Source: Escherichia phage vB_EcoM-Ro121c4YLVW | Sequence record: NC_052654.1 | DNA length: 64,000 bases | Strand: one strand, 5' to 3' | Part shown: positions 1 through 64,000 of the stretch, piece after piece | Position numbering within the stretch: the first letter of the stretch is position 1 | How the letters are laid out: every line of letters starts with the position of its first letter | Made by a program: the position numbers and the translations under genes | The notes under the pieces: generated by a model | Databases searched by the model: none | What the model was told of the DNA's origin: nothing | Seen by the model: only the letters and a program-made list of their open reading frames with translations

Positions 1-1
1 A

Positions 2-904
2 GAAAAATATGATGGACGATTCAACCTTGGAGTAGTTTCTATCAATTTACCTCTGATTGCTGCGGAAGCGAGAAGTAAAGGAGAATCTTTCACCGACCTC
101 CTTAATAAACATATGGAGATAGCCTACGATGCTCACATGTTACGTGTAAACCGTATTAGGCATACCAAAGCATCTGAAAACCCTATTCTTTTCATGGAAG
201 GGGCTTTAGCGCGTTTAAATGCCAATGATGAAATTGGTGTTTTGTTTGAAGGTGGCTATGCTTCTATTAGTATTGGTTATGTAGGTCTTGCCGAAGCTTT
301 GGAAATCCTTTATCCAGAGGAAAAAGATAAAAAGGAACTAGGTAAAAACATTCTGCAACATATGAAAGATGTGTGTGCTGTGTTTAAAGAACGATCTAAG
401 TTGGCATTTAGTCTTTATGGAACTCCAGCAGAATCCTTGTGCTATAAATTTGCAACAGCTTTAAATGAAAAATATCCAGGTCTGGTAGAAAGAGACTATC
501 TTACTAATTCTTTTCATCAACCTGTATGGTTGGTAACAAATCCTTTTGAAAAATGGGATTATGAAGCAGGTTTTGCACAGATTAGCAATGGTGGTAACAT
601 AAGTTATGTCGAAACACCAAACTTAAAGAATAACTTAGAAGCTTTGGAGACTTTAGTAGACTACGCTTATGAACATATTCACTATTTTGGTATTAATCAG
701 CCCGTGGATCAATGCTTTAAGTGTGGTTTTCATGGAGAATTTAAGGCAACGGCTAAAGGGTTTGAGTGTCCTAATTGTGGCAACCATGAAGAAGAAACTA
801 TTTCTGTAGTTAGACGTGTATCAGGGTATCTTTCTGCCCCTAATTCACGGCCTTATAACAAAGGTAAAATGCAGGAAGTTTTGCAAAGGGAGAAACATCT
901 TTGA
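2..904 (+). CDS. nrdD: Anaerobic ribonucleoside-triphosphate reductase, C-terminal part (5' end outside window)
   Basis: The frame is open from base 2 (EKYDGRFNLGVVSINLPLIA...), so the M at 113 is internal. C-terminal Zn ribbon CFKCG...CPNCG is followed by the glycyl-radical motif RRVSGYL. The activase gene follows directly. Confidence 0.9.
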   Translation, partial: EKYDGRFNLGVVSINLPLIAAEARSKGESFTDLLNKHMEIAYDAHMLRVNRIRHTKASENPILFMEGALARLNANDEIGVLFEGGYASISIGYVGLAEALEILYPEEKDKKELGKNILQHMKDVCAVFKERSKLAFSLYGTPAESLCYKFATALNEKYPGLVERDYLTNSFHQPVWLVTNPFEKWDYEAGFAQISNGGNISYVETPNLKNNLEALETLVDYAYEHIHYFGINQPVDQCFKCGFHGEFKATAKGFECPNCGNHEEETISVVRRVSGYLSAPNSRPYNKGKMQEVLQREKHL

Positions 905-1371
905 ATTTTGCAGGATATGAACCTGTAGATCTTATTAATGGTGAGGGAGTTAGGTGCTCCCTCTGGGTTAGTGGTTGTAGCCACGGTTGTCGTGGCTGTT
1001 TTAACCAGAAAGCCTGGTCTTATTCTTATGGGAAACCGTTCACTAACGAAAATGTAGAGCAAGTTTTAAAAGATTTGTCAAGACCGTTTGTAAAAGGTTT
1101 AACAATTTTAGGAGGAGAACCATTAGATCCGCAGAATATTTACAATGTTAAAAACCTTATAGAAAAGGTTAGAGACGTTTATGGGTCAAGCAAAGATATA
1201 ATGGTGTATACAGGATATACTTTTGAGGAAGTGCCTTTGTATATTAAAAATCTTGTTGACATTATTGTAGACGGAAAGTATGAAATAAACAATCCAACCA
1301 CAAAACCTTTCAGAGGGTCAGATAATCAAAGATTATGGACCAAAACGGCGAGTGGTTGGCAATCAGATTAG
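901..1371 (+). CDS. nrdG: Anaerobic RNR activating protein (radical SAM)
   Basis: TTG start overlaps the nrdD stop. CSHGCRGCFN matches the CxxxCxxC radical-SAM cluster, and a GGEPL motif is present. Size is about 156 aa and it sits next to nrdD. Confidence 0.9.
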   Translation: MNFAGYEPVDLINGEGVRCSLWVSGCSHGCRGCFNQKAWSYSYGKPFTNENVEQVLKDLSRPFVKGLTILGGEPLDPQNIYNVKNLIEKVRDVYGSSKDIMVYTGYTFEEVPLYIKNLVDIIVDGKYEINNPTTKPFRGSDNQRLWTKTASGWQSD

Positions 1372-1384
1372 CGTAGGAGGTTTT

Positions 1385-1576
1385 ATGGTTACATATTTTG
1401 CTGTAGGAGATAGGGTAGGGACGGCAGGAGAACTTTTGAAGAACAGTGATCGGGACGTTAAGGACATTCTTGCAACCCTTGTGGATATTTTACAAAGAAA
1501 AGAGTTGCTTTCTGATCGAGATGTTGCTAAATTACTTGATATCGGAGGAGATGAACTTCAAAGACTTCCATTTTAA
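1385..1576 (+). CDS. Hypothetical small protein
   Basis: ATG at 1385 is preceded by gtaggagg, so the track start at 1352 is probably an upstream extension. No recognisable motif. Confidence 0.4.
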   Translation: MVTYFAVGDRVGTAGELLKNSDRDVKDILATLVDILQRKELLSDRDVAKLLDIGGDELQRLPF

Positions 1577-1591
1577 GTGAGGAGATAAGTA

Positions 1592-2197
1592 ATGCAACAT
1601 AGTGTAGTAGTCAACATGCCGAATAGTGGGGATAAATCTTTTGGTGTCCCTGCTAAAAAAGTGTGGAAAGCCCATTTTCATCTTACTTTATCTAACGTTA
1701 GTTCTGAAGAGTTGATGAAAGCAGCTAAGATTATTGGTGCCAAATGCACAACAATTGATTTACATCGGGATACAAAGTCTCAACGTGATCGTATGTTAAC
1801 AAAGTATCAAAGCGATCTCGACACTACTTTAATGTTGCAGTGTGTAGAAAAACTTGAGAATGCAGGTTTCAATGTTGTTCGTTACAAACTGGAACGAATG
1901 TTTAAACATGTTGCCTGTGTTCTTTTCATGGATCTAAGTAAAGAAAATTACGGAGAAGTTCACATTAAGACTTCAGCAAGTGATCCCGAAGTAGAAACAA
2001 ACTTCTTCCGTATTTCTTCTAATGCTGAAGAAATTGATTACCGATTTTATAATGCTCGCTTATATTCCGCAGAAGATAAGTTGCGTTTCAATGAAGCGTA
2101 TGATATGCTCTTGAACAGTGGGATACAGATAAAAGGCTACCACATAGAACAAGTGGTAGTGGACAGTAATCTTAACTTAGACGCATGGTGGGCTTAA
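1592..2197 (+). CDS. Hypothetical protein, first gene of the HAD/PRTase/macro operon
   Basis: RBS gaggag lies upstream and the stop is 1 nt before the HAD gene start. A single HLTL (H-x-T-x) motif is not enough for a family call. Confidence 0.6.
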   Translation: MQHSVVVNMPNSGDKSFGVPAKKVWKAHFHLTLSNVSSEELMKAAKIIGAKCTTIDLHRDTKSQRDRMLTKYQSDLDTTLMLQCVEKLENAGFNVVRYKLERMFKHVACVLFMDLSKENYGEVHIKTSASDPEVETNFFRISSNAEEIDYRFYNARLYSAEDKLRFNEAYDMLLNSGIQIKGYHIEQVVVDSNLNLDAWWA

Positions 2198-2198
2198 T

Positions 2199-2855
2199 AT
2201 GACTATTAAACATATCTCTTTTGATGTATGGAACACACTGATCACAGCAAACTCCAATTACGCAGACATGCGAGCCTGGACTATCGCAAAATATGGAGAT
2301 ATTACGGAAGTGGAAGCAAGAGCAGCTTATAAAAAGATCAAAAAGGAACTGGATAATGCAGCACTTCAAGGCAAAGCCGAGTGTGCAGCATACGCTTGGG
2401 AAAGACTTGGTTCTGAACTTGGGATAACGCCTTGGAAGTCTGCAAAGCTTCGTTTCGAGTGTGAACAGTGGTTCCTTAAGTTTCCACCACACGTAGCCGT
2501 GGATCTGCCGATGTACTTGCTGTATCTTTCGGGGCGTTATGATTTGAGTATTAAGAGCAATACCAACTTCATATCAGGGGATATCCTGCGTCGTGCTTGT
2601 AAGTTTGATAGTTGGAATTGTTTTGAGTTCACCCATTTCTCGGATGAAGCTTTACTTTGTAAACCAGATCCGCGATTCTTTGCTCGCACGCTCACGTATT
2701 CTCCGGTCCCTCTGTTAGGGCACGAAGTATTGCACGTAGGCGATAGTGAAGAATATGATGGAAAATGTGTTGACTTAGGATTTAACTTCTGTCATATTAA
2801 GAACCCTAACGACTTACTAGAGAAACTTAAAAGAGGAGAAATTGTAAATGCGTAA
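2199..2855 (+). CDS. HAD-superfamily hydrolase/phosphatase (haloacid-dehalogenase-like subfamily)
   Basis: Four HAD motifs are present: motif I FDVWNTL (compare FDxYGTL), motif II SIKSNTN, motif III CKPDPRFF, motif IV HVGDSEEYDG. Confidence 0.85.
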   Translation: MTIKHISFDVWNTLITANSNYADMRAWTIAKYGDITEVEARAAYKKIKKELDNAALQGKAECAAYAWERLGSELGITPWKSAKLRFECEQWFLKFPPHVAVDLPMYLLYLSGRYDLSIKSNTNFISGDILRRACKFDSWNCFEFTHFSDEALLCKPDPRFFARTLTYSPVPLLGHEVLHVGDSEEYDGKCVDLGFNFCHIKNPNDLLEKLKRGEIVNA

Positions 2856-3675
2856 TCAAACTCAAATTTTTGCAAATAAATTTGATGACCTGGAAACTGC
2901 TACTTTTGATATCAAAGATTATTCAAAATTGAAATTTGGTAGTAACCAAGCTGCGCGTCGTATGGGTAAAGAATTGGCACTTCAGTTTTTTGCTCAAGTG
3001 GCAATGAAACATATTGGGGAACAATTTGTTATCATCCCTTCTCCTTATAACCATGTGCATAATGCTGCAACAATGATGACAGATCATTTTATTAATTACT
3101 TTAATATGTTGCAAGCACAATATGATCAAGGTCGTTCAGCAGAACTGGATATTATTCATCGTAAAGTTAGCTATATCAACGATTATGGTTTCTTGGATAA
3201 AGCTAGTCGTAAGAAACTTATTGATGGGGATACATTCTACTGCAACAAAGAATTCTGGGGTGATAAGAAGCTTGTGTTCATTGATGATGTAAATATCACC
3301 GGAACTCATGAAGACAAACTGATTGAGATTCTTGATGAAAATCAAGTTAAAAATGATGTTTACTTCTTGTATTTTGCAAAATATGAAGGTAATCAAGCAG
3401 ATACTGAAGCTAAACTGAATTTTAACTACATCAATACACCAGAAGCGTTTGTTAAAATGATTAATGAAGAACGTGATGCACAGTGCCTTGTTCGTCCTAT
3501 TAAGTATCTTATGGGCCAAAATCACGAAGACTTCAAAATCATTCTTAGCCAATTGCCACACTACTATGTAGAGCAACTTTTCTTTGGATGTTTGGGAGAA
3601 GGTTACAACCGAATTTCAAAGTATGCTGAAAACTTTGAATTCTTGGATCGTTACACAAAACAACATATTCTGTAA
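2848..3675 (+). CDS. Phosphoribosyltransferase (type I PRTase fold, Ter-associated/ComF-like type)
   Basis: PRPP-binding loop KLVFIDDVNITGTHEDK (hydrophobic-DD-x-x-TG-T). The ORF overlaps the HAD gene by 8 nt. Confidence 0.8.
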   Translation: MRNQTQIFANKFDDLETATFDIKDYSKLKFGSNQAARRMGKELALQFFAQVAMKHIGEQFVIIPSPYNHVHNAATMMTDHFINYFNMLQAQYDQGRSAELDIIHRKVSYINDYGFLDKASRKKLIDGDTFYCNKEFWGDKKLVFIDDVNITGTHEDKLIEILDENQVKNDVYFLYFAKYEGNQADTEAKLNFNYINTPEAFVKMINEERDAQCLVRPIKYLMGQNHEDFKIILSQLPHYYVEQLFFGCLGEGYNRISKYAENFEFLDRYTKQHIL

Positions 3676-3688
3676 TAAGGAGCTAAAA

Positions 3689-4162
3689 ATGCTTAAAATG
3701 AAAACAGGTAATCTTATTGATGCCGCTAAAGCAGGAGAAGTAACTGTTATTGCTCATTGTTGCAATTGTATGTGTAATATGGGAGCAGGAATTGCTCCGC
3801 AAATTAAACGAGCATTCCCTTATGCATATGCGGCAGATTTAGACACAATGGCTGGTGATCAAAGTAAGTTAGGTTCTTTTAGTTTAGGGGTGCCAGACGA
3901 ACAATCAGACCCTTTGGTATATAATCTATACGGACAATACCGTTACGGATACAATGCTAAAGGTCGTCAGTTGGACTATGATGCACTTTACGATGCACTA
4001 ATAGCTATGGCTAATGATTTGCTTCTCCGTGACCAAAAATGTAAGATCGGCTTACCTATGATTGGCGCTGGATATGCTGGAGGTAATTGGGCTATCATCC
4101 AAGTGATGATTGAAGAAACTTTAGTAAAAACAGGTCACGATGTGACTATTTATAAACTTTAA
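3689..4162 (+). CDS. Macro-domain protein (ADP-ribose binding/processing)
   Basis: Start re-set to the ATG at 3689 (RBS aaggag, after the PRTase stop at 3675). Motifs: GNLIDA...VIAHCCNC...GAGIAPQIKRAFP and GLPMIGAGYAGGNW. Confidence 0.8.
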   Translation: MLKMKTGNLIDAAKAGEVTVIAHCCNCMCNMGAGIAPQIKRAFPYAYAADLDTMAGDQSKLGSFSLGVPDEQSDPLVYNLYGQYRYGYNAKGRQLDYDALYDALIAMANDLLLRDQKCKIGLPMIGAGYAGGNWAIIQVMIEETLVKTGHDVTIYKL

Positions 4163-4174
4163 GAGGAGATTAGT

Positions 4175-4396
4175 ATGGGTGTTTTTGCAGGTATTGTTGC
4201 AGTGGTAAGCTTTTTTGTTATTGCTTTTATGCTTAGTTTGATTCCAGCTTGGTTACTGTTGCTGGCTTACAACTATGTTGCTGAAGTTATGGGTCATGCA
4301 GATATCACTGTCCCAGTAACCTTCTGGACCGTGGTTTGTGTTTCGTTTATTCTGGCGGTATTACGAGGAATCTTTTCCTCTCATTCAACAAAATAA
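4175..4396 (+). CDS. Small membrane protein with two predicted TM helices
   Basis: RBS gaggag. The 73-aa product is almost entirely hydrophobic (VFAGIVAVVSFFVIAFMLSLIPAWLLLLAY; FWTVVCVSFILAVL). Confidence 0.55.
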   Translation: MGVFAGIVAVVSFFVIAFMLSLIPAWLLLLAYNYVAEVMGHADITVPVTFWTVVCVSFILAVLRGIFSSHSTK

Positions 4397-4399
4397 GTG

Positions 4400-4427
4400 T
4401 TGACATAGTTCTTAAAAAGAGTAAGAT
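4400..4427 (+). promoter_or_regulatory. Sigma70-like promoter upstream of the TerC gene
   Basis: TTGACA (4400-4405), about 16 nt spacer, TAAGAT (4422-4427). Confidence 0.5.
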
Positions 4428-4439
4428 ATATCACATGAA

Positions 4440-4458
4440 GCGGGGAATAGTTCCCCGC
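4440..4458 (+). promoter_or_regulatory. 5'-UTR stem-loop in the TerC leader
   Basis: GCGGGGAA-tag-TTCCCCGC forms a perfect 8-bp stem. There is no U-tract and the RBS gagaggag follows. Confidence 0.5.
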
Positions 4459-4475
4459 AAAGAGAGGAGAAAAGA

Positions 4476-5447
4476 ATGCAACTCGGTTTCCCAATTATTG
4501 ATGTAGTTGTTTTAGTTGGTATTTTGGCATTGTCTATTGGTATCGATTTCTTTGGTCATAAAGAGAATAAAGAAATTGGAATTAAATCTGCTTTGCTTTG
4601 GTCTGTTTTTTGGATTGCTTTAGCTTTAGGATATTACGCATTCATTTGGGTAGAGCATGGTAAAGAGTTTGCCGCACTTTTCCTAAGTGGATATGTGTTG
4701 GAAAAGAGTCTTTCTGTAGATAACCTAATGGTGTTCATGGCAATTTTTGCAAGCTTTGGAATTAAGAGCACACATCTCCAACATAAGATTTTACTTTGGG
4801 GTATTGCAGGTGCCATTGTCTTCCGAGGTGTTTTTGTTGCAGCAGGGACAGCTTTGTTTAACCTGCATTGGTCGGTCCAAGTGTTGTTCGGTCTGATTGT
4901 AGCTTGGTCTGCCGTTGCTATTATCAAAGGTGGTGACGAAGAAGATATTGATTACTCTAAACATTGGGCTGTTCGTTTAGTAGGTAAAGTTCTGCCTGTG
5001 CACAACGCACTGGATGGTGAAAAGTTCATTACCATTAAGAATGGTATTAAATATGCAACTCCTGCTCTTCTTTGTGTGTTTGTTATTGAGCTTACAGATA
5101 TTGTGTTCTCTTTTGATTCAGTTCCGGCTGTTATTGGTGTGACACAAGAACCTCTGCTAGTTTATTCTGCAATGCTGATGGCTGTTCTTGGTTTACGTGC
5201 ACTTTTCTTTGTGTTAAGTGTAGCTGTGAAATATCTGGTTCACTTAGAGAAAGCTGTTGCTGTGGTTCTGGTGTTTGTTGGTGCTAAACTTATGTATCAC
5301 CCGTTCGGTGAAACACTTCATGCCAAGTGGTCATTCCTCCCGCATGATATTTCCCCTAACGTAAGTCTGATGATTGTTCTAGGCACATTAGCTCTTGGTG
5401 TTATTGCAAGCTTTATCTTCCCTGAAAAAGAAGAAGCTGCTGTTTAA
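4476..5447 (+). CDS. TerC/Alx-family integral membrane protein
   Basis: Polytopic hydrophobic protein carrying the TerC signature GYVLEKSLSVDNLMVFMAIF, and a second half with FSFDSVPAVIGVT. Confidence 0.9.
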   Translation: MQLGFPIIDVVVLVGILALSIGIDFFGHKENKEIGIKSALLWSVFWIALALGYYAFIWVEHGKEFAALFLSGYVLEKSLSVDNLMVFMAIFASFGIKSTHLQHKILLWGIAGAIVFRGVFVAAGTALFNLHWSVQVLFGLIVAWSAVAIIKGGDEEDIDYSKHWAVRLVGKVLPVHNALDGEKFITIKNGIKYATPALLCVFVIELTDIVFSFDSVPAVIGVTQEPLLVYSAMLMAVLGLRALFFVLSVAVKYLVHLEKAVAVVLVFVGAKLMYHPFGETLHAKWSFLPHDISPNVSLMIVLGTLALGVIASFIFPEKEEAAV

Positions 5448-5453
5448 TAGATG

Positions 5454-5477
5454 AGCCTCCTTCGGGAGGCTATTTTA
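5454..5477 (+). terminator. Rho-independent terminator
   Basis: AGCCTCC-ttcg-GGAGGCT followed by attttat. Confidence 0.75.
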
Positions 5478-5489
5478 TAGGAGAGACTT

Positions 5490-5840
5490 ATGAGTAATTT
5501 TGATGAAATTCAAAAACTTGTTTGGGATTTACCTGATGATGTTGATTACGTTTCAGATTATCTTTCAAAAGTTTACCCTGGGGTAAGCGTTATGATTGTG
5601 ACCAAAGATCCAATTAATTTGCCTCCTAATGTGGTAGCTTGTTGTGGGAGTGGTTCAGGGGAAGTGGAGCCTGTATCCCGTTGGGAATTAACTAAAGCTG
5701 TTTCAAAACGAAACGGTGAAGTTTTGAATATTGATATCGAGCAAATATGGACTTCTCCAGCAGCTAAATGGAATGATCCGAATGGTTGGGACTTGTTCTT
5801 CTGGGATAATGAAACTGATGATGAGGTATTTTTAAAATGA
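5490..5840 (+). CDS. Hypothetical protein
   Basis: RBS aggagag. 116 aa with no recognisable motif. Confidence 0.55.
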   Translation: MSNFDEIQKLVWDLPDDVDYVSDYLSKVYPGVSVMIVTKDPINLPPNVVACCGSGSGEVEPVSRWELTKAVSKRNGEVLNIDIEQIWTSPAAKWNDPNGWDLFFWDNETDDEVFLK

Positions 5841-6082
5841 AATACTTGTTGGTTGTGTTTGAAAATATTTGTTTTGCAATAGGGTTGTTTGTTGTAATTT
5901 TTGTATTGACAAGCGTAATCAACGGCAGTAAAGTGAGTTTATACCGAGATGGAGAGCAACTTTATTGCTTCTCTGGAGATTTCAAACACAGATGTATTAA
6001 TAGCCAAAACGAGGAAAGCAAATATGAAAAAACTAGCCCTGATTTTAATTGGTTGTATCTTTTTAACAGCTTGCGAGGATGA
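5837..6082 (+). CDS. Possible small membrane protein (uncertain)
   Basis: ATGA overlap with the upstream stop and a hydrophobic N-terminus. However, it overlaps the lipoprotein gene start by 59 nt and contains a promoter-like site. Confidence 0.3.
   Translation: MKYLLVVFENICFAIGLFVVIFVLTSVINGSKVSLYRDGEQLYCFSGDFKHRCINSQNEESKYEKTSPDFNWLYLFNSLRG
5906..5934 (+). promoter_or_regulatory. Sigma70-like promoter upstream of the lipoprotein gene
   Basis: TTGACA (5906-5911), 17 nt spacer, TAAAGT (5929-5934). Confidence 0.4.
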
Positions 6083-6461
6083 AACAAATCCTGCACAATA
6101 CCAACAACCTCCTCAACAATACGCTCAACAAGGATCTGACGGAGATACAACTATTATCAACAATGGTGGCGGTTCTAGTAGTAGCGGTGTTGGTGAGTTT
6201 GCTACAGGTATGTTGTTAGGGCATATGATGAGTGGCGGTAGTAATCGTAGCAGTGGGGATTATAACGATAACAGAACGATTATTAATAAGCATTATAATA
6301 CACCTAAACCGAAAACTAATTTTTATAGTAAGCCTAAACAAGAGATAAAAACTTATGAAAAGCCGAGACAAACTTTTAAAACAAATAGTAGCTATACAAC
6401 TCGTAAATCTTACAATAGCCCTTTAAGTAAAAAGAGTTCATCTCGTAGCAAGCGACGTTAA
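6024..6461 (+). CDS. Lipoprotein with a Gly/Ser-rich middle and a Lys/Ser-rich basic tail
   Basis: Start re-set to the internal ATG. MKKLALILIGCIFLTAC is a signal peptide with a lipobox (LTAC). The RBS is gaggaaag. Confidence 0.7.
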   Translation: MKKLALILIGCIFLTACEDETNPAQYQQPPQQYAQQGSDGDTTIINNGGGSSSSGVGEFATGMLLGHMMSGGSNRSSGDYNDNRTIINKHYNTPKPKTNFYSKPKQEIKTYEKPRQTFKTNSSYTTRKSYNSPLSKKSSSRSKRR

Positions 6462-6475
6462 TAAGGAGAAAAACA

Positions 6476-7069
6476 ATGACAATTTCTATTCGTACTTCCA
6501 TCGTAGGTGTTAAAAGGTTGCCTAATGCTTTGCAAATCACACGCGCTTTGAGGGATACATTCTCTGCTGTGGACGAGCATAAGATGCTTGATAATCTTTC
6601 AAATTGGCCCTATTTCCATTATTTTAAAAATGAAGATGACGAGTTTATAGACGCTGTTTCTTATGGTTATGATTTCGGTAAGGAGGTTTCTGCTGAAGAA
6701 TTTGTAGCTATGGTGTTCCCAAACGGTTTGCCTACTCGCAGTAAACGTAAAAAAGGACCAAAAAACAAGAAACGTGCTACTAATAAAGCTACCATTTTCT
6801 TTACTGATGGCACACAATATACGATTAAAGATTTTGAAGAGGTATCTTATACAGCAGGTGGGAATCTTTCTTTCTACACCATCAAAAAACAAAACTCTAC
6901 GTTCAGCCATGTTTCTAACATGATTGAAATGTTAGTAGAAGATATTGAAAGCGTAGCTGTGTTAGGTATGCATAAAAGCTTTTTAATTACAAATATTTCA
7001 GATTTCAGTGCACGTTTATCTGGTCCTGATTTTGAAACCACGACCACGCATTTCACTTTTAAGGTGTAA
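6476..7069 (+). CDS. Hypothetical protein with a basic patch RSKRKKGPKNKKR
   Basis: RBS aaggagaa. 197 aa with no family motif recognised. Confidence 0.55.
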   Translation: MTISIRTSIVGVKRLPNALQITRALRDTFSAVDEHKMLDNLSNWPYFHYFKNEDDEFIDAVSYGYDFGKEVSAEEFVAMVFPNGLPTRSKRKKGPKNKKRATNKATIFFTDGTQYTIKDFEEVSYTAGGNLSFYTIKKQNSTFSHVSNMIEMLVEDIESVAVLGMHKSFLITNISDFSARLSGPDFETTTTHFTFKV

Positions 7070-7072
7070 GTT

Positions 7073-7663
7073 ATGTATACCGAGAGAGACTTGCAACTCT
7101 TGTGGTGGGAAGTGATGCAGGAAATAAAAGAAGATTTTCCTGTTTACTACAACATGTTACGTGAAGCAGGATATAAAGCTTGTGTTAGAAACAAAGTGAA
7201 TAACTCTTTCGGTTGGTGCAACTACCGAGATAAAATTGTTGTTGTAAATTGGCACTTGCATAAGAACTCTACAAGAGATATGATCGTGGATACAATGAAG
7301 CACGAAATTGCTCATGCTATTGATGGTTGTATGGGTAAGTTTAGTAGACACGGTGCTCATTGGCAAAAACTGGCAGCAGAGTTAGGGGCTAATCCTAAAG
7401 CCACTTCCAAAGAGCCGTTGAACCACGAATATAAATATGTTCTTGTTCTGGTAGATAGGTTTGCGACAAGATGTGTTAGAGGTTATAATCGTAAACCTAA
7501 TCGCATGTACCCAGGTAAGCAACCTAATATGTGGTTGAAATCAGATAAAGAAGGGACCGAAGGAAAATTATGGTTGTATAAATGGGACGATTGGGTTAAA
7601 GTAGCTAAAGAGTACGGTGTTTCACCATATATAAGAGATGCAGAAGAGGAGAATGAAGAATGA
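7073..7663 (+). CDS. SprT-like zinc metallopeptidase-domain protein
   Basis: MKHEIAHAIDG...HGAHWQKLAAELGANP contains the HExxH motif plus a downstream His, typical of SprT-like domains. Confidence 0.75.
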   Translation: MYTERDLQLLWWEVMQEIKEDFPVYYNMLREAGYKACVRNKVNNSFGWCNYRDKIVVVNWHLHKNSTRDMIVDTMKHEIAHAIDGCMGKFSRHGAHWQKLAAELGANPKATSKEPLNHEYKYVLVLVDRFATRCVRGYNRKPNRMYPGKQPNMWLKSDKEGTEGKLWLYKWDDWVKVAKEYGVSPYIRDAEEENEE

Positions 7664-8772
7664 CAAGTCCATTTTTAAAAGCAGCTACTGGCGGTCAGAA
7701 GAAGCCTGAAATGAGCGTATTTGCTGCAACAACAGATGCAAGTAAATCTGTATTCGCTCCAAGCGTGTTAGATGCCAGTCCTGTTTATGCACCAGCGGCA
7801 CCGCAAGAAGTTCCAGTTTTGCCTTCTATGACCCGACAAGAGATCGAAGAGATTGGGGCAGAGGCAGGAACAACCTTGCGTTCCTTGAATGCCGAGGTAT
7901 TAAAACATCAACGTAGTAATCAAGGCGATCAGATGAGTGAACGACTCACAGCTTTGATTAAACAGGCAAAACAACTTGATCCAAACTCTATTAAACAAAG
8001 CAAGGGTATTACTAAACTCATTAAAAAAGTTATGGGTATGAAAGAAGATCTGTTTGGGGAGTTTGATAATGTTAATAACCGTATTGAAGAGTTGGTAAAA
8101 AACCTTCAAATGGATATTCGCAAAGAAGAAGATTCCTTGGTATATCTTGAAAAGCTACATCAAGCTATTGGACAATATGCTGCAAGTTTGAACCGAGATA
8201 TGCAGCTTCTAACAGCAACCTATGAAAAAGAAGAACAAGCTTTGGCTGCTCTTCCAGAAGATGCAGTAGAACAGCGACAAGTGATCCGAGATACTTTGGA
8301 TCTTCTGGAGATTCGTATTGCAGATTTAAAAGCATTGCGCCTACTGTGTGTCCAAATGGGACCGCGTGTACAAGGTATGCAAAAAGTTTCTGCAAGCTTA
8401 ATGCGATCTGCGCGTAACATAGTAAATAATGTTATTCCTGCTTACTCTGCTAACTTCTCAATGTATATCGAGAGCTTACGTCAAATGAAAGCAGCAGAGA
8501 CGCAGAATAACGTTCTTGATGAATTTAACCTGGCAATTAAACTGGGTAGCGATCTTGCCACACAGAATCAGATAGAAGCAGCAGCACTGGCTAACCGTCA
8601 AGTGTTGGATATTGAAACTCTGCGTCACGATCAGGAAAACTTGGTTAAGATGTTGGAAGAAACTAACCGCATCAATACGGAAGCCCGTGCTGCTCGTGTT
8701 GATTATATTAATGAAGTTCAATCTTTGGAAGACGGGATGGTAGCTGCTGTGAAACGAGGGCTTGGTAAATGA
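7660..8772 (+). CDS. TelA-like (toxic anion resistance) protein
   Basis: ATGA overlap with the SprT gene. The 370-aa product is all-helical with a layout like TelA/KlaA/YceH: an N-terminal disordered region followed by long helices, e.g. LTALIKQAKQLDPN, NRIEELVKNLQ. Confidence 0.7.
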   Translation: MTSPFLKAATGGQKKPEMSVFAATTDASKSVFAPSVLDASPVYAPAAPQEVPVLPSMTRQEIEEIGAEAGTTLRSLNAEVLKHQRSNQGDQMSERLTALIKQAKQLDPNSIKQSKGITKLIKKVMGMKEDLFGEFDNVNNRIEELVKNLQMDIRKEEDSLVYLEKLHQAIGQYAASLNRDMQLLTATYEKEEQALAALPEDAVEQRQVIRDTLDLLEIRIADLKALRLLCVQMGPRVQGMQKVSASLMRSARNIVNNVIPAYSANFSMYIESLRQMKAAETQNNVLDEFNLAIKLGSDLATQNQIEAAALANRQVLDIETLRHDQENLVKMLEETNRINTEARAARVDYINEVQSLEDGMVAAVKRGLGK

Positions 8773-8966
8773 GAATCCGTATCTATATAATTGATGAGGA
8801 CATTGGTGTCCGTTATGATGACGAAAAACGATTCGCACCAATGGGAGGCATATATCCCCCAAGTGTTCTAGCAGTTTGTCGTGATTGTTATATTTATGAA
8901 GGTTGTCGTAACTTCCGTAAATTCCAACTCCTTGCAGATATTGACTTCAATGAGGAGGAGGAGTAA
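8769..8966 (+). CDS. Hypothetical small Cys-containing acidic protein
   Basis: ATGA overlap with the TelA stop. Contains CRDCYIYEGC and an acidic tail NEEEE. Confidence 0.45.
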   Translation: MRIRIYIIDEDIGVRYDDEKRFAPMGGIYPPSVLAVCRDCYIYEGCRNFRKFQLLADIDFNEEEE

Positions 8967-9139
8967 TGAAAATATTACGAGTGAATATTGAAACTGCTTG
9001 GTGTGGATGCAATGAGGTTGTGGATATCGAAATTGAAGATGATATGTCTCAAGAGGATATAGAAGATCTTGCCCACGAAACCTTTCAGGACTATTGTAAT
9101 TACGGGTTTCATATTTTAGAGGAGGAAGAAGATGTTTAA
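8966..9139 (+). CDS. Unlisted 57-aa strongly acidic ORF (below the track length cutoff)
   Basis: TAATG overlap with the upstream stop, and its own stop overlaps the next start (9132). Translation by hand: MKILRVNIETAWCGCNEVVDIEIEDDMSQEDIEDLAHETFQDYCNYGFHILEEEEDV. It fills an otherwise empty gap. Confidence 0.45.
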   Translation: MKILRVNIETAWCGCNEVVDIEIEDDMSQEDIEDLAHETFQDYCNYGFHILEEEEDV

Positions 9140-9335
9140 CTACGATAACGATCCTAATATTATCCAGTTAACCCGACAAGAACTGATCACAATCATTGAA
9201 GATGCTTTTATTGATGGTTGGAATACACAAGATAATGACTGGGGTGGACCCGAAGCTTTTCTGGAACATCATAAAGCTTATGGAGAATTTTGTGAAACCA
9301 CTGTAGCTCTTGATAATCTGAAGGAGGGTTTGTAA
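9132..9335 (+). CDS. Hypothetical small acidic protein
   Basis: RBS gaggaggaag. 67 aa. Confidence 0.5.
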   Translation: MFNYDNDPNIIQLTRQELITIIEDAFIDGWNTQDNDWGGPEAFLEHHKAYGEFCETTVALDNLKEGL

Positions 9336-9898
9336 TGGGTTGTTTTAGTTTTTTGTGCAAAGAATCGGGCAAAGCTGCCCTTTCTACTTCTTTCGACGGA
9401 TCACCTTGCTACCTCTTTCTTTTGAAAGACGGTGTTGTTATTGAAGAGATGTATGGCAACTATGATAGTTATGGTTGTGTTTTCTCTGGAAAAGAGGATG
9501 AAAATGGCGTTCGTGAACGGTTCGAATGGGCTATGGATTGGGGTAAGGTTTGTGATTTAATGCATTCCTCAAATCCAAGGGACGGTATTGCTATGGTGCT
9601 GGAAGAGTACTTTACAGGTGAAATCCCTACAGAACAATCTGACGGAGATCCTAATCAAGGTTGGGGTGATGGTGAAGAAGATCCAGATTGTTTTTTCAGC
9701 ACAGAAAAGAATAAGTTTAAACGTGTTGACAACCCTTATCACAAAGTGCATAATACTCTCATTGAAACAGAAGATGACAAGATGGAAATTGAAGAAGATG
9801 ATCCTCTTGTAACACTTCCTATAAGTGAGTTACAAAAGATCACTAAGGAAGCTTACGATTTGGGCTTCAAAATTGGTAGAGGAGGTATGCGTGTTTAG
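9335..9898 (+). CDS. Hypothetical protein
   Basis: TAATG coupling to the upstream ORF. 187 aa with an acidic middle region. Confidence 0.6.
   Translation: MGCFSFLCKESGKAALSTSFDGSPCYLFLLKDGVVIEEMYGNYDSYGCVFSGKEDENGVRERFEWAMDWGKVCDLMHSSNPRDGIAMVLEEYFTGEIPTEQSDGDPNQGWGDGEEDPDCFFSTEKNKFKRVDNPYHKVHNTLIETEDDKMEIEEDDPLVTLPISELQKITKEAYDLGFKIGRGGMRV
9726..9754 (+). promoter_or_regulatory. Internal sigma70-like promoter upstream of small paralog A
   Basis: TTGACA (9726-9731), 17 nt spacer, CATAAT (9749-9754) with TG just upstream. Confidence 0.4.
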
Positions 9899-10169
9899 AT
9901 TCAATATTCAAGAAGAAAAAAGTCAGGATTTACCTATTGCTTTCGAAGATCTTGACGTAGGGGCCACATTCATGTATTATGATGCCTATGAAGACGCAGG
10001 GTTGGATACCTACCGTAACTTGGTGTTCATTAAAAATTCCACAAACAGTGCGATTTGTATTAATGGATCACTAGCACAACGAGGCTATACTCATTGCATC
10101 CCACCAGATACAAATATGGTGGAAGTAGATTTAGAAGTTACCAATATTACACTTAAGAAGGAGAAATAA
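9891..10169 (+). CDS. Small beta-rich protein, paralog A (precedes the vWA gene)
   Basis: Start re-set to the GTG at 9891, 5 nt after ggagg. It aligns with the 11191-11460 product: F.I.E.K...DLDVG.TF.Y..A....GLD....V..K ... .VE.L.VT.ITLK. Confidence 0.6.
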   Translation: MFRFNIQEEKSQDLPIAFEDLDVGATFMYYDAYEDAGLDTYRNLVFIKNSTNSAICINGSLAQRGYTHCIPPDTNMVEVDLEVTNITLKKEK

Positions 10170-10170
10170 T

Positions 10171-10965
10171 ATGTCCGAGAAAATCAGCCTGAAAAAACGT
10201 CAAGAAAACCTTGCTTTCTCTCTGAAAAAGAATAAGAACCTGAATGAAGGTAAGATTGTTCTTCGTGTAGCATGTGCTCTAGATATTTCTGGTAGTATGC
10301 ATGGTCTATATTCTAGTGGGGTAGTGAGTGATTTTGTAGGTAAACTGCTTCCTTTTGGTATGCTGTTCGACGATAATCAACAAATTGATATGTGGGCCTT
10401 CAATACGAGTTCCCAAGAGCTTACTCCAGCAACAGCAGACGTTTACGATGACTATGTTGGTAAATGTATGCGTAATGTTCGTATCGGAGGTGGAACAAAT
10501 TACGCCCCTGTAATGGCAGATATCTACGATGAGTATTTTGGCACTGTTACCAAATATATTACCACTAAACAAGTGGTACAAGAGGAGGCTCCAAAGAAAG
10601 GCTTCTTTAATCGTCTGCTTGGTAAAACTGAAACAGTGTCTGTAGAGCGTGAAAAAGTTGTAGCTGTATCTGAACCAGGTGCTGACGTTACCCCTGGTGT
10701 TGTATTCTTCCAGACGGATGGTGAGAATGGTGATCCTAGTGCTGTTCGTCGTCTTATTGAAGAGAATAAGAATAAACCTATTTATTGGTTCATGGTTGGC
10801 GTTGGTAATGAGAAGTTTGGCTTCCTGAAAGAACTGGCAAATGCTTATGATAATGTTGGTTTTATTGGCATTAAAGATTTAGACTTGACAGATTCAGAGC
10901 TTTATGACAAACTCTTATCTGAAGAGTTCGGAGAGTGGGTTGTTAAAGTAGGTGCTAAAAAATGA
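10171..10965 (+). CDS. von Willebrand factor A domain protein (TerF-C-terminal-type vWA)
   Basis: MIDAS motif ACALDISGSM, downstream GGTNY, and the FFQTDGENGD motif. The N-terminus EKISLKKRQENLAFSLKK mimics the first strand of TerD domains. Confidence 0.8.
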   Translation: MSEKISLKKRQENLAFSLKKNKNLNEGKIVLRVACALDISGSMHGLYSSGVVSDFVGKLLPFGMLFDDNQQIDMWAFNTSSQELTPATADVYDDYVGKCMRNVRIGGGTNYAPVMADIYDEYFGTVTKYITTKQVVQEEAPKKGFFNRLLGKTETVSVEREKVVAVSEPGADVTPGVVFFQTDGENGDPSAVRRLIEENKNKPIYWFMVGVGNEKFGFLKELANAYDNVGFIGIKDLDLTDSELYDKLLSEEFGEWVVKVGAKK

Positions 10966-11210
10966 TCGACGAGCTTGCCTCTCAAGTCGTAGAAAATTAT
11001 TGGCGCGAGAGAGAAGCTTTCATTATGCGCAGTCTCAAAGAGTATTTCATTGGGACTGTGCGAATGGAAGATATTGTAAGTAGAGTAGAGATTCATGTAT
11101 GGCCCGATTATGAAGAATGGGTTGACAAAGAAAATGAAAATGCTATAATTCTTCGTATATACAAACCGGAGATAACATTAGGAGGAAGAAGTGTTAAACT
11201 TCGAAATTGA
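10962..11210 (+). CDS. Hypothetical protein
   Basis: ATGA overlap with the vWA stop. 82 aa. Confidence 0.5.
   Translation: MIDELASQVVENYWREREAFIMRSLKEYFIGTVRMEDIVSRVEIHVWPDYEEWVDKENENAIILRIYKPEITLGGRSVKLRN
11122..11149 (+). promoter_or_regulatory. Internal sigma70-like promoter upstream of small paralog B and TerD
   Basis: TTGACA (11122-11127), 16 nt spacer, extended -10 TGcTATAAT (11141-11149). Confidence 0.5.
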
Positions 11211-11460
11211 TGAGCAAAAAGTAAATAAACGATGCCTTACCATTAAAGATTTGGATGTAGGAGATACTTTCGTCTATGAAAATGCATTTGACGAAAATGG
11301 TTTAGACCTTAGTGAAATCATTGTTTATTTAAAAGTAGATGATGGGGAAAATGATTATTCTGCTGTAGAACTAAACCATCATGCACAATTAGTATCAATC
11401 CAAAACACATCTAAGCTTTTGGAAGTAGAATTGACTGTAACTGGTATTACACTTAAATAA
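11191..11460 (+). CDS. Small beta-rich protein, paralog B (precedes the TerD gene)
   Basis: GTG start after ggaggaag. Paralogous to 9891-10169. Confidence 0.6.
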   Translation: MLNFEIDEQKVNKRCLTIKDLDVGDTFVYENAFDENGLDLSEIIVYLKVDDGENDYSAVELNHHAQLVSIQNTSKLLEVELTVTGITLK

Positions 11461-11475
11461 TAGAGGAGACAAAAG

Positions 11476-12078
11476 ATGACTGATAAAATTTCCCTGAAAA
11501 AAGGCTCTAGCGAAAAAATTTCCCTGAAGAAAGTTGCTCCGGCTCTGAAAGAACTGCGCCTGGAATTCTCTTGGAAATCTGATTCTAAACTGGATCTGGA
11601 TGTAAGTGCACTGGTTTGTCGTCATAATGCCGCTGGCAATCCTGAAATGCTGTCCGCACGTCATCTGGTTTGCTATGCTAACAAGTTTGATCCTGAACGT
11701 TCTACCTTCGCTGGTGACGATGTTCGTGATGGGACTGGCAGCATGGAGCAGATTGATATTACTCTGGCTAAAATCTCTCCTGATGCACAAGAGATTGCCT
11801 TTGTTCTGACCATTGATGATGATACAGGTCTGAAACGTTTTGGTCATGCTTCTGAAGGTATGCTTAAAATCTTCGACTCCGAGCGTAATGTGGAAATTCT
11901 GGATTTTGACTTCCTGGCTCCTGAAGTAGCTGGCAACACAATCTGCCACGTGGCTTCCCTGGTTCGTGAAGATGGAGAATGGAAGCTGAAAGCATATGGT
12001 GTAGGTAAAGCTGGTCTGGATATTTGCGATGTGGTGATGGCCTTCGGTGGTAAAAAAGAATGGTATGAATGTCCATAA
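11476..12078 (+). CDS. TerD-domain protein (tellurium-resistance TerD family)
   Basis: DKISLKKGSSEKISLKKVAP...LDLDVSALVC and the Ca-binding-type loop FAGDDVRDGTGSMEQIDITL match E. coli TerD (VSLSKGGNVSLSK...FDLDASAF...GDNRTGEGDGDDE). 18 of 19 Leu codons are CTG. Confidence 0.9.
   Translation: MTDKISLKKGSSEKISLKKVAPALKELRLEFSWKSDSKLDLDVSALVCRHNAAGNPEMLSARHLVCYANKFDPERSTFAGDDVRDGTGSMEQIDITLAKISPDAQEIAFVLTIDDDTGLKRFGHASEGMLKIFDSERNVEILDFDFLAPEVAGNTICHVASLVREDGEWKLKAYGVGKAGLDICDVVMAFGGKKEWYECP
11485..11528 (+). repeat. 14-nt perfect direct repeat (aaaatttccctgaa) 30 nt apart, encoding the duplicated KISLKK strand
   Basis: Copies at 11485-11498 and 11515-11528, read directly from the sequence. 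Confidence 0.9.
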
Positions 12079-12096
12079 TAATTAACAAATGATTTT

Positions 12097-12116
12097 GAGG
12101 GGGAGAAATCCCCCTC
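12097..12116 (+). terminator. Stem-loop terminator after the TerD gene
   Basis: GAGGGGGA-gaaa-TCCCCCTC, with only a short T run after it. Confidence 0.55.
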
Positions 12117-12145
12117 TTGCAATAAAGCCTCTATCGTGTTATACT
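12117..12145 (+). promoter_or_regulatory. Sigma70-like promoter for the hydrolase gene
   Basis: TTGCAA (12117-12122), 17 nt spacer, TGtTATACT (extended -10, 12137-12145). Confidence 0.5.
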
Positions 12146-12177
12146 AGAAGTTCGTTAACTTAAAAAGGAGGCAAAAT

Positions 12178-12699
12178 TTGCTGATAAAAAACTTTGTAAC
12201 AGTTGCGTTACTATCCTTAACTGCTTTTACATTTACACCTGTTGTGGCGAAAGCCGAAGCTGCAAACGTAAAAACCGCTAAAGTAGTTCACAAATGTACA
12301 AAGCAATATAATGATAAAATTCTATTAGCTTGTGCAATTTACGCAGAAGGTCGCGGTCTGGGTAAAAAAGGAATGAATGCCGTTGGGAATGTGGTAATCA
12401 ACAGAAGAAATGATGCCTACTTCCCTAACACAGTCAAGGGAGTCTTGTTCCAGAAAGGGCAATTCTCATATGCGAAAACTTTTAACGTGACAGAGAAAGA
12501 TAAGTGGCAGGAAGCAAAAGCAATAGCGGAGCGTTTACTTTATTTAGAGAAACATTTTCCTGAATTGCGGTCTGTTTTAGATGTTACTAAAGGTGCTCTA
12601 TACTTCAAGAAACGGAATATAAGGACACACTGGGAGCGTGATATGCGTCTTGTTTATCGAGATAAAGTGCATGGTTTCTATCTACCAAAGGGGAGTTAA
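12178..12699 (+). CDS. Secreted cell-wall hydrolase, SleB-like (candidate endolysin)
   Basis: TTG start after aaggagg. N-terminal signal or SAR-like segment LIKNFVTVALLSLTAFTFTPVVAKAEA. Core motifs: CAIYAEGRGLG..GMNAVGNVVINRRND.YFPNTVKGV..QKGQFSY. Confidence 0.75.
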   Translation: MLIKNFVTVALLSLTAFTFTPVVAKAEAANVKTAKVVHKCTKQYNDKILLACAIYAEGRGLGKKGMNAVGNVVINRRNDAYFPNTVKGVLFQKGQFSYAKTFNVTEKDKWQEAKAIAERLLYLEKHFPELRSVLDVTKGALYFKKRNIRTHWERDMRLVYRDKVHGFYLPKGS

Positions 12700-12700
12700 A

Positions 12701-12985
12701 ATGCAAGAAGATAATACTGTTGTTGTAGCAAGTTACCTGGTTGTCGGTCTTACCGAAGAGGACGTATACTACACCCGTAAACATTTGGAAGCATACACTA
12801 CTTTGTTTATGGAAGATGAAAAAGATGTAGATAAATATAGCATTGATATGATCAACGACAGTATTTATCCTTGTATGGTTCTTAAAGTAGATGCTGTGCT
12901 GTGGGAGCGTTTTGCAAGGACTCATGATGCTGTAGAATGCTCCGCAGTAATGTCTCAAAACAACATTTTAGGGGAGATTCACTGA
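12701..12985 (+). CDS. Hypothetical protein
   Basis: Start re-set to the ATG at 12701, 2 nt after the hydrolase stop (RBS ggggag). The track extension from 12638 overlaps the hydrolase gene. Confidence 0.5.
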   Translation: MQEDNTVVVASYLVVGLTEEDVYYTRKHLEAYTTLFMEDEKDVDKYSIDMINDSIYPCMVLKVDAVLWERFARTHDAVECSAVMSQNNILGEIH

Positions 12986-13215
12986 TGGGAGAAGTCATTG
13001 AAGTAAATTTTCGCACTAAACAAAAAGTGCAAAAATATGTTGTTATTAAAAACATTTGCGTTGTCTGCTTCAATACTGTAATATACGATTCACGACGCGG
13101 AGAAAACGAAAATGAACCTTACATTGAAATTTCTAAGAACAAAGGTCAATGTATTTGTAAGAACTGTGCAGTAGCTATTAAGGAGGTTGTAAATGAAAAC
13201 GCTTGGGACCAATGA
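12985..13215 (+). CDS. Small zinc-ribbon-like protein
   Basis: TGATG coupling at 12985. Contains CVVCFN...CICKNC (CxxC...CxxC). Confidence 0.5.
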   Translation: MGEVIEVNFRTKQKVQKYVVIKNICVVCFNTVIYDSRRGENENEPYIEISKNKGQCICKNCAVAIKEVVNENAWDQ

Positions 13216-13384
13216 AACTGGCGAGATCTCTCTTCAAGAAGTGACAAACGACAAGCTGATTAAACTACGGGATGTAGCTCGTGACCATCTCCAAGAATCT
13301 TTTAAAGAATATATGGAAGCACGAGATCGTGTCATCCAAATCCAACAAGAAATGATTAAACGTGGGATTGTAGCTGACAGTTAA
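13193..13384 (+). CDS. Hypothetical small helical protein
   Basis: RBS aaggaggt. 63 aa. Confidence 0.45.
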   Translation: MKTLGTNETGEISLQEVTNDKLIKLRDVARDHLQESFKEYMEARDRVIQIQQEMIKRGIVADS

Positions 13385-13400
13385 TATAACGGAGGGGAGA

Positions 13401-13964
13401 ATGATTTATTATATTACTCCCTATCTGACAGGAAATATCGGCAAGGCTATCAATGAAGCTATTGCCGTTCTTCCAGATGATAGTTGGGTGTGCTTAAGAG
13501 ATACCGATACAATGTTCCTCCTGCCTGATCAACCATCTATGCTTGAAGAGCTTGTTATGTCAAACCCGCCTTTTGATGTAATAGGTGCAACTTGTAACAG
13601 GTTAGGTAGTGGTTATCAGCTTTTCTCTAACCAAATTAACGATGATCCAGATATTCTAAACCATATAGAATATGCTAAGATTGCAAGAGAATATCATAAA
13701 GTGAGTGTTGAAGAAGTTCCTTTCGGAACACCTCTGGCAGGTTTCTTTTTGCTTTTTAGAAAATCATTGTGGAATGAAATTCCTTTCGAAGAAAAATCTA
13801 TCCAATTCGACCTAATTTTCTCTCGCACTTTACATGAAAAAGGAAAGAGGTTAGGATTGATGCGGGGAATGTATCTGTTTCACATTTACAGATTAGGTCA
13901 AACAAATCCTCAACGGTCTATACATCATTTATTACACTGTCACGATCACAGTAAAACTATCTAG
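13401..13964 (+). CDS. Putative GT-A-fold glycosyltransferase
   Basis: N-terminal IYYITPY...NEAI..LPDDSWVCLRDTDTMF has a Rossmann-like start and a DxD-type motif (DTD). Confidence 0.5.
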   Translation: MIYYITPYLTGNIGKAINEAIAVLPDDSWVCLRDTDTMFLLPDQPSMLEELVMSNPPFDVIGATCNRLGSGYQLFSNQINDDPDILNHIEYAKIAREYHKVSVEEVPFGTPLAGFFLLFRKSLWNEIPFEEKSIQFDLIFSRTLHEKGKRLGLMRGMYLFHIYRLGQTNPQRSIHHLLHCHDHSKTI

Positions 13965-13972
13965 GAGAGAAA

Positions 13973-14656
13973 ATGGAAAATATTAAAATCGGAGTGGGTG
14001 TTATCACTGTAGGTGTCCGTCCACTTAAAGACTATCTTGTAACAGATCCACATGCAGATTTTCGAGTATTCAACGATCCAGATCGTAAAGGTGTAGCTTA
14101 CGCCAGGAATGAACTTATGCACCAGTTTTATGAAGAAGGTTATGATTATTGGTTTATTTTTGACGACGATTGCTACCCAATCATGGAGGGATGGGAAACA
14201 TATTTTGTAGATCAAGCTGTCTCTGGAAGATGGGATTTCTTTGGTATGCCGGAGTATTTCAAAGATAAAGTTGTTGGGAGTAAAGGAGAAGTTATTCTCT
14301 GGGAACTTGCAATGTGTCAATTTGCAATGTATTCTCGTGCCGTTGTTGAGAAGATGGGTTATTTCCGCCCTTACACTCACGGCTATGGTTTTGAAGATGC
14401 TGAATGGGTACACCGTTTGAAAGCTGCTGGTTTGAATCAGGGTATTCAGGCAATACCTTGTCCACTTCGTATCATGGCTTATATCCACCCAGACGATGTT
14501 TTTGGAAACAATCCTATGCCTTTTGCTAATCTGACAAAAGAAGAGAAAGAAGCTGCTATTGGCATTAACTGGGAAGAATATAAAGCGTCTTTAGAAGATA
14601 TTAAAAATGGGAAAATCCGAATTTCTTATGAGGAGGCACTGGCACATGTCAAATAA
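13973..14656 (+). CDS. Family-2-like glycosyltransferase (GT-A)
   Basis: IGVGVITVG...GVAYARNELMHQFYEEGYDYWFIFDDDCYP (DDD motif)...FEDAEW. Confidence 0.6.
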   Translation: MENIKIGVGVITVGVRPLKDYLVTDPHADFRVFNDPDRKGVAYARNELMHQFYEEGYDYWFIFDDDCYPIMEGWETYFVDQAVSGRWDFFGMPEYFKDKVVGSKGEVILWELAMCQFAMYSRAVVEKMGYFRPYTHGYGFEDAEWVHRLKAAGLNQGIQAIPCPLRIMAYIHPDDVFGNNPMPFANLTKEEKEAAIGINWEEYKASLEDIKNGKIRISYEEALAHVK

Positions 14657-15593
14657 AAAATGGACTAAACTGAAAATTGATGCAAAACCTCACAGTGGTT
14701 GTGATTATCATCGTATTGTTATACCATTTAACAACAATAATTTTCAGCCTAAGAAAGATGTTGTCGTGTTTAACCGTATTCATTCTAAAGGTGCAGAATA
14801 CGTTTTATCTTTGAAACGTCAAGGTGTTAAGATTGTTGTAGATTTAGATGATTTCTACCAACTTAATCCAGAACATTATTTAGCAAGTCTATACGAGTCA
14901 AACACTCATGCTATTGTAGCTATGGTTAAGCTTGCTGATGTGGTTATTGTGACTACGGAATATTTAGCATATAAGATCCGTCACTTAAATAGGAATGTTG
15001 TTGTGATCCGAAATGCACTTCCTTTTGATAGCGGACAATTCACTTTGTCAAATGATCGTTCATCCGGTACCCCTGTTGTATGGGCTGGCGGTGCTAGTCA
15101 CGAACCAGACTTACGACTAGTCTCTAATACTTTCGATGATGAACTTCTTACTATTGCGGGATATGAAGCATCACAAAGCATCACGGGACAAGAGTGGATT
15201 AAGATTCGCAGAAATTTACCAAATGCCAAATATAAAGCCGCCGTAAAAGATTTAGATAATTACATGAGTGTTTACGAAAGTCATGCTATTGCTATAGCTC
15301 CTTTGGTAGATAATGATTTTAATAATTGTAAAAGTAATCTCAAAATCCTGGAAGCTGGAGCAAAAGGTATTCCGATTGTTTGTTCTAAGGTATTACCTTA
15401 TTTTAACCCTGTAGATGCTCGCGCTGTTGCTTACGCAGAGAATAAAGCAGAATGGCATTACGAAATTGTTAAGCTTCTTCGCAATCCAAACTATCGGGAA
15501 GATCGTGGCTTGTTCTTGGCTGAACATGTTCGAACACATTATAATCTGGCAGATGCAAACGAGTTGCGACGCCAGGTTATTGAAAGTTTGTAG
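14646..15593 (+). CDS. GT-B-type glycosyltransferase, paralog 1
   Basis: Start re-set to the ATG at 14646 (RBS gaggagg). Shares CDYHRIVIPF, VVWAGGASH and SNLKILEAGAKGIPIVCS with the next gene. Confidence 0.6.
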   Translation: MSNKKWTKLKIDAKPHSGCDYHRIVIPFNNNNFQPKKDVVVFNRIHSKGAEYVLSLKRQGVKIVVDLDDFYQLNPEHYLASLYESNTHAIVAMVKLADVVIVTTEYLAYKIRHLNRNVVVIRNALPFDSGQFTLSNDRSSGTPVVWAGGASHEPDLRLVSNTFDDELLTIAGYEASQSITGQEWIKIRRNLPNAKYKAAVKDLDNYMSVYESHAIAIAPLVDNDFNNCKSNLKILEAGAKGIPIVCSKVLPYFNPVDARAVAYAENKAEWHYEIVKLLRNPNYREDRGLFLAEHVRTHYNLADANELRRQVIESL

Positions 15594-15600
15594 GTGAAGT

Positions 15601-16545
15601 ATGGGACAAATAATTCTTGACAATCGTAACGGAATCAATTATAGTGTCTGCGATTTCCATAGGGTAGTGCTGCCTTACTCAAGGCAGTTCTCTTCACAAC
15701 CTAAACACAACGTTTTCGTTTTTAACGGAGTGCCAACAAAAGGTAAAGAGGGCTTTTTAGCCCTTAAAAACCTGGGCTTTAAAATGGTTATGGATTTGGA
15801 TGACTCTTTAGTTATTCCAAAAGGACACATGTTAGAAGGTATTTTTGAATCAGGTATTCGTGAACATTTAAAATGGTTTTTAGAGCACAGTGATCTTGTT
15901 ACAACTACGACACCTGCCTTGCAAGTTGAACTTTCACAATACAATGATAATGTGCACATAATCCCTAATGGACTTCCTTATGATGAAGGTCAATTTGTGT
16001 TGACCCGTGATCGCTACTCCAAAACTCCATTAGTCTGGGCTGGAAGTGAAACACATAAACAAGATTTGGCTATCTTGCCCGATTTTGGTAAAGATCTTAC
16101 AATATGTGGTTTTCGTAGGGATTCTGAAGTTTTAAGTAGTCGTGAATGGTCTGTAATTAGAGAAAATGTAGCACCAACTAGTGTTTATGAAGGTGTAAGA
16201 CCATATGCCAACTACATGGAATCTTACGATGGTCATCAAATCAGTCTTGCACCATTGGTCGATAACGTGTTTAATAATGCAAAAAGCAATCTTAAAATTC
16301 TTGAGGCAGGTGCTAAGGGTTTACCTTTAATCTGCTCTCCTCGTGAGAATTATCATACGCAAGAGTTTAAAGATTTGTTATTCTTTGCTGAAACACTTTC
16401 CGAGTGGAAAGATATTACGGAATACTTATTAAGTGCTCCCGATGTTTGCATGGAGAAAGGATTAGCATTAGCTAAGTATGTCAGGACTCATTATCACATT
16501 GATGTGTTGAATGAGCGTCGTAGACTTTTATTTGAGGAGCTATAA
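15601..16545 (+). CDS. GT-B-type glycosyltransferase, paralog 2
   Basis: CDFHRVVLPY, LVWAGSETH and SNLKILEAGAKGLPLICS. It is a tandem paralog of 14646-15593. Confidence 0.6.
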   Translation: MGQIILDNRNGINYSVCDFHRVVLPYSRQFSSQPKHNVFVFNGVPTKGKEGFLALKNLGFKMVMDLDDSLVIPKGHMLEGIFESGIREHLKWFLEHSDLVTTTTPALQVELSQYNDNVHIIPNGLPYDEGQFVLTRDRYSKTPLVWAGSETHKQDLAILPDFGKDLTICGFRRDSEVLSSREWSVIRENVAPTSVYEGVRPYANYMESYDGHQISLAPLVDNVFNNAKSNLKILEAGAKGLPLICSPRENYHTQEFKDLLFFAETLSEWKDITEYLLSAPDVCMEKGLALAKYVRTHYHIDVLNERRRLLFEEL

Positions 16546-16823
16546 TGATTAACACTTTTGATTTTGAATACACCACTCGTAACGGGAAAGCCTTGGTTGT
16601 GGAGGTGGATTACTATTATGAAGAACCTAATCCACTTTCTCGTGAAAGCGATTGGGATTACCACGGAGGGCTTTTAATTGACGGTATTCGTTTTTATGAA
16701 GGATCTACAGAAGTTTTTGAAAAAGATTTAAATGTAACTGTAGCAGAAATTGCTTTCCAATTTAGAAAGCACATGGAAGAACTAGAAGCAGAATATATGA
16801 TGGAGACTAACGAACCATTTTAA
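16545..16823 (+). CDS. Hypothetical protein
   Basis: TAATG coupling to the upstream gene. 92 aa. Confidence 0.5.
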   Translation: MINTFDFEYTTRNGKALVVEVDYYYEEPNPLSRESDWDYHGGLLIDGIRFYEGSTEVFEKDLNVTVAEIAFQFRKHMEELEAEYMMETNEPF

Positions 16824-16835
16824 CAGGAGAACAAA

Positions 16836-18614
16836 GTGTCGCACATTATAACTAAATATGGATTTGATGTTGATCTTAGCAAGGAAGGGCATACAGGTTG
16901 TCCGCGCTGCATGAAAAATGGCAAGGATCGCTCTCGTAATAACCTGATGGTTTATGGATTAGATTCTAATGGAGAGCATAAAGGTGCTAAGTGCTTTGCG
17001 TGTGAATACACTATTCCTAGCGTAGAATGGTTACGAGAAAATGGTGAAGTTTTAGAAGAAGAGGAGGAGATTGTGGGTTCGGAATTTAATAAACAGATTC
17101 ATCGTAAAATTGTTCAAGAAACATCAACCAACCCACGTGGTTATCGAGGCATTAAAGAAAAAGTTTCATCTTTCTATGGTGTTCGTTATGAATACCGTCA
17201 GGAAGGGGATCAGATGGTAGTAGAAAGTTGTTTATATCCGACTACCATCGGTAAAGAATTGGTTGGTTTTAAGCGTCGTATTCATCCTAAAGATTTCAGT
17301 AAACCTATTGGTCAAGTAGGTAAAGATGTAGATCTTTTTGGACAAATTCGTTTTGCAGACCGTTCTCATACTGTGGTAATTACAGGTGGTGAACACGATG
17401 CTCTGGCAGCTTATCAAATGCTGTCTGAAAACTTGGACAACAAATATGAACTTCCAGCAGTAGTTAGTGGCACAACTGGTGAAACCAGTATGTATAAACA
17501 AGTTCAGGCACAATATCCTTTCTTTGAAAAATTTAAGAAGATTATTGTTTGCATGGATAATGACAAAGCAGGTAATGAGGCATTTGAAAATATTGTTAAG
17601 GTGCTACCTCGTAACAAAGTCTACCGTATGCAGATGGATCTTAAGGATGCCAATCAGTATCTGGAAGAAGGTCGTGCAAAGGATTTCGTAAAGGCTTTTT
17701 GGAGTGCTCGTCTATACACCCCAGCAGGTGTTTATGCTTCTAATGTCTTGTATGAAGCTGCATTAGAATGCTTGGAATCCAAGATGATTACCTTGCCTCC
17801 TTTTATGCGTGTTGCTGCAAATATGCTGGGTGGTGGTTTAGTAGAGGAAGAGATTACAGTCATCCTAGCAAAGACCAGTATCGGTAAAACTTTGATGGTG
17901 AACGAGATCACCAAACATATTATTGTTGCGCACCCAGAACATACCCTAGGTATTCTGTCATTGGAAGCAACTTATAAGAAATATTCTCGTAACCTGTTGT
18001 CCTCGTTCCTGCATATTCCTCTACATAGGAAAACACCGGAAGAGAAATTTCAAATCTTGGAAGAGAATAAAGAAAAAATCCTAGATTTTTACGAAAGAGA
18101 AGATGGATCACCACGTTTTTATGTGTGTGATGATCGTGGAGCAGATGTGGAGTCTATCAAAGAAAAAGTTTTGGAGATGATCATCTATTTTGGAGTAACA
18201 ATTCTTGTTATCGACCCTTATTCTGATTTGCTTTCTGGTATGGATGTTCAAGCCCAAGAAGAGTTAGCAACATGGTTGAAGCGTATCATGAAAGAGTATG
18301 CTATAACTATTATCGTCATCTCACACGTTAAGAAATCGGCTAATGGTGGCAATGAACACTTAACAGAGGACGATGCAATGGGTAGTAGTTTCTTGGCTAA
18401 AGGTGCTGGTATTACCTTGGCTTTGGAACGAGATAAAGCCGCTGAAGACCCTGTAGAACGCAATACGACTCATTGCTTTATCCTAAAAAACCGTGAGTTC
18501 TCGGAGACTGGTCCGGCAGGGCAGTTTTACTATGACATTAGAACTGCAACTCTGCATGACAAAGAGCAGTATTTCAACAACCCTGCTAATTTGCCTACGG
18601 ATAGCAACTATTAA
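16836..18614 (+). CDS. Bifunctional DNA primase-helicase (T7 gp4-like)
   Basis: GTG start after caggagaa. Zn finger CPRC...CFAC, TOPRIM region VITGGEHDALAAYQ...CMDNDKAGNEA, Walker A AKTSIGKT, Walker B LVIDPYSD. Confidence 0.9.
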   Translation: MSHIITKYGFDVDLSKEGHTGCPRCMKNGKDRSRNNLMVYGLDSNGEHKGAKCFACEYTIPSVEWLRENGEVLEEEEEIVGSEFNKQIHRKIVQETSTNPRGYRGIKEKVSSFYGVRYEYRQEGDQMVVESCLYPTTIGKELVGFKRRIHPKDFSKPIGQVGKDVDLFGQIRFADRSHTVVITGGEHDALAAYQMLSENLDNKYELPAVVSGTTGETSMYKQVQAQYPFFEKFKKIIVCMDNDKAGNEAFENIVKVLPRNKVYRMQMDLKDANQYLEEGRAKDFVKAFWSARLYTPAGVYASNVLYEAALECLESKMITLPPFMRVAANMLGGGLVEEEITVILAKTSIGKTLMVNEITKHIIVAHPEHTLGILSLEATYKKYSRNLLSSFLHIPLHRKTPEEKFQILEENKEKILDFYEREDGSPRFYVCDDRGADVESIKEKVLEMIIYFGVTILVIDPYSDLLSGMDVQAQEELATWLKRIMKEYAITIIVISHVKKSANGGNEHLTEDDAMGSSFLAKGAGITLALERDKAAEDPVERNTTHCFILKNREFSETGPAGQFYYDIRTATLHDKEQYFNNPANLPTDSNY

Positions 18615-18631
18615 GGGCTTCGGCCCTTTTA
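18614..18631 (+). terminator. Rho-independent terminator
   Basis: AGGGC-ttcg-GCCCT followed by tttatt. Confidence 0.75.
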
Positions 18632-18644
18632 TTAAAAATACCTG

Positions 18645-18673
18645 TTGACAACTTTGCGGAAGGGACTTATACT
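18645..18673 (+). promoter_or_regulatory. Near-consensus sigma70 promoter
   Basis: TTGACA (18645-18650), 17 nt spacer, TATACT (18668-18673). Confidence 0.65.
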
Positions 18674-18706
18674 TGTCTCATCAACCAAACAAGAGGAGAA
18701 GTAAAA

Positions 18707-19138
18707 ATGCGTATGACAATCGATTTGAATGCAAAAGTTAAAGCTGCTGGTGCTCTGGGTGCTGGTGTTATTAAACACAAACAAGCGTTGGCATTTGCCA
18801 TCCCACATATGATTGTTGAGGATCATCCTGAAGAGTTTGCTGTAAAAGTTGTTGAGAACAATGTTTCTGTTATTGAACATATCCCAACTGGACGTTCTTA
18901 CCGTGTTGTTTCTTCTAAAGGTTTCCGTTTCGATGTAAGCCCTTCTTTCACAAAAGGTGCTGGTCGTAGTAAAGTGGGTATTCTTTCTTACAAATATTAT
19001 ATCGATAAAGTTGCAGATGGTGTTGCATTCTGTCGTGTAAGTGAAGGTAAAGTAGATATCATCTTTAAAAATACTAAAAACATGGTTATTTCTGATGATG
19101 GTAAAGTTGACCTCACTATTGAGTTCGCTAACAACTAA
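18707..19138 (+). CDS. Hypothetical protein with its own strong expression signals
   Basis: It has its own near-consensus promoter, the RBS aagaggag, and a codon choice rich in cgt/ggt/gct. No family motif recognised. Confidence 0.7.
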   Translation: MRMTIDLNAKVKAAGALGAGVIKHKQALAFAIPHMIVEDHPEEFAVKVVENNVSVIEHIPTGRSYRVVSSKGFRFDVSPSFTKGAGRSKVGILSYKYYIDKVADGVAFCRVSEGKVDIIFKNTKNMVISDDGKVDLTIEFANN

Positions 19139-19147
19139 GGAGGACTA

Positions 19148-19942
19148 TTGAGCAAGTTGAACACACTTGATCAATATTACACTAACCCCGCTTATGCGGG
19201 GTTCTTATGTGATAAGATCAAAGAAATTTTTGGAGAGGAAGCTAACTACGTAGAACCATCTGCGGGAGAAGGAGCTTTCTCTTCTTGTTTTAAAAACATA
19301 ACTTCTTTTGATATTGACCCTAAGTTTGAAGATTGTATTGAGGCAGATTTTTTAGCTCAATCTGTTGAGTCTGTTGGTAGCGTAACTGCTTTTGTCGGTA
19401 ATCCTCCATTTGGAAAAAATGCTAGTCTTGCCATTAAATTCTTTAACCATTGTGCTGAAATGCTGGATAACGAAGGTGGTATTTGTTTTATCTTGCCTCG
19501 CACATTTCAAAAAATCTTTTTTGCACACAAACTAAATCCCCATATGCATCTTCTTTACGAAGAAGAATGTCCAAAAGGATCTTTTATTCTTCATGGAGAA
19601 CCTTGGGATGTTCCTTGTGTATTCCAGGTATGGATTAAACGCAACGAGAAGCGTTCTCCCGTTGTTTTAGGAGAGAATCGACTATTCGTATTAGGTAACA
19701 GTAAAGACTACGATATAGCTGTTAGGAGAGCGGGAGCAAGTGCAGGTAGAGTGTTATCAGAAGAAGATTCTTTATCTGAAGCATCTACCTATTTTTTAAA
19801 AGCCTTGACTTCTGATCTTAAAACGCGTATCATTGAGGCTTACCCGTTACTTAAAGCTGAAGCTAGTAAAACTGCGGGAGTAAGAAGTTTAAGTTTAAAA
19901 GAACTTCAGTGGGTTCTGGAGAACATTAGAAAGGAGGAATAG
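19148..19942 (+). CDS. DNA N6-adenine methyltransferase
   Basis: TTG start after aaggagg. Motif I VEPSAGEGAF and motif IV GNPPFGKN (NPPF). Confidence 0.8.
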   Translation: MSKLNTLDQYYTNPAYAGFLCDKIKEIFGEEANYVEPSAGEGAFSSCFKNITSFDIDPKFEDCIEADFLAQSVESVGSVTAFVGNPPFGKNASLAIKFFNHCAEMLDNEGGICFILPRTFQKIFFAHKLNPHMHLLYEEECPKGSFILHGEPWDVPCVFQVWIKRNEKRSPVVLGENRLFVLGNSKDYDIAVRRAGASAGRVLSEEDSLSEASTYFLKALTSDLKTRIIEAYPLLKAEASKTAGVRSLSLKELQWVLENIRKEE

Positions 19943-22900
19943 TGAGTAAGTTTACATGGGATATTGAAGCAAACGGATTGTTGAATAATGACACTATTGA
20001 TTATTTAGCTAGTCCTTATCGTCTCAAAGACACATTTCAAATGCACTGTATTGTCTTAGAGAACCATGAAACAGGAGAAATAGTAGCTTTCCACGATGGC
20101 CCTAAATACATCTTTGATGGGCGTCCTTATGAAGAGTCAGATGGTAAATACACATATGTTCTTAAAGAGTATGTGGCGCAAGATTACACACATTTTCAAC
20201 TAAAAGATTTCCCAGACTTTATTAATCATGAAGGTTATTTTAAAGATAAGCCTGAATATCTGGTTGAAATGGCTGTGGCTCACAACGGTATCAACTACGA
20301 CTGGTTGGCTACAAAACTGTTTTATGGATTAGATTACAGTGTTAAATATAATACGTGGGGCAAAAATAAGGTAAAACTTATTGACTCCTTGATTTTGAGT
20401 AAAGTGTTAAACCCAGATCGAAAGATTGAGGGCAAATCAGGACATAGCTTGGCAGCACTTTCTCGAAAAGCAGGTGGTGATGTAAAAATAGATTTCCGTA
20501 AAGAGATTCCAGAAGAAGATCGATTTAAGACTTTTGCTGCGGATATGCTTTATTACTGTATCTATGACAACAAAGCCAATACGAGCGTATATAATTACCT
20601 TATGGAAGAATGGGGCGATTATGATAAATGGGAAGGTCCATTTGAACTTGAACAACGTGTAGCAGACATTATTACACGCCAGGAACACCGTGGGTTTGCT
20701 TTTAACATGAAGCAAGCAGAAGAGAACCTTGCTTTTTTGGATGCAGAAATGGAGCGTCTTCGTTTACTCGTTGAGCCTATTTTGCCACCTAAACCAGCAA
20801 CAAAAGGTTATCTTAAGGCTTTTATTCCACCTAAGTTGCAAATTAAAAAGAACTTAGAGCCAACTAACCATATGATCAATTTTGCTAAGAAACATGATGG
20901 TCATTTGGAAGAGAGGGATGGCGATTGGTGGTTAGTTATGTTGGGGAAAGAGTGGAAACTGCCAGTTGCAGCAGATGAGCCTCTATGTGATCCTAACATC
21001 CCTGCAACATTGAACGATACAACCCATATTAAAAACTGGCTCGTAGGATTAGGTTGGGTACCGTCTGAATATAAAGATAAAGACTTGACGCTTAAATCTG
21101 GCACCAAAATTAAAAAGAGCGAGGAAGAACTTCAGAAAGGTATTAGAGCTTACGTTGAGCAAACTCTATCTTCTAATTTTTGTCAGGATCGTTGTGATCA
21201 TCTGGAGTGCACACCGGAAACTTTGGAAAGGAAGATTCAAGAGCGTATAGCAAAAGGTAAAGGTCGCGGTCTTAAAGTATTGACTAACCCATGTTTTACC
21301 AAAGGTCAGGAAAAAGAAATTTGTCCTAACCTGCAAGCTTTGGGTGAGAAATTTCCTTATGCTACACAGATTGTAGAATACTTAACGTATAAGCATCGTA
21401 GGAACTCTATTTTAGGTGGCGGTGCTGATTGGGAAGAAGATGAAGAAGATCAAGAATACGATAAAGGTTTCTTAGCCGCAGTAAGGGCGGATGGGCGTAT
21501 TCCTACACCAGCCGCTACATGTGATGCTGCAACCTCTCGTATGAAACATAGATCTGTAGCTAATATTCCTCGTGTCACATCTTTGTTTGGATGGGAGATG
21601 CGTAACTTGTTTGGTGTAGAAGTTCCTAAATACTTCCAGATCGGTTATGACTTCGACTCTTTGGAAGCAAAGATTGAGTCGCATTACTGTGTGCCGATGG
21701 ATGCTCAAGCTTTGACTCGTAAAGGTTGGGTAGGATATCACGACCTGAAGGAAGGGGATGAGATTTTAGGGTACAATGCTGAAACAGGTATGAAAGAATG
21801 GACTAAAGTAAAAGGTAAGGTCTTCTATAAAAATAGTAAGACGTTTGAGATTAAAGGGAAATCACACACTTACCGTGCAACAGCAGATCACCGTTGGTAT
21901 GTTAATACCCGTAGTAAAGGGAATACTTATGTGCCTAAAGTCAGAACAACTGCCGAGCTTTGCACAGGAGATAATATTATTTGTAATGCTCCATTTAACA
22001 TGGAACAAGATCAGGTAAATAGTTTAACTTCTGTTCAACAAGGTAAATGGGATGTTCCGTGGGTAGAGCGTGTAGTTAATATGTCTCATGCCGAGCGTGT
22101 AGCTTTCTTGGAAGGTTTCTTGATTGCAGATGGTTACTGGCATGAACATAAACAAAAACCTGTTTGGCGTTGGGCGCAGAACCCAGGTGAACTTTTTGAA
22201 GCAGCTTTAACTGCCTCGTACCTGGTGCATGGAGGCAATATCTCTGTAGCTTTCAATACAAAAGAGCAGAAAGTAAAAGTGGCAACATTGACTAACCGCT
22301 CTCACATTCCTGTTCAAAGTTTGACTATTGAAGAGTGGGGTGTAGAGGATGTTTGGTGTCCACAAACAGAACTTGGTACGTGGGTCATGCGTCAGAAAGA
22401 CTGCATTACCATCACAGGAAACTGTTGGCGCTACGAACCGGAGCCTCATGAATACTGTAACGCTCTCTTGTTAGAGAAGCCTAACGATGTTCATACCATG
22501 ATGGCAAAACGTATTACAGATACTATTGGGCGTAAATTTGAACGTAGTCCGGCGAAATCTGTTAAATACGGGATCACTTATGGTGCACAAGCAGACAAGG
22601 TTGCTAAAACAATTGGTAGCGATAAATACACAGGGCAACTGGTGTTCGATGCTTTCTGGGAAGCTGCATTCCCACTGGCGCGTCTTAAAGAACGTTTAAA
22701 CGATTTCTGGGTTAAGACTGGTAAACAGTATGTTTTGGGTATTGACGGTCGTAAGGTTCCTACTCGTTCTGCTCACGCGATTCTTAACTCTCTGTTCCAA
22801 AGTGGTGGGGTTATCTGTGCTAAACGTGCAATGGTTATTTATGACGACATGATCGAAGAAGAAGGGCTAAGTGTTGACTTCTTTAAAGATGACTGGAAGA

Positions 22901-23274
22901 ATAAAGACTTCGTGCAACAAATGATTGCATATCACGATGAAGCCCAGCTTGAAGTTTCTCGTAACCTTGTAGAATTTAAATGGTTTTCACCTGAATCATT
23001 AGGTTGGAAGAAAGTAGACGATCCTGAAGAACAAAAGAAAATTGATAAAGAATGCCTTGCTAAAGTTGAAGAATGGAAACATAATAAGGAAAAAGAGACA
23101 GGGCAAATTTGGGCTAACATTCATGAATCTCCCAAAGGTGGATGGTTTACAGCCTATAGTCGGGCAGGTGAACTTGCTGCTTTAGCTGTTACTAAGGCTG
23201 GAGAATTTTACAATCTTAATGTTCAGCTTACTGCCGGATATGATGTGGGTAACTCCTGGGCGTCCTGTCACTAG
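19942..23274 (+). CDS. Family A DNA polymerase with 3'-5' exonuclease domain, interrupted by an intein
   Basis: Exo I FTWDIEANGL, motif A GYDFDSLEAKIESHY, motif B RSPAKSVKYGITYGA, motif C AYHDEAQLEV. The extein junction HY|CWRYEPEPHEY is colinear with T7 DNAP LAHF-MARFDNGEY. Confidence 0.9.
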   Translation: MSKFTWDIEANGLLNNDTIDYLASPYRLKDTFQMHCIVLENHETGEIVAFHDGPKYIFDGRPYEESDGKYTYVLKEYVAQDYTHFQLKDFPDFINHEGYFKDKPEYLVEMAVAHNGINYDWLATKLFYGLDYSVKYNTWGKNKVKLIDSLILSKVLNPDRKIEGKSGHSLAALSRKAGGDVKIDFRKEIPEEDRFKTFAADMLYYCIYDNKANTSVYNYLMEEWGDYDKWEGPFELEQRVADIITRQEHRGFAFNMKQAEENLAFLDAEMERLRLLVEPILPPKPATKGYLKAFIPPKLQIKKNLEPTNHMINFAKKHDGHLEERDGDWWLVMLGKEWKLPVAADEPLCDPNIPATLNDTTHIKNWLVGLGWVPSEYKDKDLTLKSGTKIKKSEEELQKGIRAYVEQTLSSNFCQDRCDHLECTPETLERKIQERIAKGKGRGLKVLTNPCFTKGQEKEICPNLQALGEKFPYATQIVEYLTYKHRRNSILGGGADWEEDEEDQEYDKGFLAAVRADGRIPTPAATCDAATSRMKHRSVANIPRVTSLFGWEMRNLFGVEVPKYFQIGYDFDSLEAKIESHYCVPMDAQALTRKGWVGYHDLKEGDEILGYNAETGMKEWTKVKGKVFYKNSKTFEIKGKSHTYRATADHRWYVNTRSKGNTYVPKVRTTAELCTGDNIICNAPFNMEQDQVNSLTSVQQGKWDVPWVERVVNMSHAERVAFLEGFLIADGYWHEHKQKPVWRWAQNPGELFEAALTASYLVHGGNISVAFNTKEQKVKVATLTNRSHIPVQSLTIEEWGVEDVWCPQTELGTWVMRQKDCITITGNCWRYEPEPHEYCNALLLEKPNDVHTMMAKRITDTIGRKFERSPAKSVKYGITYGAQADKVAKTIGSDKYTGQLVFDAFWEAAFPLARLKERLNDFWVKTGKQYVLGIDGRKVPTRSAHAILNSLFQSGGVICAKRAMVIYDDMIEEEGLSVDFFKDDWKNKDFVQQMIAYHDEAQLEVSRNLVEFKWFSPESLGWKKVDDPEEQKKIDKECLAKVEEWKHNKEKETGQIWANIHESPKGGWFTAYSRAGELAALAVTKAGEFYNLNVQLTAGYDVGNSWASCH
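21688..22422 (+). mobile_element. Intein (245 aa) with a LAGLIDADG-type motif, inserted just after polymerase motif A
   Basis: It starts at Cys (CVPMDAQALTRKGW.., Hint block A). Block B is TADH, the endonuclease-like motif is FLEGFLIADGYW, and it ends ..DCITITGN followed by a +1 Cys. Removing it restores a contiguous motif A to motif B region. Confidence 0.85.
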
Positions 23275-23291
23275 TTAACTCATTGTTTTAT

Positions 23292-23310
23292 AAGGGGCTT
23301 CTGCCCCTTT
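23292..23310 (+). terminator. Rho-independent terminator after the polymerase gene
   Basis: AAGGGGC-ttct-GCCCCTT followed by t. Confidence 0.65.
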
Positions 23311-23322
23311 ATAGGAGGAGAT

Positions 23323-23514
23323 ATGCATTACGATTTAGATTGTCTTGGTATGCCTTATCTACCAGATGAATTTGAAGGTGAAGAAGAACGTGAATGGGAC
23401 GATGGGGATATCCGTTGTTGGTCTTGTGGTAAAGATATGTCCTATGAACAACATATGCACAATGATGGTTTCTGCATACATTGTTATAATGAAATTGATC
23501 TGGAGGAAGATTAA
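23323..23514 (+). CDS. Small acidic zinc-ribbon protein
   Basis: RBS aggaggag. Contains CWSCG...CIHC. Confidence 0.5.
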   Translation: MHYDLDCLGMPYLPDEFEGEEEREWDDGDIRCWSCGKDMSYEQHMHNDGFCIHCYNEIDLEED

Positions 23515-23681
23515 TGGGAAATGGTATCATGATTTGCTATAAAATTGTGCGTATTGTCGGAGACGAAGTTATCACTCGGTATTTTATGATAGAGTCTCAA
23601 GCCGATGAGGTTTACAATGACTGGCTTGAAAAAGGTGGATACGATTTTGTATCTAAAGAAACTTTCCGTTTAGAAGTATAA
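23514..23681 (+). CDS. Unlisted 55-aa ORF (below the track cutoff)
   Basis: TAATG coupling to the upstream stop. Hand translation: MGNGIMICYKIVRIVGDEVITRYFMIESQADEVYNDWLEKGGYDFVSKETFRLEV. It fills the gap up to the RBS of the next gene. Confidence 0.4.
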   Translation: MGNGIMICYKIVRIVGDEVITRYFMIESQADEVYNDWLEKGGYDFVSKETFRLEV

Positions 23682-23691
23682 GGAGAAAACA

Positions 23692-23910
23692 ATGCGTAAA
23701 TTAGTGAGCTTTAATGTTTCAATTCTTGTTGATGAACAAAATGAAGATGTTATTAAAGGTCTTGCAAATAAGATTGCAGGTGGAATGACGGAAGCTGAAG
23801 TGTGGGAAGAATGTGCTCGACTTTATGAGGAAGGTGTTATTGAGGTCTTGGGGGATGAGATTAATATGGACGATGTTGTAAAAGTAACTGTGGAGCGTAT
23901 CCATGACTAA
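23692..23910 (+). CDS. Hypothetical small acidic protein
   Basis: RBS aaggagaa. 72 aa. Confidence 0.5.
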   Translation: MRKLVSFNVSILVDEQNEDVIKGLANKIAGGMTEAEVWEECARLYEEGVIEVLGDEINMDDVVKVTVERIHD

Positions 23911-24496
23911 ATCAAAACAAATCAATATTGCCAAAGAAATTCTTACCGTATTAAAGATTGCTGATCCTAATTCTGTCTTGGCTGGCGGCGCTGTTCGTGA
24001 TTGGCGTATTCTTGATATTGCTGGACGTGATCTGGATTTTTACACGTCTCTTCCTGCACATCGATCAGAAGAGCAAATACAAGAATTGATTGCATCTGCT
24101 TTGATGGGAACTAATGTTCGTAAATTAGGAAACAAAGAGGCTTCTGACAATTATGAAGGTGTTACTGGTCTTAAACACGTTTTTGAGTTTGAACGTGATG
24201 GTCAGCTTTGCAACCTTATGATTATGGAACCAAGCGTAATGACAACCTTTCTAAATGAGTTTGATCTGTCCATCTGCCAGGCTGCATTTGATGGGAAGGA
24301 TTGTTATTACTCTAAAGATTTTGAAACAACTTTGGAAACAGGGATCTGCTTCTTGCACAAAGATGTTAGAGAAGATGCCAAACACGTTATTAAAATTGCT
24401 ACACGTTTCCCATATCTTCGTTTTGTGAAAGAGGTTAAGGTTCCACGTCCACCTCAAGTAGATACCAGATTGGAAGAAGATGATATTCCTTGGTAA
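23903..24496 (+). CDS. Minimal Pol-beta-superfamily nucleotidyltransferase (CCA-adding/poly(A) polymerase head-domain type) with an SSB-like acidic tip
   Basis: LAGGAVRDWRIL...GRDLDFYT matches GGxVRD...DxD of class II CCA/PAP enzymes, and EFDLSICQAAFD resembles the RRDFTINA region. The C-terminus is RLEEDDIPW. Confidence 0.65.
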   Translation: MTKSKQINIAKEILTVLKIADPNSVLAGGAVRDWRILDIAGRDLDFYTSLPAHRSEEQIQELIASALMGTNVRKLGNKEASDNYEGVTGLKHVFEFERDGQLCNLMIMEPSVMTTFLNEFDLSICQAAFDGKDCYYSKDFETTLETGICFLHKDVREDAKHVIKIATRFPYLRFVKEVKVPRPPQVDTRLEEDDIPW

Positions 24497-24503
24497 TTAA
24501 AGC

Positions 24504-24533
24504 TTGACAATATTAAACATTTTATGATAGGAT
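24504..24533 (+). promoter_or_regulatory. Promoter-like element
   Basis: TTGACA (24504-24509), about 18 nt spacer, TAGGAT (24528-24533). The -10 assignment is uncertain and lies very close to the ATG at 24542. Confidence 0.35.
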
Positions 24534-24541
24534 AGCATTCA

Positions 24542-24934
24542 ATGACTGAACGTTCTAAGATAGCTGTTGAAACTGTTTATGGAAACTACACCAGTTTGAC
24601 ACTAGTTGAGAAAAATGTTGTAGGTCTTGACAACTCTTTTTATTTTCAAATTTTGGTTATTCAAGGTGGAAACAAGAAGCTAACTGCTCGTGTCGAAACA
24701 TCTGAAATAATTGAAACCACTGTTACAAACAAAGAATTCATTTCACTGCAAGATACAATCCGAAACGTTATAGACGAAGAAGGCAAAGCTGCCACAATTA
24801 AACTCGGAGGTTTCCCAGTGCAAATAGTTCATTTTCCTAATGGTGAAATTGGAGTTGGAATAGGTAAAGGTAAATACCTGTTAGAGCAAGATGATATGGA
24901 AAGACTCCGCTCTTTCTGTGCAAAATTAATGTAA
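24542..24934 (+). CDS. Hypothetical protein
   Basis: 130-aa ORF between the promoter-like element and the SSB gene. Confidence 0.55.
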   Translation: MTERSKIAVETVYGNYTSLTLVEKNVVGLDNSFYFQILVIQGGNKKLTARVETSEIIETTVTNKEFISLQDTIRNVIDEEGKAATIKLGGFPVQIVHFPNGEIGVGIGKGKYLLEQDDMERLRSFCAKLM

Positions 24935-24950
24935 TGTAGAGGAGATAATA

Positions 24951-25838
24951 ATGTCCGTAATTAATACTGAAACTGATCGTAAAGGCAAAACCGTAACTTA
25001 TGCAACTGGTATCGTAGACTACGTTAAACTGGATAAATTCGCTGAACCTAAAACTTTTCATTGGGAAGGAAAAACGATTGTTTCAACTCACCGAGCCTCT
25101 CTTGTTCTGAAAGAGAAAGGTGCTAAACCAGATGAGAAAGGTGTTTGGATTTCTCTTGGTGACATTGAACTGAAAGAAGGTTATGAAAACCTGCAAGTCA
25201 AAGAAGGTGATAATTGGATCACTATTGAAAAAGGTGTAGAAGTAAGTATTGATATTGATCGCGTTGATAATAAAGGCGGTAAAACTTACTACAATACTAA
25301 AAAATCTCGTATTACAGTATTGTCTACCGATGGTGTTCAGAAGTCTAACAAATCTTCTGGTAATAAAGGTTCCAACGATGCTGCTCCTAAGCAGTCCTAT
25401 AAAAAACGTGATACTGTAGGTCTGGAAACTGGTCACGCAGTAAATGGTGCACTGGAACTGATTCGTAATGGTGTTAAAGGCGATGCTTTCGATATCGCTG
25501 GGGTTGTTCAATCTGCAACTGTCACGCTGAAATCTGAAATTGCTGAATCTCGTGGCGTTGATATTAATGATTATGATCTTGGGGCATCTGTTGGTCACGC
25601 TATTCTCAATGCTTGTAAAGACCATACCATTAAGACTGTCTCTGTAGAAGATCTGATTGATTCTGCTCGTAAAGTTCTGGCTCTGTCTGATAAAGTTGCT
25701 GCTGCCATTCGTGGTTCCGCAGAACAGCCTAAGAAAGAAGAGAAGAAAGAAGTTAAGAAACCTGAACCACAACCAGAACCAACTCCAAGTAATCAAGAAG
25801 AACCTCCAATGGACTTCGACGATGATATTCCATTCTGA
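24951..25838 (+). CDS. ssb: Single-stranded DNA-binding protein
   Basis: RBS gaggag. The N-terminal part is beta-rich, followed by a Gly/Ser/Lys/Pro-rich linker. The C-terminal tip PPMDFDDDIPF is identical to the E. coli SSB tip. Confidence 0.75.
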   Translation: MSVINTETDRKGKTVTYATGIVDYVKLDKFAEPKTFHWEGKTIVSTHRASLVLKEKGAKPDEKGVWISLGDIELKEGYENLQVKEGDNWITIEKGVEVSIDIDRVDNKGGKTYYNTKKSRITVLSTDGVQKSNKSSGNKGSNDAAPKQSYKKRDTVGLETGHAVNGALELIRNGVKGDAFDIAGVVQSATVTLKSEIAESRGVDINDYDLGASVGHAILNACKDHTIKTVSVEDLIDSARKVLALSDKVAAAIRGSAEQPKKEEKKEVKKPEPQPEPTPSNQEEPPMDFDDDIPF

Positions 25839-25870
25839 TCTTATTGATTTATAAAGAGTTTTTATAAAAG

Positions 25871-25900
25871 AAAAGGGAACCTTTGCGGGTTCCCTTTTTT
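25871..25900. terminator. Bidirectional rho-independent terminator between the convergent early and late blocks
   Basis: aaaaGGGAACC-tttgcg-GGTTCCCtttttt, with an A-run on one side and a T-run on the other. Confidence 0.85.
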
Positions 25901-25901
25901 A

Positions 25902-28577
25902 TTAGTCGTAATATTTCAAACCTGTAATGAACTTCGATCCCCAATCCGCACTTGCGGCGGTGAACGTCAACATCCAAGTTGTAGCTGTACCAGTGAAGAC
26001 CTCTCGTTGCACAGTACCATCAGTGTGGTAAATGTCCACGCCAGTATGTCCATTCTTAGGAATAGTGAAGGTAACAGCACTGGTAGTGTCTCGTGCATAA
26101 GAACAAACAAATGGTGTCCCCGCCCAAACTGGATTTGTCATATCACCCATCTCAAGCTGTGGAACCCAAGCAATAAGACCTGCCGTACCATCTCCTGCGA
26201 AAGTGTCTGATCCACTTGCATTCAAAGCTATAATCTCATAGGTTATAGATGCTTGTTTGGCAACTGTCACTTTGTGTAGAATTACACGATACCAACCATT
26301 CCCCATATCGATTATGTTTGCATCTGCACCTGTAAATGTTCCAGCTACAAGATCATAAGTCCCTTCGTTAATCTCATCTCCTGAAGTCAATTTGAGTTTC
26401 ACTTTAGTGATCCCATCTGGCTTCAAGAATACGGATGCCGCCCAGTGCTTACCTGCTGTAATATCAGAAGCTGTATTCACTGCTGATAAAATATGTTGTC
26501 CTGAAGTTGTAGAAGGTGTTAACTTGTAAGTGTTAGCCGTAGTTCCAACCGGAGAGTTGATTGTTGATGCTGTGACTGTCAAGTTCGTCTTCAACCACGG
26601 GGAAGCTGTTGTCAAGTTATTGTTGATAAAGATATGTGTACGGTTGGCTGCTACAACACGTCTACCTTGTGGAGTTGTACCAACATATTCTAAAGGTGCT
26701 ACGGGAGCAGAACTCTCTGTAGGTACAAGGATATCTCCAGAAGCCCTGGCATAACGGTTACTCCTATTGACCTTTACATCCGTTGGAATAGTTTCTTGCG
26801 TCAAATCATAGTCCATCACAATCACCACAGCATTCACTGCGAGATAAGAACTATCTTCGGCAGTTACCACACCTTGATAAGTTGCTCTACAACCGATACG
26901 ACAATCACCATCAGCAACCGCTGTAATAACGCCTGTAACGGGGTCAACTGTTGCTACCGTAGGGTCATTAGAGAAATACTCAACAACCATACCAGGTAAG
27001 CTTGCTGCCCCTGTTGGCGTTATTTCTGCTACCATTGTTTGTGTTGTTCCTACTTCCATCGCAGATAAGCTAGGAGTGTAAACGCTCAATGTTGAAGCAT
27101 ATCCTCCAGAGGTATCTGATAAAGTTGTTCCTTCAGCGTTTAAGGCTGTCATACCTGCATCAAAACCACCTTCTGCATGGAAAGTCATTAAACCAGTAGA
27201 TGATATTGTCATGTTTGCAGGGGCAGAAGAAGTGTATTTAATATTGAAAAGTTTACCTCCTTCTGGGCTAACAGAATGTGTCAACTGTTTAGTTCCGCCT
27301 ACAATACAAATTCCTAAAGAATCTGTAGTTAAGCCAGTTGCCAGAATATCACCCGTAATCACGGAGCTTGCTATTGGTGTGAATTTATTATAGTTTAGAC
27401 CACTATTGAACAGATACGAGGCTTTCCCATCTTTCCAAATACCGGAATAATACATATCTCCATTATAAACGAAAAAGGTTCCTTGATAACCTAATTGGTT
27501 AGTAACATCCATATTCAGCGTATGAACGCTTGTGAGCTTGTTTATATCCCAAGAACCCACTCCTTCAGGTTTAACTGGTTTTCCCACCTGGAGTGGATCT
27601 CCGCTCGCAGAATCATACCCCAAACCTAAGTTTGCAGTGTAGTTCTTACCAATAGCCCACAAGGAATTATTGATCCCAACGAAAAAAGAGTGGCGGCTTG
27701 GTGGAAATTTCCATGTTGAAAAACCTGCTGCAAAGGTGTCCAGTTTAGTGTAGGTTGTTTCTGTATTAGACCTAACATACAAGTAGTTTACCGTACCCGT
27801 ACCACCGGAGGTATCTCCTACAACTATTGTCTGGGAAACTGTATTGATGTAATCTTTGACATACACTGTTTCAGTAGCGGATATCTTGGCATTGACAAAA
27901 GCTGTTGTTGTGTTATTATTACCTGCTAAACCTTTACTGGCTCCACAAACACGCAAGGTTCCCACATTGTTGACATAAGAACATTGGTTGTAACCTGCAT
28001 CAAAAGCAACTGCTGCGCTTGTTATCTGACGAGGAGTAGAAACTTCGTTAGTAGTGCTTGCACCTAAACTGCCTACTGTATTTTGACCCGATCCATAAAG
28101 AACACCACTATTCATTAACCAGAGAGTATTGTTATACCCTCCTTTAACCTCTTTAAGATTGGCTAAAGAAATAGTCCCTGTTATTACAGATGGAAAGCTG
28201 GTCCAAGTAGTTACACATGCATCCGTACCACCTGCTGCTATAGATCCTACCAACCCTGCTGTCAATCCTGAATATTGCCATCCCCCACTGTTAGTTTTAA
28301 TAACAAAACAACGATCTGCGGTAAACACATCTGCTACTACAGTAGAAGCTAAGTGGAAATTATTGAATCGTGCACTACGAGTTCCATCTGCAATCTCACC
28401 AAAAAGGTTTGCGCCTTGAGTAAACAATCTACCATCATTAAGCAAAATTGCTAAACTGCTATTAGAATTACCAGCATTATCTGGGTAATCTAAAGTGATT
28501 ACTTTTTTAACAATACCTGCTGGCAGAGGAACGACACCAGTGCTGGTCATAATAGTAAATATTGGAATTGGAAACAT
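25902..28577 (-). CDS. Tail fibre/receptor-binding protein with Gly-rich propeller-like repeats and a Big_2 Ig-like domain
   Basis: Repeats of the type GANLFGEIADGT, GSGQNTVGSLGAST and GKNYTANLGLGYD. Big_2-like segment TQTMVAEITPTGAA...FSNDPTVATVDPVTGVITAVADGDCRI. It lies at the distal end of the fibre cluster. Confidence 0.7.
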   Translation of the reverse strand: MFPIPIFTIMTSTGVVPLPAGIVKKVITLDYPDNAGNSNSSLAILLNDGRLFTQGANLFGEIADGTRSARFNNFHLASTVVADVFTADRCFVIKTNSGGWQYSGLTAGLVGSIAAGGTDACVTTWTSFPSVITGTISLANLKEVKGGYNNTLWLMNSGVLYGSGQNTVGSLGASTTNEVSTPRQITSAAVAFDAGYNQCSYVNNVGTLRVCGASKGLAGNNNTTTAFVNAKISATETVYVKDYINTVSQTIVVGDTSGGTGTVNYLYVRSNTETTYTKLDTFAAGFSTWKFPPSRHSFFVGINNSLWAIGKNYTANLGLGYDSASGDPLQVGKPVKPEGVGSWDINKLTSVHTLNMDVTNQLGYQGTFFVYNGDMYYSGIWKDGKASYLFNSGLNYNKFTPIASSVITGDILATGLTTDSLGICIVGGTKQLTHSVSPEGGKLFNIKYTSSAPANMTISSTGLMTFHAEGGFDAGMTALNAEGTTLSDTSGGYASTLSVYTPSLSAMEVGTTQTMVAEITPTGAASLPGMVVEYFSNDPTVATVDPVTGVITAVADGDCRIGCRATYQGVVTAEDSSYLAVNAVVIVMDYDLTQETIPTDVKVNRSNRYARASGDILVPTESSAPVAPLEYVGTTPQGRRVVAANRTHIFINNNLTTASPWLKTNLTVTASTINSPVGTTANTYKLTPSTTSGQHILSAVNTASDITAGKHWAASVFLKPDGITKVKLKLTSGDEINEGTYDLVAGTFTGADANIIDMGNGWYRVILHKVTVAKQASITYEIIALNASGSDTFAGDGTAGLIAWVPQLEMGDMTNPVWAGTPFVCSYARDTTSAVTFTIPKNGHTGVDIYHTDGTVQREVFTGTATTWMLTFTAASADWGSKFITGLKYYD

Positions 28578-28590
28578 TTAAACCCTCCAT

Positions 28591-28614
28591 AAAAAGAAAG
28601 CCCCTTTCGGGGCT
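28591..28614 (-). terminator. Stem-loop with a T-rich tail after the collagen-like fibre gene
   Basis: Minus strand reads AGCCCC-gaaa-GGGGCT followed by ttcttttta. Confidence 0.6.
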
Positions 28615-28618
28615 TCTG

Positions 28619-30643
28619 TTATCGTGTTACAACAACCATGTCCACGATATCACCCACACCAGGATACGTTAATTGCAAAATTGTTACTGCGTTAGCAGTA
28701 GTTGCTATTTCTGTATCATTTAGTGCTCCATAAGACGCATCTAGTGTAACCGTGTGTCCCGTTGTATCTTGAATCAAATAAATCATTGCTGAAAACGCTT
28801 TAGGTTTTGTAGAGCCAGTGACACCAGGCCATGCTCCAACTGTCAGAGCGTCAGTTACTGTAACAACATACATATTGGAAGTTCCAGAAGGAGTCCAAGA
28901 TGCTCCAGAGTTGGCAGTAGTTGTTTCAAGTTCCATGAAACCTGCTGTAACTTTAGTTGGTGTTATAGCTTCCGTAGGATCTGATCCTGATATTTCGATC
29001 CAGTTTCCATCAGACCGACCATACGTCAAGCCGTCTTGAGGGGCTTCTGGTATACTAGGAAGAGTGCCTATAAGCGTCCACGTAGAAGAATCTGTTTTCT
29101 TAAACACTGCTCCAGTGGTAGTATTGAAGGCGTAATCATTGATAACACCGTCTCCTGTGACTGGATTAGTTGTTGCTACAAACCACTGTGCGCCATCCTT
29201 ACCGTTGGTCCCATCAGTACCGTTGGTTCCGTTTGTTCCAGGATCACCCTTATCTCCTTTATCCCCTTTTTCACCTTTGTCGCCTTTAATACTTCCCATG
29301 TCAACAAAAGATGCGGAATTGGTGTCTTGATCGTAGGTATAGATGTAAAGATTACTAGTGTCTTCAGTTAAGTAAGCATCACCATAGTTATTGTAAACAG
29401 GGAGAGCTTCACTGTTCGGAACATGACCTTTAGCTGTAATTGATGTTCCTCCAAGACTGCCAACATTCATCCATTCCGTAGCATCTTGGACCCAAACATA
29501 TAAATCATTATTAATTTTATATGCGTCACCTACTTCTCCAGTAGGAGGAAGTTCAGCTTCACTGTTCAGAACCCCGATAATCTCTAAGCCTGATCCTGTT
29601 GCACCCACTGGTCCTTGTGGACCTAGTTCACCTTGTGGACCTCGCTCTCCTTGATCACCCTTGTCTCCTTTTGGACCTTTAAGTGAGGCAATAAAATCTA
29701 CTTCTGTCCCTTCATTACCAGCATCCAGCCAACTTTGATATGCAGATTTCCCTTCATCTCCATCTGTTCCATCAAGACCGTCTTTACCTGCCTCACCTTG
29801 TGGACCTTGAGGACCAACAATATTACCCATGTTGACCCAAGCTGTCCCATTAGAGACATAAAGATTACCATTGATAGAATAAGCTTGGCTTACGTTTTCA
29901 GAGTTAGGTTGTGGTAAGTTACTTGTAGAAGGTAAATCCCCACGATAATCAAAACCGTTGGCGTTAACACCAGGTGCTCCCTGTGGCCCTGTAGGACCAA
30001 CATCACCTTTATCACCTTTTATAGAGGTAAGAAAGTCATAAACAGATCCTGTATTACCATCTGCCAACCATACCTCATAAGCTGATTTCCCTTCTGGTCC
30101 AAGAGAAGAAATAAGTTTCCAAACAGAACCATCCCAAGCGTAAATCACATCACCTACGATATAACCATCTCCTGCGATGTTACCTGTAGATGGTAGTTCA
30201 CTAGTGCTTGCTAATGATCCCTTAATATTAAGTTGAGCACCAGTATCTCCTTTCAAAGAAGCAAGCCACTGGGCTTCTGTTCCAACAAAACCATTATCAA
30301 GTGCGATCTGATAAGCCGATTTACCAGCTTCAGGTATTGCTTCTGACAAATCATTAATCTGTTGTTGCACTGCCGTAAACTTGGCATTGATAATTGCTAT
30401 ATCATCAGCGGTCCCAACATTTTGCCATGCAAGGGAAGAAATACCACCTGTGGTGGCTGGCGTAGAGTTTGCTGGAACTACTTTAGGAAAAGTTCCTTTC
30501 CATTGGTAATAATTCCCTTCTGCTGCTAACAGCAAAACTTCACGGGAATTACGTAATGTAAAACCTGCCTCAAAGCTGCGACGTTTTCGATAAGTAGCTT
30601 CTACCAGATCGGCTATCGCACTATTAGGTCTTGTTAAATTCAT
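28619..30643 (-). CDS. Tail fibre with collagen-like G-X-Y tracts
   Basis: G-X-Y tracts: GDKGDVGPTGPQGAPG, GPQGPQGEAGKDGLDGTDGDEG, GPKGDKGDQGERGPQGELGPQGPVGATG, GDKGEKGDKGDKGDPGTNGTNGTDGTNGKDG. There are three GKSAY(Q/E)..L..G...(F/W)..S(L/I)KG modules. Confidence 0.8.
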   Translation of the reverse strand: MNLTRPNSAIADLVEATYRKRRSFEAGFTLRNSREVLLLAAEGNYYQWKGTFPKVVPANSTPATTGGISSLAWQNVGTADDIAIINAKFTAVQQQINDLSEAIPEAGKSAYQIALDNGFVGTEAQWLASLKGDTGAQLNIKGSLASTSELPSTGNIAGDGYIVGDVIYAWDGSVWKLISSLGPEGKSAYEVWLADGNTGSVYDFLTSIKGDKGDVGPTGPQGAPGVNANGFDYRGDLPSTSNLPQPNSENVSQAYSINGNLYVSNGTAWVNMGNIVGPQGPQGEAGKDGLDGTDGDEGKSAYQSWLDAGNEGTEVDFIASLKGPKGDKGDQGERGPQGELGPQGPVGATGSGLEIIGVLNSEAELPPTGEVGDAYKINNDLYVWVQDATEWMNVGSLGGTSITAKGHVPNSEALPVYNNYGDAYLTEDTSNLYIYTYDQDTNSASFVDMGSIKGDKGEKGDKGDKGDPGTNGTNGTDGTNGKDGAQWFVATTNPVTGDGVINDYAFNTTTGAVFKKTDSSTWTLIGTLPSIPEAPQDGLTYGRSDGNWIEISGSDPTEAITPTKVTAGFMELETTTANSGASWTPSGTSNMYVVTVTDALTVGAWPGVTGSTKPKAFSAMIYLIQDTTGHTVTLDASYGALNDTEIATTANAVTILQLTYPGVGDIVDMVVVTR

Positions 30644-30680
30644 TTATCTCTCCTATCATTAGACCATTCTATTGGAAGAA

Positions 30681-30697
30681 GAGGGGGAATCCCCCTC
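30681..30697 (-). terminator. Stem-loop downstream of the tailspike gene
   Basis: GAGGGGG-aat-CCCCCTC. The T-tract on the minus strand is weak. Confidence 0.45.
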
Positions 30698-30704
30698 TAT
30701 TCCA

Positions 30705-33700
30705 TTAGGTTGTTGGCACATCTACTACTGGCGTTGGGCGAATAACCGCAGTATTACCTACAGAAACATTACTGGAATCATTAGGTATGGTTTTAATTCT
30801 AACTCCAGCACTTGTAGGCGTTACAATTGGATCTGCAATGTCTATTTTAACTGGGTTAGTCCACGTATCATTATCTTGATAAGGTGCACGAGTAATAACT
30901 GTGTCCAAATCTGCTCCACCTACGCCAGCACCAGGAATACGGATACGTGTCCCTGCTGACAGAGGGTAATGATACAACCAAGAAGCATTTGTTGCTGTCC
31001 CGTTAGGAGTCAAGTTCTGTGTCAGGAAGGTATCTCCTGCCTGTGTAGCTCGAATACCGAAAGCTGGGATATCTGGAATATATGCCCCACTTGTTGTTAC
31101 AAGGAAGAACGTATTATCCGCCTTGACTATCATATCACCTTTGTCAAACTCTTTCCCTGTTGGGAAATGCATTCCATCAATGTTTCGACTAGGATTAGGT
31201 TCTAAGTAATAAACTTTGCCCGTTGTCCCTACAATAGCTCCAATACCACCTGCGATATTGGTATACATATTAGCTTCAACATTACAGTTGACACGATGAA
31301 TATCCGAGTAACGGCAACGGCTCCACTGTGGACGACCAGTAACCATCGTCTTGCCATCTGGGTAACAGTTCACGTTAACCATTTCAAGAACAGATTTTTC
31401 TCTACGGAAGAATCCATCATAAAATGTCCCTGGACCAGATTCAGGTTGACCAACACAATCGAAGATATTACAGGTGATGTTAGACATTGAAAGCCAAGAA
31501 GCTATACCGAACAACTGCAATGCAGCGCAACGAATATTTTCAAAGCTAACTCTGTTTTCATAACCTGGCCCAGCGGAAACTCCTGCAAAAACACGCCCAG
31601 TTTTGGTGTGAATATTACGAACAGAATAGTTAAAGCATGGGTTTGAAGGTCTACCCTGTGCCGGAACTACCGGATTACCCTCTTCGTCCAGAACTGCGTT
31701 AGTTCCCCACTCCAAATAAATCATACGGATATTACTTGCAAGTGTGCTACCGTCTGTTTTAGGCTCTCCGTAAACACCGTCAATCGTAAAATCTTTACTT
31801 CCATACATTACAACTGCGCCAGTTGCCAAACCTGTCCCAACAGATACAGTCTGGTCTGGATCGCCATGAATGTTTTCGATAGAGATATTACGACCAACTT
31901 CTACGTGGACAATCTGACGACAACGTTTTGCAAAAACGTTACGAATTGTAATATTCTTGCAATATTGATCATCAGGGATTCCGTAACCATATGGTCCTTT
32001 ACCAGCTACACCGATACCGATACCCCAGTTGGACAGAGGAATAGGAGCGTTAGTCCCATCGATATTAGACAGGTAAATATTCTCAATCACACAACCATCG
32101 TCATAATGTTTATTGATGACGTTCAGTTCTATTGCATCACCTTGCATATCCATGAAGGTAAGGTTACGGAAGACACCACGTGTTACTGGTTCCCCTGTTC
32201 CTTGTTGAAGGATGCCATACAACCCGTTTTTAAAAGTACAATTATCAATTTCAAAAGTACCTGATATTGGGTTGCCTTGGAATACCAAGCTACCAACTTG
32301 ACCTGCGCGAGGAGCACCGTCCCACAAACAATCGAACATGCGCACAGCACCACCCCAATACATAACACGAGAGTTACGGAAAGTTGTGCCTTCTACTGTA
32401 GCATTTTGCACACGATAGTCGCGTTGACCACGGAACACACCCCCACGCAAAGTGATACCTTGAATATCAAAAGAGCTTGTCGTGAAAGTCATATCGCAAC
32501 CGTAAGCATCGAGAATCTTGCTTTTCGAAGCTTTTGCTGCTAACAGTGCCGCTTGGAAAGCTGCTTCTGGTGTGGTATATGTTGTTGTGTTGTTAGCAAA
32601 TTCTGACAAGTAGACAACATCGAATAAATCGTTGTATGTTCCACCACGAGGGGTTAACAGTCCTTCTGTATTGGTCAGAACCCATGCATTTGGACCTAAT
32701 CCACCGCTTGTCTCCAATGTATCGGAGGCCAAAATACTTTTTGGTAAACTTCCAGCCCAACGATAACGACCAGCACCACGTCCAATCGTCTGATTTTTAG
32801 CTGTCAGAGTTACGTTATTACCAAAGCTTGTAGGCAAATGAACAAACTGTCCACGTTCAACAGCTAGTGCAGAAAGATCTACAGACCCCCCAGAATAAGT
32901 CATTACTCCAGAAACAGACAAGGATGTTAAAGTTCCTGTGATGTTAGGAGGTAATGTGTAGGAAGACTGTGCTACTGGATCATACAGAGCTTTAATCCCT
33001 GTTAATGATTGACCTGCTGTTGCGTAAGCCACCTCATCATCTAACAAACCATATTTACGAGCAATAGTTTGCAGAGGGACTTTATCCATGCTTTCTGTTA
33101 GTTCTTCCGTTTTTGTTTCTAAACTAACAAGACGGTTCTCTAGATTAGGATCTGTATCTGCTGAAGCTACGATTTTACCAATATAAGCAAAAAGCTTGTT
33201 TGGTAGTCCTGTTGCAGGATCGTGTCCCAAAGGTTCAGATAAGATGATCTTACTATCTTCTATACGGAAAGCTTCCCCCAGAACCTGAATAACACCATTG
33301 ATCGTAACAATAGCACTATCAAAGATGTAAGGAGGACTAATTACTGTTTCATAACCCGTTGCACCAGAGTATACCCACGGGGTGACTTCTGTTGCTAATT
33401 GTTCTGTTTTCAGTCCCCACAATACCCAGTTGTTATCTCCTACTGGAGTCCCTTGCATAGGGATTGGGTTAACCAATGTAGCGTTAGGGGCATAGTAATA
33501 ACCGCTCAATACTCCATTCTGGAAATAACGAAGTTGGTTAAAAACTGTTTCGTTTGTGCCTTGCGCCCAATCCAATGGGCTTTTAAAGAAAAAGTTGTCA
33601 ACAAGGGCTTTTCTCAGGGTTGGTATCAACCCTGATTCTGTTTCAATACTCTCTGTAGCACTTCCATTAATAACATCATGGAGTTGGTTAGATGAGAAAA

Positions 33701-33758
33701 TAACCAGGTCTACGCCCTGTTCGAGAGACGTTGCTGGATATGTTGGGAATGTTGCCAT
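30705..33758 (-). CDS. Tailspike with a beta-helix-type (pectate-lyase-like) central region
   Basis: 1017 aa. An N-terminal anchor is followed by an internal docking module (residues about 229-361, ..IARKYGLLDDEVAY...GGSVDLSALAV...YRWAGSLPK...SGGLGPNAW). After that come long repetitive N/G/V-rich beta-strand repeats, e.g. NITIRNVFAKRC and ISIENIHGD. Confidence 0.75.
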   Translation of the reverse strand: MATFPTYPATSLEQGVDLVIFSSNQLHDVINGSATESIETESGLIPTLRKALVDNFFFKSPLDWAQGTNETVFNQLRYFQNGVLSGYYYAPNATLVNPIPMQGTPVGDNNWVLWGLKTEQLATEVTPWVYSGATGYETVISPPYIFDSAIVTINGVIQVLGEAFRIEDSKIILSEPLGHDPATGLPNKLFAYIGKIVASADTDPNLENRLVSLETKTEELTESMDKVPLQTIARKYGLLDDEVAYATAGQSLTGIKALYDPVAQSSYTLPPNITGTLTSLSVSGVMTYSGGSVDLSALAVERGQFVHLPTSFGNNVTLTAKNQTIGRGAGRYRWAGSLPKSILASDTLETSGGLGPNAWVLTNTEGLLTPRGGTYNDLFDVVYLSEFANNTTTYTTPEAAFQAALLAAKASKSKILDAYGCDMTFTTSSFDIQGITLRGGVFRGQRDYRVQNATVEGTTFRNSRVMYWGGAVRMFDCLWDGAPRAGQVGSLVFQGNPISGTFEIDNCTFKNGLYGILQQGTGEPVTRGVFRNLTFMDMQGDAIELNVINKHYDDGCVIENIYLSNIDGTNAPIPLSNWGIGIGVAGKGPYGYGIPDDQYCKNITIRNVFAKRCRQIVHVEVGRNISIENIHGDPDQTVSVGTGLATGAVVMYGSKDFTIDGVYGEPKTDGSTLASNIRMIYLEWGTNAVLDEEGNPVVPAQGRPSNPCFNYSVRNIHTKTGRVFAGVSAGPGYENRVSFENIRCAALQLFGIASWLSMSNITCNIFDCVGQPESGPGTFYDGFFRREKSVLEMVNVNCYPDGKTMVTGRPQWSRCRYSDIHRVNCNVEANMYTNIAGGIGAIVGTTGKVYYLEPNPSRNIDGMHFPTGKEFDKGDMIVKADNTFFLVTTSGAYIPDIPAFGIRATQAGDTFLTQNLTPNGTATNASWLYHYPLSAGTRIRIPGAGVGGADLDTVITRAPYQDNDTWTNPVKIDIADPIVTPTSAGVRIKTIPNDSSNVSVGNTAVIRPTPVVDVPTT

Positions 33759-33761
33759 TAA

Positions 33762-34097
33762 TTACCCCTTATTCTGTGTACGTTTAACTATGTCATCTAG
33801 CATCATTTGGATAGTCGCATTCTTGAGGTCCATAATCTTTTCAATTTTTTGCTCAAGGGTGTTATTATTTGCCATTAATGTAGAGTTAATTTGATTTAGC
33901 ATCTGGGTAAGTTCGGCTTTAGTTGCATAAGTTGATTCAACAAAGACCAACTTCTTCTCTAGCTCTCGACTTTTCTCCTCCATTTCCTCAAGATCAGAGC
34001 CGAATTTATCCATTTTTTGTTTGAAAAAGAACCAGATGACTCCGATTAAAGGGATTATTGCATCCTTTGCAAGTCCCCATGCTTCTTGAAATTCCAT
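33762..34097 (-). CDS. Small protein with one N-terminal TM helix followed by a coiled coil
   Basis: The TM segment is AIIPLIGVIWFFF. It is followed by heptad-rich EEMEEKSRELEKKLVFVE...LEQKIEKIMDL. Confidence 0.5.
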   Translation of the reverse strand: MEFQEAWGLAKDAIIPLIGVIWFFFKQKMDKFGSDLEEMEEKSRELEKKLVFVESTYATKAELTQMLNQINSTLMANNNTLEQKIEKIMDLKNATIQMMLDDIVKRTQNKG

Positions 34098-34106
34098 AGT
34101 GATCCC

Positions 34107-34652
34107 TTATTCTGTCGGTAATGTAGGCCAATCTATAGCGTAAGGATAGTCTTTTTGGAGCGGAACACGATTTAGTTTAACTACATAAACTTGAAGATTT
34201 TTAAGATAAGCTAATTCGTCTTCAGTAGCCATTTCTAAATCTTTAGCATACTGTAAAGGTGTTATAAGTGCTACCGCTGTTTCTTGTAAAGAGCGAATTT
34301 TTGCACTAGCTTGTGTCATCAACTCTTCACGGGAATACTCTTTATCCTTAAGAGTTAAGGTTTCTAAATCCAGAACCTTGTTCCTAATATCCTCAAAAGT
34401 ATCTATATTAAAGTCTACTTGTGCTATAGAAAGATCTTCAGGGCAAAGTAGTGTAGGATCAGTATTCCAAAACACAATACGATTTTGATCATCAAAAACG
34501 ACTTTCATTTTATCGTTATTGAATTCTGTGCTACGTAAATCATACCAATCGTAACCTTGATCGCAACGAAGAAAAAGAATGTTCTCTGCTTCTACCAATT
34601 CTTTTAGTTCAGGGTCTTCAGGAATATATTTTTTAAAGTTTGTAAATATCAT
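34107..34652 (-). CDS. Tail fibre assembly chaperone (Tfa family)
   Basis: C-terminal PLQYAKDLEMATEDELAYLKNLQVYVVKLNRV....YPYAIDWPTLP is the typical Tfa signature. It lies immediately downstream of a fibre gene. Confidence 0.85.
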   Translation of the reverse strand: MIFTNFKKYIPEDPELKELVEAENILFLRCDQGYDWYDLRSTEFNNDKMKVVFDDQNRIVFWNTDPTLLCPEDLSIAQVDFNIDTFEDIRNKVLDLETLTLKDKEYSREELMTQASAKIRSLQETAVALITPLQYAKDLEMATEDELAYLKNLQVYVVKLNRVPLQKDYPYAIDWPTLPTE

Positions 34653-35714
34653 TTAGCCTCCAATATCGTACCAGTTTCCGTTAACGTTGCGCTGGAGGCG
34701 TTTGAAGTAAACCCCACCGATGTTATCCGCAGAGCTACGTCCTGTTTCCTGTACGATAATACCAGAAAGAACATAACCAGAAGAACAGATATAAGTCCAA
34801 GAAACCTCGTTCCCTGGTGGATAATACACACCTTGGCTAGTATAACGAATATCTCTTACAAAGGTTCCGTTAGCATAGTTGTAGTTATTTGTAATCTGAC
34901 TTTGATGATTACTTTCTACATTGTTTATACGAGAAGAGAGGTTGTTGTTAACATTATTCAAGTTGTTTTGAACACTGTTAATATTCGTCTGCAATGTGTT
35001 CTGAAGGGAAGTCAAACGAGAGTTCAGATAATCTAAACGAACTAAAGCATTTCCGTTAGAAGTATCTTGTCCACTGTTCGATCTTGGATTATCTATTAGA
35101 ACATAACCTGCATCATATAAACGAACACCTGCCGATATACTACCTGTGCTAGGATTTCTACGATAGATGTAAAGCTGACCTCCGCTTTGATACTCGGCAG
35201 AAATCTCACCATTTGTTTGTCCTGCAAAGTTTTTGAAGAACAGTGTTGCAGGATCTGTTGTGGAAGTACCGTTAACATAAACATCGCCACCATAAATAGC
35301 ACCACCCGCATCACGTTTTACCAACACGTTTGGTGTTACTGTTGAACTAGTGGCATCTGTAATGTTTGCCGACAAGTGATTATGACTGTTATCTTGAACC
35401 TGGATAGATAAAGTAACTTCTTTGTTACCGTTCCAAGTAGCCTCACCCGTAGCATCACCTGCCATTGTAATCTTAGTTCCCACTAAAGGCAAGTAGGTAT
35501 TAGGTAAAGTTGGAAGAAAGTCATCCACCAAATAGCGAATCCATAAACCGATATTATTAAGAATCCAGTTCATTTCTTCGCAAGTCATGATTTGACCATA
35601 ATCCATACCAACTGTGCGGATGGTTTCTTTAGGTCTAATTTTGTTTGTGTTTAAAGTTCCTGGGAGCGTTACAGTTTGTGTAGCCCAGTCAGGATAATAT
35701 ATTGGCTTCGCCAT
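34653..35714 (-). CDS. Tail fibre protein (P2 gpH-like position)
   Basis: N-terminus YYPDWATQ...MNWILNNIGLWIRYL, then a repetitive Asn/Ser/Thr-rich shaft. It is followed by the Tfa gene. Confidence 0.8.
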   Translation of the reverse strand: MAKPIYYPDWATQTVTLPGTLNTNKIRPKETIRTVGMDYGQIMTCEEMNWILNNIGLWIRYLVDDFLPTLPNTYLPLVGTKITMAGDATGEATWNGNKEVTLSIQVQDNSHNHLSANITDATSSTVTPNVLVKRDAGGAIYGGDVYVNGTSTTDPATLFFKNFAGQTNGEISAEYQSGGQLYIYRRNPSTGSISAGVRLYDAGYVLIDNPRSNSGQDTSNGNALVRLDYLNSRLTSLQNTLQTNINSVQNNLNNVNNNLSSRINNVESNHQSQITNNYNYANGTFVRDIRYTSQGVYYPPGNEVSWTYICSSGYVLSGIIVQETGRSSADNIGGVYFKRLQRNVNGNWYDIGG

Positions 35715-35723
35715 TTAAACTCC

Positions 35724-36353
35724 TTAATCTATTTGCTTGAGAAGCGTACACATGCGTCCTGTTTCATCCCCAGTAGATTCCATGTACAGGGAACCTAAAC
35801 CACCAATACCATGAGGCGGTTTGGTAGCATAATAAGAACTAAAACCAAAAGCTGATCCTGCTTTTGCTCCAAGACGGTAGCTACTAATAATAGGGAAAAC
35901 ACTTAGCAACTGCTCTAAAGCTTGATCAGATTGAAGACACAGGTTGTAGAAAAACACATCAAAGGTTTTATTCAAACCTACGTAAGTATTAAGCGTTTCA
36001 CGCTCTGTTCCTGTGAAACGGGCGAAGATATCAATTATGTCACCACGAGTCCCCGATGAGGCTACGCGGTAAGCCCTGATTTTTAATATTGTTCTATACT
36101 CTTCATCATCAGAGCCATTACGTTCGATCCCCATTTCTTCCCCTAGAATATCTAAGTATTTGCCTGTGGCTGTAGAGATCAAGCGGTGTTTAGCAAGATA
36201 GATCATTGCCTGATCTATCTTTTGCTTTTCACTGGATACGATGTAGAGGAGCTTGACAATGTTAGGAGAAGATTTAAAATCTTCAATCAGAAGGTTTTTA
36301 ACATCTTCATTGATACTGGCCCAAGTTGTTACATGGTCAACACTCACTGCCAT
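35724..36353 (-). CDS. Baseplate wedge protein (P2 gpI-like position)
   Basis: It follows the J-like gene. Contains the GKYLDILGEEMGIERNG.DDEEYR..LK motif. Confidence 0.55.
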   Translation of the reverse strand: MAVSVDHVTTWASINEDVKNLLIEDFKSSPNIVKLLYIVSSEKQKIDQAMIYLAKHRLISTATGKYLDILGEEMGIERNGSDDEEYRTILKIRAYRVASSGTRGDIIDIFARFTGTERETLNTYVGLNKTFDVFFYNLCLQSDQALEQLLSVFPIISSYRLGAKAGSAFGFSSYYATKPPHGIGGLGSLYMESTGDETGRMCTLLKQID

Positions 36354-36355
36354 TT

Positions 36356-37843
36356 TTACACTCCATACTCGTAAGAAATGTTATCAAGGTCAAAAGAAGG
36401 GACAACATTATAAGCAGGAACTATATTATTCTCTGTATATTTACTGTCATCCTCAGTATTAAGTTTAACATAAACACGAAGAGAAGTCAAGCGTCCAAAA
36501 GCAAGTGCTGCATAAATAACACCTTTGATTTGATCGTTCGTTACTGAAGAACCTAATTCAAAGTAAGCTTGCAGGTTTTGTAAAGCTTCTACAATGTTTT
36601 GTTTTTCTGTTCCACTTAAAGTTGTTCCGTTGACAGTTTGATAAACAAGTTTTACGGAATACATAGCAGAAGCACCAGGAGAGAAGCGAATAATTTCTTG
36701 TCCTCCATCTTCTGTTGTAACTGTTATGTTAGTTGTTCCGTGTGTCAAAGTGTTGATTGGTTTGGTTTTATAGATAACATTTGCAATTTCTTCTGCACTG
36801 CCACCATAAACTATAGTCTGGAAAGTCATAGCTGGAGCGTGTTCTTGATCATGTAACGTAGGGTTATCATAAATCTTCACCTTAGTGACACCATCTGTAA
36901 GTAACAGAGCTTTCACAATAGCTGCTCGTGTCCCTGCGTTAGCTTCGTCAACGTTGTCATTGAAACGAGAGCGGAATTCTGCATCTGTCTCAACATCTCG
37001 ACCAGGAGAAAATGAATAGAAGTTACCACTGTCAAGATAACCTGTAAAGGTAGAAGATATCCCTGTAATAGACTCCACACCAACAGGATTGTATCCTTTC
37101 TCTGCTGCAACTACCGGAATCTCACTCCATTTGGTTCCAACCGGAACACTAGCATAAAATTTAATAGGAGTTACCAGCCCCACTGGAGTATCACTGGTTA
37201 AAGAAGTAAAACCAATTGATAAGTTACCTGAATCAGAAAATACAAGACTACGATCAGCTTCTGTTAAATTTGCCTTGATAAAAGTTTCAAGATCGGTTAT
37301 AAATGTAGAAGAACCAGGTGCAAGTGTTTTACTGTTTAGTCCTCCATCGACCGCACTTTGTGCATAAAAAGTAATATTCGGAACACCTGTAGCAGTTGCA
37401 TTAGCACGAGAGATTTGATAAGCTGCAATCTTAGCATTCAACATAGTTGGTGTGCTAACATAGTAGTTCATATCACTATCAGAGTTGAAGTAAATATCCG
37501 TGCCTAGCTCATAAGTCCAAGCTGCTTTGTTATTACTCTTAACATATGCATAACCTGTACTTGCTGCTGCACCTGCTCGATAGAAACCGCGTTTAGAAAA
37601 GATTTCATCAAGATAAATACCTTCTGCACCATCCAGTGTTTGAGTATTATAAACACCTTGCATACCTTCCCACAATGTGTAATCTGTGTATGCAATTATT
37701 CTAAACAGTTGTCCGATCACAGTATCTTCCGAAGTGGCTGCATCTGCACCAAATGTGTTTTTTACTGCTGTCATGTAGTTGTTTAAAACATCGTCAAAAG
37801 TCGGGATTACAAATCCCGCATCTGTCAAACCATATTCGTCCAT
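36356..37843 (-). CDS. Baseplate J-like protein
   Basis: 495 aa. The N-terminus GFVIPTFDDVLNNY...AEGIYLDEIFSKRGFYRAGAAASTGY fits the Baseplate_J pattern. Confidence 0.75.
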   Translation of the reverse strand: MDEYGLTDAGFVIPTFDDVLNNYMTAVKNTFGADAATSEDTVIGQLFRIIAYTDYTLWEGMQGVYNTQTLDGAEGIYLDEIFSKRGFYRAGAAASTGYAYVKSNNKAAWTYELGTDIYFNSDSDMNYYVSTPTMLNAKIAAYQISRANATATGVPNITFYAQSAVDGGLNSKTLAPGSSTFITDLETFIKANLTEADRSLVFSDSGNLSIGFTSLTSDTPVGLVTPIKFYASVPVGTKWSEIPVVAAEKGYNPVGVESITGISSTFTGYLDSGNFYSFSPGRDVETDAEFRSRFNDNVDEANAGTRAAIVKALLLTDGVTKVKIYDNPTLHDQEHAPAMTFQTIVYGGSAEEIANVIYKTKPINTLTHGTTNITVTTEDGGQEIIRFSPGASAMYSVKLVYQTVNGTTLSGTEKQNIVEALQNLQAYFELGSSVTNDQIKGVIYAALAFGRLTSLRVYVKLNTEDDSKYTENNIVPAYNVVPSFDLDNISYEYGV

Positions 37844-38085
37844 TAGTCATCCTCTTTGGTAGATTGTGATCTGCCCCAGCGTAAATCAATAAGATTTTTC
37901 ATGAGGCGAGAAGGAGTTATCATGAAAACAAAAGCCCAACCCATCCATTCAGGAATTTCTTTTTCTATTCCTAAAAAGATAAACATGCCTGTCATAACCG
38001 ACATGCCTACAGCGTTCCAGACTTTCGTAGAACTGACTTTATTATCAGGATATGTACAGAACATACCTATTAAAAATTTTCTCAT
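37843..38085 (-). CDS. Small two-TM membrane protein (holin-like topology) inside the baseplate operon
   Basis: Hydrophobic segments VWNAVGMSVMTGMFIFLGI and WMGWAFVFMITP, with a charged tail RWGRSQSTKEDD. There is an ATGA overlap upstream and a TAATG overlap with the J-like gene start. Confidence 0.5.
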   Translation of the reverse strand: MRKFLIGMFCTYPDNKVSSTKVWNAVGMSVMTGMFIFLGIEKEIPEWMGWAFVFMITPSRLMKNLIDLRWGRSQSTKEDD

Positions 38086-38390
38086 AGTGCGTTCTCATTA
38101 CTTTTTAAATCACAAGATATAGCTAATTCCCCAAGGTCTACAGAACCCGCTGAATGCACAAGTACAGCAGCACTAAGACTAATGGCAGTAGTACCTGGGG
38201 CAATATCAGCAGGTAGGGAATACGCCCTTTGCGTCTCCTTATCATAGATAACCTTATACCCACCCAAATCCACACCAACTGAGAAGTAAACAACCTCAGA
38301 TTGTTTAACTCCAAAGTGACGGGCTACTGCTTGTTTATTGGTTAAGATTCCGGTTGAACCTTTACCACCTTGGGAGAACATTTCGTTCAT
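38082..38390 (-). CDS. Stand-alone tailspike N-terminal docking-domain protein (102 aa)
   Basis: NKQAVARHFGVKQSEVVYFSVGVDLGGYKVIYDKETQRAYSLP...HSAGSVDLGELAI aligns with residues about 229-300 of the 1017-aa tailspike in this window. It stops where full-length spikes continue. Confidence 0.6.
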   Translation of the reverse strand: MNEMFSQGGKGSTGILTNKQAVARHFGVKQSEVVYFSVGVDLGGYKVIYDKETQRAYSLPADIAPGTTAISLSAAVLVHSAGSVDLGELAISCDLKSNENAL

Positions 38391-38414
38391 AACAACCTCT
38401 TTGTTTTTCTAAGT

Positions 38415-38436
38415 AAGCCCCTCTTTGGAGGGGCTT
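38415..38436. other. Strong stem-loop in the 249-bp non-coding gap
   Basis: AAGCCCCTC-tttg-GAGGGGCTT. There is no U-tract on either strand. It sits about 25 nt upstream of the 102-aa ORF start. Confidence 0.5.
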
Positions 38437-38617
38437 GCAGTGGTAGTGACAACACTTTGAGTTAGTACGATAGTAACTAAAGACAAGATTAACCCTGCTA
38501 CGATATGTTTTCATCATTTTATCACATGGCGATGACATGCACTTGCAGGACATAGCTTGTGTGGATTGTGCTGAATGCAATTTTGGCCTATTGTCATCAG
38601 TAAGAAAGCATTCATTC

Positions 38618-38638
38618 CCCCGCCGAAGCGGGGTTTTT
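38618..38638 (+). terminator. Hairpin plus T5 run, oriented as a plus-strand terminator and abutting the stop of a minus-strand tailspike gene
   Basis: CCCCGC-cgaa-GCGGGG followed by ttttt on the plus strand. The same core recurs at 50051-50066. Confidence 0.45.
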
Positions 38639-38639
38639 G

Positions 38640-40928
38640 TTATATAACTGAAGTAACAACACCATTGATTGTTGCTTTTATCTGTGCAGTTGGATGAGGT
38701 CTAACATTAATGGTTCCTCTATTGCTTGATGCCCCAATGAATACATCATACCCTGAAGTTGCGTTGAAATCCGAGAACAGGCTAACCGGGCTTGCATTCT
38801 GAGTGGCAGGCACAGCAGATGATGTTCCATAACGCTTCAGGATACCTGGTGTTGCTAAGGATGATGCAGCATCGCGACGGCAAGTAACGTCAAGATCAAA
38901 TGTGTATCCATCAAACCCGTATTGTGTTGAATCCTGATAAAGTTTCATTACTTCTACTGTTGAACCTCCGACAGAAGAGTTATGGTTAAGTCCTGTGAAC
39001 TTCATTCTGGTAAATCGATTGTCCTGCGCAACTGTATCGAATGTCTTTTCAATTTTAAGGCTGCTTAAACCATATACACCGTTCAGAAGTATAGGGTTCT
39101 GAACACGCGTACTCATGCTTATATCAATAGTCGGCGCGTTATACAGGTCAATCCTGTCACCAATGGAACCTGAACGATCTTTGATATTTACGGCAATAGA
39201 AAATGTAGCATCATTATTATCAATTTTTATTGTCGATCTCTTATCTACCTCTATTGTCATAGATGGAGATGACTCTGCTACTGAAGTTCCTGTTATTGTC
39301 AAAGAACGTGGATATTTAGTTACATATATTTTTGCTTCTTCGCTATAGTTTCCCGCCACAAAGGTTGCCTGGCTGTCTCCTATGCGTATTTCACCAGTTT
39401 CAACAGTTGCAGCAATAACAGACGTTCCAATAATCGGAACCTCTACTTTAGTTCCGGAAGGGAAATCAGATGTCATTGCTCGATCAAGAGTAATGACGTT
39501 TCCCGATATTGCTGTAATTCTTCGAGTCTCAACACCGCCAGTCGAGTTTGTAAAAGCAATCTCAAACCAGGTATCAAAACCAGAGGCATCTGCAACAGTA
39601 ACAGTGTTGTCATTGATAGATGCTGGCGATGTTAGTGTGGTGCTCATACCCTCAATAGACAAAGTACATTGGGCTTTGTCACTACTACCAATGTAACCCA
39701 TCAACTTGATGGAGTTATTACGAACTCGAACACCGTATTTAGTAGCCGTCGAGCCGTTTTTTGTTCCCTGTGAGTGTCCATACCAATACATAACAAGATG
39801 TAAAAGATCGTAGTTGCTGATACGGTGATCAATTGATTTATTACGAACAGTAGCATAAGGCGCAGTATAGATAGCTCTGGCTGCTGCGCTGGCACCATTA
39901 TTAGAAATGTTGCCATTTACGGTGAACCCTTCGACGGTTTGGTGCCAGTGGAAACGGTCACGGTTCCTGTCACGCGGATCAATTCCGACATGGTGCAGTG
40001 AAATGTCAGATGACGTTGACATGATTATTGTTGCGTCATTTCCGGCACCGGAAAAAGTAAATCCTCGACGATCAACATCAAGGTTGATTGTATTTGATAG
40101 ATAACTTCCGGAAGGGAATGATAACTTAGATATTATACTGTTAGCCCTTGCAACCCTGTTTGCTTCATCTATAGCAACTGAGTTTTCATCTGCGTCTGCA
40201 CCGCCAAAACCGAATTCATCATACCCCATGCTCTCTCTTACAATTAAGTTGGCATTAAACCCGCCCGCTATTGGGATTGAGTATGTATCATCATTTTGTG
40301 TTGTTGATATTAACCATTCTGACTCAGATCTTATTCCATGTTTGTTTTTATATGTTTTTACAGTCATCCCTTCGCTGAATGTGGCACCATCCCCTGATGG
40401 CAGAATTCCAGATATTAACTCTGAAACGCTATTAAATATTATAGTTGTGTTTTTATTAACCCACAATCTCAAAGAAGCATCGCCAACACTAACCCACGCA
40501 CTAGGACCAACGCCACCAGTTGATGTAGGGGTTGATTTAGGTGGTACATCTTTAGGGAAACCAGACCCCCATGTGTAGCACTGAGCACCCGCTATGTACC
40601 AGACAGCATCAGTTACACTGCCCACTGTAGCCCCTTCTTCAAAACTACCATCAACAAGAGTTAACCCAGCCTCGGCAAGACTACGACGCCACTGTTCACG
40701 ATCATTAAGAAGATTGTTATTCAACTCTTCCTGAACAGTATTACCATTTGAGGATTGTATTAAATCTGCTCCATCTGTATCTTTCAACTGGGTGGCTAAA
40801 ACCACCCCAGTGTCAGTAAGAAAGTTGGAAACTGTGCTTTTAACAGTCTTATCAGGTTGGTCTAAAACCAGGTAATCAGAACCATTAACTTTTGATGTTT
40901 CGGGTAAATTAGTAATTGTAGTTGACAT
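38640..40928 (-). CDS. Tailspike/tail fibre protein
   Basis: N-terminus ITNLPETSKVNGSDYLVLDQPDKTVKSTVSNFL is a fibre attachment motif. It is followed by RRSLAEAGLTLVDGSFEEG...YTWGSGFPKDVPPKSTPTSTGGVGPSAWVSVGD and then a beta-rich body. Confidence 0.75.
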   Translation of the reverse strand: MSTTITNLPETSKVNGSDYLVLDQPDKTVKSTVSNFLTDTGVVLATQLKDTDGADLIQSSNGNTVQEELNNNLLNDREQWRRSLAEAGLTLVDGSFEEGATVGSVTDAVWYIAGAQCYTWGSGFPKDVPPKSTPTSTGGVGPSAWVSVGDASLRLWVNKNTTIIFNSVSELISGILPSGDGATFSEGMTVKTYKNKHGIRSESEWLISTTQNDDTYSIPIAGGFNANLIVRESMGYDEFGFGGADADENSVAIDEANRVARANSIISKLSFPSGSYLSNTINLDVDRRGFTFSGAGNDATIIMSTSSDISLHHVGIDPRDRNRDRFHWHQTVEGFTVNGNISNNGASAAARAIYTAPYATVRNKSIDHRISNYDLLHLVMYWYGHSQGTKNGSTATKYGVRVRNNSIKLMGYIGSSDKAQCTLSIEGMSTTLTSPASINDNTVTVADASGFDTWFEIAFTNSTGGVETRRITAISGNVITLDRAMTSDFPSGTKVEVPIIGTSVIAATVETGEIRIGDSQATFVAGNYSEEAKIYVTKYPRSLTITGTSVAESSPSMTIEVDKRSTIKIDNNDATFSIAVNIKDRSGSIGDRIDLYNAPTIDISMSTRVQNPILLNGVYGLSSLKIEKTFDTVAQDNRFTRMKFTGLNHNSSVGGSTVEVMKLYQDSTQYGFDGYTFDLDVTCRRDAASSLATPGILKRYGTSSAVPATQNASPVSLFSDFNATSGYDVFIGASSNRGTINVRPHPTAQIKATINGVVTSVI

Positions 40929-40936
40929 TTTTACTC

Positions 40937-43090
40937 CTATATATAAAATTTTTGTGTTGTTACTAAATCTTCTCCAGATTTAGTAGCTAATGTAATTCCA
41001 CTTATGGTAGCAATCTCAACATTTGCTTGTTTAAGAGTGATATCTTGCAAATAACAATTCAAAGGCACATTACCCATATAGAAAACTTGGGATTGAGAAT
41101 TAACTACCGTGATGGAATCATGCATTATTTGAGGATAGGCCCATATATATTGTGTAAGCCCATTGAACTTATTGGCGTTCAACACTATATTACCTATAAT
41201 CATTTTCCAAAGATACGTGCGGTAGTTTGATTCAGGATCGAAGCCATACAAAGGTGCAAGAGTAGCATCTGGAACAAAACCCGAAAGATAGTGAATATCA
41301 GAATATTCAAAACCTAATTTTTCATGTGGTATGGTAATTGCATCGAATGCTTTCATCATTTTACCTTCCAGAAGCCAGTCGTAACACTCTGAACAGTAAA
41401 AATCAAAAGTTTCAGGAATGTAGTAATCAGACGGAAAGTTAACTTTCTCCATCAAACCGTTGCCAATAATTGACGGTAAGAACGGAAGCAATGTTACTTT
41501 AGCCCCTGGATAAGTTGCTCTGGTGTCTGTTGCAAACTTTGTAACTCTTAACCCTAGTTTACGAGACAAAAATGCATAGTATTCGTCAAATGGTGTTCCT
41601 GTTTTATAATTATCTATTGTTCCTGCATCTTGTGCAAATAAGCCTGTTTCTGTATTGAATGCCAGTTTGGTAGTGTAATCATATATACAAGGCATTTTAC
41701 TTGCTGTATTATACCACCACCAAGGTTCACCAATTTGAATGACGACTGGAATATTGTTAGCTTGAGAAATAGATGCTATTTTGTTAATAACATTTTGCAA
41801 ATATTCCATGCCTTCGTCAATAGTTGGAGACAACACGTAACTAGGAGGCTTATACCCTGTTGCTGCAAGAGCATCGTTCCAATCATGCTGGACCCATTCA
41901 ACAGGACAAACTGTGCTCATCAACTCAAAACTTAAAGAGTTCATTATTGTGTAACCCTTCTCGTTCGCTATAGAATGGAAACTATTTAGCCAAGCTTCTG
42001 TAGCTGGATTCAGGAAGACAGATCTATTTAAAGCCCAAGATGTTCCGTTCCATGAGAACTCATAATAGTGAGACATTCCGTTGTAATGGTTAATCATTCC
42101 ACGATAACCTAGTGCATATGTATTATAAATAACTCTCTCTGGAGTCAGGTTATACATATCATCATAAGATGTGCACATGCGAATATCATGTTCAGGCTGG
42201 ACAAGGTTGCTGACTTTCATCATACTGTAACCAGAAGTAGGTTCAAGAAGAGTGAAAGTAAACCAAGCCTCTTGACTGGCAATAGGTACAATCTCTTCTA
42301 TTTCTTCATACCTTGCTGTAATCAAAGAGAAGAAAATATTATCTACAGCACTCATATCCAAAGGAATATCATTATTAGGGCCAGAAAAGATATTACCAAA
42401 ATCTAACTTTATTGTGGCTGTTTTACCATCTTCTGAAATATCTGAAGCGTAGAATCCTAAACTGACATAATGAACACTTTTATCCAGGAGAGTTACAGTC
42501 AAAGTCGGCACCAAAGGTTCTTCTTTAAAACCTGGCATGTTTTGACTAATTTCCATTTTAAACCAAAGTTTCTCTGAACTTAAATCTGTGTGAGGCAAAT
42601 ACCCAACACCTTTATGGTCATATTTGTCAACTGTGCTCCAAATAACCCCTGCCAAACCTGCTGTTGTTCTGTTTACAAATCTTGCAGTAAAAGAGTCTCC
42701 ATGAGATACAATAGAACAACTTTCCGTTGCTTGAGAATCTATTGTCCAATACATAGGAGAGAACATTTTAACGTCTTTTGTAGTCCAAGTTATTGGAGTA
42801 GTATTTTCTTGGATAGTAGTTATAATACAATTGATGGTTGTTTCAACCATCATGTTATTTTGACTAATCCCTGAAACTTGGAGGGAGAAGTTAAGATCTA
42901 TTGAGTTCTTTGGTCGTTCAAATACTTCAACCACAATAGTAGCAGAATCAGCATCATCAGGGAACACAAGTGTTCCCGATTTTGCAATATAATCTCTACC
43001 AGCGACTGCTGTTCCGTCAACAGTCGTGTAGTTAAATGAACTCGCATTTACTCTCTTGTCTCGCGTGACAGTAAATATAGCTTGTTTCAT
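40937..43090 (-). CDS. Tail-associated protein with an N-terminal Calx-beta domain and a glycosidase-like (TIM-barrel-like) body
   Basis: FTVTRDKRVNASSFNYTTVDGTAVAGRDYIAKSGTLVFPDDADSATIVVEVF fits Calx-beta. The later segment NIPVVIQIGEPWWWYN and its surroundings suggest a TIM-barrel enzyme, but that is tentative. Confidence 0.6.
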   Translation of the reverse strand: MKQAIFTVTRDKRVNASSFNYTTVDGTAVAGRDYIAKSGTLVFPDDADSATIVVEVFERPKNSIDLNFSLQVSGISQNNMMVETTINCIITTIQENTTPITWTTKDVKMFSPMYWTIDSQATESCSIVSHGDSFTARFVNRTTAGLAGVIWSTVDKYDHKGVGYLPHTDLSSEKLWFKMEISQNMPGFKEEPLVPTLTVTLLDKSVHYVSLGFYASDISEDGKTATIKLDFGNIFSGPNNDIPLDMSAVDNIFFSLITARYEEIEEIVPIASQEAWFTFTLLEPTSGYSMMKVSNLVQPEHDIRMCTSYDDMYNLTPERVIYNTYALGYRGMINHYNGMSHYYEFSWNGTSWALNRSVFLNPATEAWLNSFHSIANEKGYTIMNSLSFELMSTVCPVEWVQHDWNDALAATGYKPPSYVLSPTIDEGMEYLQNVINKIASISQANNIPVVIQIGEPWWWYNTASKMPCIYDYTTKLAFNTETGLFAQDAGTIDNYKTGTPFDEYYAFLSRKLGLRVTKFATDTRATYPGAKVTLLPFLPSIIGNGLMEKVNFPSDYYIPETFDFYCSECYDWLLEGKMMKAFDAITIPHEKLGFEYSDIHYLSGFVPDATLAPLYGFDPESNYRTYLWKMIIGNIVLNANKFNGLTQYIWAYPQIMHDSITVVNSQSQVFYMGNVPLNCYLQDITLKQANVEIATISGITLATKSGEDLVTTQKFYI

Positions 43091-43098
43091 TTTACCCC

Positions 43099-45975
43099 TT
43101 ACTCGGTAACGTCCACACTAATGTTTGCCATTGTCAAAACAGTAAGTGCAGGAATATTGCTCGAATCCAAAACAGGTAATGCATTTTGGGGATTAAGTTT
43201 TTTGTATAAAGCATACAACCCAAAACCACGTAACAACTCTCCAGCGTGGAAGCCAAAGAAGACTCCGTTATCACTGTCTGGTCTAGGAGCAGCACTCCAA
43301 CAACCATTCATAACGTGATTAGGACCAAGAACAATATAGTTTTCCTGAATAAGTTCAAAACAGCGGTCTGCTACTATTTTAATGTTAGGAATTTCTGAAT
43401 CATATCCAGCCATCCCCATTATAGCACATCCCGCCATAAAGAGCGCAGACATGTGACTTGTAAAATCATCTACAGGCGCAGCCACTTCTCCATTGGGATA
43501 AAATATTGTTGGTGTTCTTCCTTCGTTGTTATCTTGGAACCACTTCAGATAGTTGATCCAGTTTTTACAAACTGTTAAAAGTTTTTCAGGAACTTCTGCT
43601 CCTCGTTGTTTCAGTTCGTATACTGTATGACACGCACAGAAGAATGCTCGTGCTTCATAACCATCCCAAGCTTTATCGTTCCAATGATACATTGTGAACT
43701 CATTCTTGTTTCCGTATTTATGAGCATCCCAACGATCCCAAACATAAGCTTGTGCCATTGGCCCAGGCATCACAGGGGCAAACTTATTATAAAACCACAT
43801 TTGTGAATCATATAAAAAGTCTATACTGTTGTTCATACGAACCCAGTCAATATCTCTCCCTTTAAAACAATATAAGGATGGGTATTGATAACCTGGGTAA
43901 GGAATACCACGCCAACCGTCATATAATGCTGTGTTAGGATCACTAATATTGGAAAATGGAATGATTCCTGGAGTATAATTCAAACTGTCAAGTTTATAGT
44001 CCAGTATTGTACAATCTCCAAGTTTTGCTGTATAAGGATTTTCAGATGAAACTGTAACCCTGAAATACATTGTGTAATCATCGCCAGCGGCTGAAGAATA
44101 CAAAGATGGGATATCGTTAACGCAATAAAAGTCGATTGCCCCTGTCAAGCCATTTGCAGGTTCAGAATCCAATGCAATGTTGATCTGATCAACAGTAGTC
44201 AGGTTTATTGACGAAGGTTTTGTCTCTGTGTCATTGTGATTAGGTTGCCAAGTGCTTAATTTGAAATCAGCAGGACTTAAAGCTTTAGTAACCCATGCAG
44301 AATTTGTTTTTTCTAACATGGCCCACCATCTCCAACCTGCGGAATCCGTAATAGTGATGTTAAAATCATCTGCGTATGAACGATATGTAATAGATTTTAA
44401 ATTGGCTGTTTTAGTTGGTGTTAACCAAAACCCAACAGTAAAACCACCATCTGAATCCATATTAGCAGAAACTATCTGATCACTATTTGTCCCAGCAATA
44501 CCAGTTGCATATTTATATTGTATCACAGTATTGCTTCCCCAGTCAACAATAATTCTGGGTTCAGCAATAATATATACACCACCTCCAGGAGGTTCGGTGC
44601 GCATAAAACTAGATAAAGGTATATCCATCTTAGTCATATTAGCTGCACCAAGAGGTAAGCCACAACGATATGTCACTGTGTCTGTTTCACTCTTAGTTTT
44701 GCTTAATTCTAGCTCTGGACGGAAAAGAACACCTTCCCCTGCATCATCTACACCTTGAAACTCAATACGCAGTTTTGAATTCTGATCTACTCTGAACCAA
44801 ACTGCCTGTTGTTCTAGAGTTGTTTGTGCTGAAACATCTTGGCGAATTACTGTGTATCCTAATTCGTCACGAGAATATTTAGGTATTGCTGTAGATGGGT
44901 ATGAGTAATCATACGAGATACCATCTGTAAAAGGAATTATTGCTGTCGTAGATCTACGGAAGAATTTATCAAACATATCGATGTTTGAGTAGTCTTGACA
45001 CAACAATAAAGAAGATTGCCAGCAAAGCCAGTATTTTCTCTCTCCTGTGATCTGATACATCAAGTAGTTTGCATCACACCACCACGTTTCAGCATCGGAA
45101 GCATTATCTTGATAGCCTAACTCTACCGGAACGTTTACAGGACGGTTATGCCACATCTCATTACGCTTAAGCAGATATCCACCGTGTTCTACAGGATTGC
45201 ATGTAGCGTAGTTGAATTTATAGTCCCCGTTCACAGAAGCATTTTTAAGTTGCACTGTTCCATATTCTGCAAAGCTATGACCAGTAGATAAAATGTTACC
45301 ATCCCAATCAACTTTACGTCCTAGACGGTCTATAATCCATTCAACGTCCCACTGATCTCCATATTCTTTCCAGTTGGTTGAACCATCTGGGTTAGTTGCA
45401 TAAACTGTTGCGTTAACGGAGTTCCAACCAAGATTGCCATTGAAAGCAAACCAAGCTTTATCTAAGTATTCCCCCCAATGCGGTGCACCTTTAGGAATAA
45501 CAGTCCTTCCGTTAATCCAAGTCATCATGCTACCTTTGAACCCGCCGTGCGTAGGATACCCATCATCTGTGAGAGGGTAATGTGCTAAACGTGGTTCTTT
45601 ACCATTGATGATCCAGTTGGGACGATATTTAGCTGGAGGATCAGGAATAGGTTGGCCCCCGAAGAAGTGATCTATGTAGGCTTGCCAATACTTCTCGGCA
45701 GATTCAAGATATTTTTTATCCCCTGTAGCCAAATATGTATAAGCAAAACCAGTGATAAGCACAGATTGACCTTCGGTAGTAGCGTCACCGTTTGGTTGCC
45801 CTTCCTGCGCTGTCCAGTTAATAAAGTGTCTGTTGTTCGCCAATACGTTTTGTGGGTTGATAATGTAATGCTGAACCGTAGGATCTATGGTAAGCCCAGT
45901 ATTTCTTTCCAAAAACTGAACCAACCCTTCAATCAACTGAAACGTGTTGTCAATATTGTGCTTAACTTTTGACAT
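43099..45975 (-). CDS. Large tail-associated protein, possibly an alpha/alpha-toroid polysaccharide-degrading enzyme
   Basis: 958 aa. Helical repeat signatures are GFAYTYLATGDKKYLESAEKYWQAY and ALFMAGCAIMGMAGYD...GFHAGELLRGFGLYALY. Only its position in the baseplate/fibre block supports a structural role. Confidence 0.45.
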   Translation of the reverse strand: MSKVKHNIDNTFQLIEGLVQFLERNTGLTIDPTVQHYIINPQNVLANNRHFINWTAQEGQPNGDATTEGQSVLITGFAYTYLATGDKKYLESAEKYWQAYIDHFFGGQPIPDPPAKYRPNWIINGKEPRLAHYPLTDDGYPTHGGFKGSMMTWINGRTVIPKGAPHWGEYLDKAWFAFNGNLGWNSVNATVYATNPDGSTNWKEYGDQWDVEWIIDRLGRKVDWDGNILSTGHSFAEYGTVQLKNASVNGDYKFNYATCNPVEHGGYLLKRNEMWHNRPVNVPVELGYQDNASDAETWWCDANYLMYQITGERKYWLCWQSSLLLCQDYSNIDMFDKFFRRSTTAIIPFTDGISYDYSYPSTAIPKYSRDELGYTVIRQDVSAQTTLEQQAVWFRVDQNSKLRIEFQGVDDAGEGVLFRPELELSKTKSETDTVTYRCGLPLGAANMTKMDIPLSSFMRTEPPGGGVYIIAEPRIIVDWGSNTVIQYKYATGIAGTNSDQIVSANMDSDGGFTVGFWLTPTKTANLKSITYRSYADDFNITITDSAGWRWWAMLEKTNSAWVTKALSPADFKLSTWQPNHNDTETKPSSINLTTVDQINIALDSEPANGLTGAIDFYCVNDIPSLYSSAAGDDYTMYFRVTVSSENPYTAKLGDCTILDYKLDSLNYTPGIIPFSNISDPNTALYDGWRGIPYPGYQYPSLYCFKGRDIDWVRMNNSIDFLYDSQMWFYNKFAPVMPGPMAQAYVWDRWDAHKYGNKNEFTMYHWNDKAWDGYEARAFFCACHTVYELKQRGAEVPEKLLTVCKNWINYLKWFQDNNEGRTPTIFYPNGEVAAPVDDFTSHMSALFMAGCAIMGMAGYDSEIPNIKIVADRCFELIQENYIVLGPNHVMNGCWSAAPRPDSDNGVFFGFHAGELLRGFGLYALYKKLNPQNALPVLDSSNIPALTVLTMANISVDVTE

Positions 45976-46448
45976 TAAATAACTCCTGCTAAAACTAAGC
46001 TACCTGTCCAAGTTGCTCCATTATCATAACTGATAAACTCAAAAGTGTCTGTTGCACCTTGACGATAACTCAAAACTGGGGAACGACCAAAACTCCATTT
46101 TACAGAAGAAGGCCATACGACTTTATTTGCACCACTTCCTTGACGCAAAGCTAAAGTAAAGTTTAAAACTGCATTTGTTGCTACTGGAATATTAGTAAAA
46201 CTAATTGTGCACGTTGCAGAAGATAAAGTTGCTGAAAAATATTCTGCCGAACTAATATCTAATGCCAGGGTGCTAGTTACTGTTCCCCGTGCATTCAGAC
46301 GGTTTCTAGTTACCCCTGCACCACTCAACAACACTTTCAAAGAAGTTTTCTTTGTTATTCCAGCCTGATCTGTTACAAAGAAATCTGTATCAGACACAGA
46401 GGTTGTTTGTGTAAGATCAGAAATTTTGATCGTAGTTAAATCTGCCAT
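45975..46448 (-). CDS. Small fibre/adaptor protein
   Basis: N-terminus IKISDLTQTTSVSDTDFFVTDQAGITKKTSLKVLL matches the same attachment motif as the 38640-40928 product. Confidence 0.5.
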   Translation of the reverse strand: MADLTTIKISDLTQTTSVSDTDFFVTDQAGITKKTSLKVLLSGAGVTRNRLNARGTVTSTLALDISSAEYFSATLSSATCTISFTNIPVATNAVLNFTLALRQGSGANKVVWPSSVKWSFGRSPVLSYRQGATDTFEFISYDNGATWTGSLVLAGVI

Positions 46449-47074
46449 TACTCTTCTACTCCTGTCATAGCTGTTATACCGAAATTATTGTTTGTAGCTA
46501 ATGCATCACCTTTTTCGTTAACCATGATTCTTTCCACTGCTGACTCTGTAGACCATTCATTCCACCAAGTAGAGTAGGTATCACGTGGCAAACCAACAAA
46601 GTTGATAAAGCGATAAAGTCTATTCGAATTCTCAACAATACTGTAAGCTTCACAAATGATCGCTGCATTGTCTTCACCAGCTTCAGGGTAAATAAACTCT
46701 TCAGAAGGTTGAGTATTGAATATAGATGTTACTGTATCTGCTCCTACTGTTACCATAACTGTCATTGAGTAATAACGTTGATCCATATCATAAGCAGATT
46801 TATAACTGTTTATTGTATCTATGTAAACGTTTTTGGCAATCTCTGCTAAAAATATTCTGTCTACAATATCTTTCTTTCTAGCAACACCAATAATCTCTTG
46901 TAAGTAAGGAACACCGAAGTTAGTATTTAAAAACCACTCCCCACGATACGTGTTCAGAGTTATCCCAAGAGTTTGTGCTGCAATTTCTGTTCTGGTTGTA
47001 GTGAGGACCAAATCCCCATCATCCATGATGAGGTCGTTGTTTGGCCCAAGTTTTAAGTCAAAAGGGATTCCCAT
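46448..47074 (-). CDS. Baseplate wedge protein, gp25/gpW-like
   Basis: GIPFDL....GDLVL......IAQTLGITLNTYRGEWFLNTNFGVPY fits the GPW/gp25 pattern, and there is an additional C-terminal extension. Confidence 0.7.
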   Translation of the reverse strand: MGIPFDLKLGPNNDLIMDDGDLVLTTTRTEIAAQTLGITLNTYRGEWFLNTNFGVPYLQEIIGVARKKDIVDRIFLAEIAKNVYIDTINSYKSAYDMDQRYYSMTVMVTVGADTVTSIFNTQPSEEFIYPEAGEDNAAIICEAYSIVENSNRLYRFINFVGLPRDTYSTWWNEWSTESAVERIMVNEKGDALATNNNFGITAMTGVEE

Positions 47075-47075
47075 G

Positions 47076-47810
47076 TTAGGCTCCTGTTGGTTTTAAGGAC
47101 TCGGCACTTGAGTTACCGCTCTGAATGTTACGAACCGTGTGCGTGTGAGTATGGAATCCGATGCCATTACCATCTGTCATCAAACCGTTCTGATCTATTT
47201 TAAGACCATTGATATCTGCCACGCCGCCTTTGAAAGTTAAATTACCACCTTTTAGATCCAAAGTCCCTATGCCATCTGTAATAGTAATACCGGAGGTAGT
47301 AATATCTATTTTCATCCCTTGACTATTCCATATTGAAATATTACCTGTAGGGTCGAAAGAAGCGTACGTGTTTTTGTTATTAGAAATAACTACCTTTTCA
47401 GAATCTACAGCTTCTGTTGAATCTGTTCCTGTAGCTATTTTGGGAATAAAACAAATAGGGTATAATCCACAAGGCTGCATAAAAGTGGATGATGAAGAGG
47501 TTTCTCCACTAGTTTGCAGTGCATTAGAAGGATCTCTTTCAGAAAATATAACAGTTCCTAAATCGCCAGCTTTAATAGGGAATGAGATTCTTCCTGTCCC
47601 ACCCCCATTAACCATAAAAGGAACATCTTCAAAAGTAGGATAATCTATTTCATCTTCACTAGATCGTGTGTTTTTAACAATAGATTCTAAAGTGACAGTT
47701 TTAGCACCATAATTAACGCCAGTCACACGGACTGGCAGGGCTGTATGGACTTCTGCTAATTGTTCTGTCATTAAGCCACGCATTGCTGTGACAAAATTCA
47801 ATGCATCCAT
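47076..47810 (-). CDS. Central baseplate spike (P2 gpV / phi92 gp138-like)
   Basis: An N-terminal OB-like region, then beta-helical repeats (ITITDGIGTLDLKGGNLTFKGGVADINGLKID), and an apex motif GFHTHTHTV (HxH repeats). Confidence 0.75.
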   Translation of the reverse strand: MDALNFVTAMRGLMTEQLAEVHTALPVRVTGVNYGAKTVTLESIVKNTRSSEDEIDYPTFEDVPFMVNGGGTGRISFPIKAGDLGTVIFSERDPSNALQTSGETSSSSTFMQPCGLYPICFIPKIATGTDSTEAVDSEKVVISNNKNTYASFDPTGNISIWNSQGMKIDITTSGITITDGIGTLDLKGGNLTFKGGVADINGLKIDQNGLMTDGNGIGFHTHTHTVRNIQSGNSSAESLKPTGA

Positions 47811-48820
47811 TATTTCTCCTTAGTCATTATTTCAGACACGGATACACATTCCACTTCAGTAACCCACTCTTTACCTTCTTTATCTCCGTTGTGAGAAACA
47901 GAAACTACTTTAAATGGACCATCATAATCTCGGCTTTTTAACCAGATTGTTTTTTCTGGTAATATTGCACCATTCATTTGGCATTTGAATTTAACACCAT
48001 CTGTAGGTTTCTTTGCCTTCTTAGAGGACTTGGTAACTTTTTTAGTAGGTTTTATATCGTTGTGGAATGGTTCTGGACTTCCTATCAGACCAGTTTCAGG
48101 GCTAATATAGGCGCTACGTGCACTAGACATTTGTGAACGAGGAGTGACATAAACAGATCCATCTTGTATTGACACATTGTGATCAATACTTTTACAAATA
48201 TGTTCTAGGTAATGTGAAGTGTTTCCACACATAGCTGTTGCTGAGGATAAGGTTTGATCATTATCTACGTGTATATTACCTTCTGTAGTTCCTAAATCCT
48301 TTACCAAATCTGTCACAACACGTTTGATTTTAGTTCCTTTTGGATAACTGCGGCTTGTTCTTGCTTCTGCAATGTTAATACCGCCATCCAAACAGTGTAA
48401 AGTGGTTTTCCTGTCTACCGAGTCAAAAGTGTCACTAACCCACTGGATAGTTCCTTTGAAGACCATAACCAACTCTTCACCTTCGTATCCTACCGCTAAA
48501 GCAACAGCCAAGTTATTTCGGATACCACGGTTTATATAGTTAACAGTATCATCCGAAAGGTTATAAACTACAATCTCTGCTTGGTTAGGATCTTTGTTAT
48601 TATCTTTCTTAATACTGAAGGTTATTTGATGGTCTTGCAACAAATACAAATTAGAAGAGGATTTTTCTGTTGTTCCTAACTTGGTATCCAAATCTACTGT
48701 AGATTTAAATGCCGAGTTCTTAGTTCTCTTCTGTATTGTGTTTGTGGCAGAACCAATTAATAATTTGTATGCCCTGTTTAAATTAGGGGCAGGAGCTTTT
48801 GTATACTCTCTTTCTGCCAT
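47810..48820 (-). CDS. Baseplate hub protein (gpD/XkdQ-like position)
   Basis: 336 aa, immediately upstream of the spike gene with an ATGA-type junction. This is mainly a positional call. Confidence 0.5.
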   Translation of the reverse strand: MAEREYTKAPAPNLNRAYKLLIGSATNTIQKRTKNSAFKSTVDLDTKLGTTEKSSSNLYLLQDHQITFSIKKDNNKDPNQAEIVVYNLSDDTVNYINRGIRNNLAVALAVGYEGEELVMVFKGTIQWVSDTFDSVDRKTTLHCLDGGINIAEARTSRSYPKGTKIKRVVTDLVKDLGTTEGNIHVDNDQTLSSATAMCGNTSHYLEHICKSIDHNVSIQDGSVYVTPRSQMSSARSAYISPETGLIGSPEPFHNDIKPTKKVTKSSKKAKKPTDGVKFKCQMNGAILPEKTIWLKSRDYDGPFKVVSVSHNGDKEGKEWVTEVECVSVSEIMTKEK

Positions 48821-48829
48821 ATTATCTCC

Positions 48830-49243
48830 TTACGCCTGATTAGGTTTGTTATCAATATAAACCAATACAAAACGTTTATCTCGACCTGTAGTTGTATACC
48901 CAGGACGACCATTAATCTTAACTGTATCTACTATATACAATTGACCATCTGGCACACTTTCAAGATATTTATAAGGTTTAAGAAGATCTAAACCATTTGT
49001 AACTTTGAAACTTATACTTGGATCATCTCCAGATAATCCTATCTGACATTGCCAAGACTCGTCCCTCGTGTTCCACCTTAAACGAATGTCATAATCAACT
49101 CCATCCAATGTAACTGTATATGTTTGATCAGGGTACTCTTCAGTTTTCAGATACCATGCAAAATAAGTAGAATGGTCCTCCAGATAAACTGCACTGTAGC
49201 CAGTATTACTTGTAGACCTTGTTGTTTTAGAATAAGTTGTCAC
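48830..49243 (-). CDS. Tail/baseplate-associated protein, function unassigned
   Basis: Lies between the tape measure and the hub genes. 137 aa. Confidence 0.45.
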   Translation of the reverse strand: MTTYSKTTRSTSNTGYSAVYLEDHSTYFAWYLKTEEYPDQTYTVTLDGVDYDIRLRWNTRDESWQCQIGLSGDDPSISFKVTNGLDLLKPYKYLESVPDGQLYIVDTVKINGRPGYTTTGRDKRFVLVYIDNKPNQA

Positions 49244-49245
49244 TA

Positions 49246-49947
49246 TTAACCTCCGTTGTTTGTTGGGGTATTAGTAGCTTCAGCAGTTCTTACTGTAATA
49301 TCTGACTTAGGACCATTAGAAGCGACTTGACCTTTCACATCACCACCAGTTGACTTATTTGGTGCTGTTTTTACAGCAATAGCATTAGTAGTGGCCTTAG
49401 AGACTAGACGAATTTGTTCGAACTCTAAATCAAATTGCATAGCAAATTCAGATTTATAATCATAAGAGTAGCCTTTCAGAATAACATTTTCAAAAGTCCT
49501 GTGTTCTGTCAAAAGAACTATTGGTTGTCTTGACTCAAATATTTGATCTAGATATTCTATTGCTTGAGAAATCCTTGCCCCATTTACACCTGCACTGTAT
49601 AATTGATCTCGCATAAGCCGAATTGGTGTTTCGGTAATTATACCTGAAAGTTTAAATCTGTTGTTTTTTATTTGAACGTGGTCACTTACATCCGATCCTG
49701 ATTCTACTGGAAAACTTGTAACATCTGCCTCACGAGTTACACCTACTTCAGGGACCGAATCGAAAGTAATTGCTTTAAAGTTTTGAATGTATTGATCACT
49801 TGAACTATTATAAACACTTGCTAAAATGCAGAAACCATTATCACCCTTTACAGTAGATGCCGAGGTATTTTTATTCTCGGTAGAGTTGATTTCCTGTTCT
49901 GCCTTATAGACGGCTCTCACCGACTGTTGTGGAGTCATTGCTGCCAT
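49246..49947 (-). CDS. Tail/baseplate-associated protein, function unassigned
   Basis: It is the first gene after the promoter that follows the tape measure gene. 233 aa. Confidence 0.45.
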   Translation of the reverse strand: MAAMTPQQSVRAVYKAEQEINSTENKNTSASTVKGDNGFCILASVYNSSSDQYIQNFKAITFDSVPEVGVTREADVTSFPVESGSDVSDHVQIKNNRFKLSGIITETPIRLMRDQLYSAGVNGARISQAIEYLDQIFESRQPIVLLTEHRTFENVILKGYSYDYKSEFAMQFDLEFEQIRLVSKATTNAIAVKTAPNKSTGGDVKGQVASNGPKSDITVRTAEATNTPTNNGG

Positions 49948-50006
49948 GATAACCTCGTAGTAATGATAATGCCAAAAGGAAGATGCAAGATCTTCCCATA
50001 TTGATT

Positions 50007-50036
50007 ATTGTAACACATATAGAAACTTCGTGTCAA
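50007..50036 (-). promoter_or_regulatory. Sigma70-like promoter for the baseplate operon
   Basis: Minus strand reads TTGACA (50036-50031), 18 nt spacer, TGtTACAAT (-10 at 50012-50007). Confidence 0.55.
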
Positions 50037-50044
50037 GGGAAACG

Positions 50045-50067
50045 AAAAAACCCCGCCGAAGCGAGGT
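50045..50067 (-). terminator. Rho-independent terminator after the tape measure gene
   Basis: Minus strand reads ACCTCGC-ttcg-GCGGGGT followed by tttttt. The stem has one mismatch. Confidence 0.65.
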
Positions 50068-50073
50068 ATTTTA

Positions 50074-52062
50074 TTAACCACCAGTGTTAGATTGTCCACT
50101 TAGAGTTGAAAGAGACAAACGTTGGAAAATGCTATTTCCGCTATTTTGAATTCTTGCATCAAGAATATTTCCAAACTCTGAAGAAGGGCTGATCGTAACT
50201 TTGATAAGATCACTTGGTATTGCTACCGTATTCTCAACAACAGGTTGATTACGAGCCAAACTTACGTTAGGTGTATAGGCTGATTCACGTAAATCTTCAA
50301 GAGGATTACCAAATCCAAAAGCACGTGTCCTTGTTTGTTCTCCTCTCCACATACGACCAATGTCTTGTGTATCAATACCTGTTAAATTGTACAACCAATC
50401 TGCTACAGGATTGCTGTCTCCACTTTGCGTTGCCTCGTATGCTTTTTGTGCCATAGATTTATTAGGATCTGTGTTGTCTCCGAATGTATCTGGGAATGTT
50501 TCTTTAAGCCAATTGGTAAAAGATCCGAAACCATCTCCCAACTCTTTAGCAAAACCTCCTAATTGAACTGTTGTCTTACCGAGTTCTTCACCTAAATCTT
50601 TGGCAAACTGATCTAGCACTTTAACGTTATCCAACCAAGAATCATCTTTAGGTAAGGCTTTCACAAAACCCTCTAAGAAGTGGTTCTGCATACCTTGACC
50701 TACAAGCTGAACTGTTGCAGCAAAACGAGTAAACTCTTTAGAAGCATCTATTTGTTCTTGAGTTAATGTTGCACCTGTTCTTTGAAGCATTTTCAATACT
50801 TCATTATACCCTTCGCCGTTTTTACTAAACATACGTTGGTAGTGCATAAGGTCATCACCAAGGTTTTCAAGAAGTCGCCCGATTTGAGCAGAGTTCATAC
50901 CTCGACGCTCACCTTCATTAACAGTAGCCTGAATAAAAGCTAAAGGATCGTTCTGTAAAGGTTTAAGCTGTTCTGGATTCCATCCAAACAAGTTCATAAT
51001 GTCATTTATGCCATTATCACCGCCTTTCCACTTCCCTTCTTTTTCATTCCACTTTGCAGCTAAAACGGTATTACCAAGACGTTCACGAACGTCTTTAATA
51101 TTATCTATTGATTTAATAATATTTGCAGAGTCTACACCGTTCTGTTCACCCCAAGCCGTCATTGCCAAAATAGCGTTGGCGTTTGTCTGAACGTTTTCAG
51201 CACCACGGCTTACAAGTTTAATTCTTTCGTTAGTATTCATCAACGTGTTACCAACTACAGAACCACCTGCAAACAGACCAGCACCTATCAAAGAGGATGC
51301 AATCATACGTGGATTAAGACCTGCTGCACCTTCTTTTAATTGTCCGTATCTACGATCACGATCACGTTTCTGTTGAGCTAATTCACGCTTACGGTTGCGT
51401 TCTATATCTCTAAGTTCACGATTTCGCATACGTATACGCATTTTAGCTTCTGCTTCTAGCTCTCTACGAATACGGCGACGACCGCGAACCTCGTCTTCTA
51501 TTTCAGCATTCTTTTCACGATGAGATCTGCGTAAAGCATCCAACTGGTGAGCAAGAGCTTGGTTCATACGTTGAAGAGTTATTTCACCCTTTTTGTATTG
51601 CTCTACAGCTTTACCCATAACGTCCCTAGCTTCTTGCATAGCGCCAGGACTGGCTTTACTAAATGCTCTTGCTCTGTAGTTAAAGTTCTGCAAACGAAGA
51701 TTACCTAAATCTTCCCTACGTGCTGCTGCTTTAGCTTCGCGTTCAGCAGCTTTACGAGCTTTTTCTTCTTCTCTTCCTTGCGGGGTTTTAGGAGTTCTAG
51801 GTCTACCAGATCCTCCTACAGGAGCACCCGCTCCAGCGGGAGTAGGTGCTCGCATAGGTTTTTGACTTTGAGTTTGAGCTTTCTTAAGTTCACGCTCAAT
51901 CTCTTTCATTTGTTGTCTAAACTTGGTCATGTTCATAGTGGGTTGCATTTTATTTGCAAACTTCTGAACACTCAACACGGCATCTTTTGCTTCCTTGAGA
52001 CTGTTCTTGTCCACCTTAAACGTAACCACGTTACTAATTTTGGAGGCGTTAATTTCTAACAA
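50074..52062 (-). CDS. Tail tape measure protein
   Basis: 662 aa. It has a long Arg/Lys/Glu-rich coiled region and a hydrophobic segment (MIASSLIGAGLFAGGSVVG). It sits after the chaperone genes. Confidence 0.85.
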   Translation of the reverse strand: MLEINASKISNVVTFKVDKNSLKEAKDAVLSVQKFANKMQPTMNMTKFRQQMKEIERELKKAQTQSQKPMRAPTPAGAGAPVGGSGRPRTPKTPQGREEEKARKAAEREAKAAARREDLGNLRLQNFNYRARAFSKASPGAMQEARDVMGKAVEQYKKGEITLQRMNQALAHQLDALRRSHREKNAEIEDEVRGRRRIRRELEAEAKMRIRMRNRELRDIERNRKRELAQQKRDRDRRYGQLKEGAAGLNPRMIASSLIGAGLFAGGSVVGNTLMNTNERIKLVSRGAENVQTNANAILAMTAWGEQNGVDSANIIKSIDNIKDVRERLGNTVLAAKWNEKEGKWKGGDNGINDIMNLFGWNPEQLKPLQNDPLAFIQATVNEGERRGMNSAQIGRLLENLGDDLMHYQRMFSKNGEGYNEVLKMLQRTGATLTQEQIDASKEFTRFAATVQLVGQGMQNHFLEGFVKALPKDDSWLDNVKVLDQFAKDLGEELGKTTVQLGGFAKELGDGFGSFTNWLKETFPDTFGDNTDPNKSMAQKAYEATQSGDSNPVADWLYNLTGIDTQDIGRMWRGEQTRTRAFGFGNPLEDLRESAYTPNVSLARNQPVVENTVAIPSDLIKVTISPSSEFGNILDARIQNSGNSIFQRLSLSTLSGQSNTGG

Positions 52063-52082
52063 AGTATGTTCCTCGTGTTGGA

Positions 52083-52831
52083 TTAAACAAGTTTCTTAAA
52101 CAAATCTGACATTTTATTTGTCTGGTTTTGATGTTTTCTCTTTATTGAAGTGTCTTTAACATACATGGCTTCAACATACTCTTCGTATGTTAAATACTCA
52201 TATAGTTTTAAAAGATAATCTACACCGTAGTTATCCAATGTTTTCAGTGTTTCCGAGGTATCTTTAACGACTTTGCAAAGAATAACCTCATACCACTTCA
52301 AAGTAAGGGTTTTCGTTGCTGTGTCGATAGCATGTTCAATCGCAGGTGTTAATTTGCTGCTAAACTCGTCATCGCCTGAAGCTGTGTGAACAGTTTTCCG
52401 AAACCTCGTTTGAAAAAAGGGCCGTAGTTTACCTCCAGAACTTTAGCAGTAAGATCTAACACTAGTTCTGGGTGAGCCATAAATAATTCATCAAAATTTT
52501 CTGCAACGTTATAACCGTCTTGCGTATAAACCTCATCTAAAATTTTACGCAAAAAGACAGTTAAATTCTTTTCTTCCAAACCTGCAAAAAGTTGGATCAG
52601 TGCCATAGCAATACGTGACTCAAGGTCTTCGTCTGCCGACATTGTTGCTGTGCTATACATAGTCATAGGAACAACCAGAACACTACCCAATTCTGGAATC
52701 CTGTCAAACACTTTAGATGGACTCCACTTCATAATACGGAAAGTAACAGATCTGTTTCCATCTAACGGAATCTCAACTACTTCTTCTGGTCGAGCATATT
52801 TTTGAATTGTGTTATCTTGTTCTTGTGACAT
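52083..52831 (-). CDS. Tail assembly chaperone, long form made by a programmed -1 frameshift (GT-like)
   Basis: The -1 frame is open from the slippery site (52418-52412) through the 52301-52083 ORF, with no stop. The downstream ORF has no RBS and only a TTG start. Confidence 0.6.
52349..52831 (-). CDS. Tail assembly chaperone, short form (G-like)
   Basis: 160 aa, between the tube and tape measure genes. RBS gagaggaa. Confidence 0.7.
   Translation of the reverse strand: MSQEQDNTIQKYARPEEVVEIPLDGNRSVTFRIMKWSPSKVFDRIPELGSVLVVPMTMYSTATMSADEDLESRIAMALIQLFAGLEEKNLTVFLRKILDEVYTQDGYNVAENFDELFMAHPELVLDLTAKVLEVNYGPFFKRGFGKLFTQLQAMTSLAAN
52412..52418 (-). other. Slippery heptamer T_TTT_TTC (X_XXY_YYZ) for -1 ribosomal frameshifting
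   Basis: Minus strand reads GGC CCT TTT TTC AAA in frame 0. A shift to -1 reads ..TTT TTT CAA ACG AGG..., which continues into the next ORF. Confidence 0.6.
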
Positions 52832-52849
52832 ATTTTCCTCTCTAATGAT

Positions 52850-52870
52850 AAAAAGGGCATTTCTGCCCTT
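52850..52870 (-). terminator. Rho-independent terminator after the tail tube gene
   Basis: Minus strand reads AGGGCA-gaaa-TGCCCT followed by ttttat. Confidence 0.7.
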
Positions 52871-52876
52871 TATTTA

Positions 52877-53356
52877 TTATTGAATTGTCAGAGCAGAGAT
52901 TGAGTTAAGGGTGCTCAAACCTACACCAACTTCATTACGCAGAAGGCTTGCATCTTTAAGACCAATAACCCATTGGTTCTCTGTAATCATTTCGCCAATA
53001 GTATCTTCAGGCTGACTTTGAATCCATCCAATCGTGCTAATGTAATAGCCACGTGGGTCTTCCAAGTAAACACTGAATGCTACTTGACGAGTAGAATACA
53101 TTGTTTGTGCATATGTTGCAAGTACTTCGTTAGCTGGAGATGTGCGTTGCAAAGACATTGTGAGTGTTCCCAAACGGTTACGACTCAAAGCTAGTGAAAC
53201 GTCGCCATCAGTCCCTGAATAAGGGTTGATAATATCGTTAGATTTAGCAATAACGATTTTAGTATCAGCCGCAAAACCCCACGGTTCCCAACCACCTAAT
53301 GAAAGGATAACTTGAGATGGGTCGTAGGCCATTACGCCAGTAAGCATTTTATCCAT
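52877..53356 (-). CDS. Tail tube protein
   Basis: 159 aa, directly after the sheath gene. Motif: ILSLGGWEPWGFAADTKIVIAKSND...GTDGDVSLALSRNRLGTLTMSLQRTSPANEVL. Confidence 0.75.
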   Translation of the reverse strand: MDKMLTGVMAYDPSQVILSLGGWEPWGFAADTKIVIAKSNDIINPYSGTDGDVSLALSRNRLGTLTMSLQRTSPANEVLATYAQTMYSTRQVAFSVYLEDPRGYYISTIGWIQSQPEDTIGEMITENQWVIGLKDASLLRNEVGVGLSTLNSISALTIQ

Positions 53357-53380
53357 TATAGATCCTCTTTATTTTGATAA

Positions 53381-53397
53381 CGGGGGCTTAACCCCCG
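53381..53397 (-). terminator. Stem-loop after the sheath gene
   Basis: CGGGGG-cttaa-CCCCCG. The T-tract is weak. Confidence 0.4.
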
Positions 53398-53402
53398 CCG
53401 TA

Positions 53403-54776
53403 TTAGTTTGCAGTACGGTTAGTCAGGACGTTGACCTGAACTTTAACGTAATGGAAGAAGCCAGCGTAAACATATTCAATCTTCATCCCATCAACCAGAC
53501 GAGCATTGATTTGCGCATCAGTCATATCGGCACGAGAAGGAATATAAACAATAGGTTTCAGATCGACACGCAAACCAGTCTCTTCAGAAGTAACAACTTC
53601 ATTAGCGATGGAACCGTTGAGGATACCTACTTGGATCGGGTTAGCCAGAACAGCTTGTCGAATCAAAGCCAGACCGTTTGAAGTAGCACGAACACCACCA
53701 CCCAGCATAGACTGTTGTTTAAACAGTGTAAACAGTGATTCTTCTGTGCGAGCTTTAAACCACAAAGCATGAACAACATAGTCAACAAAGAAACCGCTAA
53801 CCATCAATCCGTCACGATAGAACAGAGTTCCATGCTCTTTACGATAGATGTTACCGTTCTGTTGAACAATATTGTTTTCCGAAGTCTGATCCAGTTTCTC
53901 GATCTCTACACCTACCAGTGTTTTACCGTGAAGAGTAGTCAAACCAGGTTGACGAGAACAGATTGCACCAACAACTGCTGCTTCTGGGAATACAGAATCT
54001 GCATCGGTCATCCACAAAGCAAAGCAAGTGTTATTATAACCGAGGTCATTCAGTCGTTCCAGAACGTTGTCTTCTGCTTTCGTTTTAATTCCAGGTTCAG
54101 AGCTAGAGAAGAAGTAAACTTTATCATTCTCTTCTACCCATGCAGCCAAAGCTAGAACATCTTCTGTTTCATGGGAATCTGAAAGGGTCCAGAACCAGCT
54201 ACTATCAATATCATGCAGAGCAGCAATATCTTCCGTAATAGCATTAGCATAGACAGTTTCTTGAGTGAAACCTGTGCTGTCAATAGAACCAAACTTACCT
54301 TCTACTGGAGTGAAAGTCATTGCAGCGCCGTTGTTAGCTACTGTAAACAGTGGGCCATAAACAAGATCTGCATTGATCATTTCAGTCAGACCAACTACAA
54401 TCTCTTGTGCAGTTGCAGTGTCATCAGCAATGAATTTAAATTCTTTTTTCTTGGTACCATTTTTGATGGTAATTGTGTAAGTTGCACTATCTTCTACGAT
54501 TGGAGTTAGAGTAAAGTTTGTAACTTCACGCTTACCAACCATGACTTGATCTGGTGGGAACAAACCGTTAAACAGTTTGACTGCCATAATATACGCTGGA
54601 TCATTTAATCCATAACCTGCTTCCAAAAGTGCATCGGAAGAAGAGTAATATTGAATCGCTTCGCCAGTTACGTTCTGACCTGTAAGGATCAGAGGAATAT
54701 CGAACTGGGTTTCACGAATTGATGTAGCACCATACAGTAAAGTTACGGTTGCTACCTTTTCACGAAAAGTTGCCAT
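53403..54776 (-). CDS. Tail sheath protein
   Basis: 457 aa, upstream of the tube gene. The codon usage is typical of highly expressed genes. This is a call based on position and size. Confidence 0.8.
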   Translation of the reverse strand: MATFREKVATVTLLYGATSIRETQFDIPLILTGQNVTGEAIQYYSSSDALLEAGYGLNDPAYIMAVKLFNGLFPPDQVMVGKREVTNFTLTPIVEDSATYTITIKNGTKKKEFKFIADDTATAQEIVVGLTEMINADLVYGPLFTVANNGAAMTFTPVEGKFGSIDSTGFTQETVYANAITEDIAALHDIDSSWFWTLSDSHETEDVLALAAWVEENDKVYFFSSSEPGIKTKAEDNVLERLNDLGYNNTCFALWMTDADSVFPEAAVVGAICSRQPGLTTLHGKTLVGVEIEKLDQTSENNIVQQNGNIYRKEHGTLFYRDGLMVSGFFVDYVVHALWFKARTEESLFTLFKQQSMLGGGVRATSNGLALIRQAVLANPIQVGILNGSIANEVVTSEETGLRVDLKPIVYIPSRADMTDAQINARLVDGMKIEYVYAGFFHYVKVQVNVLTNRTAN

Positions 54777-54810
54777 TTATGCTCCTGTTAGAAACTTAAT
54801 TCCAATGAGT

Positions 54811-55470
54811 TTATTCGGTAGGGTTGTTAAATAATGATCCATTTTGATTAACTGACGAGTATTCGCCTGGAACCAAAGTAATTGCATAAACCCTGTTTAG
54901 AATTAAATCTAAAGGGATAGGATCATTGTAACTATCTCTGAATGAACGGATGTGCATGTTGATTGCTTCTATTGGTGTAGTAGCAATATCTTCAATACTC
55001 ATACGAGTGTTGAACGTCATAACCATACGCGCTCTTAATTCAGTCTTATCTCCGTCTACAATCGTATTGGCTTGAGCTATATTAGAGGCTCCTAAAAAAC
55101 CAAGACCTTTAGAATAGAGATGTTTGTATTTTAATTCCTCTGCACCACGGAGAGCAGCCAGAACATAGCTCATCAAAGTGGTAGGTCTTCCACGATAGGC
55201 TACAAGTTCAATCTCGTAGGTATTATCCATCTCGTAGGAATACATATCATTTTGAATAGAGCTTCGGTAAGACCAACCTCCAGAATCGCTGGAAGTGATA
55301 ATACGTAGTGCTAGGTAAGGAGTATCCGGTTTAATGAATGGCTTATCCATAACATAGACTGGCAACCCCACTAATTCTTGAAGGAAGCCACCTATATTTA
55401 AGTAGATGGCATTTTCGTATGCTTCTATTTGTTGGTAAATATTAGCCAAAGTTTCCTCCTTCTGTTCCAT
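54811..55470 (-). CDS. Neck/tail-completion protein (positional)
   Basis: 219 aa, between the head-completion genes and the sheath gene. Confidence 0.4.
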   Translation of the reverse strand: MEQKEETLANIYQQIEAYENAIYLNIGGFLQELVGLPVYVMDKPFIKPDTPYLALRIITSSDSGGWSYRSSIQNDMYSYEMDNTYEIELVAYRGRPTTLMSYVLAALRGAEELKYKHLYSKGLGFLGASNIAQANTIVDGDKTELRARMVMTFNTRMSIEDIATTPIEAINMHIRSFRDSYNDPIPLDLILNRVYAITLVPGEYSSVNQNGSLFNNPTE

Positions 55471-55891
55471 AAGACCAGGAGTTGTTTTGATCGTCTAATA
55501 TTGCAACACAGTGATGATGGACTAAGAAAGATGTTCTGGTCCAATCTTTAAGGGAATAAACAGAATACCATTTACCATCTATCAATATCTGATCTGATAA
55601 CTGTTCTGTTCCTTGTTGTAACCCCTTCATTTCTGTTTTAGTCCAGAAACTATATTGAGCCTTAGATCTGTAACCTTCAGGTAGTGCATTCAGTGTTTTA
55701 CCAGATATCGGTTGTAAGCTTGCCGCTTCAATAGTAAATGGTTCATATTCTACACTACTGTCTAAGTTAGCAATAACTGAATCAACTGCCTCTTTGTAGA
55801 TTCGTCTACGACCTTGGTATTCAGTTAGATCAAGGAGAGTAAATTGATCTAGTAACACTTGTATCTCCTTTTTAGTATACATCAAAAACAA
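55442..55891 (-). CDS. Neck/tail-completion protein (positional)
   Basis: 149 aa. It overlaps the next gene by 29 nt. Confidence 0.4.
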   Translation of the reverse strand: MFLMYTKKEIQVLLDQFTLLDLTEYQGRRRIYKEAVDSVIANLDSSVEYEPFTIEAASLQPISGKTLNALPEGYRSKAQYSFWTKTEMKGLQQGTEQLSDQILIDGKWYSVYSLKDWTRTSFLVHHHCVAILDDQNNSWSYGTEGGNFG

Positions 55892-55903
55892 AGTTTATGC
55901 AAG

Positions 55904-56392
55904 TTATTTTTTAGACTTGCTTTTTGTGATTTTTGTTTCGATTGCATTTATCATGTGTGCCGTATCTATTAAGATATGATTAGAATAGTTGCCTTTATCT
56001 TGTCGTATCTTAATTGTCACAGGAGATAAAGGACGATAACGTTGCATTGCAATCGCTTGAGCTATTCCTTCTCTAGAGGCTCTCGCTATAGGCTCAAAAA
56101 CAGCTAACCCGACATTATTCATTAAGTAATTTGCAAACACCTGCTTCATCTTTTTAGCGATATTGTTCTGTGAGATAACAGCGCCATCTGTTATAAAAGG
56201 GCGAGCAGGTATGTTATTTGTTTCATTACCATATTGTTGAATAGCTGCTATTGCAGGAATAGTGAGATCTGATTCAGGATGCCTTTTGTTTGTTAAAAAA
56301 CCAGCTTCGATTTGAACTTGTTCAAGGTCCATCATCTTTTTGATAATGGTTTCCCAATCCGTATCATCACCTGGTAAGATCTCACTTTCCAT
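55904..56392 (-). CDS. HK97 gp10-like head-tail joining protein
   Basis: AIAAIQQYGNETNNIPARPFITDG fits the gp10-family motif (..yG...iPaRPF.). Confidence 0.55.
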   Translation of the reverse strand: MESEILPGDDTDWETIIKKMMDLEQVQIEAGFLTNKRHPESDLTIPAIAAIQQYGNETNNIPARPFITDGAVISQNNIAKKMKQVFANYLMNNVGLAVFEPIARASREGIAQAIAMQRYRPLSPVTIKIRQDKGNYSNHILIDTAHMINAIETKITKSKSKK

Positions 56393-56940
56393 TATTTGTC
56401 CCTACGATAAAAAGAAACAGGTCCATAATTTCGCAAATAATTAACGTTGCGTGTATTACGATCAACACTTGCAACATTACCAAGACCATTTACAGAGTTA
56501 GGATCACTGTTTACTCGATCAATCTCACGAGCATCAACACCACCAATAAGAACTTTACTGGTTGCTCCTCGTCCTGCCGTGCACCCAGGAATGACCATAA
56601 GACCATTTAAATAGTTATGATAGATATCTTCCCACGGAGATTTATAAGTGACTTGACCGTTGTTAAATTTAACTTCAACTTCGACTTCACCCATCTTTTC
56701 TCTGCGGGACATAGCTCCTCCTGTTTGAGTACTGTTGTTAAGAACATCGTTGTTCCATAAATACTCTAAAACAGAAATCAAGCTGTTCCACAATACTGCA
56801 CACTTATCCTTATCTTCATTCCCTATAATATCAATCCAAGTTTGGATGATCTGAATCAGCATCGCATCTGGCAATACTTCTTGAGAAGGGTTATAAACAA
56901 GAATTCGGATCAGTGGTGCCAACTCTACCGCATTCAGCAT
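56392..56940 (-). CDS. Head-tail connector/adaptor protein (positional)
   Basis: 182 aa. Its start/stop is coupled to the next gene. Confidence 0.45.
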   Translation of the reverse strand: MLNAVELAPLIRILVYNPSQEVLPDAMLIQIIQTWIDIIGNEDKDKCAVLWNSLISVLEYLWNNDVLNNSTQTGGAMSRREKMGEVEVEVKFNNGQVTYKSPWEDIYHNYLNGLMVIPGCTAGRGATSKVLIGGVDAREIDRVNSDPNSVNGLGNVASVDRNTRNVNYLRNYGPVSFYRRDK

Positions 56941-56949
56941 AAGCCCACC

Positions 56950-57294
56950 TTATTTTTTACGAAGGGAACGTTTTTTAGCTGGAGTGTCTACCGCTTCTAC
57001 TTTTAAAACTTCTTCTTTGATTTTTACAGGTGCATAGTCTTCGTAACTTACAAGATAGTAACCCATGTGTTCTTCACTTGCAAAAGGATGCACAAGAATA
57101 CCTGTTTCTTCTCTCAAACGCGTGAGGAAGTGAATGAAGTTTCCACCTAATGCAATACGACCATCTTTCAGATAGAAAGACATTGGTGGCGCAGATACTA
57201 ATGTTTTATCAGCATCAATCAGTGGTGAAAGCGATTCGAAATCACGAATCATTTCGTGATAACTAAAGTAACGTTTCAATTCTGGGTTTGACAT
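56950..57294 (-). CDS. Hypothetical head-associated protein
   Basis: Start re-set to the ATG at 57294 (RBS gaggag). The track start at 57348 lies inside the capsid-gene terminator hairpin. Confidence 0.45.
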   Translation of the reverse strand: MSNPELKRYFSYHEMIRDFESLSPLIDADKTLVSAPPMSFYLKDGRIALGGNFIHFLTRLREETGILVHPFASEEHMGYYLVSYEDYAPVKIKEEVLKVEAVDTPAKKRSLRKK

Positions 57295-57326
57295 ATCAAT
57301 CTCCTCGTTGTAAACTCTTATTGTAA

Positions 57327-57358
57327 ACAGAAAAGGCTCGCCCATCACGGACGAGCCT
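57327..57358 (-). terminator. Rho-independent terminator after the major capsid gene
   Basis: Minus strand reads GGCTCG-tccgtgatggg-CGAGCC followed by ttttctgttt. Confidence 0.6.
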
Positions 57359-57378
57359 CTAATCTTAACAGAGTTCTA

Positions 57379-58380
57379 TTAAGCCGTAGTCAGTTTAACT
57401 ACCAGTTCTGGACGGGTGTTAACTGCGAGCAGCGAGAATTCAGACTGAAGCTGAATAGTGCGGTGCTGGCTGATCATGAAGGTATACAGTTCACGAGCCT
57501 GGGTGTTAGCCAGTTCTGGAGTATCCGCAGGAGCGTAGTGCGCCTGGAACATACCTTCGATACCCATAGGCAGAACATATGCTTCACCAGCAGGGATGTT
57601 ACCGTGGATATCTTCAATGTAAGTTACACCATTCCATTCAAACACCTGAACATCCATGTTACCGCTAAGGCGGTCACGCAGAAGGTTAGGAGTTCCCTGG
57701 AAATACTGATATGCCTGGCGAACAAATGGAGAGTTAACCAGAGATGCGAAAAATTCACGAGAACACAGAGCTACGATACGAGTAGCGGTAGAGCCATCTT
57801 GTTTAGTATCGATGATGTAAGCACGAGCTTCTTGCTCGATAGTGGCTGCTGGAGAAACAGTGGTAGAAGCAAAGTCTACAGCAACAGATTTCTGGGTAGC
57901 ATTCCACTCGGTATACCAGTTGTATGCAGAGTTAGCTGCACCACCTACGCCGTTATAGGCACGACCCATAACTGCTTCTGCAAAGATTTTCTCTTTGGTT
58001 TTTGCTACGTCACGCAGAATCTGGGACATATAGCGGTTAACAACTTCAGCGTCTGTGCGCAGAGAGTCATTGATTCCTGCCATTGCAAAGCTACGGAAAG
58101 ATTGAATATCTTGAGCTTTGATGTTTTTATCCAGAGGGAAGAACGGAATGCGGAACGCTTTCAGTTCTGGATTTTTCATGGTCAGGAAGTTACGCTCACC
58201 ACCACGCTCACGAGCGGAGATCAGAGCATCTTCAGCTTTTTCTTTACCGATTTCAATAGCGGTAGTTGAATGATAGTCAACACTGAACAGATTCAGGCTG
58301 GCAATCAGTGTATCAGGGGAATCCTGAAGTTCGATCATAGGGCTGAAATCTACAACCTGATCTAAAATTACTGCTGGCAT
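57379..58380 (-). CDS. Major capsid protein (lambda gpE-like family)
   Basis: 333 aa with strong codon bias. The segment KAFRIPFFPLDKNIKAQDIQSFRSFAMAG and the overall layout resemble Phage_cap_E proteins. A D-like decoration gene lies upstream. Confidence 0.85.
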   Translation of the reverse strand: MPAVILDQVVDFSPMIELQDSPDTLIASLNLFSVDYHSTTAIEIGKEKAEDALISARERGGERNFLTMKNPELKAFRIPFFPLDKNIKAQDIQSFRSFAMAGINDSLRTDAEVVNRYMSQILRDVAKTKEKIFAEAVMGRAYNGVGGAANSAYNWYTEWNATQKSVAVDFASTTVSPAATIEQEARAYIIDTKQDGSTATRIVALCSREFFASLVNSPFVRQAYQYFQGTPNLLRDRLSGNMDVQVFEWNGVTYIEDIHGNIPAGEAYVLPMGIEGMFQAHYAPADTPELANTQARELYTFMISQHRTIQLQSEFSLLAVNTRPELVVKLTTA

Positions 58381-58401
58381 TATATTAATCTCCTATTAAA
58401 A

Positions 58402-58800
58402 TTAAGAAGTGAAAACGACTTTTTCGGTCAGTTTCAGATCATGTGTTTCCAGTGCTGCTACGCCAGCGTCATCTACCAGGGAGCCATCTTTGTAGTATAC
58501 TGCAAAGCGGTTCAGAGTAAGATCACGTACGCCAACAACTGCGGTGAAAGTGTCACCTACTGCTACATCGTCAATACCGAACAGAGCATCAGTCCAAATC
58601 AGAACTTTAGCAGCATCGGCAGCTTCAGCTTTAGCAGCTTCAGTGTTGTCAGCTTTCAGGATAGAACCAATTTTCATGGTTGCTGTTTTAACCAGGTTAA
58701 CTTCACGTACACAGTGTCCAAGGTCAGAGCTAAACACTCCACCCAGAACCAGGTGTCCGAATTCCTGGCGAGAGTTAGATAAAGTAATTCCTTTAGCCAT
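58402..58800 (-). CDS. Head decoration protein (lambda gpD-like position)
   Basis: 132 aa, immediately upstream of the capsid gene and codon-optimised. Confidence 0.55.
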   Translation of the reverse strand: MAKGITLSNSRQEFGHLVLGGVFSSDLGHCVREVNLVKTATMKIGSILKADNTEAAKAEAADAAKVLIWTDALFGIDDVAVGDTFTAVVGVRDLTLNRFAVYYKDGSLVDDAGVAALETHDLKLTEKVVFTS

Positions 58801-58819
58801 TTAATTTAATCTCCTAAGA

Positions 58820-59935
58820 TTATTGTTTCTGGGCTTTTTTAAGTTCAGCAGCTTTCTGACTAATCAGTTCAGAAGAAGATTTAGCTACAGGTTGAGTATT
58901 GATCACATCAACACCACGTTCTGTTCCAAATTCTTTCTTAACTGCGTCCACTTCTGCACGTGCTTTTTCGAATGCTTTGACGATAGTTTCAGCGATATCT
59001 TTATTGTCTACCAGATATTTAACGAGAGCTTCAACTTTGTCTTCTTCTACGAAAGAATAGGATTTAACAACAGTTGTATATTCTTCTTCGATACGAGCTT
59101 GTTCAGCTTTACGAAGTTCTTCTGCTTCCTGTTCTGCCTTAGCGATTTTTTCCTGTGCTTCAAGTTCTGCGGCTGCACGTGCATCTGCGGCTGCTTTTTC
59201 TACAGCTTCAGCGATCTGTGCTTTCATCAGTTCTTGGAATTCAGCAGATTTCAGGAATTCTTCTTTGTTGATATTTTCCAAAGGGGTTTCTCCTTTATTG
59301 ATTCCAGTTGTGTTTGCAGATTTATCACCTGCGGGGTTAGCCTCTGCATCCACAGAGTTTGTATTAGCTTTAGCGTGAGCTTTCACTAAATAATCTTTAA
59401 CTTGACTTTGTTTCAAGGAACTCTTAACGAGATTACTCAAAGCATCGTCTAAAACGTCCTCAAAGAAATCAATGGAGATCATTACATCACCATCAACAAC
59501 TTGATAATCAGTAACACGAACAACAGGTTTAGCAACCTCTTCAACTTCAACATTCAGTCCGTCAACTTTAAAGCCAACAGAGAACATACCGTTATCTGAA
59601 CAGAAAATTGCAACGTTCGCATCGAAGTCAGCATCAATAACGTAAACCCAATCCCAACCAGCTTCAAATTTTTCACGCACTTTTTCAGAAATGCGATCCA
59701 TCACTTGTTGAATATAGCTTTTACGTAACTCTGTAACATCTTCTCCCATTTTAGTGAGAGCTTCTAACTTTTCAAAAGTTATGTCTGGAGATCCGTCTGA
59801 CTTAAATAAAAGGGGGGTATTGTAACCAGATGCCGCTCCACCTTGAAAATCAAAAGTGTAAGCAATATGAGCACCTAGTGACTCTTCCGTAGCTTTTCCA
59901 GAAAAGTCTACGTTAGTTAAATATGTATTTGCCAC
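58820..59935 (-). CDS. Scaffolding protein
   Basis: 371 aa. The C-terminal half is Ala/Glu/Lys coiled coil (AEAVEKAAADARAAAELEAQEKIAKAEQEAEELRKAEQARIEEE). It lies between the protease and the decoration/capsid genes. Confidence 0.65.
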   Translation of the reverse strand: MANTYLTNVDFSGKATEESLGAHIAYTFDFQGGAASGYNTPLLFKSDGSPDITFEKLEALTKMGEDVTELRKSYIQQVMDRISEKVREKFEAGWDWVYVIDADFDANVAIFCSDNGMFSVGFKVDGLNVEVEEVAKPVVRVTDYQVVDGDVMISIDFFEDVLDDALSNLVKSSLKQSQVKDYLVKAHAKANTNSVDAEANPAGDKSANTTGINKGETPLENINKEEFLKSAEFQELMKAQIAEAVEKAAADARAAAELEAQEKIAKAEQEAEELRKAEQARIEEEYTTVVKSYSFVEEDKVEALVKYLVDNKDIAETIVKAFEKARAEVDAVKKEFGTERGVDVINTQPVAKSSSELISQKAAELKKAQKQ

Positions 59936-59937
59936 GA

Positions 59938-60417
59938 TTAGTCCTTCTTGACTTTAACGCCCATTGCGCCTATACTCAAACCTTTAAGAACGCCGTCTTT
60001 ACGAGCTTGATATAATTCAGGGTCGTTGAATTGGATTTTAACGAGGGGAGTTCCTTCCACAACGAGTTCGTCACCAATGTAACAATCGACTTCATTTACC
60101 CAAGCTTTAATTGGAGAAAACTTATCGGTGTTCTTCATGTGACCAAGATTACCACTAATATTGGTAATATTCTCATTGAAGTTGTCAACCATCTTCCTGA
60201 TTTCCAAATCAGACATGCGCTCTCCGTGGAGATCGTCTTCTTCAGGTGGACAATACAAGACCTCAATAACCTGCATCTTTTCTTCATCAAATTTATTTTG
60301 TTTGACTAGAGTTTCAGGTTTTTGAGATGGTATAGAATCTTGTTGGGATTCAGAATTCTCTTTAAAACCAGCGAAGGTTTTGAAGAGTTCCCACAGTGTA
60401 TCTTTATTGAGTTCCAT
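59938..60417 (-). CDS. XkdF-like putative prohead serine protease
   Basis: DLHGERMSDLEIRKMVDNF...GHMKN....IKAWVNE...GTPLVKIQFNDPELYQARKDGVLKGLSIGAMG matches the XkdF-type pattern. Confidence 0.6.
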   Translation of the reverse strand: MELNKDTLWELFKTFAGFKENSESQQDSIPSQKPETLVKQNKFDEEKMQVIEVLYCPPEEDDLHGERMSDLEIRKMVDNFNENITNISGNLGHMKNTDKFSPIKAWVNEVDCYIGDELVVEGTPLVKIQFNDPELYQARKDGVLKGLSIGAMGVKVKKD

Positions 60418-60453
60418 TTGAAACCTCTTAAAAACAGATATCCCATAAATCTT

Positions 60454-60482
60454 AGTCTACAGGATATTTGTTGTTTTGTCAA
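60454..60482 (-). promoter_or_regulatory. Sigma70-like promoter upstream of the protease/scaffold/capsid genes
   Basis: Minus strand reads TTGACA (60482-60477), 17 nt spacer, TAGACT (60459-60454). Confidence 0.5.
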
Positions 60483-60510
60483 TAGAAAAATTAAAAAATA
60501 TTAAATATTT

Positions 60511-62076
60511 TTAATTCGACAGGTTTTGTGCTGAAGGATCTAAAGCAGAAACAGTATCAGATGTTCCAGTTCCCGCTGTAGCTAAACCATCTCCTGATCG
60601 TGAAGTTTTATCAGGCATATAGTTATCCATGAATTCAAAGAATTTCTCTTTATTGGCAACAATATCGTCAGGGATGCGATATTCAAAACCAATTTTTTCA
60701 AGGAACTCGTTAATAACTTCTGGGGTTAAAGGTATTGCACCAGAGGCTACCAACTGCTGAATAGCTTTAGCATTTACTTCAATATCAGGATCACCCATTT
60801 CACCACTGACAAACTTAGGCATATCTTCATCAGAAAGGAAGATATTGTTTAGTCGTAGTGTTTGAGGGATCAGTTGAGAGTTTATAGCTTCTACAACAAT
60901 ATCTACATCTCGCTCAATAAAATGAGACAATAGTGTTTGTTTGTTGTCAGAAAGCGCAAAACTTCCTGCATCACCATCACCCATAATCAACACACCCGCA
61001 CCAAAGCGGTTATAAATATCTAGCTTGCGTTGTTTGATTAGTGCTTGAGTGTCAAACTGTTTACCCGTGCCATCAACACCTTGGAATACAAGATCGTATT
61101 GACGCATCACTGTGCCTTCATAAACGTCTGAAGGCAATACCATGTAGGCTTGCTCACCAGAGTGCAGGTTAGCGATGTTGGCTTGGAGAACTCGAAGAGA
61201 TTGTGCTTCATCCCCAGCAGGATCTAAAGATGCCCTGTTTAGAATGTCACTTGGAACCTTAAGAACTGGCATACCGCCTAAATCTTTAGATACCCCAATA
61301 ACCTCAAATTCCTGAATAAGAGATTTTTCACGCCAGCTACGATATACAGCTAAAAGCGGACTAACTCCTAGTGGGTTATTCTCTGTAATGTTACTACCAA
61401 CAAATAAAACTTTACTGAAAGGAATTTCTTTAATACCAGTTTCTAAAGTTGTATTACCTGGAGCTAACATCGTATTGGTGATATTCTGGTTAACAGATAG
61501 AATAGAACGTCCGTCTGCCGAATATGTAAAAGGTTGAGCCATGTGAAGAGTGTCTTGTGGTCTAAAAGCCAGTTTGGTCAATCGCCAATACCCAAAGTAA
61601 GGACTTTTAGGATCTTCATCCAACTCATAAACTTTCTCTGCGAATGCAAAACCATATTGCTTATATGTCAAAAGTGATCTAACATATTGACGTAGAGGGG
61701 CTTGCATATTGCGTAACATGTAATCAATAAACTTAGCAGCTTTTCTTGACTTTGCCGAGTTTACATTGTATTTTATCTTGAAATCAAAGAATGCTCTATC
61801 TACAAAGATATATGTAGCGTCAAGAGCAGTAGCTACATCAGGGTCTTCACCCATCTCTTTAAAAGTGCGAATACATTCTGGGAAACGAGTCTCATAAGGT
61901 TGCATGAAATTCGTAAATGCTTTGATTGAGTTTAATCCGATCGTTCCTATTTCAGGTGACAGGAGTAACGTTTTCTCTTTCTCTGCCTCTTTTGTTGGAG
62001 AGAGAGCAGCTTTATTTGCAGCACCTTTGTCCCAGTATTCTGACTTTTTAGTGTACGTTCTTTTTCCTGTTGACAC
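60511..62076 (-). CDS. Portal protein
   Basis: 521 aa with a GTG start, directly downstream of the terminase large subunit and upstream of the protease. Confidence 0.8.
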   Translation of the reverse strand: MSTGKRTYTKKSEYWDKGAANKAALSPTKEAEKEKTLLLSPEIGTIGLNSIKAFTNFMQPYETRFPECIRTFKEMGEDPDVATALDATYIFVDRAFFDFKIKYNVNSAKSRKAAKFIDYMLRNMQAPLRQYVRSLLTYKQYGFAFAEKVYELDEDPKSPYFGYWRLTKLAFRPQDTLHMAQPFTYSADGRSILSVNQNITNTMLAPGNTTLETGIKEIPFSKVLFVGSNITENNPLGVSPLLAVYRSWREKSLIQEFEVIGVSKDLGGMPVLKVPSDILNRASLDPAGDEAQSLRVLQANIANLHSGEQAYMVLPSDVYEGTVMRQYDLVFQGVDGTGKQFDTQALIKQRKLDIYNRFGAGVLIMGDGDAGSFALSDNKQTLLSHFIERDVDIVVEAINSQLIPQTLRLNNIFLSDEDMPKFVSGEMGDPDIEVNAKAIQQLVASGAIPLTPEVINEFLEKIGFEYRIPDDIVANKEKFFEFMDNYMPDKTSRSGDGLATAGTGTSDTVSALDPSAQNLSN

Positions 62077-62145
62077 TTGTTCCTCCAGTCAGGTATAAAA
62101 TCGTTAAGGCAAGGCTGTATTATATACAACCTCACCTATCTAGTT

Positions 62146-62174
62146 ATAATACACTTTAAAGTGACTTTTGTCAA
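62146..62174 (-). promoter_or_regulatory. Sigma70-like promoter upstream of the portal gene
   Basis: Minus strand reads TTGACA (62174-62169), 17 nt spacer, TATTAT (62151-62146). Confidence 0.5.
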
Positions 62175-62177
62175 CAA

Positions 62178-64000
62178 TTATCTTTTACGGACACTATACG
62201 GTTGGTGAAATCCGCTGTTCATTCTACTGTATCCTGTAGGAGCATTTGTTGTTGCAGGGATAGCTACTGCTTTGAAAGTATTCTCTTTTGACAGAGTATT
62301 GAAACAAGAAGCAGCAGCATCGGGAATGTCATCTTTAATAGTGGCTGTAGATCTTTCACCATTGAAAGATTCCAATTCTTTATAAAAGTGGGTTAAAGTT
62401 TCCACATTAGGGAAAGAATCTTCAACAATATAAACAAAACCGTTTTGACACGCACTACTAAAAGGCATAAAACGCTGAAGCTTTTTCTTGTTGCCTGGCA
62501 TAGCATCTGGTTTAACAACAAAACCCTCTAGAATAAGTTTCTTTGCAGACTCTGTATATTCTATTGTCCCAGCACCAGATGGGTCTTTAGGAAGAACTAC
62601 TGTAACTTCTGGTCCATCAATCTTACATTGATTTAGAATCAGGTTATCCCTTTCCCCAGGTAATCTTCGAAACCTTCCGAAAATTTTACTTTTCTCATCC
62701 ACAGCATCATAATCATAGTCACCAAAGATGTAGATATTACCATCTTGGTCTTTACCCATTTTGACAGATGTTGTATAGTCTGGATAACGATAAGTTTCTG
62801 TAGGAACTGAAACAGCTTTATCCCATGCTCGCATTAGTTTAAGATTATTAGGAACATCTTTATAAGATATCTTATGCAACCATTCACGTTGGAAGAAAGA
62901 CTCTTTCTGTATACGTGCAAACCAACAGCCGTCCAAGAGTTGTGCTCTTTTGATTGCTGTTTGTGATTTAAGCTGTGCTAAATAATTAGGGTTAAGCCTA
63001 ATCAATTCTGGGTTATCAAATATTGTCCCACCGATAAATACGAAAGTTTGTGGTTCAATAACAACTGTCTCCCCTGTATTAGGGTTTTCCATGAAACAGT
63101 TTTCTGGATATTTTTCTTTCAGTTCTTCAGGTGTGTCAGCAAAAACAGGTTCATCGTTAACAATGATGAAATATTTTTGTTTACCACACATATCTTCTCT
63201 AGGATAACCGCCCTCATCGAGATAAGGTAGTACCCAATTCAAAACCCAACTATCTGCATCGGGGTTACATGTGCACAACATGAAGCTTGTTTCTGATTCT
63301 GAACGCATACGTCCCAGAAGATAGAGCATTTCATACTGTGTGAAGTGGGTTAACTCGTCAAAACCTACCATTGAATACTGTGTACCCTGATGGTTTGTTT
63401 CTGCGGTTACGTTATCGTTTTCCAAATGGTCAAATTTGAGGGTTCCGCCGCCAGTGGCTTCAAAAATGATATCCATTGTACTTTCTTTTACGTGTGGTTG
63501 TAAAGGAAGATACAAACGTTTTGCTTCTGTAAACAGACCACCTGGTTTACGGTGAGCAGTGGTGTTCTTACGGAAAAGTATTCCACCAAACAAAGGGTCT
63601 TTGTAGGCGTATTTTAAAGCTTTCAGCAATAGCAGACGAGACTTGCCGCTATTCCCAGTAACGAAGCAGTGATCGCCACGTCTAAAGACAATATAGCTGC
63701 TTGGAGTCTCAAAACAATATTTCTTATCATCTGTTGAAATAACCTCGTGTATTTTTAAGTAAGTGCTCTTTTTACCAGGTATGTTAAAAGGAACACGTTT
63801 ACCGAATGGATTTTCTACATAACCTTGCAGGGGTTTTCCTATTTGCTGTAATGCAATAAGATCTCCTACAAGAATCTCGAAATGTTTCTTTGATTTCTTT
63901 TTCTTATAGAATACAAAACGGTGTTCCATACTAAGTTCTTGGAACAATCCTACACCATTTGTTATTCTGTATAGATTATCTCCATTTAAATCGTATTCTA
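62178..64000 (-). CDS. Terminase large subunit (5' end outside window)
   Basis: P-loop ..SGKSRLLLL, Walker B MVGFDELTHF, coupling motif CTCNPD, and a C-terminal nuclease half. The frame stays open upstream of the track's TTG (63947) to the window edge. Confidence 0.9.
   Translation of the reverse strand, partial: EYDLNGDNLYRITNGVGLFQELSMEHRFVFYKKKKSKKHFEILVGDLIALQQIGKPLQGYVENPFGKRVPFNIPGKKSTYLKIHEVISTDDKKYCFETPSSYIVFRRGDHCFVTGNSGKSRLLLLKALKYAYKDPLFGGILFRKNTTAHRKPGGLFTEAKRLYLPLQPHVKESTMDIIFEATGGGTLKFDHLENDNVTAETNHQGTQYSMVGFDELTHFTQYEMLYLLGRMRSESETSFMLCTCNPDADSWVLNWVLPYLDEGGYPREDMCGKQKYFIIVNDEPVFADTPEELKEKYPENCFMENPNTGETVVIEPQTFVFIGGTIFDNPELIRLNPNYLAQLKSQTAIKRAQLLDGCWFARIQKESFFQREWLHKISYKDVPNNLKLMRAWDKAVSVPTETYRYPDYTTSVKMGKDQDGNIYIFGDYDYDAVDEKSKIFGRFRRLPGERDNLILNQCKIDGPEVTVVLPKDPSGAGTIEYTESAKKLILEGFVVKPDAMPGNKKKLQRFMPFSSACQNGFVYIVEDSFPNVETLTHFYKELESFNGERSTATIKDDIPDAAASCFNTLSKENTFKAVAIPATTNAPTGYSRMNSGFHQPYSVRKR
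63651..64000 (-). mobile_element. Possible C-terminal part of an intein inserted in the TerL P-loop (hypothesis)
   Basis: ..KYCFETPSSYIVFRRGDHCFVTGN|SGKS aligns without gaps to the polymerase intein end ..VWCPQTELGTWVMRQKDCITITGN|C, with 8 of 24 residues identical including the terminal TGN. A Ser is at +1 and the GKS of Walker A follows directly. Confidence 0.4.

Follow-up and report, generated by a model that had tools for sequence, protein, structure and literature searches.

Type II restriction-modification (R-M) systems, in particular those which pair a small homodimeric PD-(D/E)xK endonuclease with a gamma-class m6A methylase, are the closest described counterparts of the locus reported here. 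Two of their enzymes have engineered mutants, EcoRI E111Q and BamHI E113K, which bind their sites tightly without cutting, and the first has been employed as a roadblock to transcription and replication. Host-takeover proteins which spare phage DNA by its modification state are known from phage T4 (Alc, and the nucleoid disruption protein Ndd). For the site GTAC, the CviQI system of chlorella virus NY-2A provides a functional comparison, and the GTAC-specific R.PabI and R.HpyAXII differ in fold from the protein described below, being half-pipe glycosylases (PMC2588503).

We analysed a 64,000-nt stretch (the window) of the phAPEC8-like coliphage Escherichia phage vB_EcoM-Ro121c4YLVW (NC_052654.1), and in it a 143-aa protein which we refer to as X. 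X is similar in size to the small Type II endonucleases, its gene adjoins or overlaps that of an NPPF N6-adenine methylase and its carrier genome avoids the site, all as in Type II R-M systems, and like CviQI it is virus-borne. Unlike Type II R-M systems, X has P, S, R and V where E...D...(D/E)xK would stand, is found in viruses only and carries expression signals far above those of its methylase. As in EcoRI E111Q and BamHI E113K, a neutral or basic residue (R66; K in most homologues) stands in place of the metal-binding acid of the ExK strand and the putative recognition elements are kept, but those proteins are single-substitution laboratory mutants, whereas X belongs to a natural family changed at four positions under long-term purifying selection. 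With Alc and Ndd it would have a concept in common, that of an early abundant protein acting on host DNA since the phage DNA is modified, yet there is no likeness in sequence or fold, and T4 uses hydroxymethylcytosine, not a methylated 4-bp site. Our best explanation overall, to which we give a probability just under one half (about 0.48), is that X and the methylase form an R-M-derived module in which X binds unmethylated GTAC in host DNA without canonical cutting.

The X gene and its expression signals

The initial annotation had drawn attention to this 143-aa open-reading frame behind a near-consensus promoter, a strong RBS and a hairpin, lying between the primase-helicase and the methylase/polymerase genes, and the signals and open-reading frame coordinates bear this out (Table 1). 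The GenBank record of phAPEC8 already marks a host-dependent promoter at this position. In Klebsiella phage 05F01, where X is 58% identical, the promoter reads TTGACA-17-TAAGAT and the AAGAGGAG RBS recurs; in a lineage which we call P0005 the promoter is weaker (TTGCAA-17-TAGTCT), and the AGAGGAG core of the RBS is kept in both. To have ranked this promoter as the best on its strand was an overstatement: the match itself stands, but promoter-like matches in the region are no commoner than in shuffled sequence (39 vs. 37.8) and the + strand has six further sites matching at least 11/12, including a 12/12 match at 11122. The upstream terminator is present as a hairpin whose 6-bp stem is paired by RNAfold (whole 55-nt context, MFE −11.2 kcal/mol); its T-tract is weak, which is why it is missing from a consensus terminator scan, and it is not conserved in 05F01.

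Table 1. Features of the X locus, in coordinates of the window
Feature	Position	Strand	Remarks
Primase-helicase	16836-18614		5' neighbour of X
Terminator-like hairpin AAGGGC-TTCG-GCCCTT, then TTATT	18613..18633	+	Directly 3' of the primase-helicase stop codon; stem-loop itself 18613-18628
Sigma-70-type promoter TTGACA-17-TATACT	18645..18673	+	Match 11/12; TTGACA 18645-18650, 17-nt spacer, TATACT 18668-18673
RBS of X, AAGAGGAG	18691..18698	+	8 nt upstream of ATG; read from sequence
CDS of X (143 aa, ATG start)	18707..19138	+	Predicted PD-(D/E)xK-fold protein, PHROG 9938, family B
Codons for P79-R87 (PSFTKGAGR)	18941..18967	+	Sole motif common to families A and B (PSxxxGxxR)
RBS of methylase, AAGGAGG	19137..19143	+	Overlaps the X stop codon; read from sequence
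N6-adenine DNA methylase, gamma-class (264 aa, TTG start)	19148..19942	+	Inferred specificity GTm6AC
Family-A polymerase	19942-23274		Beyond the methylase, 3' of X

The open-reading frame had also been called codon-optimised, and on a rough index, based on our own list of E. coli-preferred codons, X indeed ranks third of the 73 open-reading frames in the window and first on the + strand, with CGT and GGT making up a fraction of 0.94 of its Arg and Gly codons. The methylase gene 3' of it is outside the top 15 and starts with TTG; X has a promoter of its own, a strong RBS and an ATG start, whereas the methylase is co-transcribed. High expression of X is plausible because the promoter and RBS are kept in a relative only 58% identical and because its codon preferences resemble those of the window's most biased genes. 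That much agrees with the proposal that X is needed in bulk; a link to the replisome is unsupported, as the neighbour conserved in distant lineages is the methylase and neither the primase-helicase nor the polymerase. The protein is mildly basic and free of Cys pairs as described (pI 9.2, one Cys).

X is not the orphan that it was taken for. It matches the PHROG 9938 HMM over residues 1-138 (E 2e-62), as do 24 of the 25 homologues aligned to it, and its locus keeps a fixed, syntenic position, at 98-100% identity, across 64 phage records (Phapecoctavirus). Further relatives, which together with X we designate family B, occur in Klebsiella phages, in Vequintavirus (rV5-like) and in metagenomic viruses, with 50-58% identity in the syntenic ones. 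A search of 185,579 cellular species genomes for the family-B motif gave a single MAG contig, which is the phage itself. Scans of X and all 25 homologues against Pfam, NCBIfam and PADLOC returned nothing credible (single weak matches to B3, Cas4 and similar), family B matched no PDB sequence in a profile search, and our literature searches found no paper tying GTAC to these phages or describing X. One HMM-search match, a 690-aa low-complexity repeat protein (P0014), was excluded as a false positive. Phages of the phAPEC8-like and rV5-like groups are common candidates for therapy and biocontrol and most of their early genes lack a known function; for one such gene, highly conserved and apparently strongly expressed, and for the neighbouring methylase, a testable function can now be offered.

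Fold, sister family and active site of X

Structure prediction and a Foldseek search had been suggested as a check. An AF2 model of X from 25 diverse sequences reached a pLDDT of 89.5 and a pTM of 0.84, for which the distant members recovered by an exhaustive HMM search were needed (pLDDT 46 with six close homologues only), and an independent BFVD model superposes on it with a TM of 0.98. The protein had been described as beta-rich: a sheet is present, but the model is alpha/beta and three N-terminal helices precede the sheet. It contains the alpha-beta-beta-beta-alpha-beta core of the PD-(D/E)xK superfamily, and its structural neighbours include PvuII, MspI and the catalytic domains of DpnI and NhoI, with the homing endonuclease I-Ssp6803I and archaeal Hjc resolvases at the top; the Foldseek matches, at E 0.07, are not significant. 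As modelled, the fold is restriction-endonuclease-like, and neither an OB fold nor a clamp. The catalytic residues of I-Ssp6803I and of Hjc are absent from X, and X differs from homing endonucleases in being neither sporadic nor intron-borne, its synteny being fixed across the 64 records.

A second family, which we designate family A, is the commonest neighbour of this type of methylase (16 of 80 loci) and is found in phages and giant-virus MAGs (P0030, P0034-P0038 and the neighbours at L031-L091). In it DGR, D and K are invariant and a helix E nearly so, and PSxxxGxxR and (D/E/Q)xK motifs are present. Alignment of the two families with hhalign (probability 96.5%, E 1e-9, 116 columns) places the E, D, (D/E/Q) and K of family A on P33, V53/S54, R66 and V68 of X, and MAFFT agrees. 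Of 31 family-B sequences, 28 have P and 3 have Y at position 33, and 27 have K and 3 have R at position 66. Positions 53/54 are mostly hydrophobic, K is absent from position 68 throughout, and none of the acidic columns is invariant; the residue set of an active PD-(D/E)xK endonuclease (helix Glu, Asp, (D/E/Q)xK) is lacking in X. On these alignments, X is a homologue of a canonical sister family, having lost the canonical catalytic residues. The two families have the methylase partner, the PSxxxGxxR loop and a similar length in common, but family A genes usually converge on that of the methylase, whereas those of family B are co-directional and overlapping. There is no Pfam family for family A and no solved structure, and a profile search of PDB sequences with it gave noise only.

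The loop P79-R87 has a lower model confidence (about 60), and its K83, G84 and R87 are invariant in the 31 sequences; we presume from the alignments that it is the DNA-recognition loop. Other polar positions are conserved in part (E/D38 in 26 of the 31, E/D50 in 24, D/H/N58 in 30 and D/N76 in 30). Catalytic residues are known to have moved within the PD-(D/E)xK enzymes, as in Cfr10I and NgoMIV with their SxK and a distant Glu, and the four positions could, with the invariant K83, form a variant active site.

The methylase partner and GTAC in the phage genomes

The product of the gene 3' of X has motif I (EPSAGEGAF, residues 36-44) N-terminal to motif IV (NPPF, 85-88), both invariant in five orthologues, in keeping with the order of the gamma class, in which a C-terminal target-recognition region follows. 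It matches PHROG 5172/799 (PHROG 799, 'DNA methyltransferase', at 1e-10), with a sub-threshold match only to Pfam Eco57I, and is 54% identical to its Vequintavirus orthologue and 39-43% to metagenomic ones. The X gene abuts an NPPF methylase in 10 of 11 family-B lineages, in either gene order: it is directly 5' of the methylase, usually overlapping, in Phapecoctavirus, 05F01 and metagenomic loci (L009-14, L017, L062, L108-110), and directly 3' and overlapping in Vequintavirus. The methylase of 05F01, at one point thought to be lost or split, is intact, with a TTG start overlapping the X stop codon. Each gene also occurs alone, the methylase without X in 73 of the 80 loci fetched and X without a nearby methylase in the P0005 lineage; they therefore behave as autonomous R and M genes would, and unlike subunits of one enzyme. 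As in Type II R-M systems, a gene of endonuclease fold stands beside its putative cognate methylase and each is separable from the other, and X is very probably the restriction-enzyme-fold partner of this methylase.

The specificity can be approached through the Vequintavirus orthologue. In Bas51 (Vequintavirinae), m6A was reported at 1405 GATC and 509 GTAC adenines, and in a T83P mutant of its GATC methylase 511 GTAC adenines were still m6A (PMC12548924, S4 table). In one complete Vequintavirus genome we counted 691 GATC sites (1382 A), 265 GTAC sites (530 A) and only two open-reading frames with a (D/N/S)PP(Y/F) motif: the published GATC enzyme, an NPPY protein with D69, D79 and T83, and, adjoining X, the orthologue of the window methylase. 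An identification of the D69/D79/T83 enzyme with the neighbour of X was discarded, as those residues belong to the separate 177-aa NPPY enzyme which makes Gm6ATC. By elimination in this 54%-identical orthologue, together with the depletion of GTAC described below, we infer GTm6AC as the product of the window methylase family, which would assign the previously unexplained GTm6AC of a BASEL Vequintavirus to a specific gene. An open-reading frame at 13401-13964 of the window also has an NPPF string and is unrelated to the GATC methylase.

Across 73 viral loci with the methylase family, GTAC occurs 426 times against 1142 expected, a depletion deeper than that of any other of the 256 tetranucleotides. 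The window has 56 against 202 expected, again the lowest ratio of the 256, and GTAC is depleted in every 4-kb bin. The GTAC ratio is near normal in phage phi92 (0.80), whose 42 kb examined contain neither X nor a methylase of the X-neighbour family, and in E. coli K-12 (0.90), with sites in the latter about every 350 bp or roughly 13,000 per chromosome. The four contigs of the P0005 lineage contain no GTAC at all against 89, 80, 55 and 43 expected, despite GTAT (135) and ATAC (107) being common; this lineage is seen over about 20 kb and a methylase could lie elsewhere in its genome. X is nevertheless retained there at 50% identity, in 20 kb of sequence with zero GTAC, which argues against the phage's own DNA as its substrate. 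Depletion, which tracks the methylase family overall, may stem from GTAC nucleases encountered in hosts or encoded by ancestors, and not from X itself. The proposed module would explain why GTAC is the rarest tetranucleotide in these genomes. Taken with the methylase linkage and the loop shared with family A, the avoidance of the site suggests that X is probably directed at GTAC. A DNA-coating protein or a host-takeover factor, both named among the possible roles in the initial annotation, would fit these results, although that was a guess made without the methylase or GTAC.

Binding or cutting

In the module that we favour, X and the downstream methylase would both derive from a Type II R-M system, the methylase writing GTm6AC on phage DNA and X descending from a small PD-(D/E)xK endonuclease which partners the same methylase family elsewhere. 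All four ancestral positions would have been replaced (Glu to Pro33, Asp to Ser54, (D/E/Q) to Arg66, which is Lys in most, and Lys to Val68) and the presumed DNA-reading loop, PSxTKGxGR, retained. With a strong promoter and RBS of its own, X would be made early and in large amounts and would bind unmethylated GTAC with no cleavage by canonical chemistry; phage DNA would escape because it is GTAC-methylated and GTAC-poor. X would thus act as a methylation reader which discriminates host from phage DNA, and the consequence would be that host transcription or replication is blocked, or that host DNA is marked for other nucleases. In one lineage the purge of GTAC would have gone to completion and the methylase been dropped. 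By analogy to EcoRI E111Q and BamHI E113K, X would be expected to bind its sites tightly and in a methylation-sensitive manner and to leave them uncut. We hold it to be close to an even chance that X is a non-cleaving binder acting on host DNA; more tentative is the fuller picture of a nuclease-dead GTAC endonuclease which clamps ~13,000 host sites and shuts down or flags the chromosome, with the phage exempt through its methylase and its GTAC purge. If X is such a non-cutting reader, it would represent a natural restriction enzyme turned DNA-binding host-takeover factor, a naturally occurring equivalent of the EcoRI(E111Q) roadblock which takes over the host by a new mechanism, and it could be of use as a compact DNA-binding module for a 4-bp site, sensitive to methylation.

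The same fold, methylase linkage and GTAC pattern would be expected if X were an active GTAC endonuclease with a rearranged active site, shredding unmethylated DNA of the host or of competitor phages early in infection, in which case the co-transcribed methylase and GTAC avoidance would protect the phage and the pair would amount to a genuine Type II R-M system carried by a phage, comparable to those of the chlorella viruses. The P0005 lineage speaks for cutting, as 0 GTAC against 89 expected is the pattern classically left by a lethal cutter: total loss in a lineage without a visible methylase is the outcome of lethal cleavage, and binding need only be costly. The sister family has canonical residues and is nuclease-like, catalytic residues are known to have migrated elsewhere in the superfamily, and E/D38, E/D50 and D/H/N58 could combine with K83 as above. 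Against this, all four canonical positions are replaced, the metal-binding acid by Lys or Arg and the helix Glu by Pro (28 of 31), and the want of any invariant acid in 31 sequences is unusual for a metal-dependent nuclease. In X of the window itself the best candidate positions are H58 and R66, not D and K. Expression signals far exceeding those of the methylase would be odd for a cutter produced beside its own genome with 56 sites in 64 kb, and functional R-M systems normally spread through cellular genomes, from which the family is missing. We consider cleavage by X, the main rival reading, unlikely on balance, together with the protecting R-M system that it implies; if X does cut, a lytic coliphage would carry a new restriction enzyme for GTAC whose active site is unorthodox. 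Whether X binds or cuts, the members of family A are good candidates for uncharacterised GTAC endonucleases of phages and giant viruses.

X might instead serve the phage's own DNA, by assisting or targeting the methylase as its partner, or as a nuclease-dead shield which covers GTAC until it is methylated, an anti-restriction measure against host GTAC nucleases. The tight adjacency of the two genes, often overlapping and in both orders, would suit such a role, as would the loss of catalytic residues with the common loop kept and the apparent high expression. The methylase however stands without X in 73 of 80 loci, and so is independent of it, X persists without a methylase where the visible genome has zero GTAC to shield, and a shield would presumably add little to parental DNA which enters methylated and daughter DNA which is hemimethylated. 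This makes a role on phage DNA improbable.

Still less probable is a structure-specific nuclease or junction binder, such as an Hjc-like resolvase or a processor of flaps and branches, to which the methylase would be adjacent by accident. The position of X between primase-helicase and polymerase in Stephanstirmvirinae would agree with it, but marine loci have no replisome linkage, the immediate neighbour in Vequintavirus is the methylase, and the methylase linkage holds in 10 of 11 lineages. The Foldseek matches are non-significant (E 0.07), the Hjc catalytic E-D-E-K set is absent from X, and the GTAC pattern would be left unexplained.

A replisome accessory, namely a processivity factor or an ssDNA-coating protein stoichiometric with polymerase and primase-helicase, would suit the gene's position between these two and its strong expression signals, and a text search of the rV5 genome paper returned no mention of an SSB, but the idea is barely credible: the modelled fold is neither OB nor clamp, X has no acidic C-terminal tail of the kind that serves T7 gp2.5 and SSB, its conserved partner is the methylase, and in phi92, whose primase-helicase (70% identity) and polymerase are orthologous, the slot is occupied by an unrelated gene and 42 kb contain no X. 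The processivity or accessory-factor role put forward in the initial annotation thus falls, given the clear homology of X to an unrelated family. The phi92 gene in the X slot, gp160, and a methylase plus small open-reading frame pair in the same phage, gp155/gp154, were considered as counterparts and matched neither the X nor the methylase profiles. In one set of metagenomic relatives, the X-methylase pair opens a transcription unit beside genes for an RNA ligase and NrdD.

Gene, expression signals and viral relatives

The 143-aa protein studied here (X) is encoded by a real open-reading frame, as the initial annotation had it. The promoter-like site in front of it is also present, yet to call it the best on its strand was an overstatement, as promoter-like matches in the region are as frequent as in shuffled sequence (39 vs. 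37.8) and six other sites on the window's + strand match at least 11 of 12 positions, including a 12/12 match at 11122. The supposed terminator fared similarly: its 6-bp hairpin exists, but the T content is too weak for the terminator scan to list it. We consider the X signals credible because a host-type promoter is annotated at the same spot in the phAPEC8 GenBank record, both promoter and ribosome-binding site (RBS) are kept in Klebsiella phage 05F01 despite just 58% protein identity, and the gene ranks third among 73 window ORFs (first on the + strand) on a rough codon index of our own that scores E. coli-preferred codons. Codon optimisation was rightly noted, CGT or GGT making up 94% of Arg and Gly codons, as were a basic character (pI 9.2) and a lack of Cys pairs (one Cys). 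The methylase gene directly downstream starts at TTG and falls beyond the window's top 15 on the index, and, judging by these signals, X seems to reach a much higher expression level.

Coordinates of the X gene and of other features in the window
Feature	Position	Strand	Details
Promoter-like site	11122-11150	+	TTGACA-16-TATAAT, perfect sigma-70 consensus
ORFs behind the 11122 site	11191-11460, 11476-12078
Glycosyltransferase-like genes	13973-16545		run just upstream of replication genes
Hairpin	18613-18628		6-bp stem, TTCG loop, then TTATT; directly 3' of primase-helicase stop codon
Promoter-like site	18645-18650 / 18668-18673	+	TTGACA-17-nt spacer-TATACT, 11/12 match
RBS of X	18691-18698		AAGAGGAG
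X ORF	18707-19138	+	ATG start, 143 aa
Methylase	19148-19942		NPPF N6-adenine enzyme
Polymerase gene	19942-23274
Insert in polymerase	21688-22422		245 aa, residues 583-827

The window belongs to a Phapecoctavirus (phAPEC8-like, Stephanstirmvirinae), and many E. coli phage genomes match it at 99% identity. X is no orphan: it matches PHROG 9938 (E 2e-62), is 98-100% identical across 63 phage records, and has a Vequintavirus (rV5-like) branch, a 152-aa protein in >100 records. Together these homologues form a family (family B) which is small, since just 21 representatives emerged when 1.84 billion representative proteins were searched exhaustively by profile, and virus-only; a motif scan covering one genome for each of 185,579 species of bacteria and archaea had as its sole match a contig from a MAG, and that contig is this phage. 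Searches of Pfam, NCBIfam, PADLOC and PDB sequences with the family returned nothing, the gene is annotated as hypothetical in every record looked at, and a literature search found no paper tying X, the methylase or these phages to GTAC. Some records labelled as Campylobacter phage (UNVERIFIED) or Acinetobacter phage (e.g. MG065655.1, MG065650.1, OP562383.1) match genomes of E. coli Phapecoctavirus or Vequintavirus at 99% identity, and these host labels are probably wrong.

Pairing of X with an adenine methylase

Stephanstirmvirinae share the order primase-helicase, X, methylase, polymerase; in Vequintavirus the X homologue instead lies behind the methylase (54% identical to that of the window), overlapping the 3' end of the methylase gene. 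Unrelated contigs from marine and other metagenomes carry X (27-31% identity) ahead of, and overlapping, a protein of 257-258 aa that shares 39-43% identity with the window methylase, and IMG/VR scans found X then methylase also at loci L017, L062, L108 and L109/110. In 05F01 (L002, LC483177.1, 6419-7192) the methylase is an intact 257 aa from a TTG start overlapping the X stop codon, and its split into 35-aa and 200-aa ORFs in GenBank is an annotation artefact. X is paired with the methylase in 10 of 11 family-B lineages, in either gene order, and each gene is also found without the other, which is how the R and M genes of Type II systems behave. The exception is a metagenomic, X-only lineage (P0005; L097-L100), where X is 50% identical, an unrelated 112-aa ORF takes the methylase's place (L097, 10475-10813) and no methylase of this family occurs in the 20 kb seen. 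Phage phi92 has an orthologous primase-helicase (70% identical) and polymerase separated by an unrelated gene, with neither X nor a window-type methylase in 42 kb. The protein in this phi92 slot (L095, NC_023693.1, 21784-22179; 131 aa) is annotated as a 'potential endonuclease/hydrolase' and is unrelated to X; elsewhere in phi92 (27782-28901) a DPPY methylase is overlapped by a 143-aa ORF, these being unrelated to the NPPF methylase and X.

Methylase specificity and GTAC avoidance

In the window methylase, motif IV (NPPF) lies C-terminal to motif I (EPSAGEGAF), as in N6-adenine enzymes of the gamma class. Nanopore data for Bas51 (Vequintavirinae) from a 2025 retron-trigger study (PMC12548924, S4 table) list 1405 methylated adenines in GATC, 509 in GTAC and 576 in other contexts, and with the T83P change in 'the N6-adenine methyltransferase' the numbers are 35 in GATC and 511 in GTAC; as GTAC methylation survives the mutation, a second phage enzyme must make GTm6AC. 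In the complete Vequintavirus genome MG065655.1 (140,158 bp), GATC occurs 691 times (1382 adenines) and GTAC 265 times (530 adenines), near the published counts, and exactly two of its ORFs of at least 100 aa contain (D/N/S)PP(Y/F/W/H). The first, a 177-aa NPPY protein (24530-25111, - strand), has D/D/T at residues 69/79/83, matching the escape mutations of the published retron trigger (D69, D79, T83), and its sequence identifies it as the Bas51 GATC enzyme. The second, an NPPF protein of 272 aa, is orthologous to the window methylase and adjoins X, and with the NPPY protein accounting for GATC it is the GTAC methylase by elimination, an assignment made in the 54%-identical Vequintavirus orthologue, not this phage. 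A further, independent line of support is a set of 73 IMG/VR loci with the methylase family and without family-B X: of all 256 tetranucleotides, GTAC shows the strongest depletion there (426 sites where 1142 are expected). At L018 (IMG/VR 3300033075_000126), a locus with a methylase and a protein of family A (described below), GATC is absent from 7.7 kb (0 vs. 15 expected) and GTAC just mildly low (0.77), and this sub-branch may have a different specificity.

GTAC avoidance accompanies the module. The window holds 56 GTAC sites against 202 expected from trinucleotide frequencies, the lowest ratio (0.28) among the 256 tetranucleotides, with every 4-kb bin depleted; GGCC (0.45), CCGG (0.50) and CTAG (0.55) are also low and GATC is undepleted (0.93). 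Ratios are 0.59 in Vequintavirus, 0.29 in 05F01 and 0.16 in L062, vs. 0.80 in phi92 and 0.90 in E. coli K-12 (50 kb). The four contigs of the X-only lineage, over about 20 kb, contain no GTAC (89, 80, 55 and 43 expected), yet GTAT (135) and ATAC (107) are plentiful. Because depletion tracks the whole methylase family, it is not attributable to X alone. E. coli DNA offers about one unmethylated GTAC per 350 bp, whereas these phages hide or delete such sites.

Three of the four GTAC sites of the 20-24 kb bin lie inside the polymerase insert. The phAPEC8 polymerase, 99-100% identical outside the insert, lacks it, so that the insert would be recently acquired DNA, with which these sites are consistent. 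Pfam does not recognise the insert, which from its sequence (C...N then C) looks like an intein; the phi92 polymerase has a similar extra length.

Fold, lost active site and possible function of X

The AlphaFold model of X built with 25 diverse sequences (pLDDT 89.5, pTM 0.84; pLDDT 46 with only six close sequences) superposes on an independent BFVD model of the same protein (TM 0.98), its presumed recognition loop having the lowest confidence (about 60). The neighbour most often seen beside the methylase family (at 16 of 80 loci, a good number of them giant-virus MAGs, usually convergent) is a sister family of 150-170 aa proteins from phages and giant-virus MAGs (family A; L018/L019, L031-L091; P0030, P0034-P0038). 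DGR, D and K are invariant and a helix E nearly so, with (D/E/Q)xK and PSxxxGxxR also present; these motifs read as a textbook PD-(D/E)xK signature, and family A members are likely to be unrecognised GTAC restriction endonucleases. Two further clusters of methylase neighbours comprise 13 and 8 loci. The X profile matches family A directly (E 2.6e-6), and the two families align profile to profile with 96.5% probability (E 1e-9, 116 columns).

Both hhalign and MAFFT place the family A helix Glu at P33 of X, the Asp at V53/S54 (strand 2 start), the (D/E/Q) at R66 and the Lys at V68 (middle of strand 3), the places at which the fold has these residues; identity is 15-25%, and the two methods and the predicted strand positions concur. 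Among 31 family-B sequences, 28 have Pro and three have Tyr at position 33, 27 have Lys and three have Arg at position 66, position 68 is never Lys and no acidic column is invariant. On these alignments X lacks the ancestral active site. The invariant residues (K83, G84, R87) fall in a loop common to family A, presumably for DNA recognition.

These facts point to X and the methylase as a module derived from a GTAC restriction-modification system, in which the methylase half is intact and the 'restriction' half retains the fold and presumed recognition loop without the canonical chemistry. EcoRI E111Q and BamHI E113K are laboratory mutants which bind DNA but do not cleave it; the basic residue of X in place of a metal-binding acid resembles them, and for this reason we favour X as a non-cutting binder, at a probability of roughly 0.48. 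It would act as a stoichiometric, methylation-sensitive GTAC binder, probably on host DNA, as X is kept in a lineage without any GTAC in its visible genome, and could roadblock host transcription or replication, remodel the nucleoid or flag DNA for other nucleases.

The main rival, rather less probable, is that an active site at new positions lets family B go on cutting GTAC DNA or damage it in some other way, its strongest point being the total GTAC purge in the methylase-less lineage. Much less likely are a methylase cofactor or shield, since most methylase loci lack X and one lineage has X without the methylase, and a resolvase-like replication nuclease. The replisome accessory or SSB first proposed is also much less likely, as the conserved neighbour of X is the methylase and phi92 has the replisome genes without X. 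Restriction-modification systems in viruses and inactive members of enzyme folds are already known.

Elsewhere in the window, the 200-aa ORF behind the 11122 promoter has the fourth highest codon-preference index and is probably the TerD-like gene of relatives, its signals marking another strongly expressed early unit. Four glycosyltransferase genes are annotated in phi92 at the place corresponding to the glycosyltransferase-like run, and DNA glycosylation in these phages has been suggested by other authors.

Follow-up and report, generated by a model that had tools for sequence, protein, structure and literature searches.

The window analysed here is a stretch of 64,000 nucleotides from Escherichia phage vB_EcoM-Ro121c4YLVW (NC_052654.1), a member of the genus Phapecoctavirus. 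It carries the ORF of a family A DNA polymerase precursor, which starts with GTG, overlaps by 1 nt the stop codon of the upstream methyltransferase gene and is interrupted between catalytic motifs A and B, within the polymerase fold, by an intein. The features of the locus, in order of their start, are:

19942..23274, positive strand: family A DNA polymerase precursor ORF, 1110 aa, predicted 127.6 kDa.
19942..21687, positive strand: N-extein, 582 aa, with the 3'-5' exonuclease region and the N-terminal part of the polymerase, ending in ...DFDSLEAKIESHY.
21568..21687, positive strand: 5' flank with locally raised, nearly all synonymous divergence between polymerase genes otherwise 97-100% identical.
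21649..21672, positive strand: polymerase motif A, D570-F-D-S-L-E-A-K577, aligned with T7 D475-ASGLELR.
21688..22422, positive strand: intein, 245 aa, Cys1 to Asn245, predicted 28.0 kDa (from empty alleles, family profile and fold).
21688..21726, positive strand: block A, CVPMDAQALTRKG, with Cys1 at 21688-21690.
21880..21897, positive strand: block B, T65(B:7)-A-D-H68(B:10)-R69(B:11)-W70(B:12) (from profile alignment to 6zgq and clade conservation).
22045..22308, positive strand: single LAGLIDADG-type half-domain, aa ~120-207, alpha-beta-beta-alpha-beta-beta (from AF2 secondary structure).
22105..22134, positive strand: sole LAGLIDADG motif, FLEGFLIADG, aa 140-149, with the putative catalytic Asp148.
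22348..22395, positive strand: block F, DVWCPQTELGTWVMRQ, with Cys224 (22357-22359) at F:4.
22402..22425, positive strand: block G, C-I-T-I-T243-G244-N245, and Cys+1 (22423-22425); Thr at G:5, Gly at G:6, Asn at G:7.
22423..23274, positive strand: C-extein, 283 aa (from profile match and T7 gp5 alignment).
22423..22651, positive strand: 3' flank spanning both intein sites, with mosaic synonymous divergence, two haplotypes and variable breakpoints.
22549-22584, positive strand: motif B, PAKSVKYGITYG, in the C-extein.
22572..22573, positive strand: empty second intein site, "site b", between G877 and I878 within motif B; filled in nieznany-type phages.
22927-22947, positive strand: motif C, AYHDEAQ, in the C-extein.

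The ORF matched the Pfam DNA_pol_A profile (44.5 bits; cut-off 34.3) and PHROG 17, DNA polymerase (E = 3e-106), and family A motifs A, B and C were all present, the alignment with T7 gp5 spanning DFDSLEAK, KSVKYGITYG and HDEAQ. The insert starts 5-10 residues past motif A. As the first-pass annotation had proposed, the polymerase is split just past this motif and is colinear with its T7 counterpart once the insert is excised: the spliced sequence gave with T7 gp5 residues 398-671 a single alignment of 292 columns (E = 6e-26) that runs across the junction (ESHY/CWRYEPEPHEY against LAHF/MARFDNGEY, the slash marking the junction), whereas the unspliced precursor gave two broken alignments, and colinearity returned only upon excision. 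The ten other largest ORFs in the window showed no further intein.

Translation of 21688-22422 gave 245 codons in frame, from CVPMDAQALT to DCITITGN, followed by Cys. The polymerase gene of phage ESCO13 (KX552041) is devoid of exactly these 735 bp and reads IESHY/CWRYEPEPHEY; its exteins show 23 differences in 2598 nt from those of the window. Other phages with ~99% identical polymerase genes are also without the insert, which is present or absent among near-identical genes; the site was uninterrupted in 41 of the 61 phage records that matched a 200-bp junction probe, and the insert was found at >=90% aa identity in 33 records. The 245-aa intein proposed for 21688-22422 was borne out by this exact in-frame insertion and its precise absence from ESCO13-type alleles, and the alignment with intein-less homologues suggested at that time returned near-identical polymerases that lack precisely this insert. 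The same alleles contradict the converse expectation, that the 245 aa would be retained in homologous polymerases as a conserved domain. The insert and the C-extein both open with TGT, which leaves a one-codon ambiguity in the DNA boundary; splicing chemistry favours the first-pass boundaries, Cys1...Asn245 followed by Cys+1. These three splice-junction residues are all present, and the 163 relatives (see below) keep each of them either unchanged or as a chemically similar residue. The insert exceeds chance by far, and its identity as an intein is confirmed.

Cys1, TxxH, a LAGLIDADG motif and a terminal Asn followed by Cys+1, named as hallmarks in the first-pass annotation, were all located in the translated insert. 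Cys1 takes the canonical position of the step-1 nucleophile. The block B residues T65-A-D-H68 aligned with block B of the AceL NrdHF (6zgq), NrdJ-1 and DnaX inteins (for 6zgq, TpnHkW vs SPNHRM), and Trp70, the W of the WCT triplet, aligned with AceL Met70 at B:12. Arg69 corresponds to Arg69 of AceL NrdHF, which compensates for the missing penultimate His (PMC7891396). Block F has no His at F:13, and its Cys224 falls at F:4, the place of the class 3 branch-point cysteine; this placement was derived from the 21-residue spacing to Asn, the strand in the model and the HMM alignment to the VWC of the Bethlehem gp51 intein, with which block F aligned column for column. No solved intein was matched in sequence by the C-terminal 49 aa alone or by a profile of blocks F and G built from 30 sequences. 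At G:6, the penultimate His that is common, not obligatory, in inteins is replaced by Gly244.

The AF2 model of the insert (pLDDT 79.4, pTM 0.79) had 48 Foldseek matches in the PDB at E <= 1e-3, all 48 to inteins, BIL or Hedgehog HINT domains, the best being TliVMA (1.2e-9). The class 1 inteins PI-SceI, TliVMA and PhoVMA were the top whole-model matches (E = 1e-9 to 1e-7); they share a HINT splicing domain into which a LAGLIDADG-fold domain is inserted, but they have Asp at F:4, a penultimate His and, in 360-450 aa, two LAGLIDADG motifs (C and E) plus extra DNA-recognition regions, as compared with one motif in 245 aa here. The best mini-intein fold match was AceL NrdHF (TM 0.76 on target). 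This intein also came out of the family profile search of the PDB (E = 1.4e-5), as did NrdJ-1 and DnaX, and single-sequence phmmer gave sub-threshold matches only, all of them inteins. Intein profile HMMs, which had been suggested as a check, gave a mixed picture: the family profile matched solved inteins, but the curated Pfam profile Intein_splicing (PF14890) stayed below its gathering score (17.5 bits, E = 0.0038, against 35.8), which is a limit of the model, not of the element. The insert had no match in NCBIfam or PHROGs.

A word-indexed protein search recovered 9 relatives only; an exhaustive profile search was needed and gave 9333 cluster representatives at E <= 1e-3. Conservation was read from 163 relatives with pairwise identity <50%. 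In this sample, which is subject to selection bias as the top matches to a profile already bearing these residues, Cys1, Thr B:7, His B:10, Cys F:4 and Asn G:7 were invariant (163/163), and Gly G:6 (162), Thr G:5 (161), Arg or Lys B:11 (156) and Trp B:12 (155) nearly so; the +1 residue was Ser in 87, Thr in 46 and Cys in 30. The clade is large and mostly phage-borne, with the signature Cys1, T-x-x-H-[R/K]-W, V-W-C and T-G-N, and its members are likewise missed by Pfam. PolA is one of its favoured hosts, at least 44 of the 163 sampled members lying in PolA-like proteins, and bacterial Pol I inteins were already on record (PMC4760082), so the first-pass remark that PolA inteins are uncommon does not hold. 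Relatives of the insert also occur in unrelated proteins (a DUF6321 protein, tape measure, portal, TerL and NrdA).

The TGN ending, described as atypical in the first pass, is indeed unusual among inteins in general but is the norm within the clade, as the counts for G:6 show. In two experimentally studied TGN inteins, Gly performs better than His at the penultimate position (PMC5050341, PMC7891396): the Bethlehem gp51 intein of Kelley et al. 2016 "splices completely" and its G316H variant needs >5 h for ~50% (PMC5050341), and AceL NrdHF, which ends in T144-G145-N146 and whose Arg69 contacts the C-scissile carbonyl, is inactive as G145H (PMC7891396). The Bethlehem gp51 ("RDF") intein (C1...TANHRV...VWC...LTGN/S) scored 50.5 bits against the clade HMM; Cys1, T-x-x-H-R, V-W-C, an L-T-G-N end, 21 residues from the block F Cys to Asn and a phage host are the features in common. 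It is a distant relative only, with 317 aa, Val at B:12, Ser+1, a metallophosphoesterase host and a larger endonuclease region that is toxic in E. coli (PMC5050341). AceL NrdHF resembles the insert in H68-R69, Cys at F:4 and T-G-N, and in having no His at F:13 or G:6; it differs in being naturally split, with Ala1 (proven class 3), Met at B:12 and Ser+1 (PMC7891396), and it has no endonuclease domain and resides in a ribonucleotide reductase-related gene. Note that in NC_009878 the useful relative is the gp51 intein: the DnaB-like gene gp61 of that record (273 aa) contains no intein, and a six-frame Cys-to-T[H/G]N scan gave nothing further.

The intein itself is already known from sister phages. 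The orthologue in PaulScherrer (Bas60), in bas60_0044 (MZ501100), has the same site, host gene and 245-aa length and 97.1% aa identity, and it is annotated as "intein-containing DNA polymerase precursor", an annotation that came through comparative genomics (PMC8594841). The same element is carried by phi92 gp159 and by SD2 (PQ821640), where it is annotated as an intein. The shared TGT codon accounts for the PaulScherrer GenBank mat_peptide being offset by +1 codon from the boundaries given here. We found no publication analysing the PaulScherrer-type intein. The present finding is accordingly of modest weight, a correct call of an intein annotated in related records. About 30 of the 33 GenBank records with the insert label the 1110-aa precursor plain DNA polymerase because standard profile libraries miss the clade; an HMM of the clade, or its signature, would fix many phage annotations.

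PaulScherrer is a Justusliebigvirus, and its extein DNA is 72-79% identical to that of the window phage with dS saturated, whereas the insert is 91.6% identical in nt, with dS 0.47. Many cultured lytic phages carry the insert at 98-100% identity. Together with the mosaic flanks, the cross-genus comparison indicates a recent horizontal transfer of the insert. The divergence of the 5' flank may be read as a footprint of recombination or co-conversion; the flank haplotypes are uncoupled from insert presence, and therefore ordinary recombination could also produce the mosaic. Phage viability and the conservation described above suggest that the insert splices. We consider it very probable that the intein of this Stephanstirmvirinae (phAPEC8/phi92-like) coliphage, lodged in its essential polymerase, is splicing-competent and recently mobile.

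The homing-endonuclease motif announced in the first pass is present, but as one motif in a half-domain, where canonical intein endonucleases have two (blocks C and E); the model contains a single alpha-beta-beta-alpha-beta-beta unit. FLEGFLIADG aligned with the second motif (block E) of a 324-aa, two-motif intein in the same gene of nieznany-type Phapecoctavirus phages (MN850598), whose first motif falls in an alignment gap. This intein belongs to the same clade (31.7% identity; Cys1, T..H.W, DVFC, LTGN/C) and lies 50 residues downstream, at KSVKYG/C-TYG. We favour the view that the half-domain would have endonuclease activity and would be the likely homing agent into empty alleles during co-infection, probably as a dimer. 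A loss of homing with splicing retained is a serious contender, although we lean against it; the half-domain would then be a non-nuclease remnant serving folding or DNA binding, and the insert would spread by ordinary homologous recombination in co-infection. Such a loss would agree with the single motif, as compared with two in the nieznany intein, with the flank haplotypes not being tied to the insert, and with natural domain loss within the clade (P0005 vs P0002). It would also agree with the target site, in which no symmetry was detected: palindromy of the empty site was not above chance in a low-power test (6/11 pairs, equalled by 1756 of 2000 shuffles). The domain-only Foldseek search points the same way, its best matches being LAGLIDADG folds at E 0.01-0.1 only, with none at E <= 1e-3 and with WhiA, a non-nuclease LAGLIDADG protein, on top. 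Pfam LAGLIDADG_3 gave the insert 12.8 bits, below 22.5.

Several observations speak against a loss of homing. The half-domain architecture dominates the clade (113/163 members, of 220-260 aa) and is kept by purifying selection as strong as that on the splicing domain, with dN/dS 0.037 in the half-domain and 0.03-0.04 in all three subdomains of the insert. Judged by column conservation, a regular-expression count being unreliable for this motif, the acidic residue at its end is Asp or Glu in 116/119 and the following Gly is present in 117/119; Lys120 and Gln164 are conserved as well. Further, compared with the exteins, the insert has only recently passed from one phage genus to another, and the toxicity of the Bethlehem gp51 endonuclease implies activity in a relative (PMC5050341). 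Along with the transfer and the purifying selection, the mosaic flanks lend indirect support to cleavage of the intein-less allele.

As for splicing, Cys1 provides the N-terminal Cys/Ser/Thr nucleophile of class 1 and is the probable first attacking cysteine. In the mechanism that we propose, an N-S acyl shift at Tyr582-Cys1 would be followed by transfer of the N-extein to Cys+1, in which the invariant Cys224 of block F would participate somehow; Asn245 would cyclise with the aid of Arg69 (B:11), not of a penultimate His, and an S-N shift would yield the 99.6-kDa polymerase (...IESHY-CWRYEPEPHEY...) and a free 28-kDa intein.

The insert also has the WCT triplet of class 3 (Trp70, Cys224 and Thr243), Cys224 being assigned by its spacing, by the model strand and by alignment to Bethlehem gp51. 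By a class 3 route, Cys224 would attack the N-scissile bond and form a block F branched thioester that passes to Cys+1, and Cys1 would be dispensable as a nucleophile; we regard this as possible but unlikely. Tori and Perler reportedly found in 2011 that WCT inteins with Ser1 or Cys1 use the class 3 route. Three such inteins were known in 2009 (PMC2807308). The whole triplet is conserved in the clade sample (Trp B:12 155/163, Cys F:4 163/163, Thr G:5 161/163), and the +1 residue is Ser or Thr in 133/163, a bias reported for class 3 (PMC5222942). The verified class 3 intein AceL NrdHF, with its shared H68-R69 and T-G-N, ranks first among solved inteins in the profile search and first among mini-inteins in fold, the class 1 inteins NrdJ-1 and DnaX scoring nearly as well by profile; for the canonical class 3 structures (Mch and Msm DnaB) the match was one of fold only. 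Against this route stands Cys1, invariant in 163/163, since class 3 inteins typically lose the N-terminal nucleophile (34/37, PMC2807308) and one operational definition of the class requires "no cysteine at the N-end" (PMC7891396). The insert has Cys+1 in place of the Ser or Thr of class 3, within which Cys+1 is known in Bvi IcmO only (PMC5222942). A Cys at F:4 also occurs in some class 1 inteins, a polyphyletic set (PMC3196547), and the studied relative, Bethlehem gp51, was handled as class 1 (PMC5050341). The WCT triplet, an equal spacing from F:4 to Asn and a proposed phage origin are shared by canonical class 3 inteins (MP-Be DnaB, Msm/Mch DnaB-1, Dra Snf2), but these have no N-terminal nucleophile, usually a penultimate His, Ser or Thr at +1 and mostly helicase-type host genes, in contrast to the Cys1, Gly G:6 and Cys+1 of the insert.

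It is quite improbable that the clade is an intermediate between the two classes that needs both Cys1 and Cys224, and the phage-borne ancestor of class 3, in which Cys1 was later lost, with the half-domain acting as a homodimer. Such an intermediate might use a thioester relay running from Cys1 via Cys224 to the +1 residue, or the class 3 route with Cys1 kept for, e.g., redox control. No description of a homodimer of two LAGLIDADG half-domain inteins was found for any intein endonuclease. The scientific value lies in the clade, not in this copy: in thousands of members an invariant Cys1 occurs alongside the WCT triplet of class 3 and a C-terminal active site devoid of His. Surveys that take "no Cys at position 1" as the definition of class 3 leave out this combination by construction. 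In a phage of E. coli that can be grown in culture, it is open to direct test with a few point mutations.

Other kinds of element were also considered. A group I intron was ruled out by the reading frame without stops, the conservation at the protein level and the HINT fold, and a BIL domain by the +1 nucleophile and the insertion in a conserved catalytic region. That the 245 aa are a lineage-specific, non-splicing domain retained in the mature polymerase has a negligible chance and was ruled out by the empty-site alleles: sub-threshold scores with curated intein profiles and the plain DNA polymerase label of most GenBank records would fit it, but it is contradicted by the exact absence from near-identical polymerases, the position between motifs A and B, the HINT fold with all splice-junction residues and the relatives in unrelated proteins.

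Site b, empty in the window phage, is the place of the nieznany-type intein. The inteins of site b and of the site occupied here (site a) were never found together in one phage (82 records, 82 places). Two adjacent, mutually exclusive intein sites in an essential gene of easily crossed phages make a convenient system for the study of homing and interference.

The insert lies in the DNA polymerase gene of a Stephanstirmvirinae myovirus (phAPEC8/phi92-like), at the following positions of the window:

19942-23274, + strand: family A DNA polymerase precursor ORF, 1110 codons (Pfam, PHROGs, T7 gp5 alignment)
21688-22422, + strand: intein insert, CVPMDAQALT...TADH...FLEGFLIADGYW...DCITITGN, then Cys (translation)

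Translation of 21688-22422 reproduced exactly the 245 residues quoted in the first-pass annotation, with Cys as the next residue. The DNA leaves the boundary uncertain by one codon because TGT begins both the insert and the C-extein, i.e., the polymerase part downstream of it. With the insert excised in silico, the polymerase aligned to T7 gp5 398-671 in one unbroken stretch (E = 6e-26) that covers motif A, the junction (ESHY/CWRYEPEPHEY vs LAHF/MARFDNGEY), motif B and motif C, whereas the unspliced precursor gave two separate alignments; the proposal of a split polymerase, colinear with that of T7 once the insert is removed, is thus borne out. Alignment with intein-less homologues, suggested as a check, gave an equally clear answer: the ESCO13 gene (KX552041) differs from that of the window at 23 of 2598 extein positions, lacks exactly 735 bp and reads ...IESHY/CWRYEPEPHEY.... 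Therefore, from such empty alleles and the T7 alignment, the 245 residues are not a conserved domain kept by homologous polymerases. An uninterrupted site occurred in 41 of the 61 records matching a 200-bp probe across the empty junction, and the insert was present in 33 records (amino acid identity >= 90%). TSP7_1, REC and AV125 were ~98-99% identical to the window over the polymerase gene. The GTG start of this gene overlaps by one base the TAG stop of an upstream N6-adenine methyltransferase ORF (19148-19942; the two codons lie within 19940-19944), which suggests translational coupling. Other neighbours are a primase-helicase (Toprim + DnaB_C), several tail-spike/fibre genes with a TSP1/Gp66 N-terminal domain, a Mu-type portal and a T4-type large terminase.

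The intein is already known from annotation of sister phages. In PaulScherrer (Bas60, MZ501100) the orthologous insert, 97.1% identical and at the same site, is labelled 'intein-containing DNA polymerase precursor' with an 'intein' mat_peptide, shifted by the ambiguous codon; SD2 (PQ821640) has the same product name. The BASEL paper used comparative annotation to identify inteins (PMC8594841), and our literature search found no paper analysing this one. Of the 33 insert-bearing GenBank records, ~30 describe the 1110-aa precursor either as hypothetical or as an ordinary DNA polymerase.

Curated profiles recognized the insert poorly: it scored 17.5 bits with Pfam Intein_splicing (cut-off 35.8) and 12.8 bits with LAGLIDADG_3 (cut-off 22.5), and NCBIfam and PHROGs scans gave no match. 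A profile of eight family members did match solved inteins (AceL NrdHF at E = 1.4e-5, followed by NrdJ-1 and Spl DnaX). An AlphaFold2 model of the insert with five flanking residues on each side (pLDDT 79.4, pTM 0.79) had 48 Foldseek matches in the PDB at E <= 1e-3, and each of the 48 is an intein, a bacterial intein-like domain or a Hedgehog HINT domain; the TliVMA intein, which carries an endonuclease, ranked first (1.2e-9), and AceL NrdHF was the best of the mini-inteins (TM 0.76 on target). When 1.84 billion cluster representatives were searched exhaustively with a profile, 9333 relatives came up at E <= 1e-3, 697 of them at E <= 1e-30. Sequence family and fold both support the original identification: the insert is a real intein, and its predicted splicing is very probable. 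Pfam, NCBIfam and PHROGs miss this mostly phage-borne clade, both the insert (21688-22422) and the relatives P0006-P0062. Scans of the large neighbouring ORFs (16836-18614, 25902-45975 and 60511-63947) revealed no intein.

The conserved residues of the clade were tabulated for the 150 top-scoring cluster representatives, pairwise < 50% identical, which gave 163 intein instances.

Residues at intein block positions (B, F, G) in 163 clade instances; some selection bias is expected in these counts because they are top hits to a profile already holding these residues
Position 1: Cys 163/163
B:7: Thr 163/163
B:10: His 163/163
B:11: Arg or Lys 156/163
B:12: Trp 155/163
F:4: Cys 163/163
G:5: Thr 161/163
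G:6 (penultimate): Gly 162/163
G:7: Asn 163/163
+1: Ser 87, Thr 46, Cys 30 (n=163)

The insert presents H68-R69-W70, C224 and T243-G244-N245, with no His after residue 206. Its ending had been called an atypical TGN; the penultimate Gly is indeed there, but with Gly in 162 of 163 relatives it is not atypical for its family. The AceL NrdHF split intein shares with the insert His68-Arg69 in block B, a Cys at F:4 (Cys124) and the T-G-N ending (Thr144-Gly145-Asn146), and is without the F:13 and G:6 histidines; its Arg69, a compensating residue, touches the C-scissile carbonyl, and G145H abolishes activity (PMC7891396). The same T-G-N ending is found in the gp51 intein of mycobacteriophage Bethlehem (from NC_009878; C1...TANHRV...EVWCLRVPNGRFFIEDGGKIHLTGN/S), which scored 50.5 bits with the clade HMM, VWC...TGN aligning column for column. 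Kelley et al. reported that Bethlehem gp51 splices completely, while G316H takes > 5 h for ~50% (PMC5050341). The family norm and these mutants therefore indicate that Gly at G:6 is optimal in this lineage and not a defect, and the peculiarity of the TGN is explained by family and published experiments.

Trp70, Cys224 and Thr243 occupy B:12, F:4 and G:5, the 'WCT' triplet, where B:12 was set by profile alignment to AceL (TpnHkW vs SPNHRM) and G:5 by definition; no residue-level match of the block F/G region to a solved structure was obtained. WCT inteins with Ser1 or Cys1 were reportedly assigned to class 3 by Tori and Perler in 2011. The triplet defines class 3, in which attack on the N-terminal junction comes from the block F cysteine instead of residue 1 (PMC2807308, PMC5222942). 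We lean slightly towards Cys1 as the first nucleophile. The class 3 route appears rather unlikely: the triplet is complete in the insert and three WCT inteins with Ser1/Cys1 were already recorded in 2009 (PMC2807308), but Cys1 is present and invariant (163/163), a +1 Cys as in the window is known from one class 3 intein only, a Cys at F:4 also occurs in a polyphyletic set of class 1 inteins (PMC3196547), and Bethlehem gp51 was handled as class 1 by Kelley et al. (PMC5050341). A relay or other arrangement for the first step takes what likelihood is left beside these two routes; both cysteines, Cys1 and Cys224 (F:4), are invariant in the clade (163/163 each).

The homing-endonuclease motif reported earlier is present as FLEGFLIADG, but only this one was found, whereas canonical intein endonucleases have a motif in block C and another in block E (PMC5050341). 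It aligned to the second motif of the two-motif nieznany relative, the first being absent. The family comprises two-motif inteins (nieznany, 324 aa), single-motif inteins (including the insert) and mini-inteins (142-163 aa). P0005 and P0002, two metagenomic DUF6321-type proteins, agree in their exteins and differ little in their splicing domains; P0005 is a natural mini-intein from which the whole LAGLIDADG half-domain is cleanly deleted (163 vs 245 aa in P0002). The model of the insert contains one alpha-beta-beta-alpha-beta-beta unit. Modelled alone (pLDDT 71), the domain had LAGLIDADG proteins as best fold matches (WhiA, I-CeuI, I-AniI, I-MsoI, bI3 maturase and one PI-SceI lobe, the latter at 2.2 Å over 75 residues), only at E 0.01-0.1. 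The half-domain form dominates the clade (113/163 instances of 220-260 aa) and is not under decay: its dN/dS between two phage genera, 0.037, equals that of the splicing domain, the Asp/Glu of the motif is kept in 116 of 119 members and the Gly in 117 of 119, and Lys120, Trp125 and Gln164 are conserved. A homodimer would be the simplest way for a half-domain to cut both strands, but the empty site showed no palindromy above chance. We regard endonuclease activity as uncertain, if a little more probable than its absence. Our literature search turned up no intein endonuclease described as having a single motif.

Presence and absence of the insert alternate among ~99% identical genes. The inserts of the window (Phapecoctavirus) and of PaulScherrer (Justusliebigvirus) share 91.6% DNA identity (dS 0.47), the exteins of the two genes 72-79% (dS 2.1 or saturated); therefore, the insert crossed genera long after the polymerases diverged, and very probably it was recently mobile. 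Phapecoctavirus polymerase genes are 97-100% identical outside the site flanks, where identity is 84-93% over ~120 bp upstream (21568-21687) and ~230 bp downstream (22423-22651). The flank changes are almost purely synonymous and form two haplotypes with phage-specific breakpoints, ESCO25 and REC being mosaics. This pattern fits repeated gene conversion around intein sites, but could also come from ordinary recombination, because haplotype does not track insert presence. The flanks of ESCO13-type empty alleles are identical to those of the insert-bearing window allele, so that these alleles could represent precise intein loss or the never-invaded parent.

A second intein site of the polymerase, site b, is only 150 bp from that of the insert (site a):

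22572/22573 (G877/I878, motif B): site b, empty in the window, 50 residues downstream of site a
L003 2501-3472: nieznany-type site-b intein, 324 aa, two LAGLIDADG motifs

Site b is filled by a related intein in nieznany (MN850598), ukendt, nepoznato, AV126, phiWec187 and others, with +1 changed Ile-to-Cys. In nieznany, identity to the window drops to 46-92% over ~300 bp 5' of site b, compared with 95-100% for the rest of the gene; this stretch resembles a tract co-converted from a diverged donor. A search of the phage collection (82 records, 82 matching places) revealed no phage with both polymerase inteins; this mutual exclusion resembles the interference between neighbouring inteins reported in haloarchaeal MCM (PMC10643990). 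Note that in the polymerase region, site-b intein included, five 'Campylobacter phage' records (MG065639, MG065645, MG065650, MG065656 and MG065689) hardly differ from E. coli Phapecoctavirus genomes, so their host label seems doubtful.

What is of interest here is a clade-wide property, the combination of Cys1, WCT, a His-less C-terminus and a single LAGLIDADG half-domain, to which the phage group of the window would offer a convenient experimental entry. The view that PolA-type inteins are uncommon does not hold for this clade: at least 44 of its 163 instances have PolA-like hosts, and bacterial Pol I inteins are on record (PMC4760082). Three further members missed by phmmer also match Pfam DNA_pol_A. 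The PolA insertions fall in three hot spots: ...S/SPNxxQ, the window's own site xxHY/[CT][WY][RK]Y, and motif B (...YA/TLYGAG, KNGxY/C..YGG). Relatives in phage databases occupy tape-measure, portal, TerL and NrdA genes as well as Pseudomonas KIL-like and Acinetobacter phage polymerases. The commonest metagenomic host is a small DUF6321 protein (42/163 instances), always interrupted at DVYP/SAYANG.

Follow-up and report, generated by a model that had tools for sequence, protein, structure and literature searches.

A minimal nucleotidyltransferase with an SSB-tip-like C-terminus, encoded two genes upstream of the SSB gene of a phAPEC8-like phage

In bacterial genome maintenance, the C-terminal tip of SSB (...DFDDDIPF in E. 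coli) serves as the central handle on which partners such as ExoI, RecQ, PriA, chi, DnaG and RecO dock, and it is usually regarded as a property of SSB only. The 64-kb stretch of DNA analysed here (the window), from a Phapecoctavirus (phAPEC8-like) with E. coli as host, raises the question of whether such a handle may also be carried by an enzyme, since a phage SSB ending in the tip of the host protein is encoded close to a small nucleotidyltransferase (NTase) with a similar end. The original prediction held that both proteins plug into the same tip-binding pockets, and this interpretation, taken as a whole, is partly supported. Both open reading frames were confirmed, and the features of the locus are the following, in window positions:

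19942-23274: phage PolA
23903-24496, + strand: minimal NTase, 197 aa, a stand-alone class-II (CCA-adding / poly(A)-polymerase type) head domain
23981-24043, + strand: catalytic motif A of the NTase, residues 27-47, AGGAVRDWRILDIAGRDLDFY, with the metal-binding aspartates D43 and D45
24440-24493, + strand: disordered C-terminal tail of the NTase, residues ~180-197, disorder predicted from pLDDT
24473-24493, + strand: NTase tip EEDDIPW, residues 191-197, with conserved DDIPW and a variable linker
24542-24934, + strand: conserved 130-aa ORF between the NTase and SSB genes, PHROG 16560 (E 1e-76)
24951-25838, + strand: SSB-like protein, 295 aa, with OB fold, four-helix domain and acidic tail
25800-25835, + strand: SSB tip EPPMDFDDDIPF, equal to the last 12 residues of E. 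coli SSB
25871-25898, no strand assigned: hairpin terminator, an 11-pair stem followed by a T run

The NTase gene is the second gene upstream of the SSB gene, as predicted, because the 130-aa ORF, whose family is annotated "no known function", is the only one that separates them. These three are the final genes of a rightward replication operon, the end of which is marked by the hairpin located between the SSB gene and a convergent tail-fibre gene.

The 295-aa protein is predicted to contain an OB fold (residues 1-125), a disordered segment (133-149), a four-helix domain (156-253), a disordered acidic linker and the tip, its C-terminus reading PSNQEEPPMDFDDDIPF, and this modelled arrangement of OB fold, disordered linker and acidic C-terminal tip supports an SSB-like build. 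In a phmmer search against PDB sequences, the tail aligns with that of E. coli SSB (1eqq, ...PSNEPPMDFDDDIPF; also 7f2n); the final 12 residues are identical, one beyond the 11 originally claimed, and PSN further upstream matches too. NCBIfam and PDB matches are restricted to this tail; the phage protein differs from E. coli SSB in its extra four-helix domain and in not being a PF00436 protein, no match to that family being found at E values up to 1.

The claim that the tip was copied from the host is not supported. A DDIPF-type end is present in most of the 120 clusters of the SSB family, including relatives of about 30% identity, and when the last 102 nt of the SSB gene were compared by blastn with 5426 E. 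coli genomes, the matches spanned only 43-51 nt at 78-86% identity (E 0.02-0.9), and at the DNA level these were not accepted as evidence of a recent host-to-phage transfer of the tip. About 17 of the 120 clusters carry 14-17 additional residues beyond IPF, and the free SSB tip therefore seems dispensable for such phages. The extension APIGLQY… was considered as a second docking motif and discarded, as the insertion of an HNH endonuclease gene at the SSB stop codon explains it better; this explanation is not fully settled, because one locus (L006) retains the extension without the HNH gene.

Members of this SSB family also occur in rV5-like phages. The Bas53 protein bas53_0086 (408 aa, ending in ...AFDDDIPF) matches the family HMM at 3.6e-56 and, judged through this relative, Bas52_0087 probably belongs to the same protein family as the window SSB, with the difference that the rV5 version has two OB folds in about 410 aa and the window protein one OB fold in 295 aa. 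Bas52_0087, an 'SSB-like' protein of the rV5 type, triggers the DRT10 reverse-transcriptase defence, which is controlled by the SSB partner ExoI, and attention has already been drawn to its host-like FDDDIPF end and to the possibility of an interplay with ExoI (bioRxiv 10.64898/2026.04.29.721553). The rV5-like phages have the SSB, and no NTase was found in the stretch of Bas53 that begins where the DNA polymerase gene ends and reaches about 3 kb beyond the SSB gene. That this family of phage SSBs carries a host-like tip is already known from the 2026 preprint; for a minimal NTase tagged with an SSB tip, as the original prediction had supposed, no prior description was found in the literature.

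The nature of the tagged enzyme is indicated by its fold. Structure prediction gives a confident model of a head-domain fold. The nearest solved folds are CCA-adding enzymes and poly(A) polymerases, with whose head and neck 146-158 of the 197 residues align; body and tail domains are missing, and the tail is disordered from about residue 180. The core GGxxRDW…DxD is intact (residues 26-47, LAGGAVRDWRILDIAGRDLDFY; AGGAVRDW...DLD at residues 27-45), and the motif A stretch is aligned by profile with motif A of the CCA-adding enzyme 6ibp. Among 92 members of the NTase family, G28, G29, W34, D43 and D45 are invariant and A27, A30 and R32 are 98% conserved, while the third catalytic carboxylate, E95, is acidic in 76% of the family. 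The fold model and this core bear out the prediction of a class-II CCA/poly(A)-polymerase head domain without body and tail, and the protein would be a minimal, probably active enzyme; 2la3 (191 aa) is a stand-alone head domain too. Nevertheless, although the motif A (GGxxRD...DxD) and the head-domain fold are those of class-II NTases (CCA-adding enzymes, bacterial poly(A) polymerase, PF01743), the phage protein departs from them in its missing domains, in its replication-module context and in its relation to the known profiles. The PF01743 score is 15.5 bits (E 0.023), below the Pfam gathering cut-off of 23, and a match at E <= 0.01 is reached in 11 of the 92 relatives; the EDxxR nucleotide template is not conserved across the family, the window protein having EDAKH at residues 157-161, around which family conservation is limited to H161 (68%) and K164 (98%).

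Given its nearest solved folds, the NTase might be a tRNA nucleotidyltransferase or poly(A) polymerase that mends or tails RNA 3' ends, for instance those of phage tRNAs, in which case the tail would have no targeting role. Several GenBank records annotate it in this way, and the phage genome contains ten tRNA genes and a tRNA methyltransferase. However, the body and tail domains that hold the tRNA are those that the protein lacks, the PF01743 match is sub-threshold, EDxxR is not conserved, no tRNA genes were found in the 64-kb window, and the NTase gene lies in the replication operon, about 40 kb from the tRNA cluster in the reference genome. The family, of about 1000 clusters at 50% identity, has polymerases, helicases and primases as neighbours: the nearest ones in 44 non-redundant loci include DNA_pol_A in 10, DnaB_C in 8, Toprim in 5 and tRNA-related genes in 2. 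The family belongs to PolA/DnaB-primase replication modules and not to the surroundings of tRNA genes, and a role in RNA 3'-end processing is considered very improbable.

A role in counter-defence is suggested by another set of matches. PF26128 'Gad2', without any other Pfam family, has a precomputed match to 55 of the 120 best members of the NTase family and to the tip-bearing relatives P0009, P0136, P0238 and P0279, and Gad2, a phage protein in which an NTase domain is predicted, is required for overcoming Gabija (bioRxiv 10.1101/2023.05.01.538930). The NTase could be a Gad2-related enzyme of this kind, its tip acting as a decoy or delivery tag towards SSB-interacting nucleases or helicases, or towards defences that monitor ssDNA, SSB or DNA ends; the triggering of DRT10, under the control of ExoI, by an rV5-type member of the SSB family is in agreement with this possibility. 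The matches, however, are sub-threshold and, wherever their strength is marked, 'weak' (P0238) or 'faint' (P0136, P0279 and the NTase of locus L086), they were not reproduced in three scans with a local Pfam copy, from which the model may be missing, and none is recorded for the window NTase. Furthermore, while both are phage NTase-domain proteins, Gad2 has 400 aa, is encoded in the anti-defence locus of SPbeta-like Bacillus phages and has no reported tip, whereas the family studied here consists of proteins of about 200 aa in replication modules. This counter-defence function is regarded as distinctly unlikely.

The NTase (C-terminal peptide VDTRLEEDDIPW) ends in RLEEDDIPW, as originally read, and the stop codon directly after W197 places the tip at the extreme C-terminus, in a tail with a mean pLDDT of 63 for residues 181-190 and 50 for residues 191-197. 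EEDDIPW agrees with the SSB-Ct consensus D-D-D-[IL]-P-F save for the terminal W. Like the tip of E. coli SSB, both phage tips form the free end of the chain, follow a disordered acidic linker and contain aspartates, a proline and an aromatic last residue; the NTase, however, is no SSB, and its tip has W in the last place and no counterpart of the upstream MDF of E. coli SSB. DDIPW is kept in every NTase homolog of 59-99% identity, whereas the 10-15 preceding residues of the linker vary, with indels, and it is also found in P0136, a syntenic relative at 38% identity. An acidic run with an [ILMV]P[FW] end is carried by just the NTase and the SSB among the window's 571 six-frame ORFs of 40 aa or more, and by the same two alone among 2025 stop-to-stop ORFs of at least 35 aa in the loci covering the 150-kb phAPEC8_ev052 genome, so that no further tip-tagged proteins were found in this genome of about 150 kb. 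The only other ...LPF end belongs to a 63-aa product (window 1289-1576) and is weakly acidic.

If the NTase tip were a chance sequence, neutral and devoid of function, this would fit the shortness of the motif and its absence from most of the approximately 1000 family members. Its conservation at 59-99% and at 38% identity despite a variable linker argues against this, as does its being the sole such end in the genome apart from that of the SSB, and the family is enriched in acidic IP[FW] ends, which 4 of 150 representatives (clustered at 50% identity) carry, against 6 of the 1658 remaining ORFs of 80 aa or more in the phage loci analysed (Fisher p = 0.006). A functionless tip is hardly credible. 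The derivation of the tip by duplication of the 3' end of the SSB gene was also considered and dropped, the two DNAs sharing just GATGATATTCC, the codons for DDIP, which is uninformative.

W-ended tips are found on other proteins as well. In viral metagenomes, 79 viral ORFs with a [DE]DDIPW-stop end comprise 14 PF00436 SSBs and also other SSB classes and 3 SF2 helicases, so that W appears to be a natural variant of the SSB tip, carried by non-SSB replication proteins too; W-tipped DUF6511 proteins also occur there. The NTase tail is disordered, conserved, located at a free C-terminus, syntenic with an SSB and of a W-ended type that is present on PF00436 SSBs, and this supports the view that it has what is expected of a functional SSB-Ct-class short linear motif.

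Two tips in one locus were found in none of the 80 [DE]DDIPW loci, and a pair with ...VPF tips is present in locus L079, where a gp2.5-like SSB (…DEDVPF) accompanies a DnaB-like helicase (…DDRVPF). This parallels T7, in which the gp2.5 tail is acidic and aromatic-ended, and a non-SSB replisome enzyme, gp4, has an acidic C-terminal docking tail. The acidic tails of gp4 dock on basic patches of the T7 polymerase, and thioredoxin stimulates the binding of the polymerase to both gp4 and gp2.5 (PMC12593628). A sharing of tails of the T7 type is seen in the window, with ...DFDDDIPF and ...EEDDIPW two genes apart and the only such ends in the genome; it differs from T7 in that the tagged enzyme is a nucleotidyltransferase instead of a helicase and that the tip follows the bacterial SSB-Ct consensus.

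The receptor of the NTase tail may nevertheless be of another kind. The order NTase, 130-aa ORF, SSB recurs in loci L003-L006, L008-L011, L013, L086 and L090, and in that of P0136, and in sister clades with the same synteny the SSB stays DDDIPF while the NTase ends in FMDEI, WTDEI, EEFKI, DVFNF, FLDEI or WDECF. These differing ends weigh against the idea that both tips use the same pockets. Across the wider clade the NTase tail therefore has no need to agree with the SSB tip, and it may recognise a partner specific to the phage (for example the 130-aa neighbour, the polymerase of the phage or the DNA-binding groove of its SSB) rather than SSB-tip pockets, the SSB-Ct likeness in the phAPEC8 clade being one among interchangeable acidic-aromatic solutions. 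Besides the differing sister-clade ends, this possibility is favoured by the conserved 130-aa gene that always lies between NTase and SSB, and by the fact that acidic tails of SSBs are known to fold back onto their own OB folds. On the other hand, DDIPW has four consecutive positions and an aromatic last residue in common with the SSB-Ct consensus, it is unchanged from 99% to 38% identity, and canonical SSBs use the same W-ended peptide, and docking on a phage-specific partner is judged rather unlikely.

The explanation that we favour, with our confidence evenly balanced, is that the NTase tip is an address label that docks the enzyme into a pocket of the SSB-tip type, on a protein of the replication fork or one that processes ssDNA. 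The analysis itself shows the folds and the motif, the fact that this motif is conserved and confined to these two proteins of the genome, and the setting in a replication module, whereas the binding, the receptor and the substrate are inferred. The phage SSB would bind ssDNA through its OB fold, as the fold itself suggests, and would present the host-identical peptide on its disordered acidic linker; since this peptide is identical to that of the host, the SSB could engage its readers, whether host SSB-interacting proteins or the phage replisome. The NTase, which has no body or tail domain for binding nucleic acid, carries instead a flexible tail ending in EEDDIPW, the tip of which would dock in a pocket of the SSB-tip type, formed by a hydrophobic pocket and basic residues. 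Receptors of the SSB-Ct, such as the pockets of ExoI and RecQ, read the terminal aromatic side chain, the alpha-carboxylate and the aspartates (PMC3159472), and the NTase tip offers all of these; docking at such receptors is plausible. It would set the catalytic head beside ssDNA or primer 3' ends, with SSB tails as competitors. Against this explanation stand the W and the missing MDF of the NTase tip, the differing NTase ends of the sister clades, the SSB clusters with residues beyond IPF, the rV5-like phages with an SSB but no NTase in the stretch covered, and the E95 position, acidic in only 76% of the family.

A broader version of the address-label explanation, which we regard as unlikely, is that SSB-Ct tips are a portable label that phages fix to enzymes other than SSB, and that here delivers a Gad2-related minimal NTase to the SSB interactome or to the hubs of the fork. 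The substrate nucleotidylated there would be the 3' end of DNA, a primer or a partner protein. With a shared label, the NTase would compete with both host and phage SSB tails for the receptors, and the modification could serve replication, or could blind host defences whose cues are ssDNA, DNA ends or the partners of SSB (Gabija, DRT10/ExoI, retrons).

Should the NTase tip bind nothing, what remains is an ordinary replication module whose phage SSB is of a type described before. If, on the contrary, the tip addresses the enzyme, it would provide a testable functional clue for a phage NTase family of about 1000 clusters, many of them in PolA/DnaB modules, and with a possible relationship to Gad2, the anti-Gabija protein. 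Taken with the helicases and DUF6511 proteins that have W-ended tips, it would suggest that tagging with such tips is wider than the single precedent of T7 gp4/gp2.5. The SSB interactome would then be open to addressing or jamming by phage proteins other than SSB, and this would bear on defences that sense phage SSBs or depend on ExoI.

The genes for the nucleotidyltransferase (NTase) and the SSB-like protein form the end of a rightward operon that meets a convergent tail-fibre gene. A primase/helicase is encoded in it too, as is a DNA polymerase of family A, labelled '3'-5' exonuclease' in the record of the reference phage. Bases 23300-25900 of the window match 69 phage records. This reference, Escherichia phage phAPEC8_ev052 (Stephanstirmvirinae, Phapecoctavirus), is one of them, with 99.4% identity; its record calls the SSB-like gene 'SSB' and gives the NTase gene the name 'putative tRNA nucleotidyl transferase / poly(A) polymerase'. 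The end of the operon contains the following features:

23903-24496, + strand: NTase ORF, 197 aa, including LAGGAVRDWRILDIAGRDLDFY, C-terminus RLEEDDIPW
24542-24934, + strand: middle ORF, 130 aa, PHROG 16560
24951-25838, + strand: SSB-like ORF, 295 aa, C-terminus PSNQEEPPMDFDDDIPF
25871-25898: hairpin terminator, closing the operon

In phAPEC8-like phages and sister clades alike, the NTase and SSB genes are always separated by the 130-aa ORF, whose product may be a third partner of these two proteins; a sigma-70-like site (24504-24533; TTGACA, an 18-nt spacer and TAGGAT, with TG) is located 5' of this ORF. Upstream, the DNA polymerase of the window (19942-23274, 1110 aa) corresponds to the 865-aa enzyme of phAPEC8_ev052, 100% identical elsewhere, plus a 245-aa in-frame insertion:

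21688-22422, + strand: polymerase insertion, first residues CVPMD…, last residues …ITGN followed by Cys

By its sequence, which contains the LAGLIDADG-like FLEGFLIADGYW and gives a sub-threshold Intein_splicing match (E 0.0037), this insertion is an intein that carries a homing-endonuclease domain.

Both C-terminal tips are present as described in the original prediction, with agreement between the ORF list, the PDB alignment and the end-motif scans. In a sequence search of PDB chains, E. coli SSB (1eqq, ending in PSNEPPMDFDDDIPF) aligns to the tail of the phage SSB, the 12 terminal residues being identical, and an acidic run followed by an [ILMV]P[FW] end is found in the NTase and the SSB only among the 571 six-frame ORFs of the window, the same two proteins being recovered among 2025 stop-to-stop ORFs from loci spanning the 150-kb reference genome. 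Elsewhere in the genome a …[IL]PF end occurs just once, on a small ORF (1289-1576, + strand; 63 aa in the reference annotation) adjoining the anaerobic ribonucleotide reductase activase; its C-terminus, …DIGGDELQRLPF, is weakly acidic and probably unrelated to the tips.

The sequence evidence by itself for the NTase fold is thin, since the PF01743 score is 15.5 bits, with the cut-off at 23, and the family profile matches CCA-adding enzymes over motif A only (E 0.02). The structure predicted from 92 relatives is nevertheless confident (pLDDT 91.4, pTM 0.85, with residues ~180-197 disordered) and, together with the conserved motif residues, bears out the earlier assignment to a head-domain fold. 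Across the family no variation occurs at G28, G29, W34, D43 and D45, while A27, A30, R32, Y84 and K164 are 98% conserved and E95 is acidic in 76%; because these catalytic-core residues are conserved, the protein is likely an active enzyme. No body or tail domains appear in the predicted structure and no conserved EDxxR template in the family alignment, which leaves the GenBank name 'tRNA nucleotidyltransferase' unsupported. The family comprises 1033 representatives at E <= 0.001 (exhaustive profile search, 50% identity clusters), most of them of 170-240 aa, and the fold also turns up, when viral proteins are searched by structure, in phiKMV-like, Pectobacterium, Dickeya, Caulobacter, Vibrio and other phages. 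Among the three nearest ORFs on each of 44 non-redundant family loci from IMG/VR, DNA_pol_A is present at 10 loci, DnaB_C at 8 and Toprim at 5, and Thg1 and a tRNA synthetase at one each; there are no tRNA genes in the window, the ten of the phage lying ~40 kb from the NTase locus in the reference genome. By its polymerase, helicase and primase neighbours and its distance from the tRNA genes, the NTase is therefore a replication-module enzyme, and given that context DNA or primer ends are likelier substrates than tRNA; that the enzyme tails tRNA or RNA, as annotated, is very unlikely.

A counter-defence role like that of Gad2, a phage protein of 400 aa that is needed to overcome Gabija and is predicted to contain an NTase domain (bioRxiv 10.1101/2023.05.01.538930), appears improbable as well, if less so. 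Precomputed matches to PF26128 'Gad2' are found in 55 of the 120 best family members (P0281-P0386 range), with no other family listed, and likewise in the tip-bearing relatives P0009, P0136, P0238 and P0279; they are graded 'weak' or 'faint' wherever graded, and scans with the local Pfam copy, from which the model may be missing, never returned PF26128. The relation to Gad2 may thus be taken as a lead, not as membership.

The SSB-like protein matches no Pfam SSB model; it belongs to PHROG 4477, which has no function label, and SSB PHROGs match its tail only. Its AlphaFold2 model (46 homologs, pLDDT 81) comprises a beta-rich domain (1-125), a disordered stretch (133-149), four helices (156-253) and a disordered tail. 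The family (137 clusters at E <= 0.001; 336 phage records) ranges from Phapecoctavirus to the rV5-like Vequintavirinae, and most of its members end in a DDIPF-type tip; that no NTase was found in the examined stretch around the SSB gene of rV5-like phages calls for caution. One family member, bas53_0086 (the Bas53 homolog, 408 aa, ending in …AFDDDIPF), matches the family HMM at 3.6e-56. Bas52_0087, the trigger of the DRT10 defence system, has been described in a 2026 preprint as having two OB folds and a disordered C-terminus with 'FDDDIPF' like the E. coli SSB C-tip, and an interplay with ExoI is discussed there (bioRxiv 10.64898/2026.04.29.721553); likened by description, it fits the SSB-like family of the window, so that a host-type tip on such phage SSBs is a known kind of feature already on record. 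In the original prediction the tip was copied from the host, but it is not a recent copy of host DNA: the last 102 nt of the gene give only 43-51 nt matches to E. coli ssb genes (78-86% identity, E 0.02-0.9), and the tip is also found in relatives of ~30% identity.

In about 17 of 120 SSB-family clusters, 14-17 additional residues (…IPF-APIGLQYGRNFLHCF and variants) follow IPF and bury the tip, as in these loci:

L002 (Logan SRR26961125_226), 4886-5399
L086, 4468-4896
L088, 4671-5213
L006, 7929-7973

An HNH endonuclease gene (PHROG 2340, E 9e-49) begins inside or just past the extension in three of these four (L002, L086, L088); L006 keeps the extension and has a methylase gene downstream in its place. 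The 3' UTR of the window (25836-25860) shows a decayed, one-base-shifted likeness of the extension. The arrangement looks as if a homing endonuclease gene had the conserved tip-coding DNA as its target and buried the tip in the process.

Known SSB-Ct receptors recognise the terminal aromatic residue by its side chain and free carboxylate, and the aspartates as well (PMC3159472), all of which the NTase tip has, but with Trp for Phe. Ten homologs at 59-99% identity have DDIPW as their final five residues, save DSFPW in one, and the 10-15 residues before them vary, with indels. P0136, a relative of 38% identity, ends in …NFPDDIPW and shares the gene order of the window (primase-helicase, PolA, NTase, small gene, SSB), and two distant members end in …SSNDIPW and …DDGIPF; tips are carried by 4/150 family representatives versus 6/1658 background ORFs (Fisher p = 0.006). 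A tip without function is hardly to be expected. An IMG/VR scan for [DE]DDIPW plus a stop codon returned at least 120 stretches; in the 80 loci examined (L095-L174) the motif closes an ORF of >= 67 aa in 79, among the matches listed. PF00436 SSBs account for fourteen of these 79, again among the matches listed, and DUF669, Enc34-type or PHROG 'SSB' families for others; the same listed set also includes three SF2 helicases (573-601 aa when complete), five DUF6511, three UPF0547 and PHROG 862 proteins, and there is an unannotated 20-member cluster of ~197 aa. In some phages, then, a W tip is a genuine SSB tip, and non-SSB proteins carry W tips too. The motif is common in viral contigs, and tips of the SSB type may be widespread on phage proteins other than SSBs.

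In L079, another NTase-family locus, matching tips occur on a DnaB-like helicase (…DDRVPF) and a gp2.5-like SSB (…DEDVPF):

3062-3904, + strand: tipped helicase gene of L079
6199-6750, + strand: tipped SSB gene of L079

With its …VPF ending, this pair is similar in style to T7 gp4 and gp2.5: the T7 polymerase has basic patches on which the acidic gp4 helicase tails dock, and its binding to gp4 and to gp2.5 alike is stimulated by thioredoxin (PMC12593628). Acidic tails shared by an SSB and another replisome enzyme are already known in T7; the literature searched contained no account of a minimal NTase with an SSB-Ct-consensus tip.

The reading we favour, at roughly even confidence, is that the NTase docks, through its SSB-Ct-class peptide, on a tip-reading protein. 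The SSB-like protein would coat ssDNA and display its host-type tip, and the NTase, having no substrate-binding domain of its own, would dock by the peptide on its flexible tail. The receptor would lie in the phage replisome (a T7-like logic), among the host proteins that partner SSB, or in both sets. Once docked, the NTase would have its catalytic head close to 3' ends at forks or gaps, and it would be in competition with SSB tails. Sister clades that share the NTase-130aa-SSB synteny have NTases of 35-40% identity and an SSB tip that stays DDDIPF or DDDVPF, while their NTase ends diverge (…EFMDEI, …NEEFKI, …PDVFNF, …DFLDEI, …EAWDECF, also WTDEI; L005-L013, P0363, P0374, P0377), all acidic-hydrophobic after a Pro-rich linker and none conforming to the SSB-Ct consensus. 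A tail that reads invariant host pockets explains these ends no better than one that tracks a phage partner, and they count in favour of a phage-specific partner unrelated to SSB pockets, an alternative that we consider unlikely. Taken across the whole large-myophage clade, the ends suggest that these NTases carry a diversifying C-terminal docking peptide.
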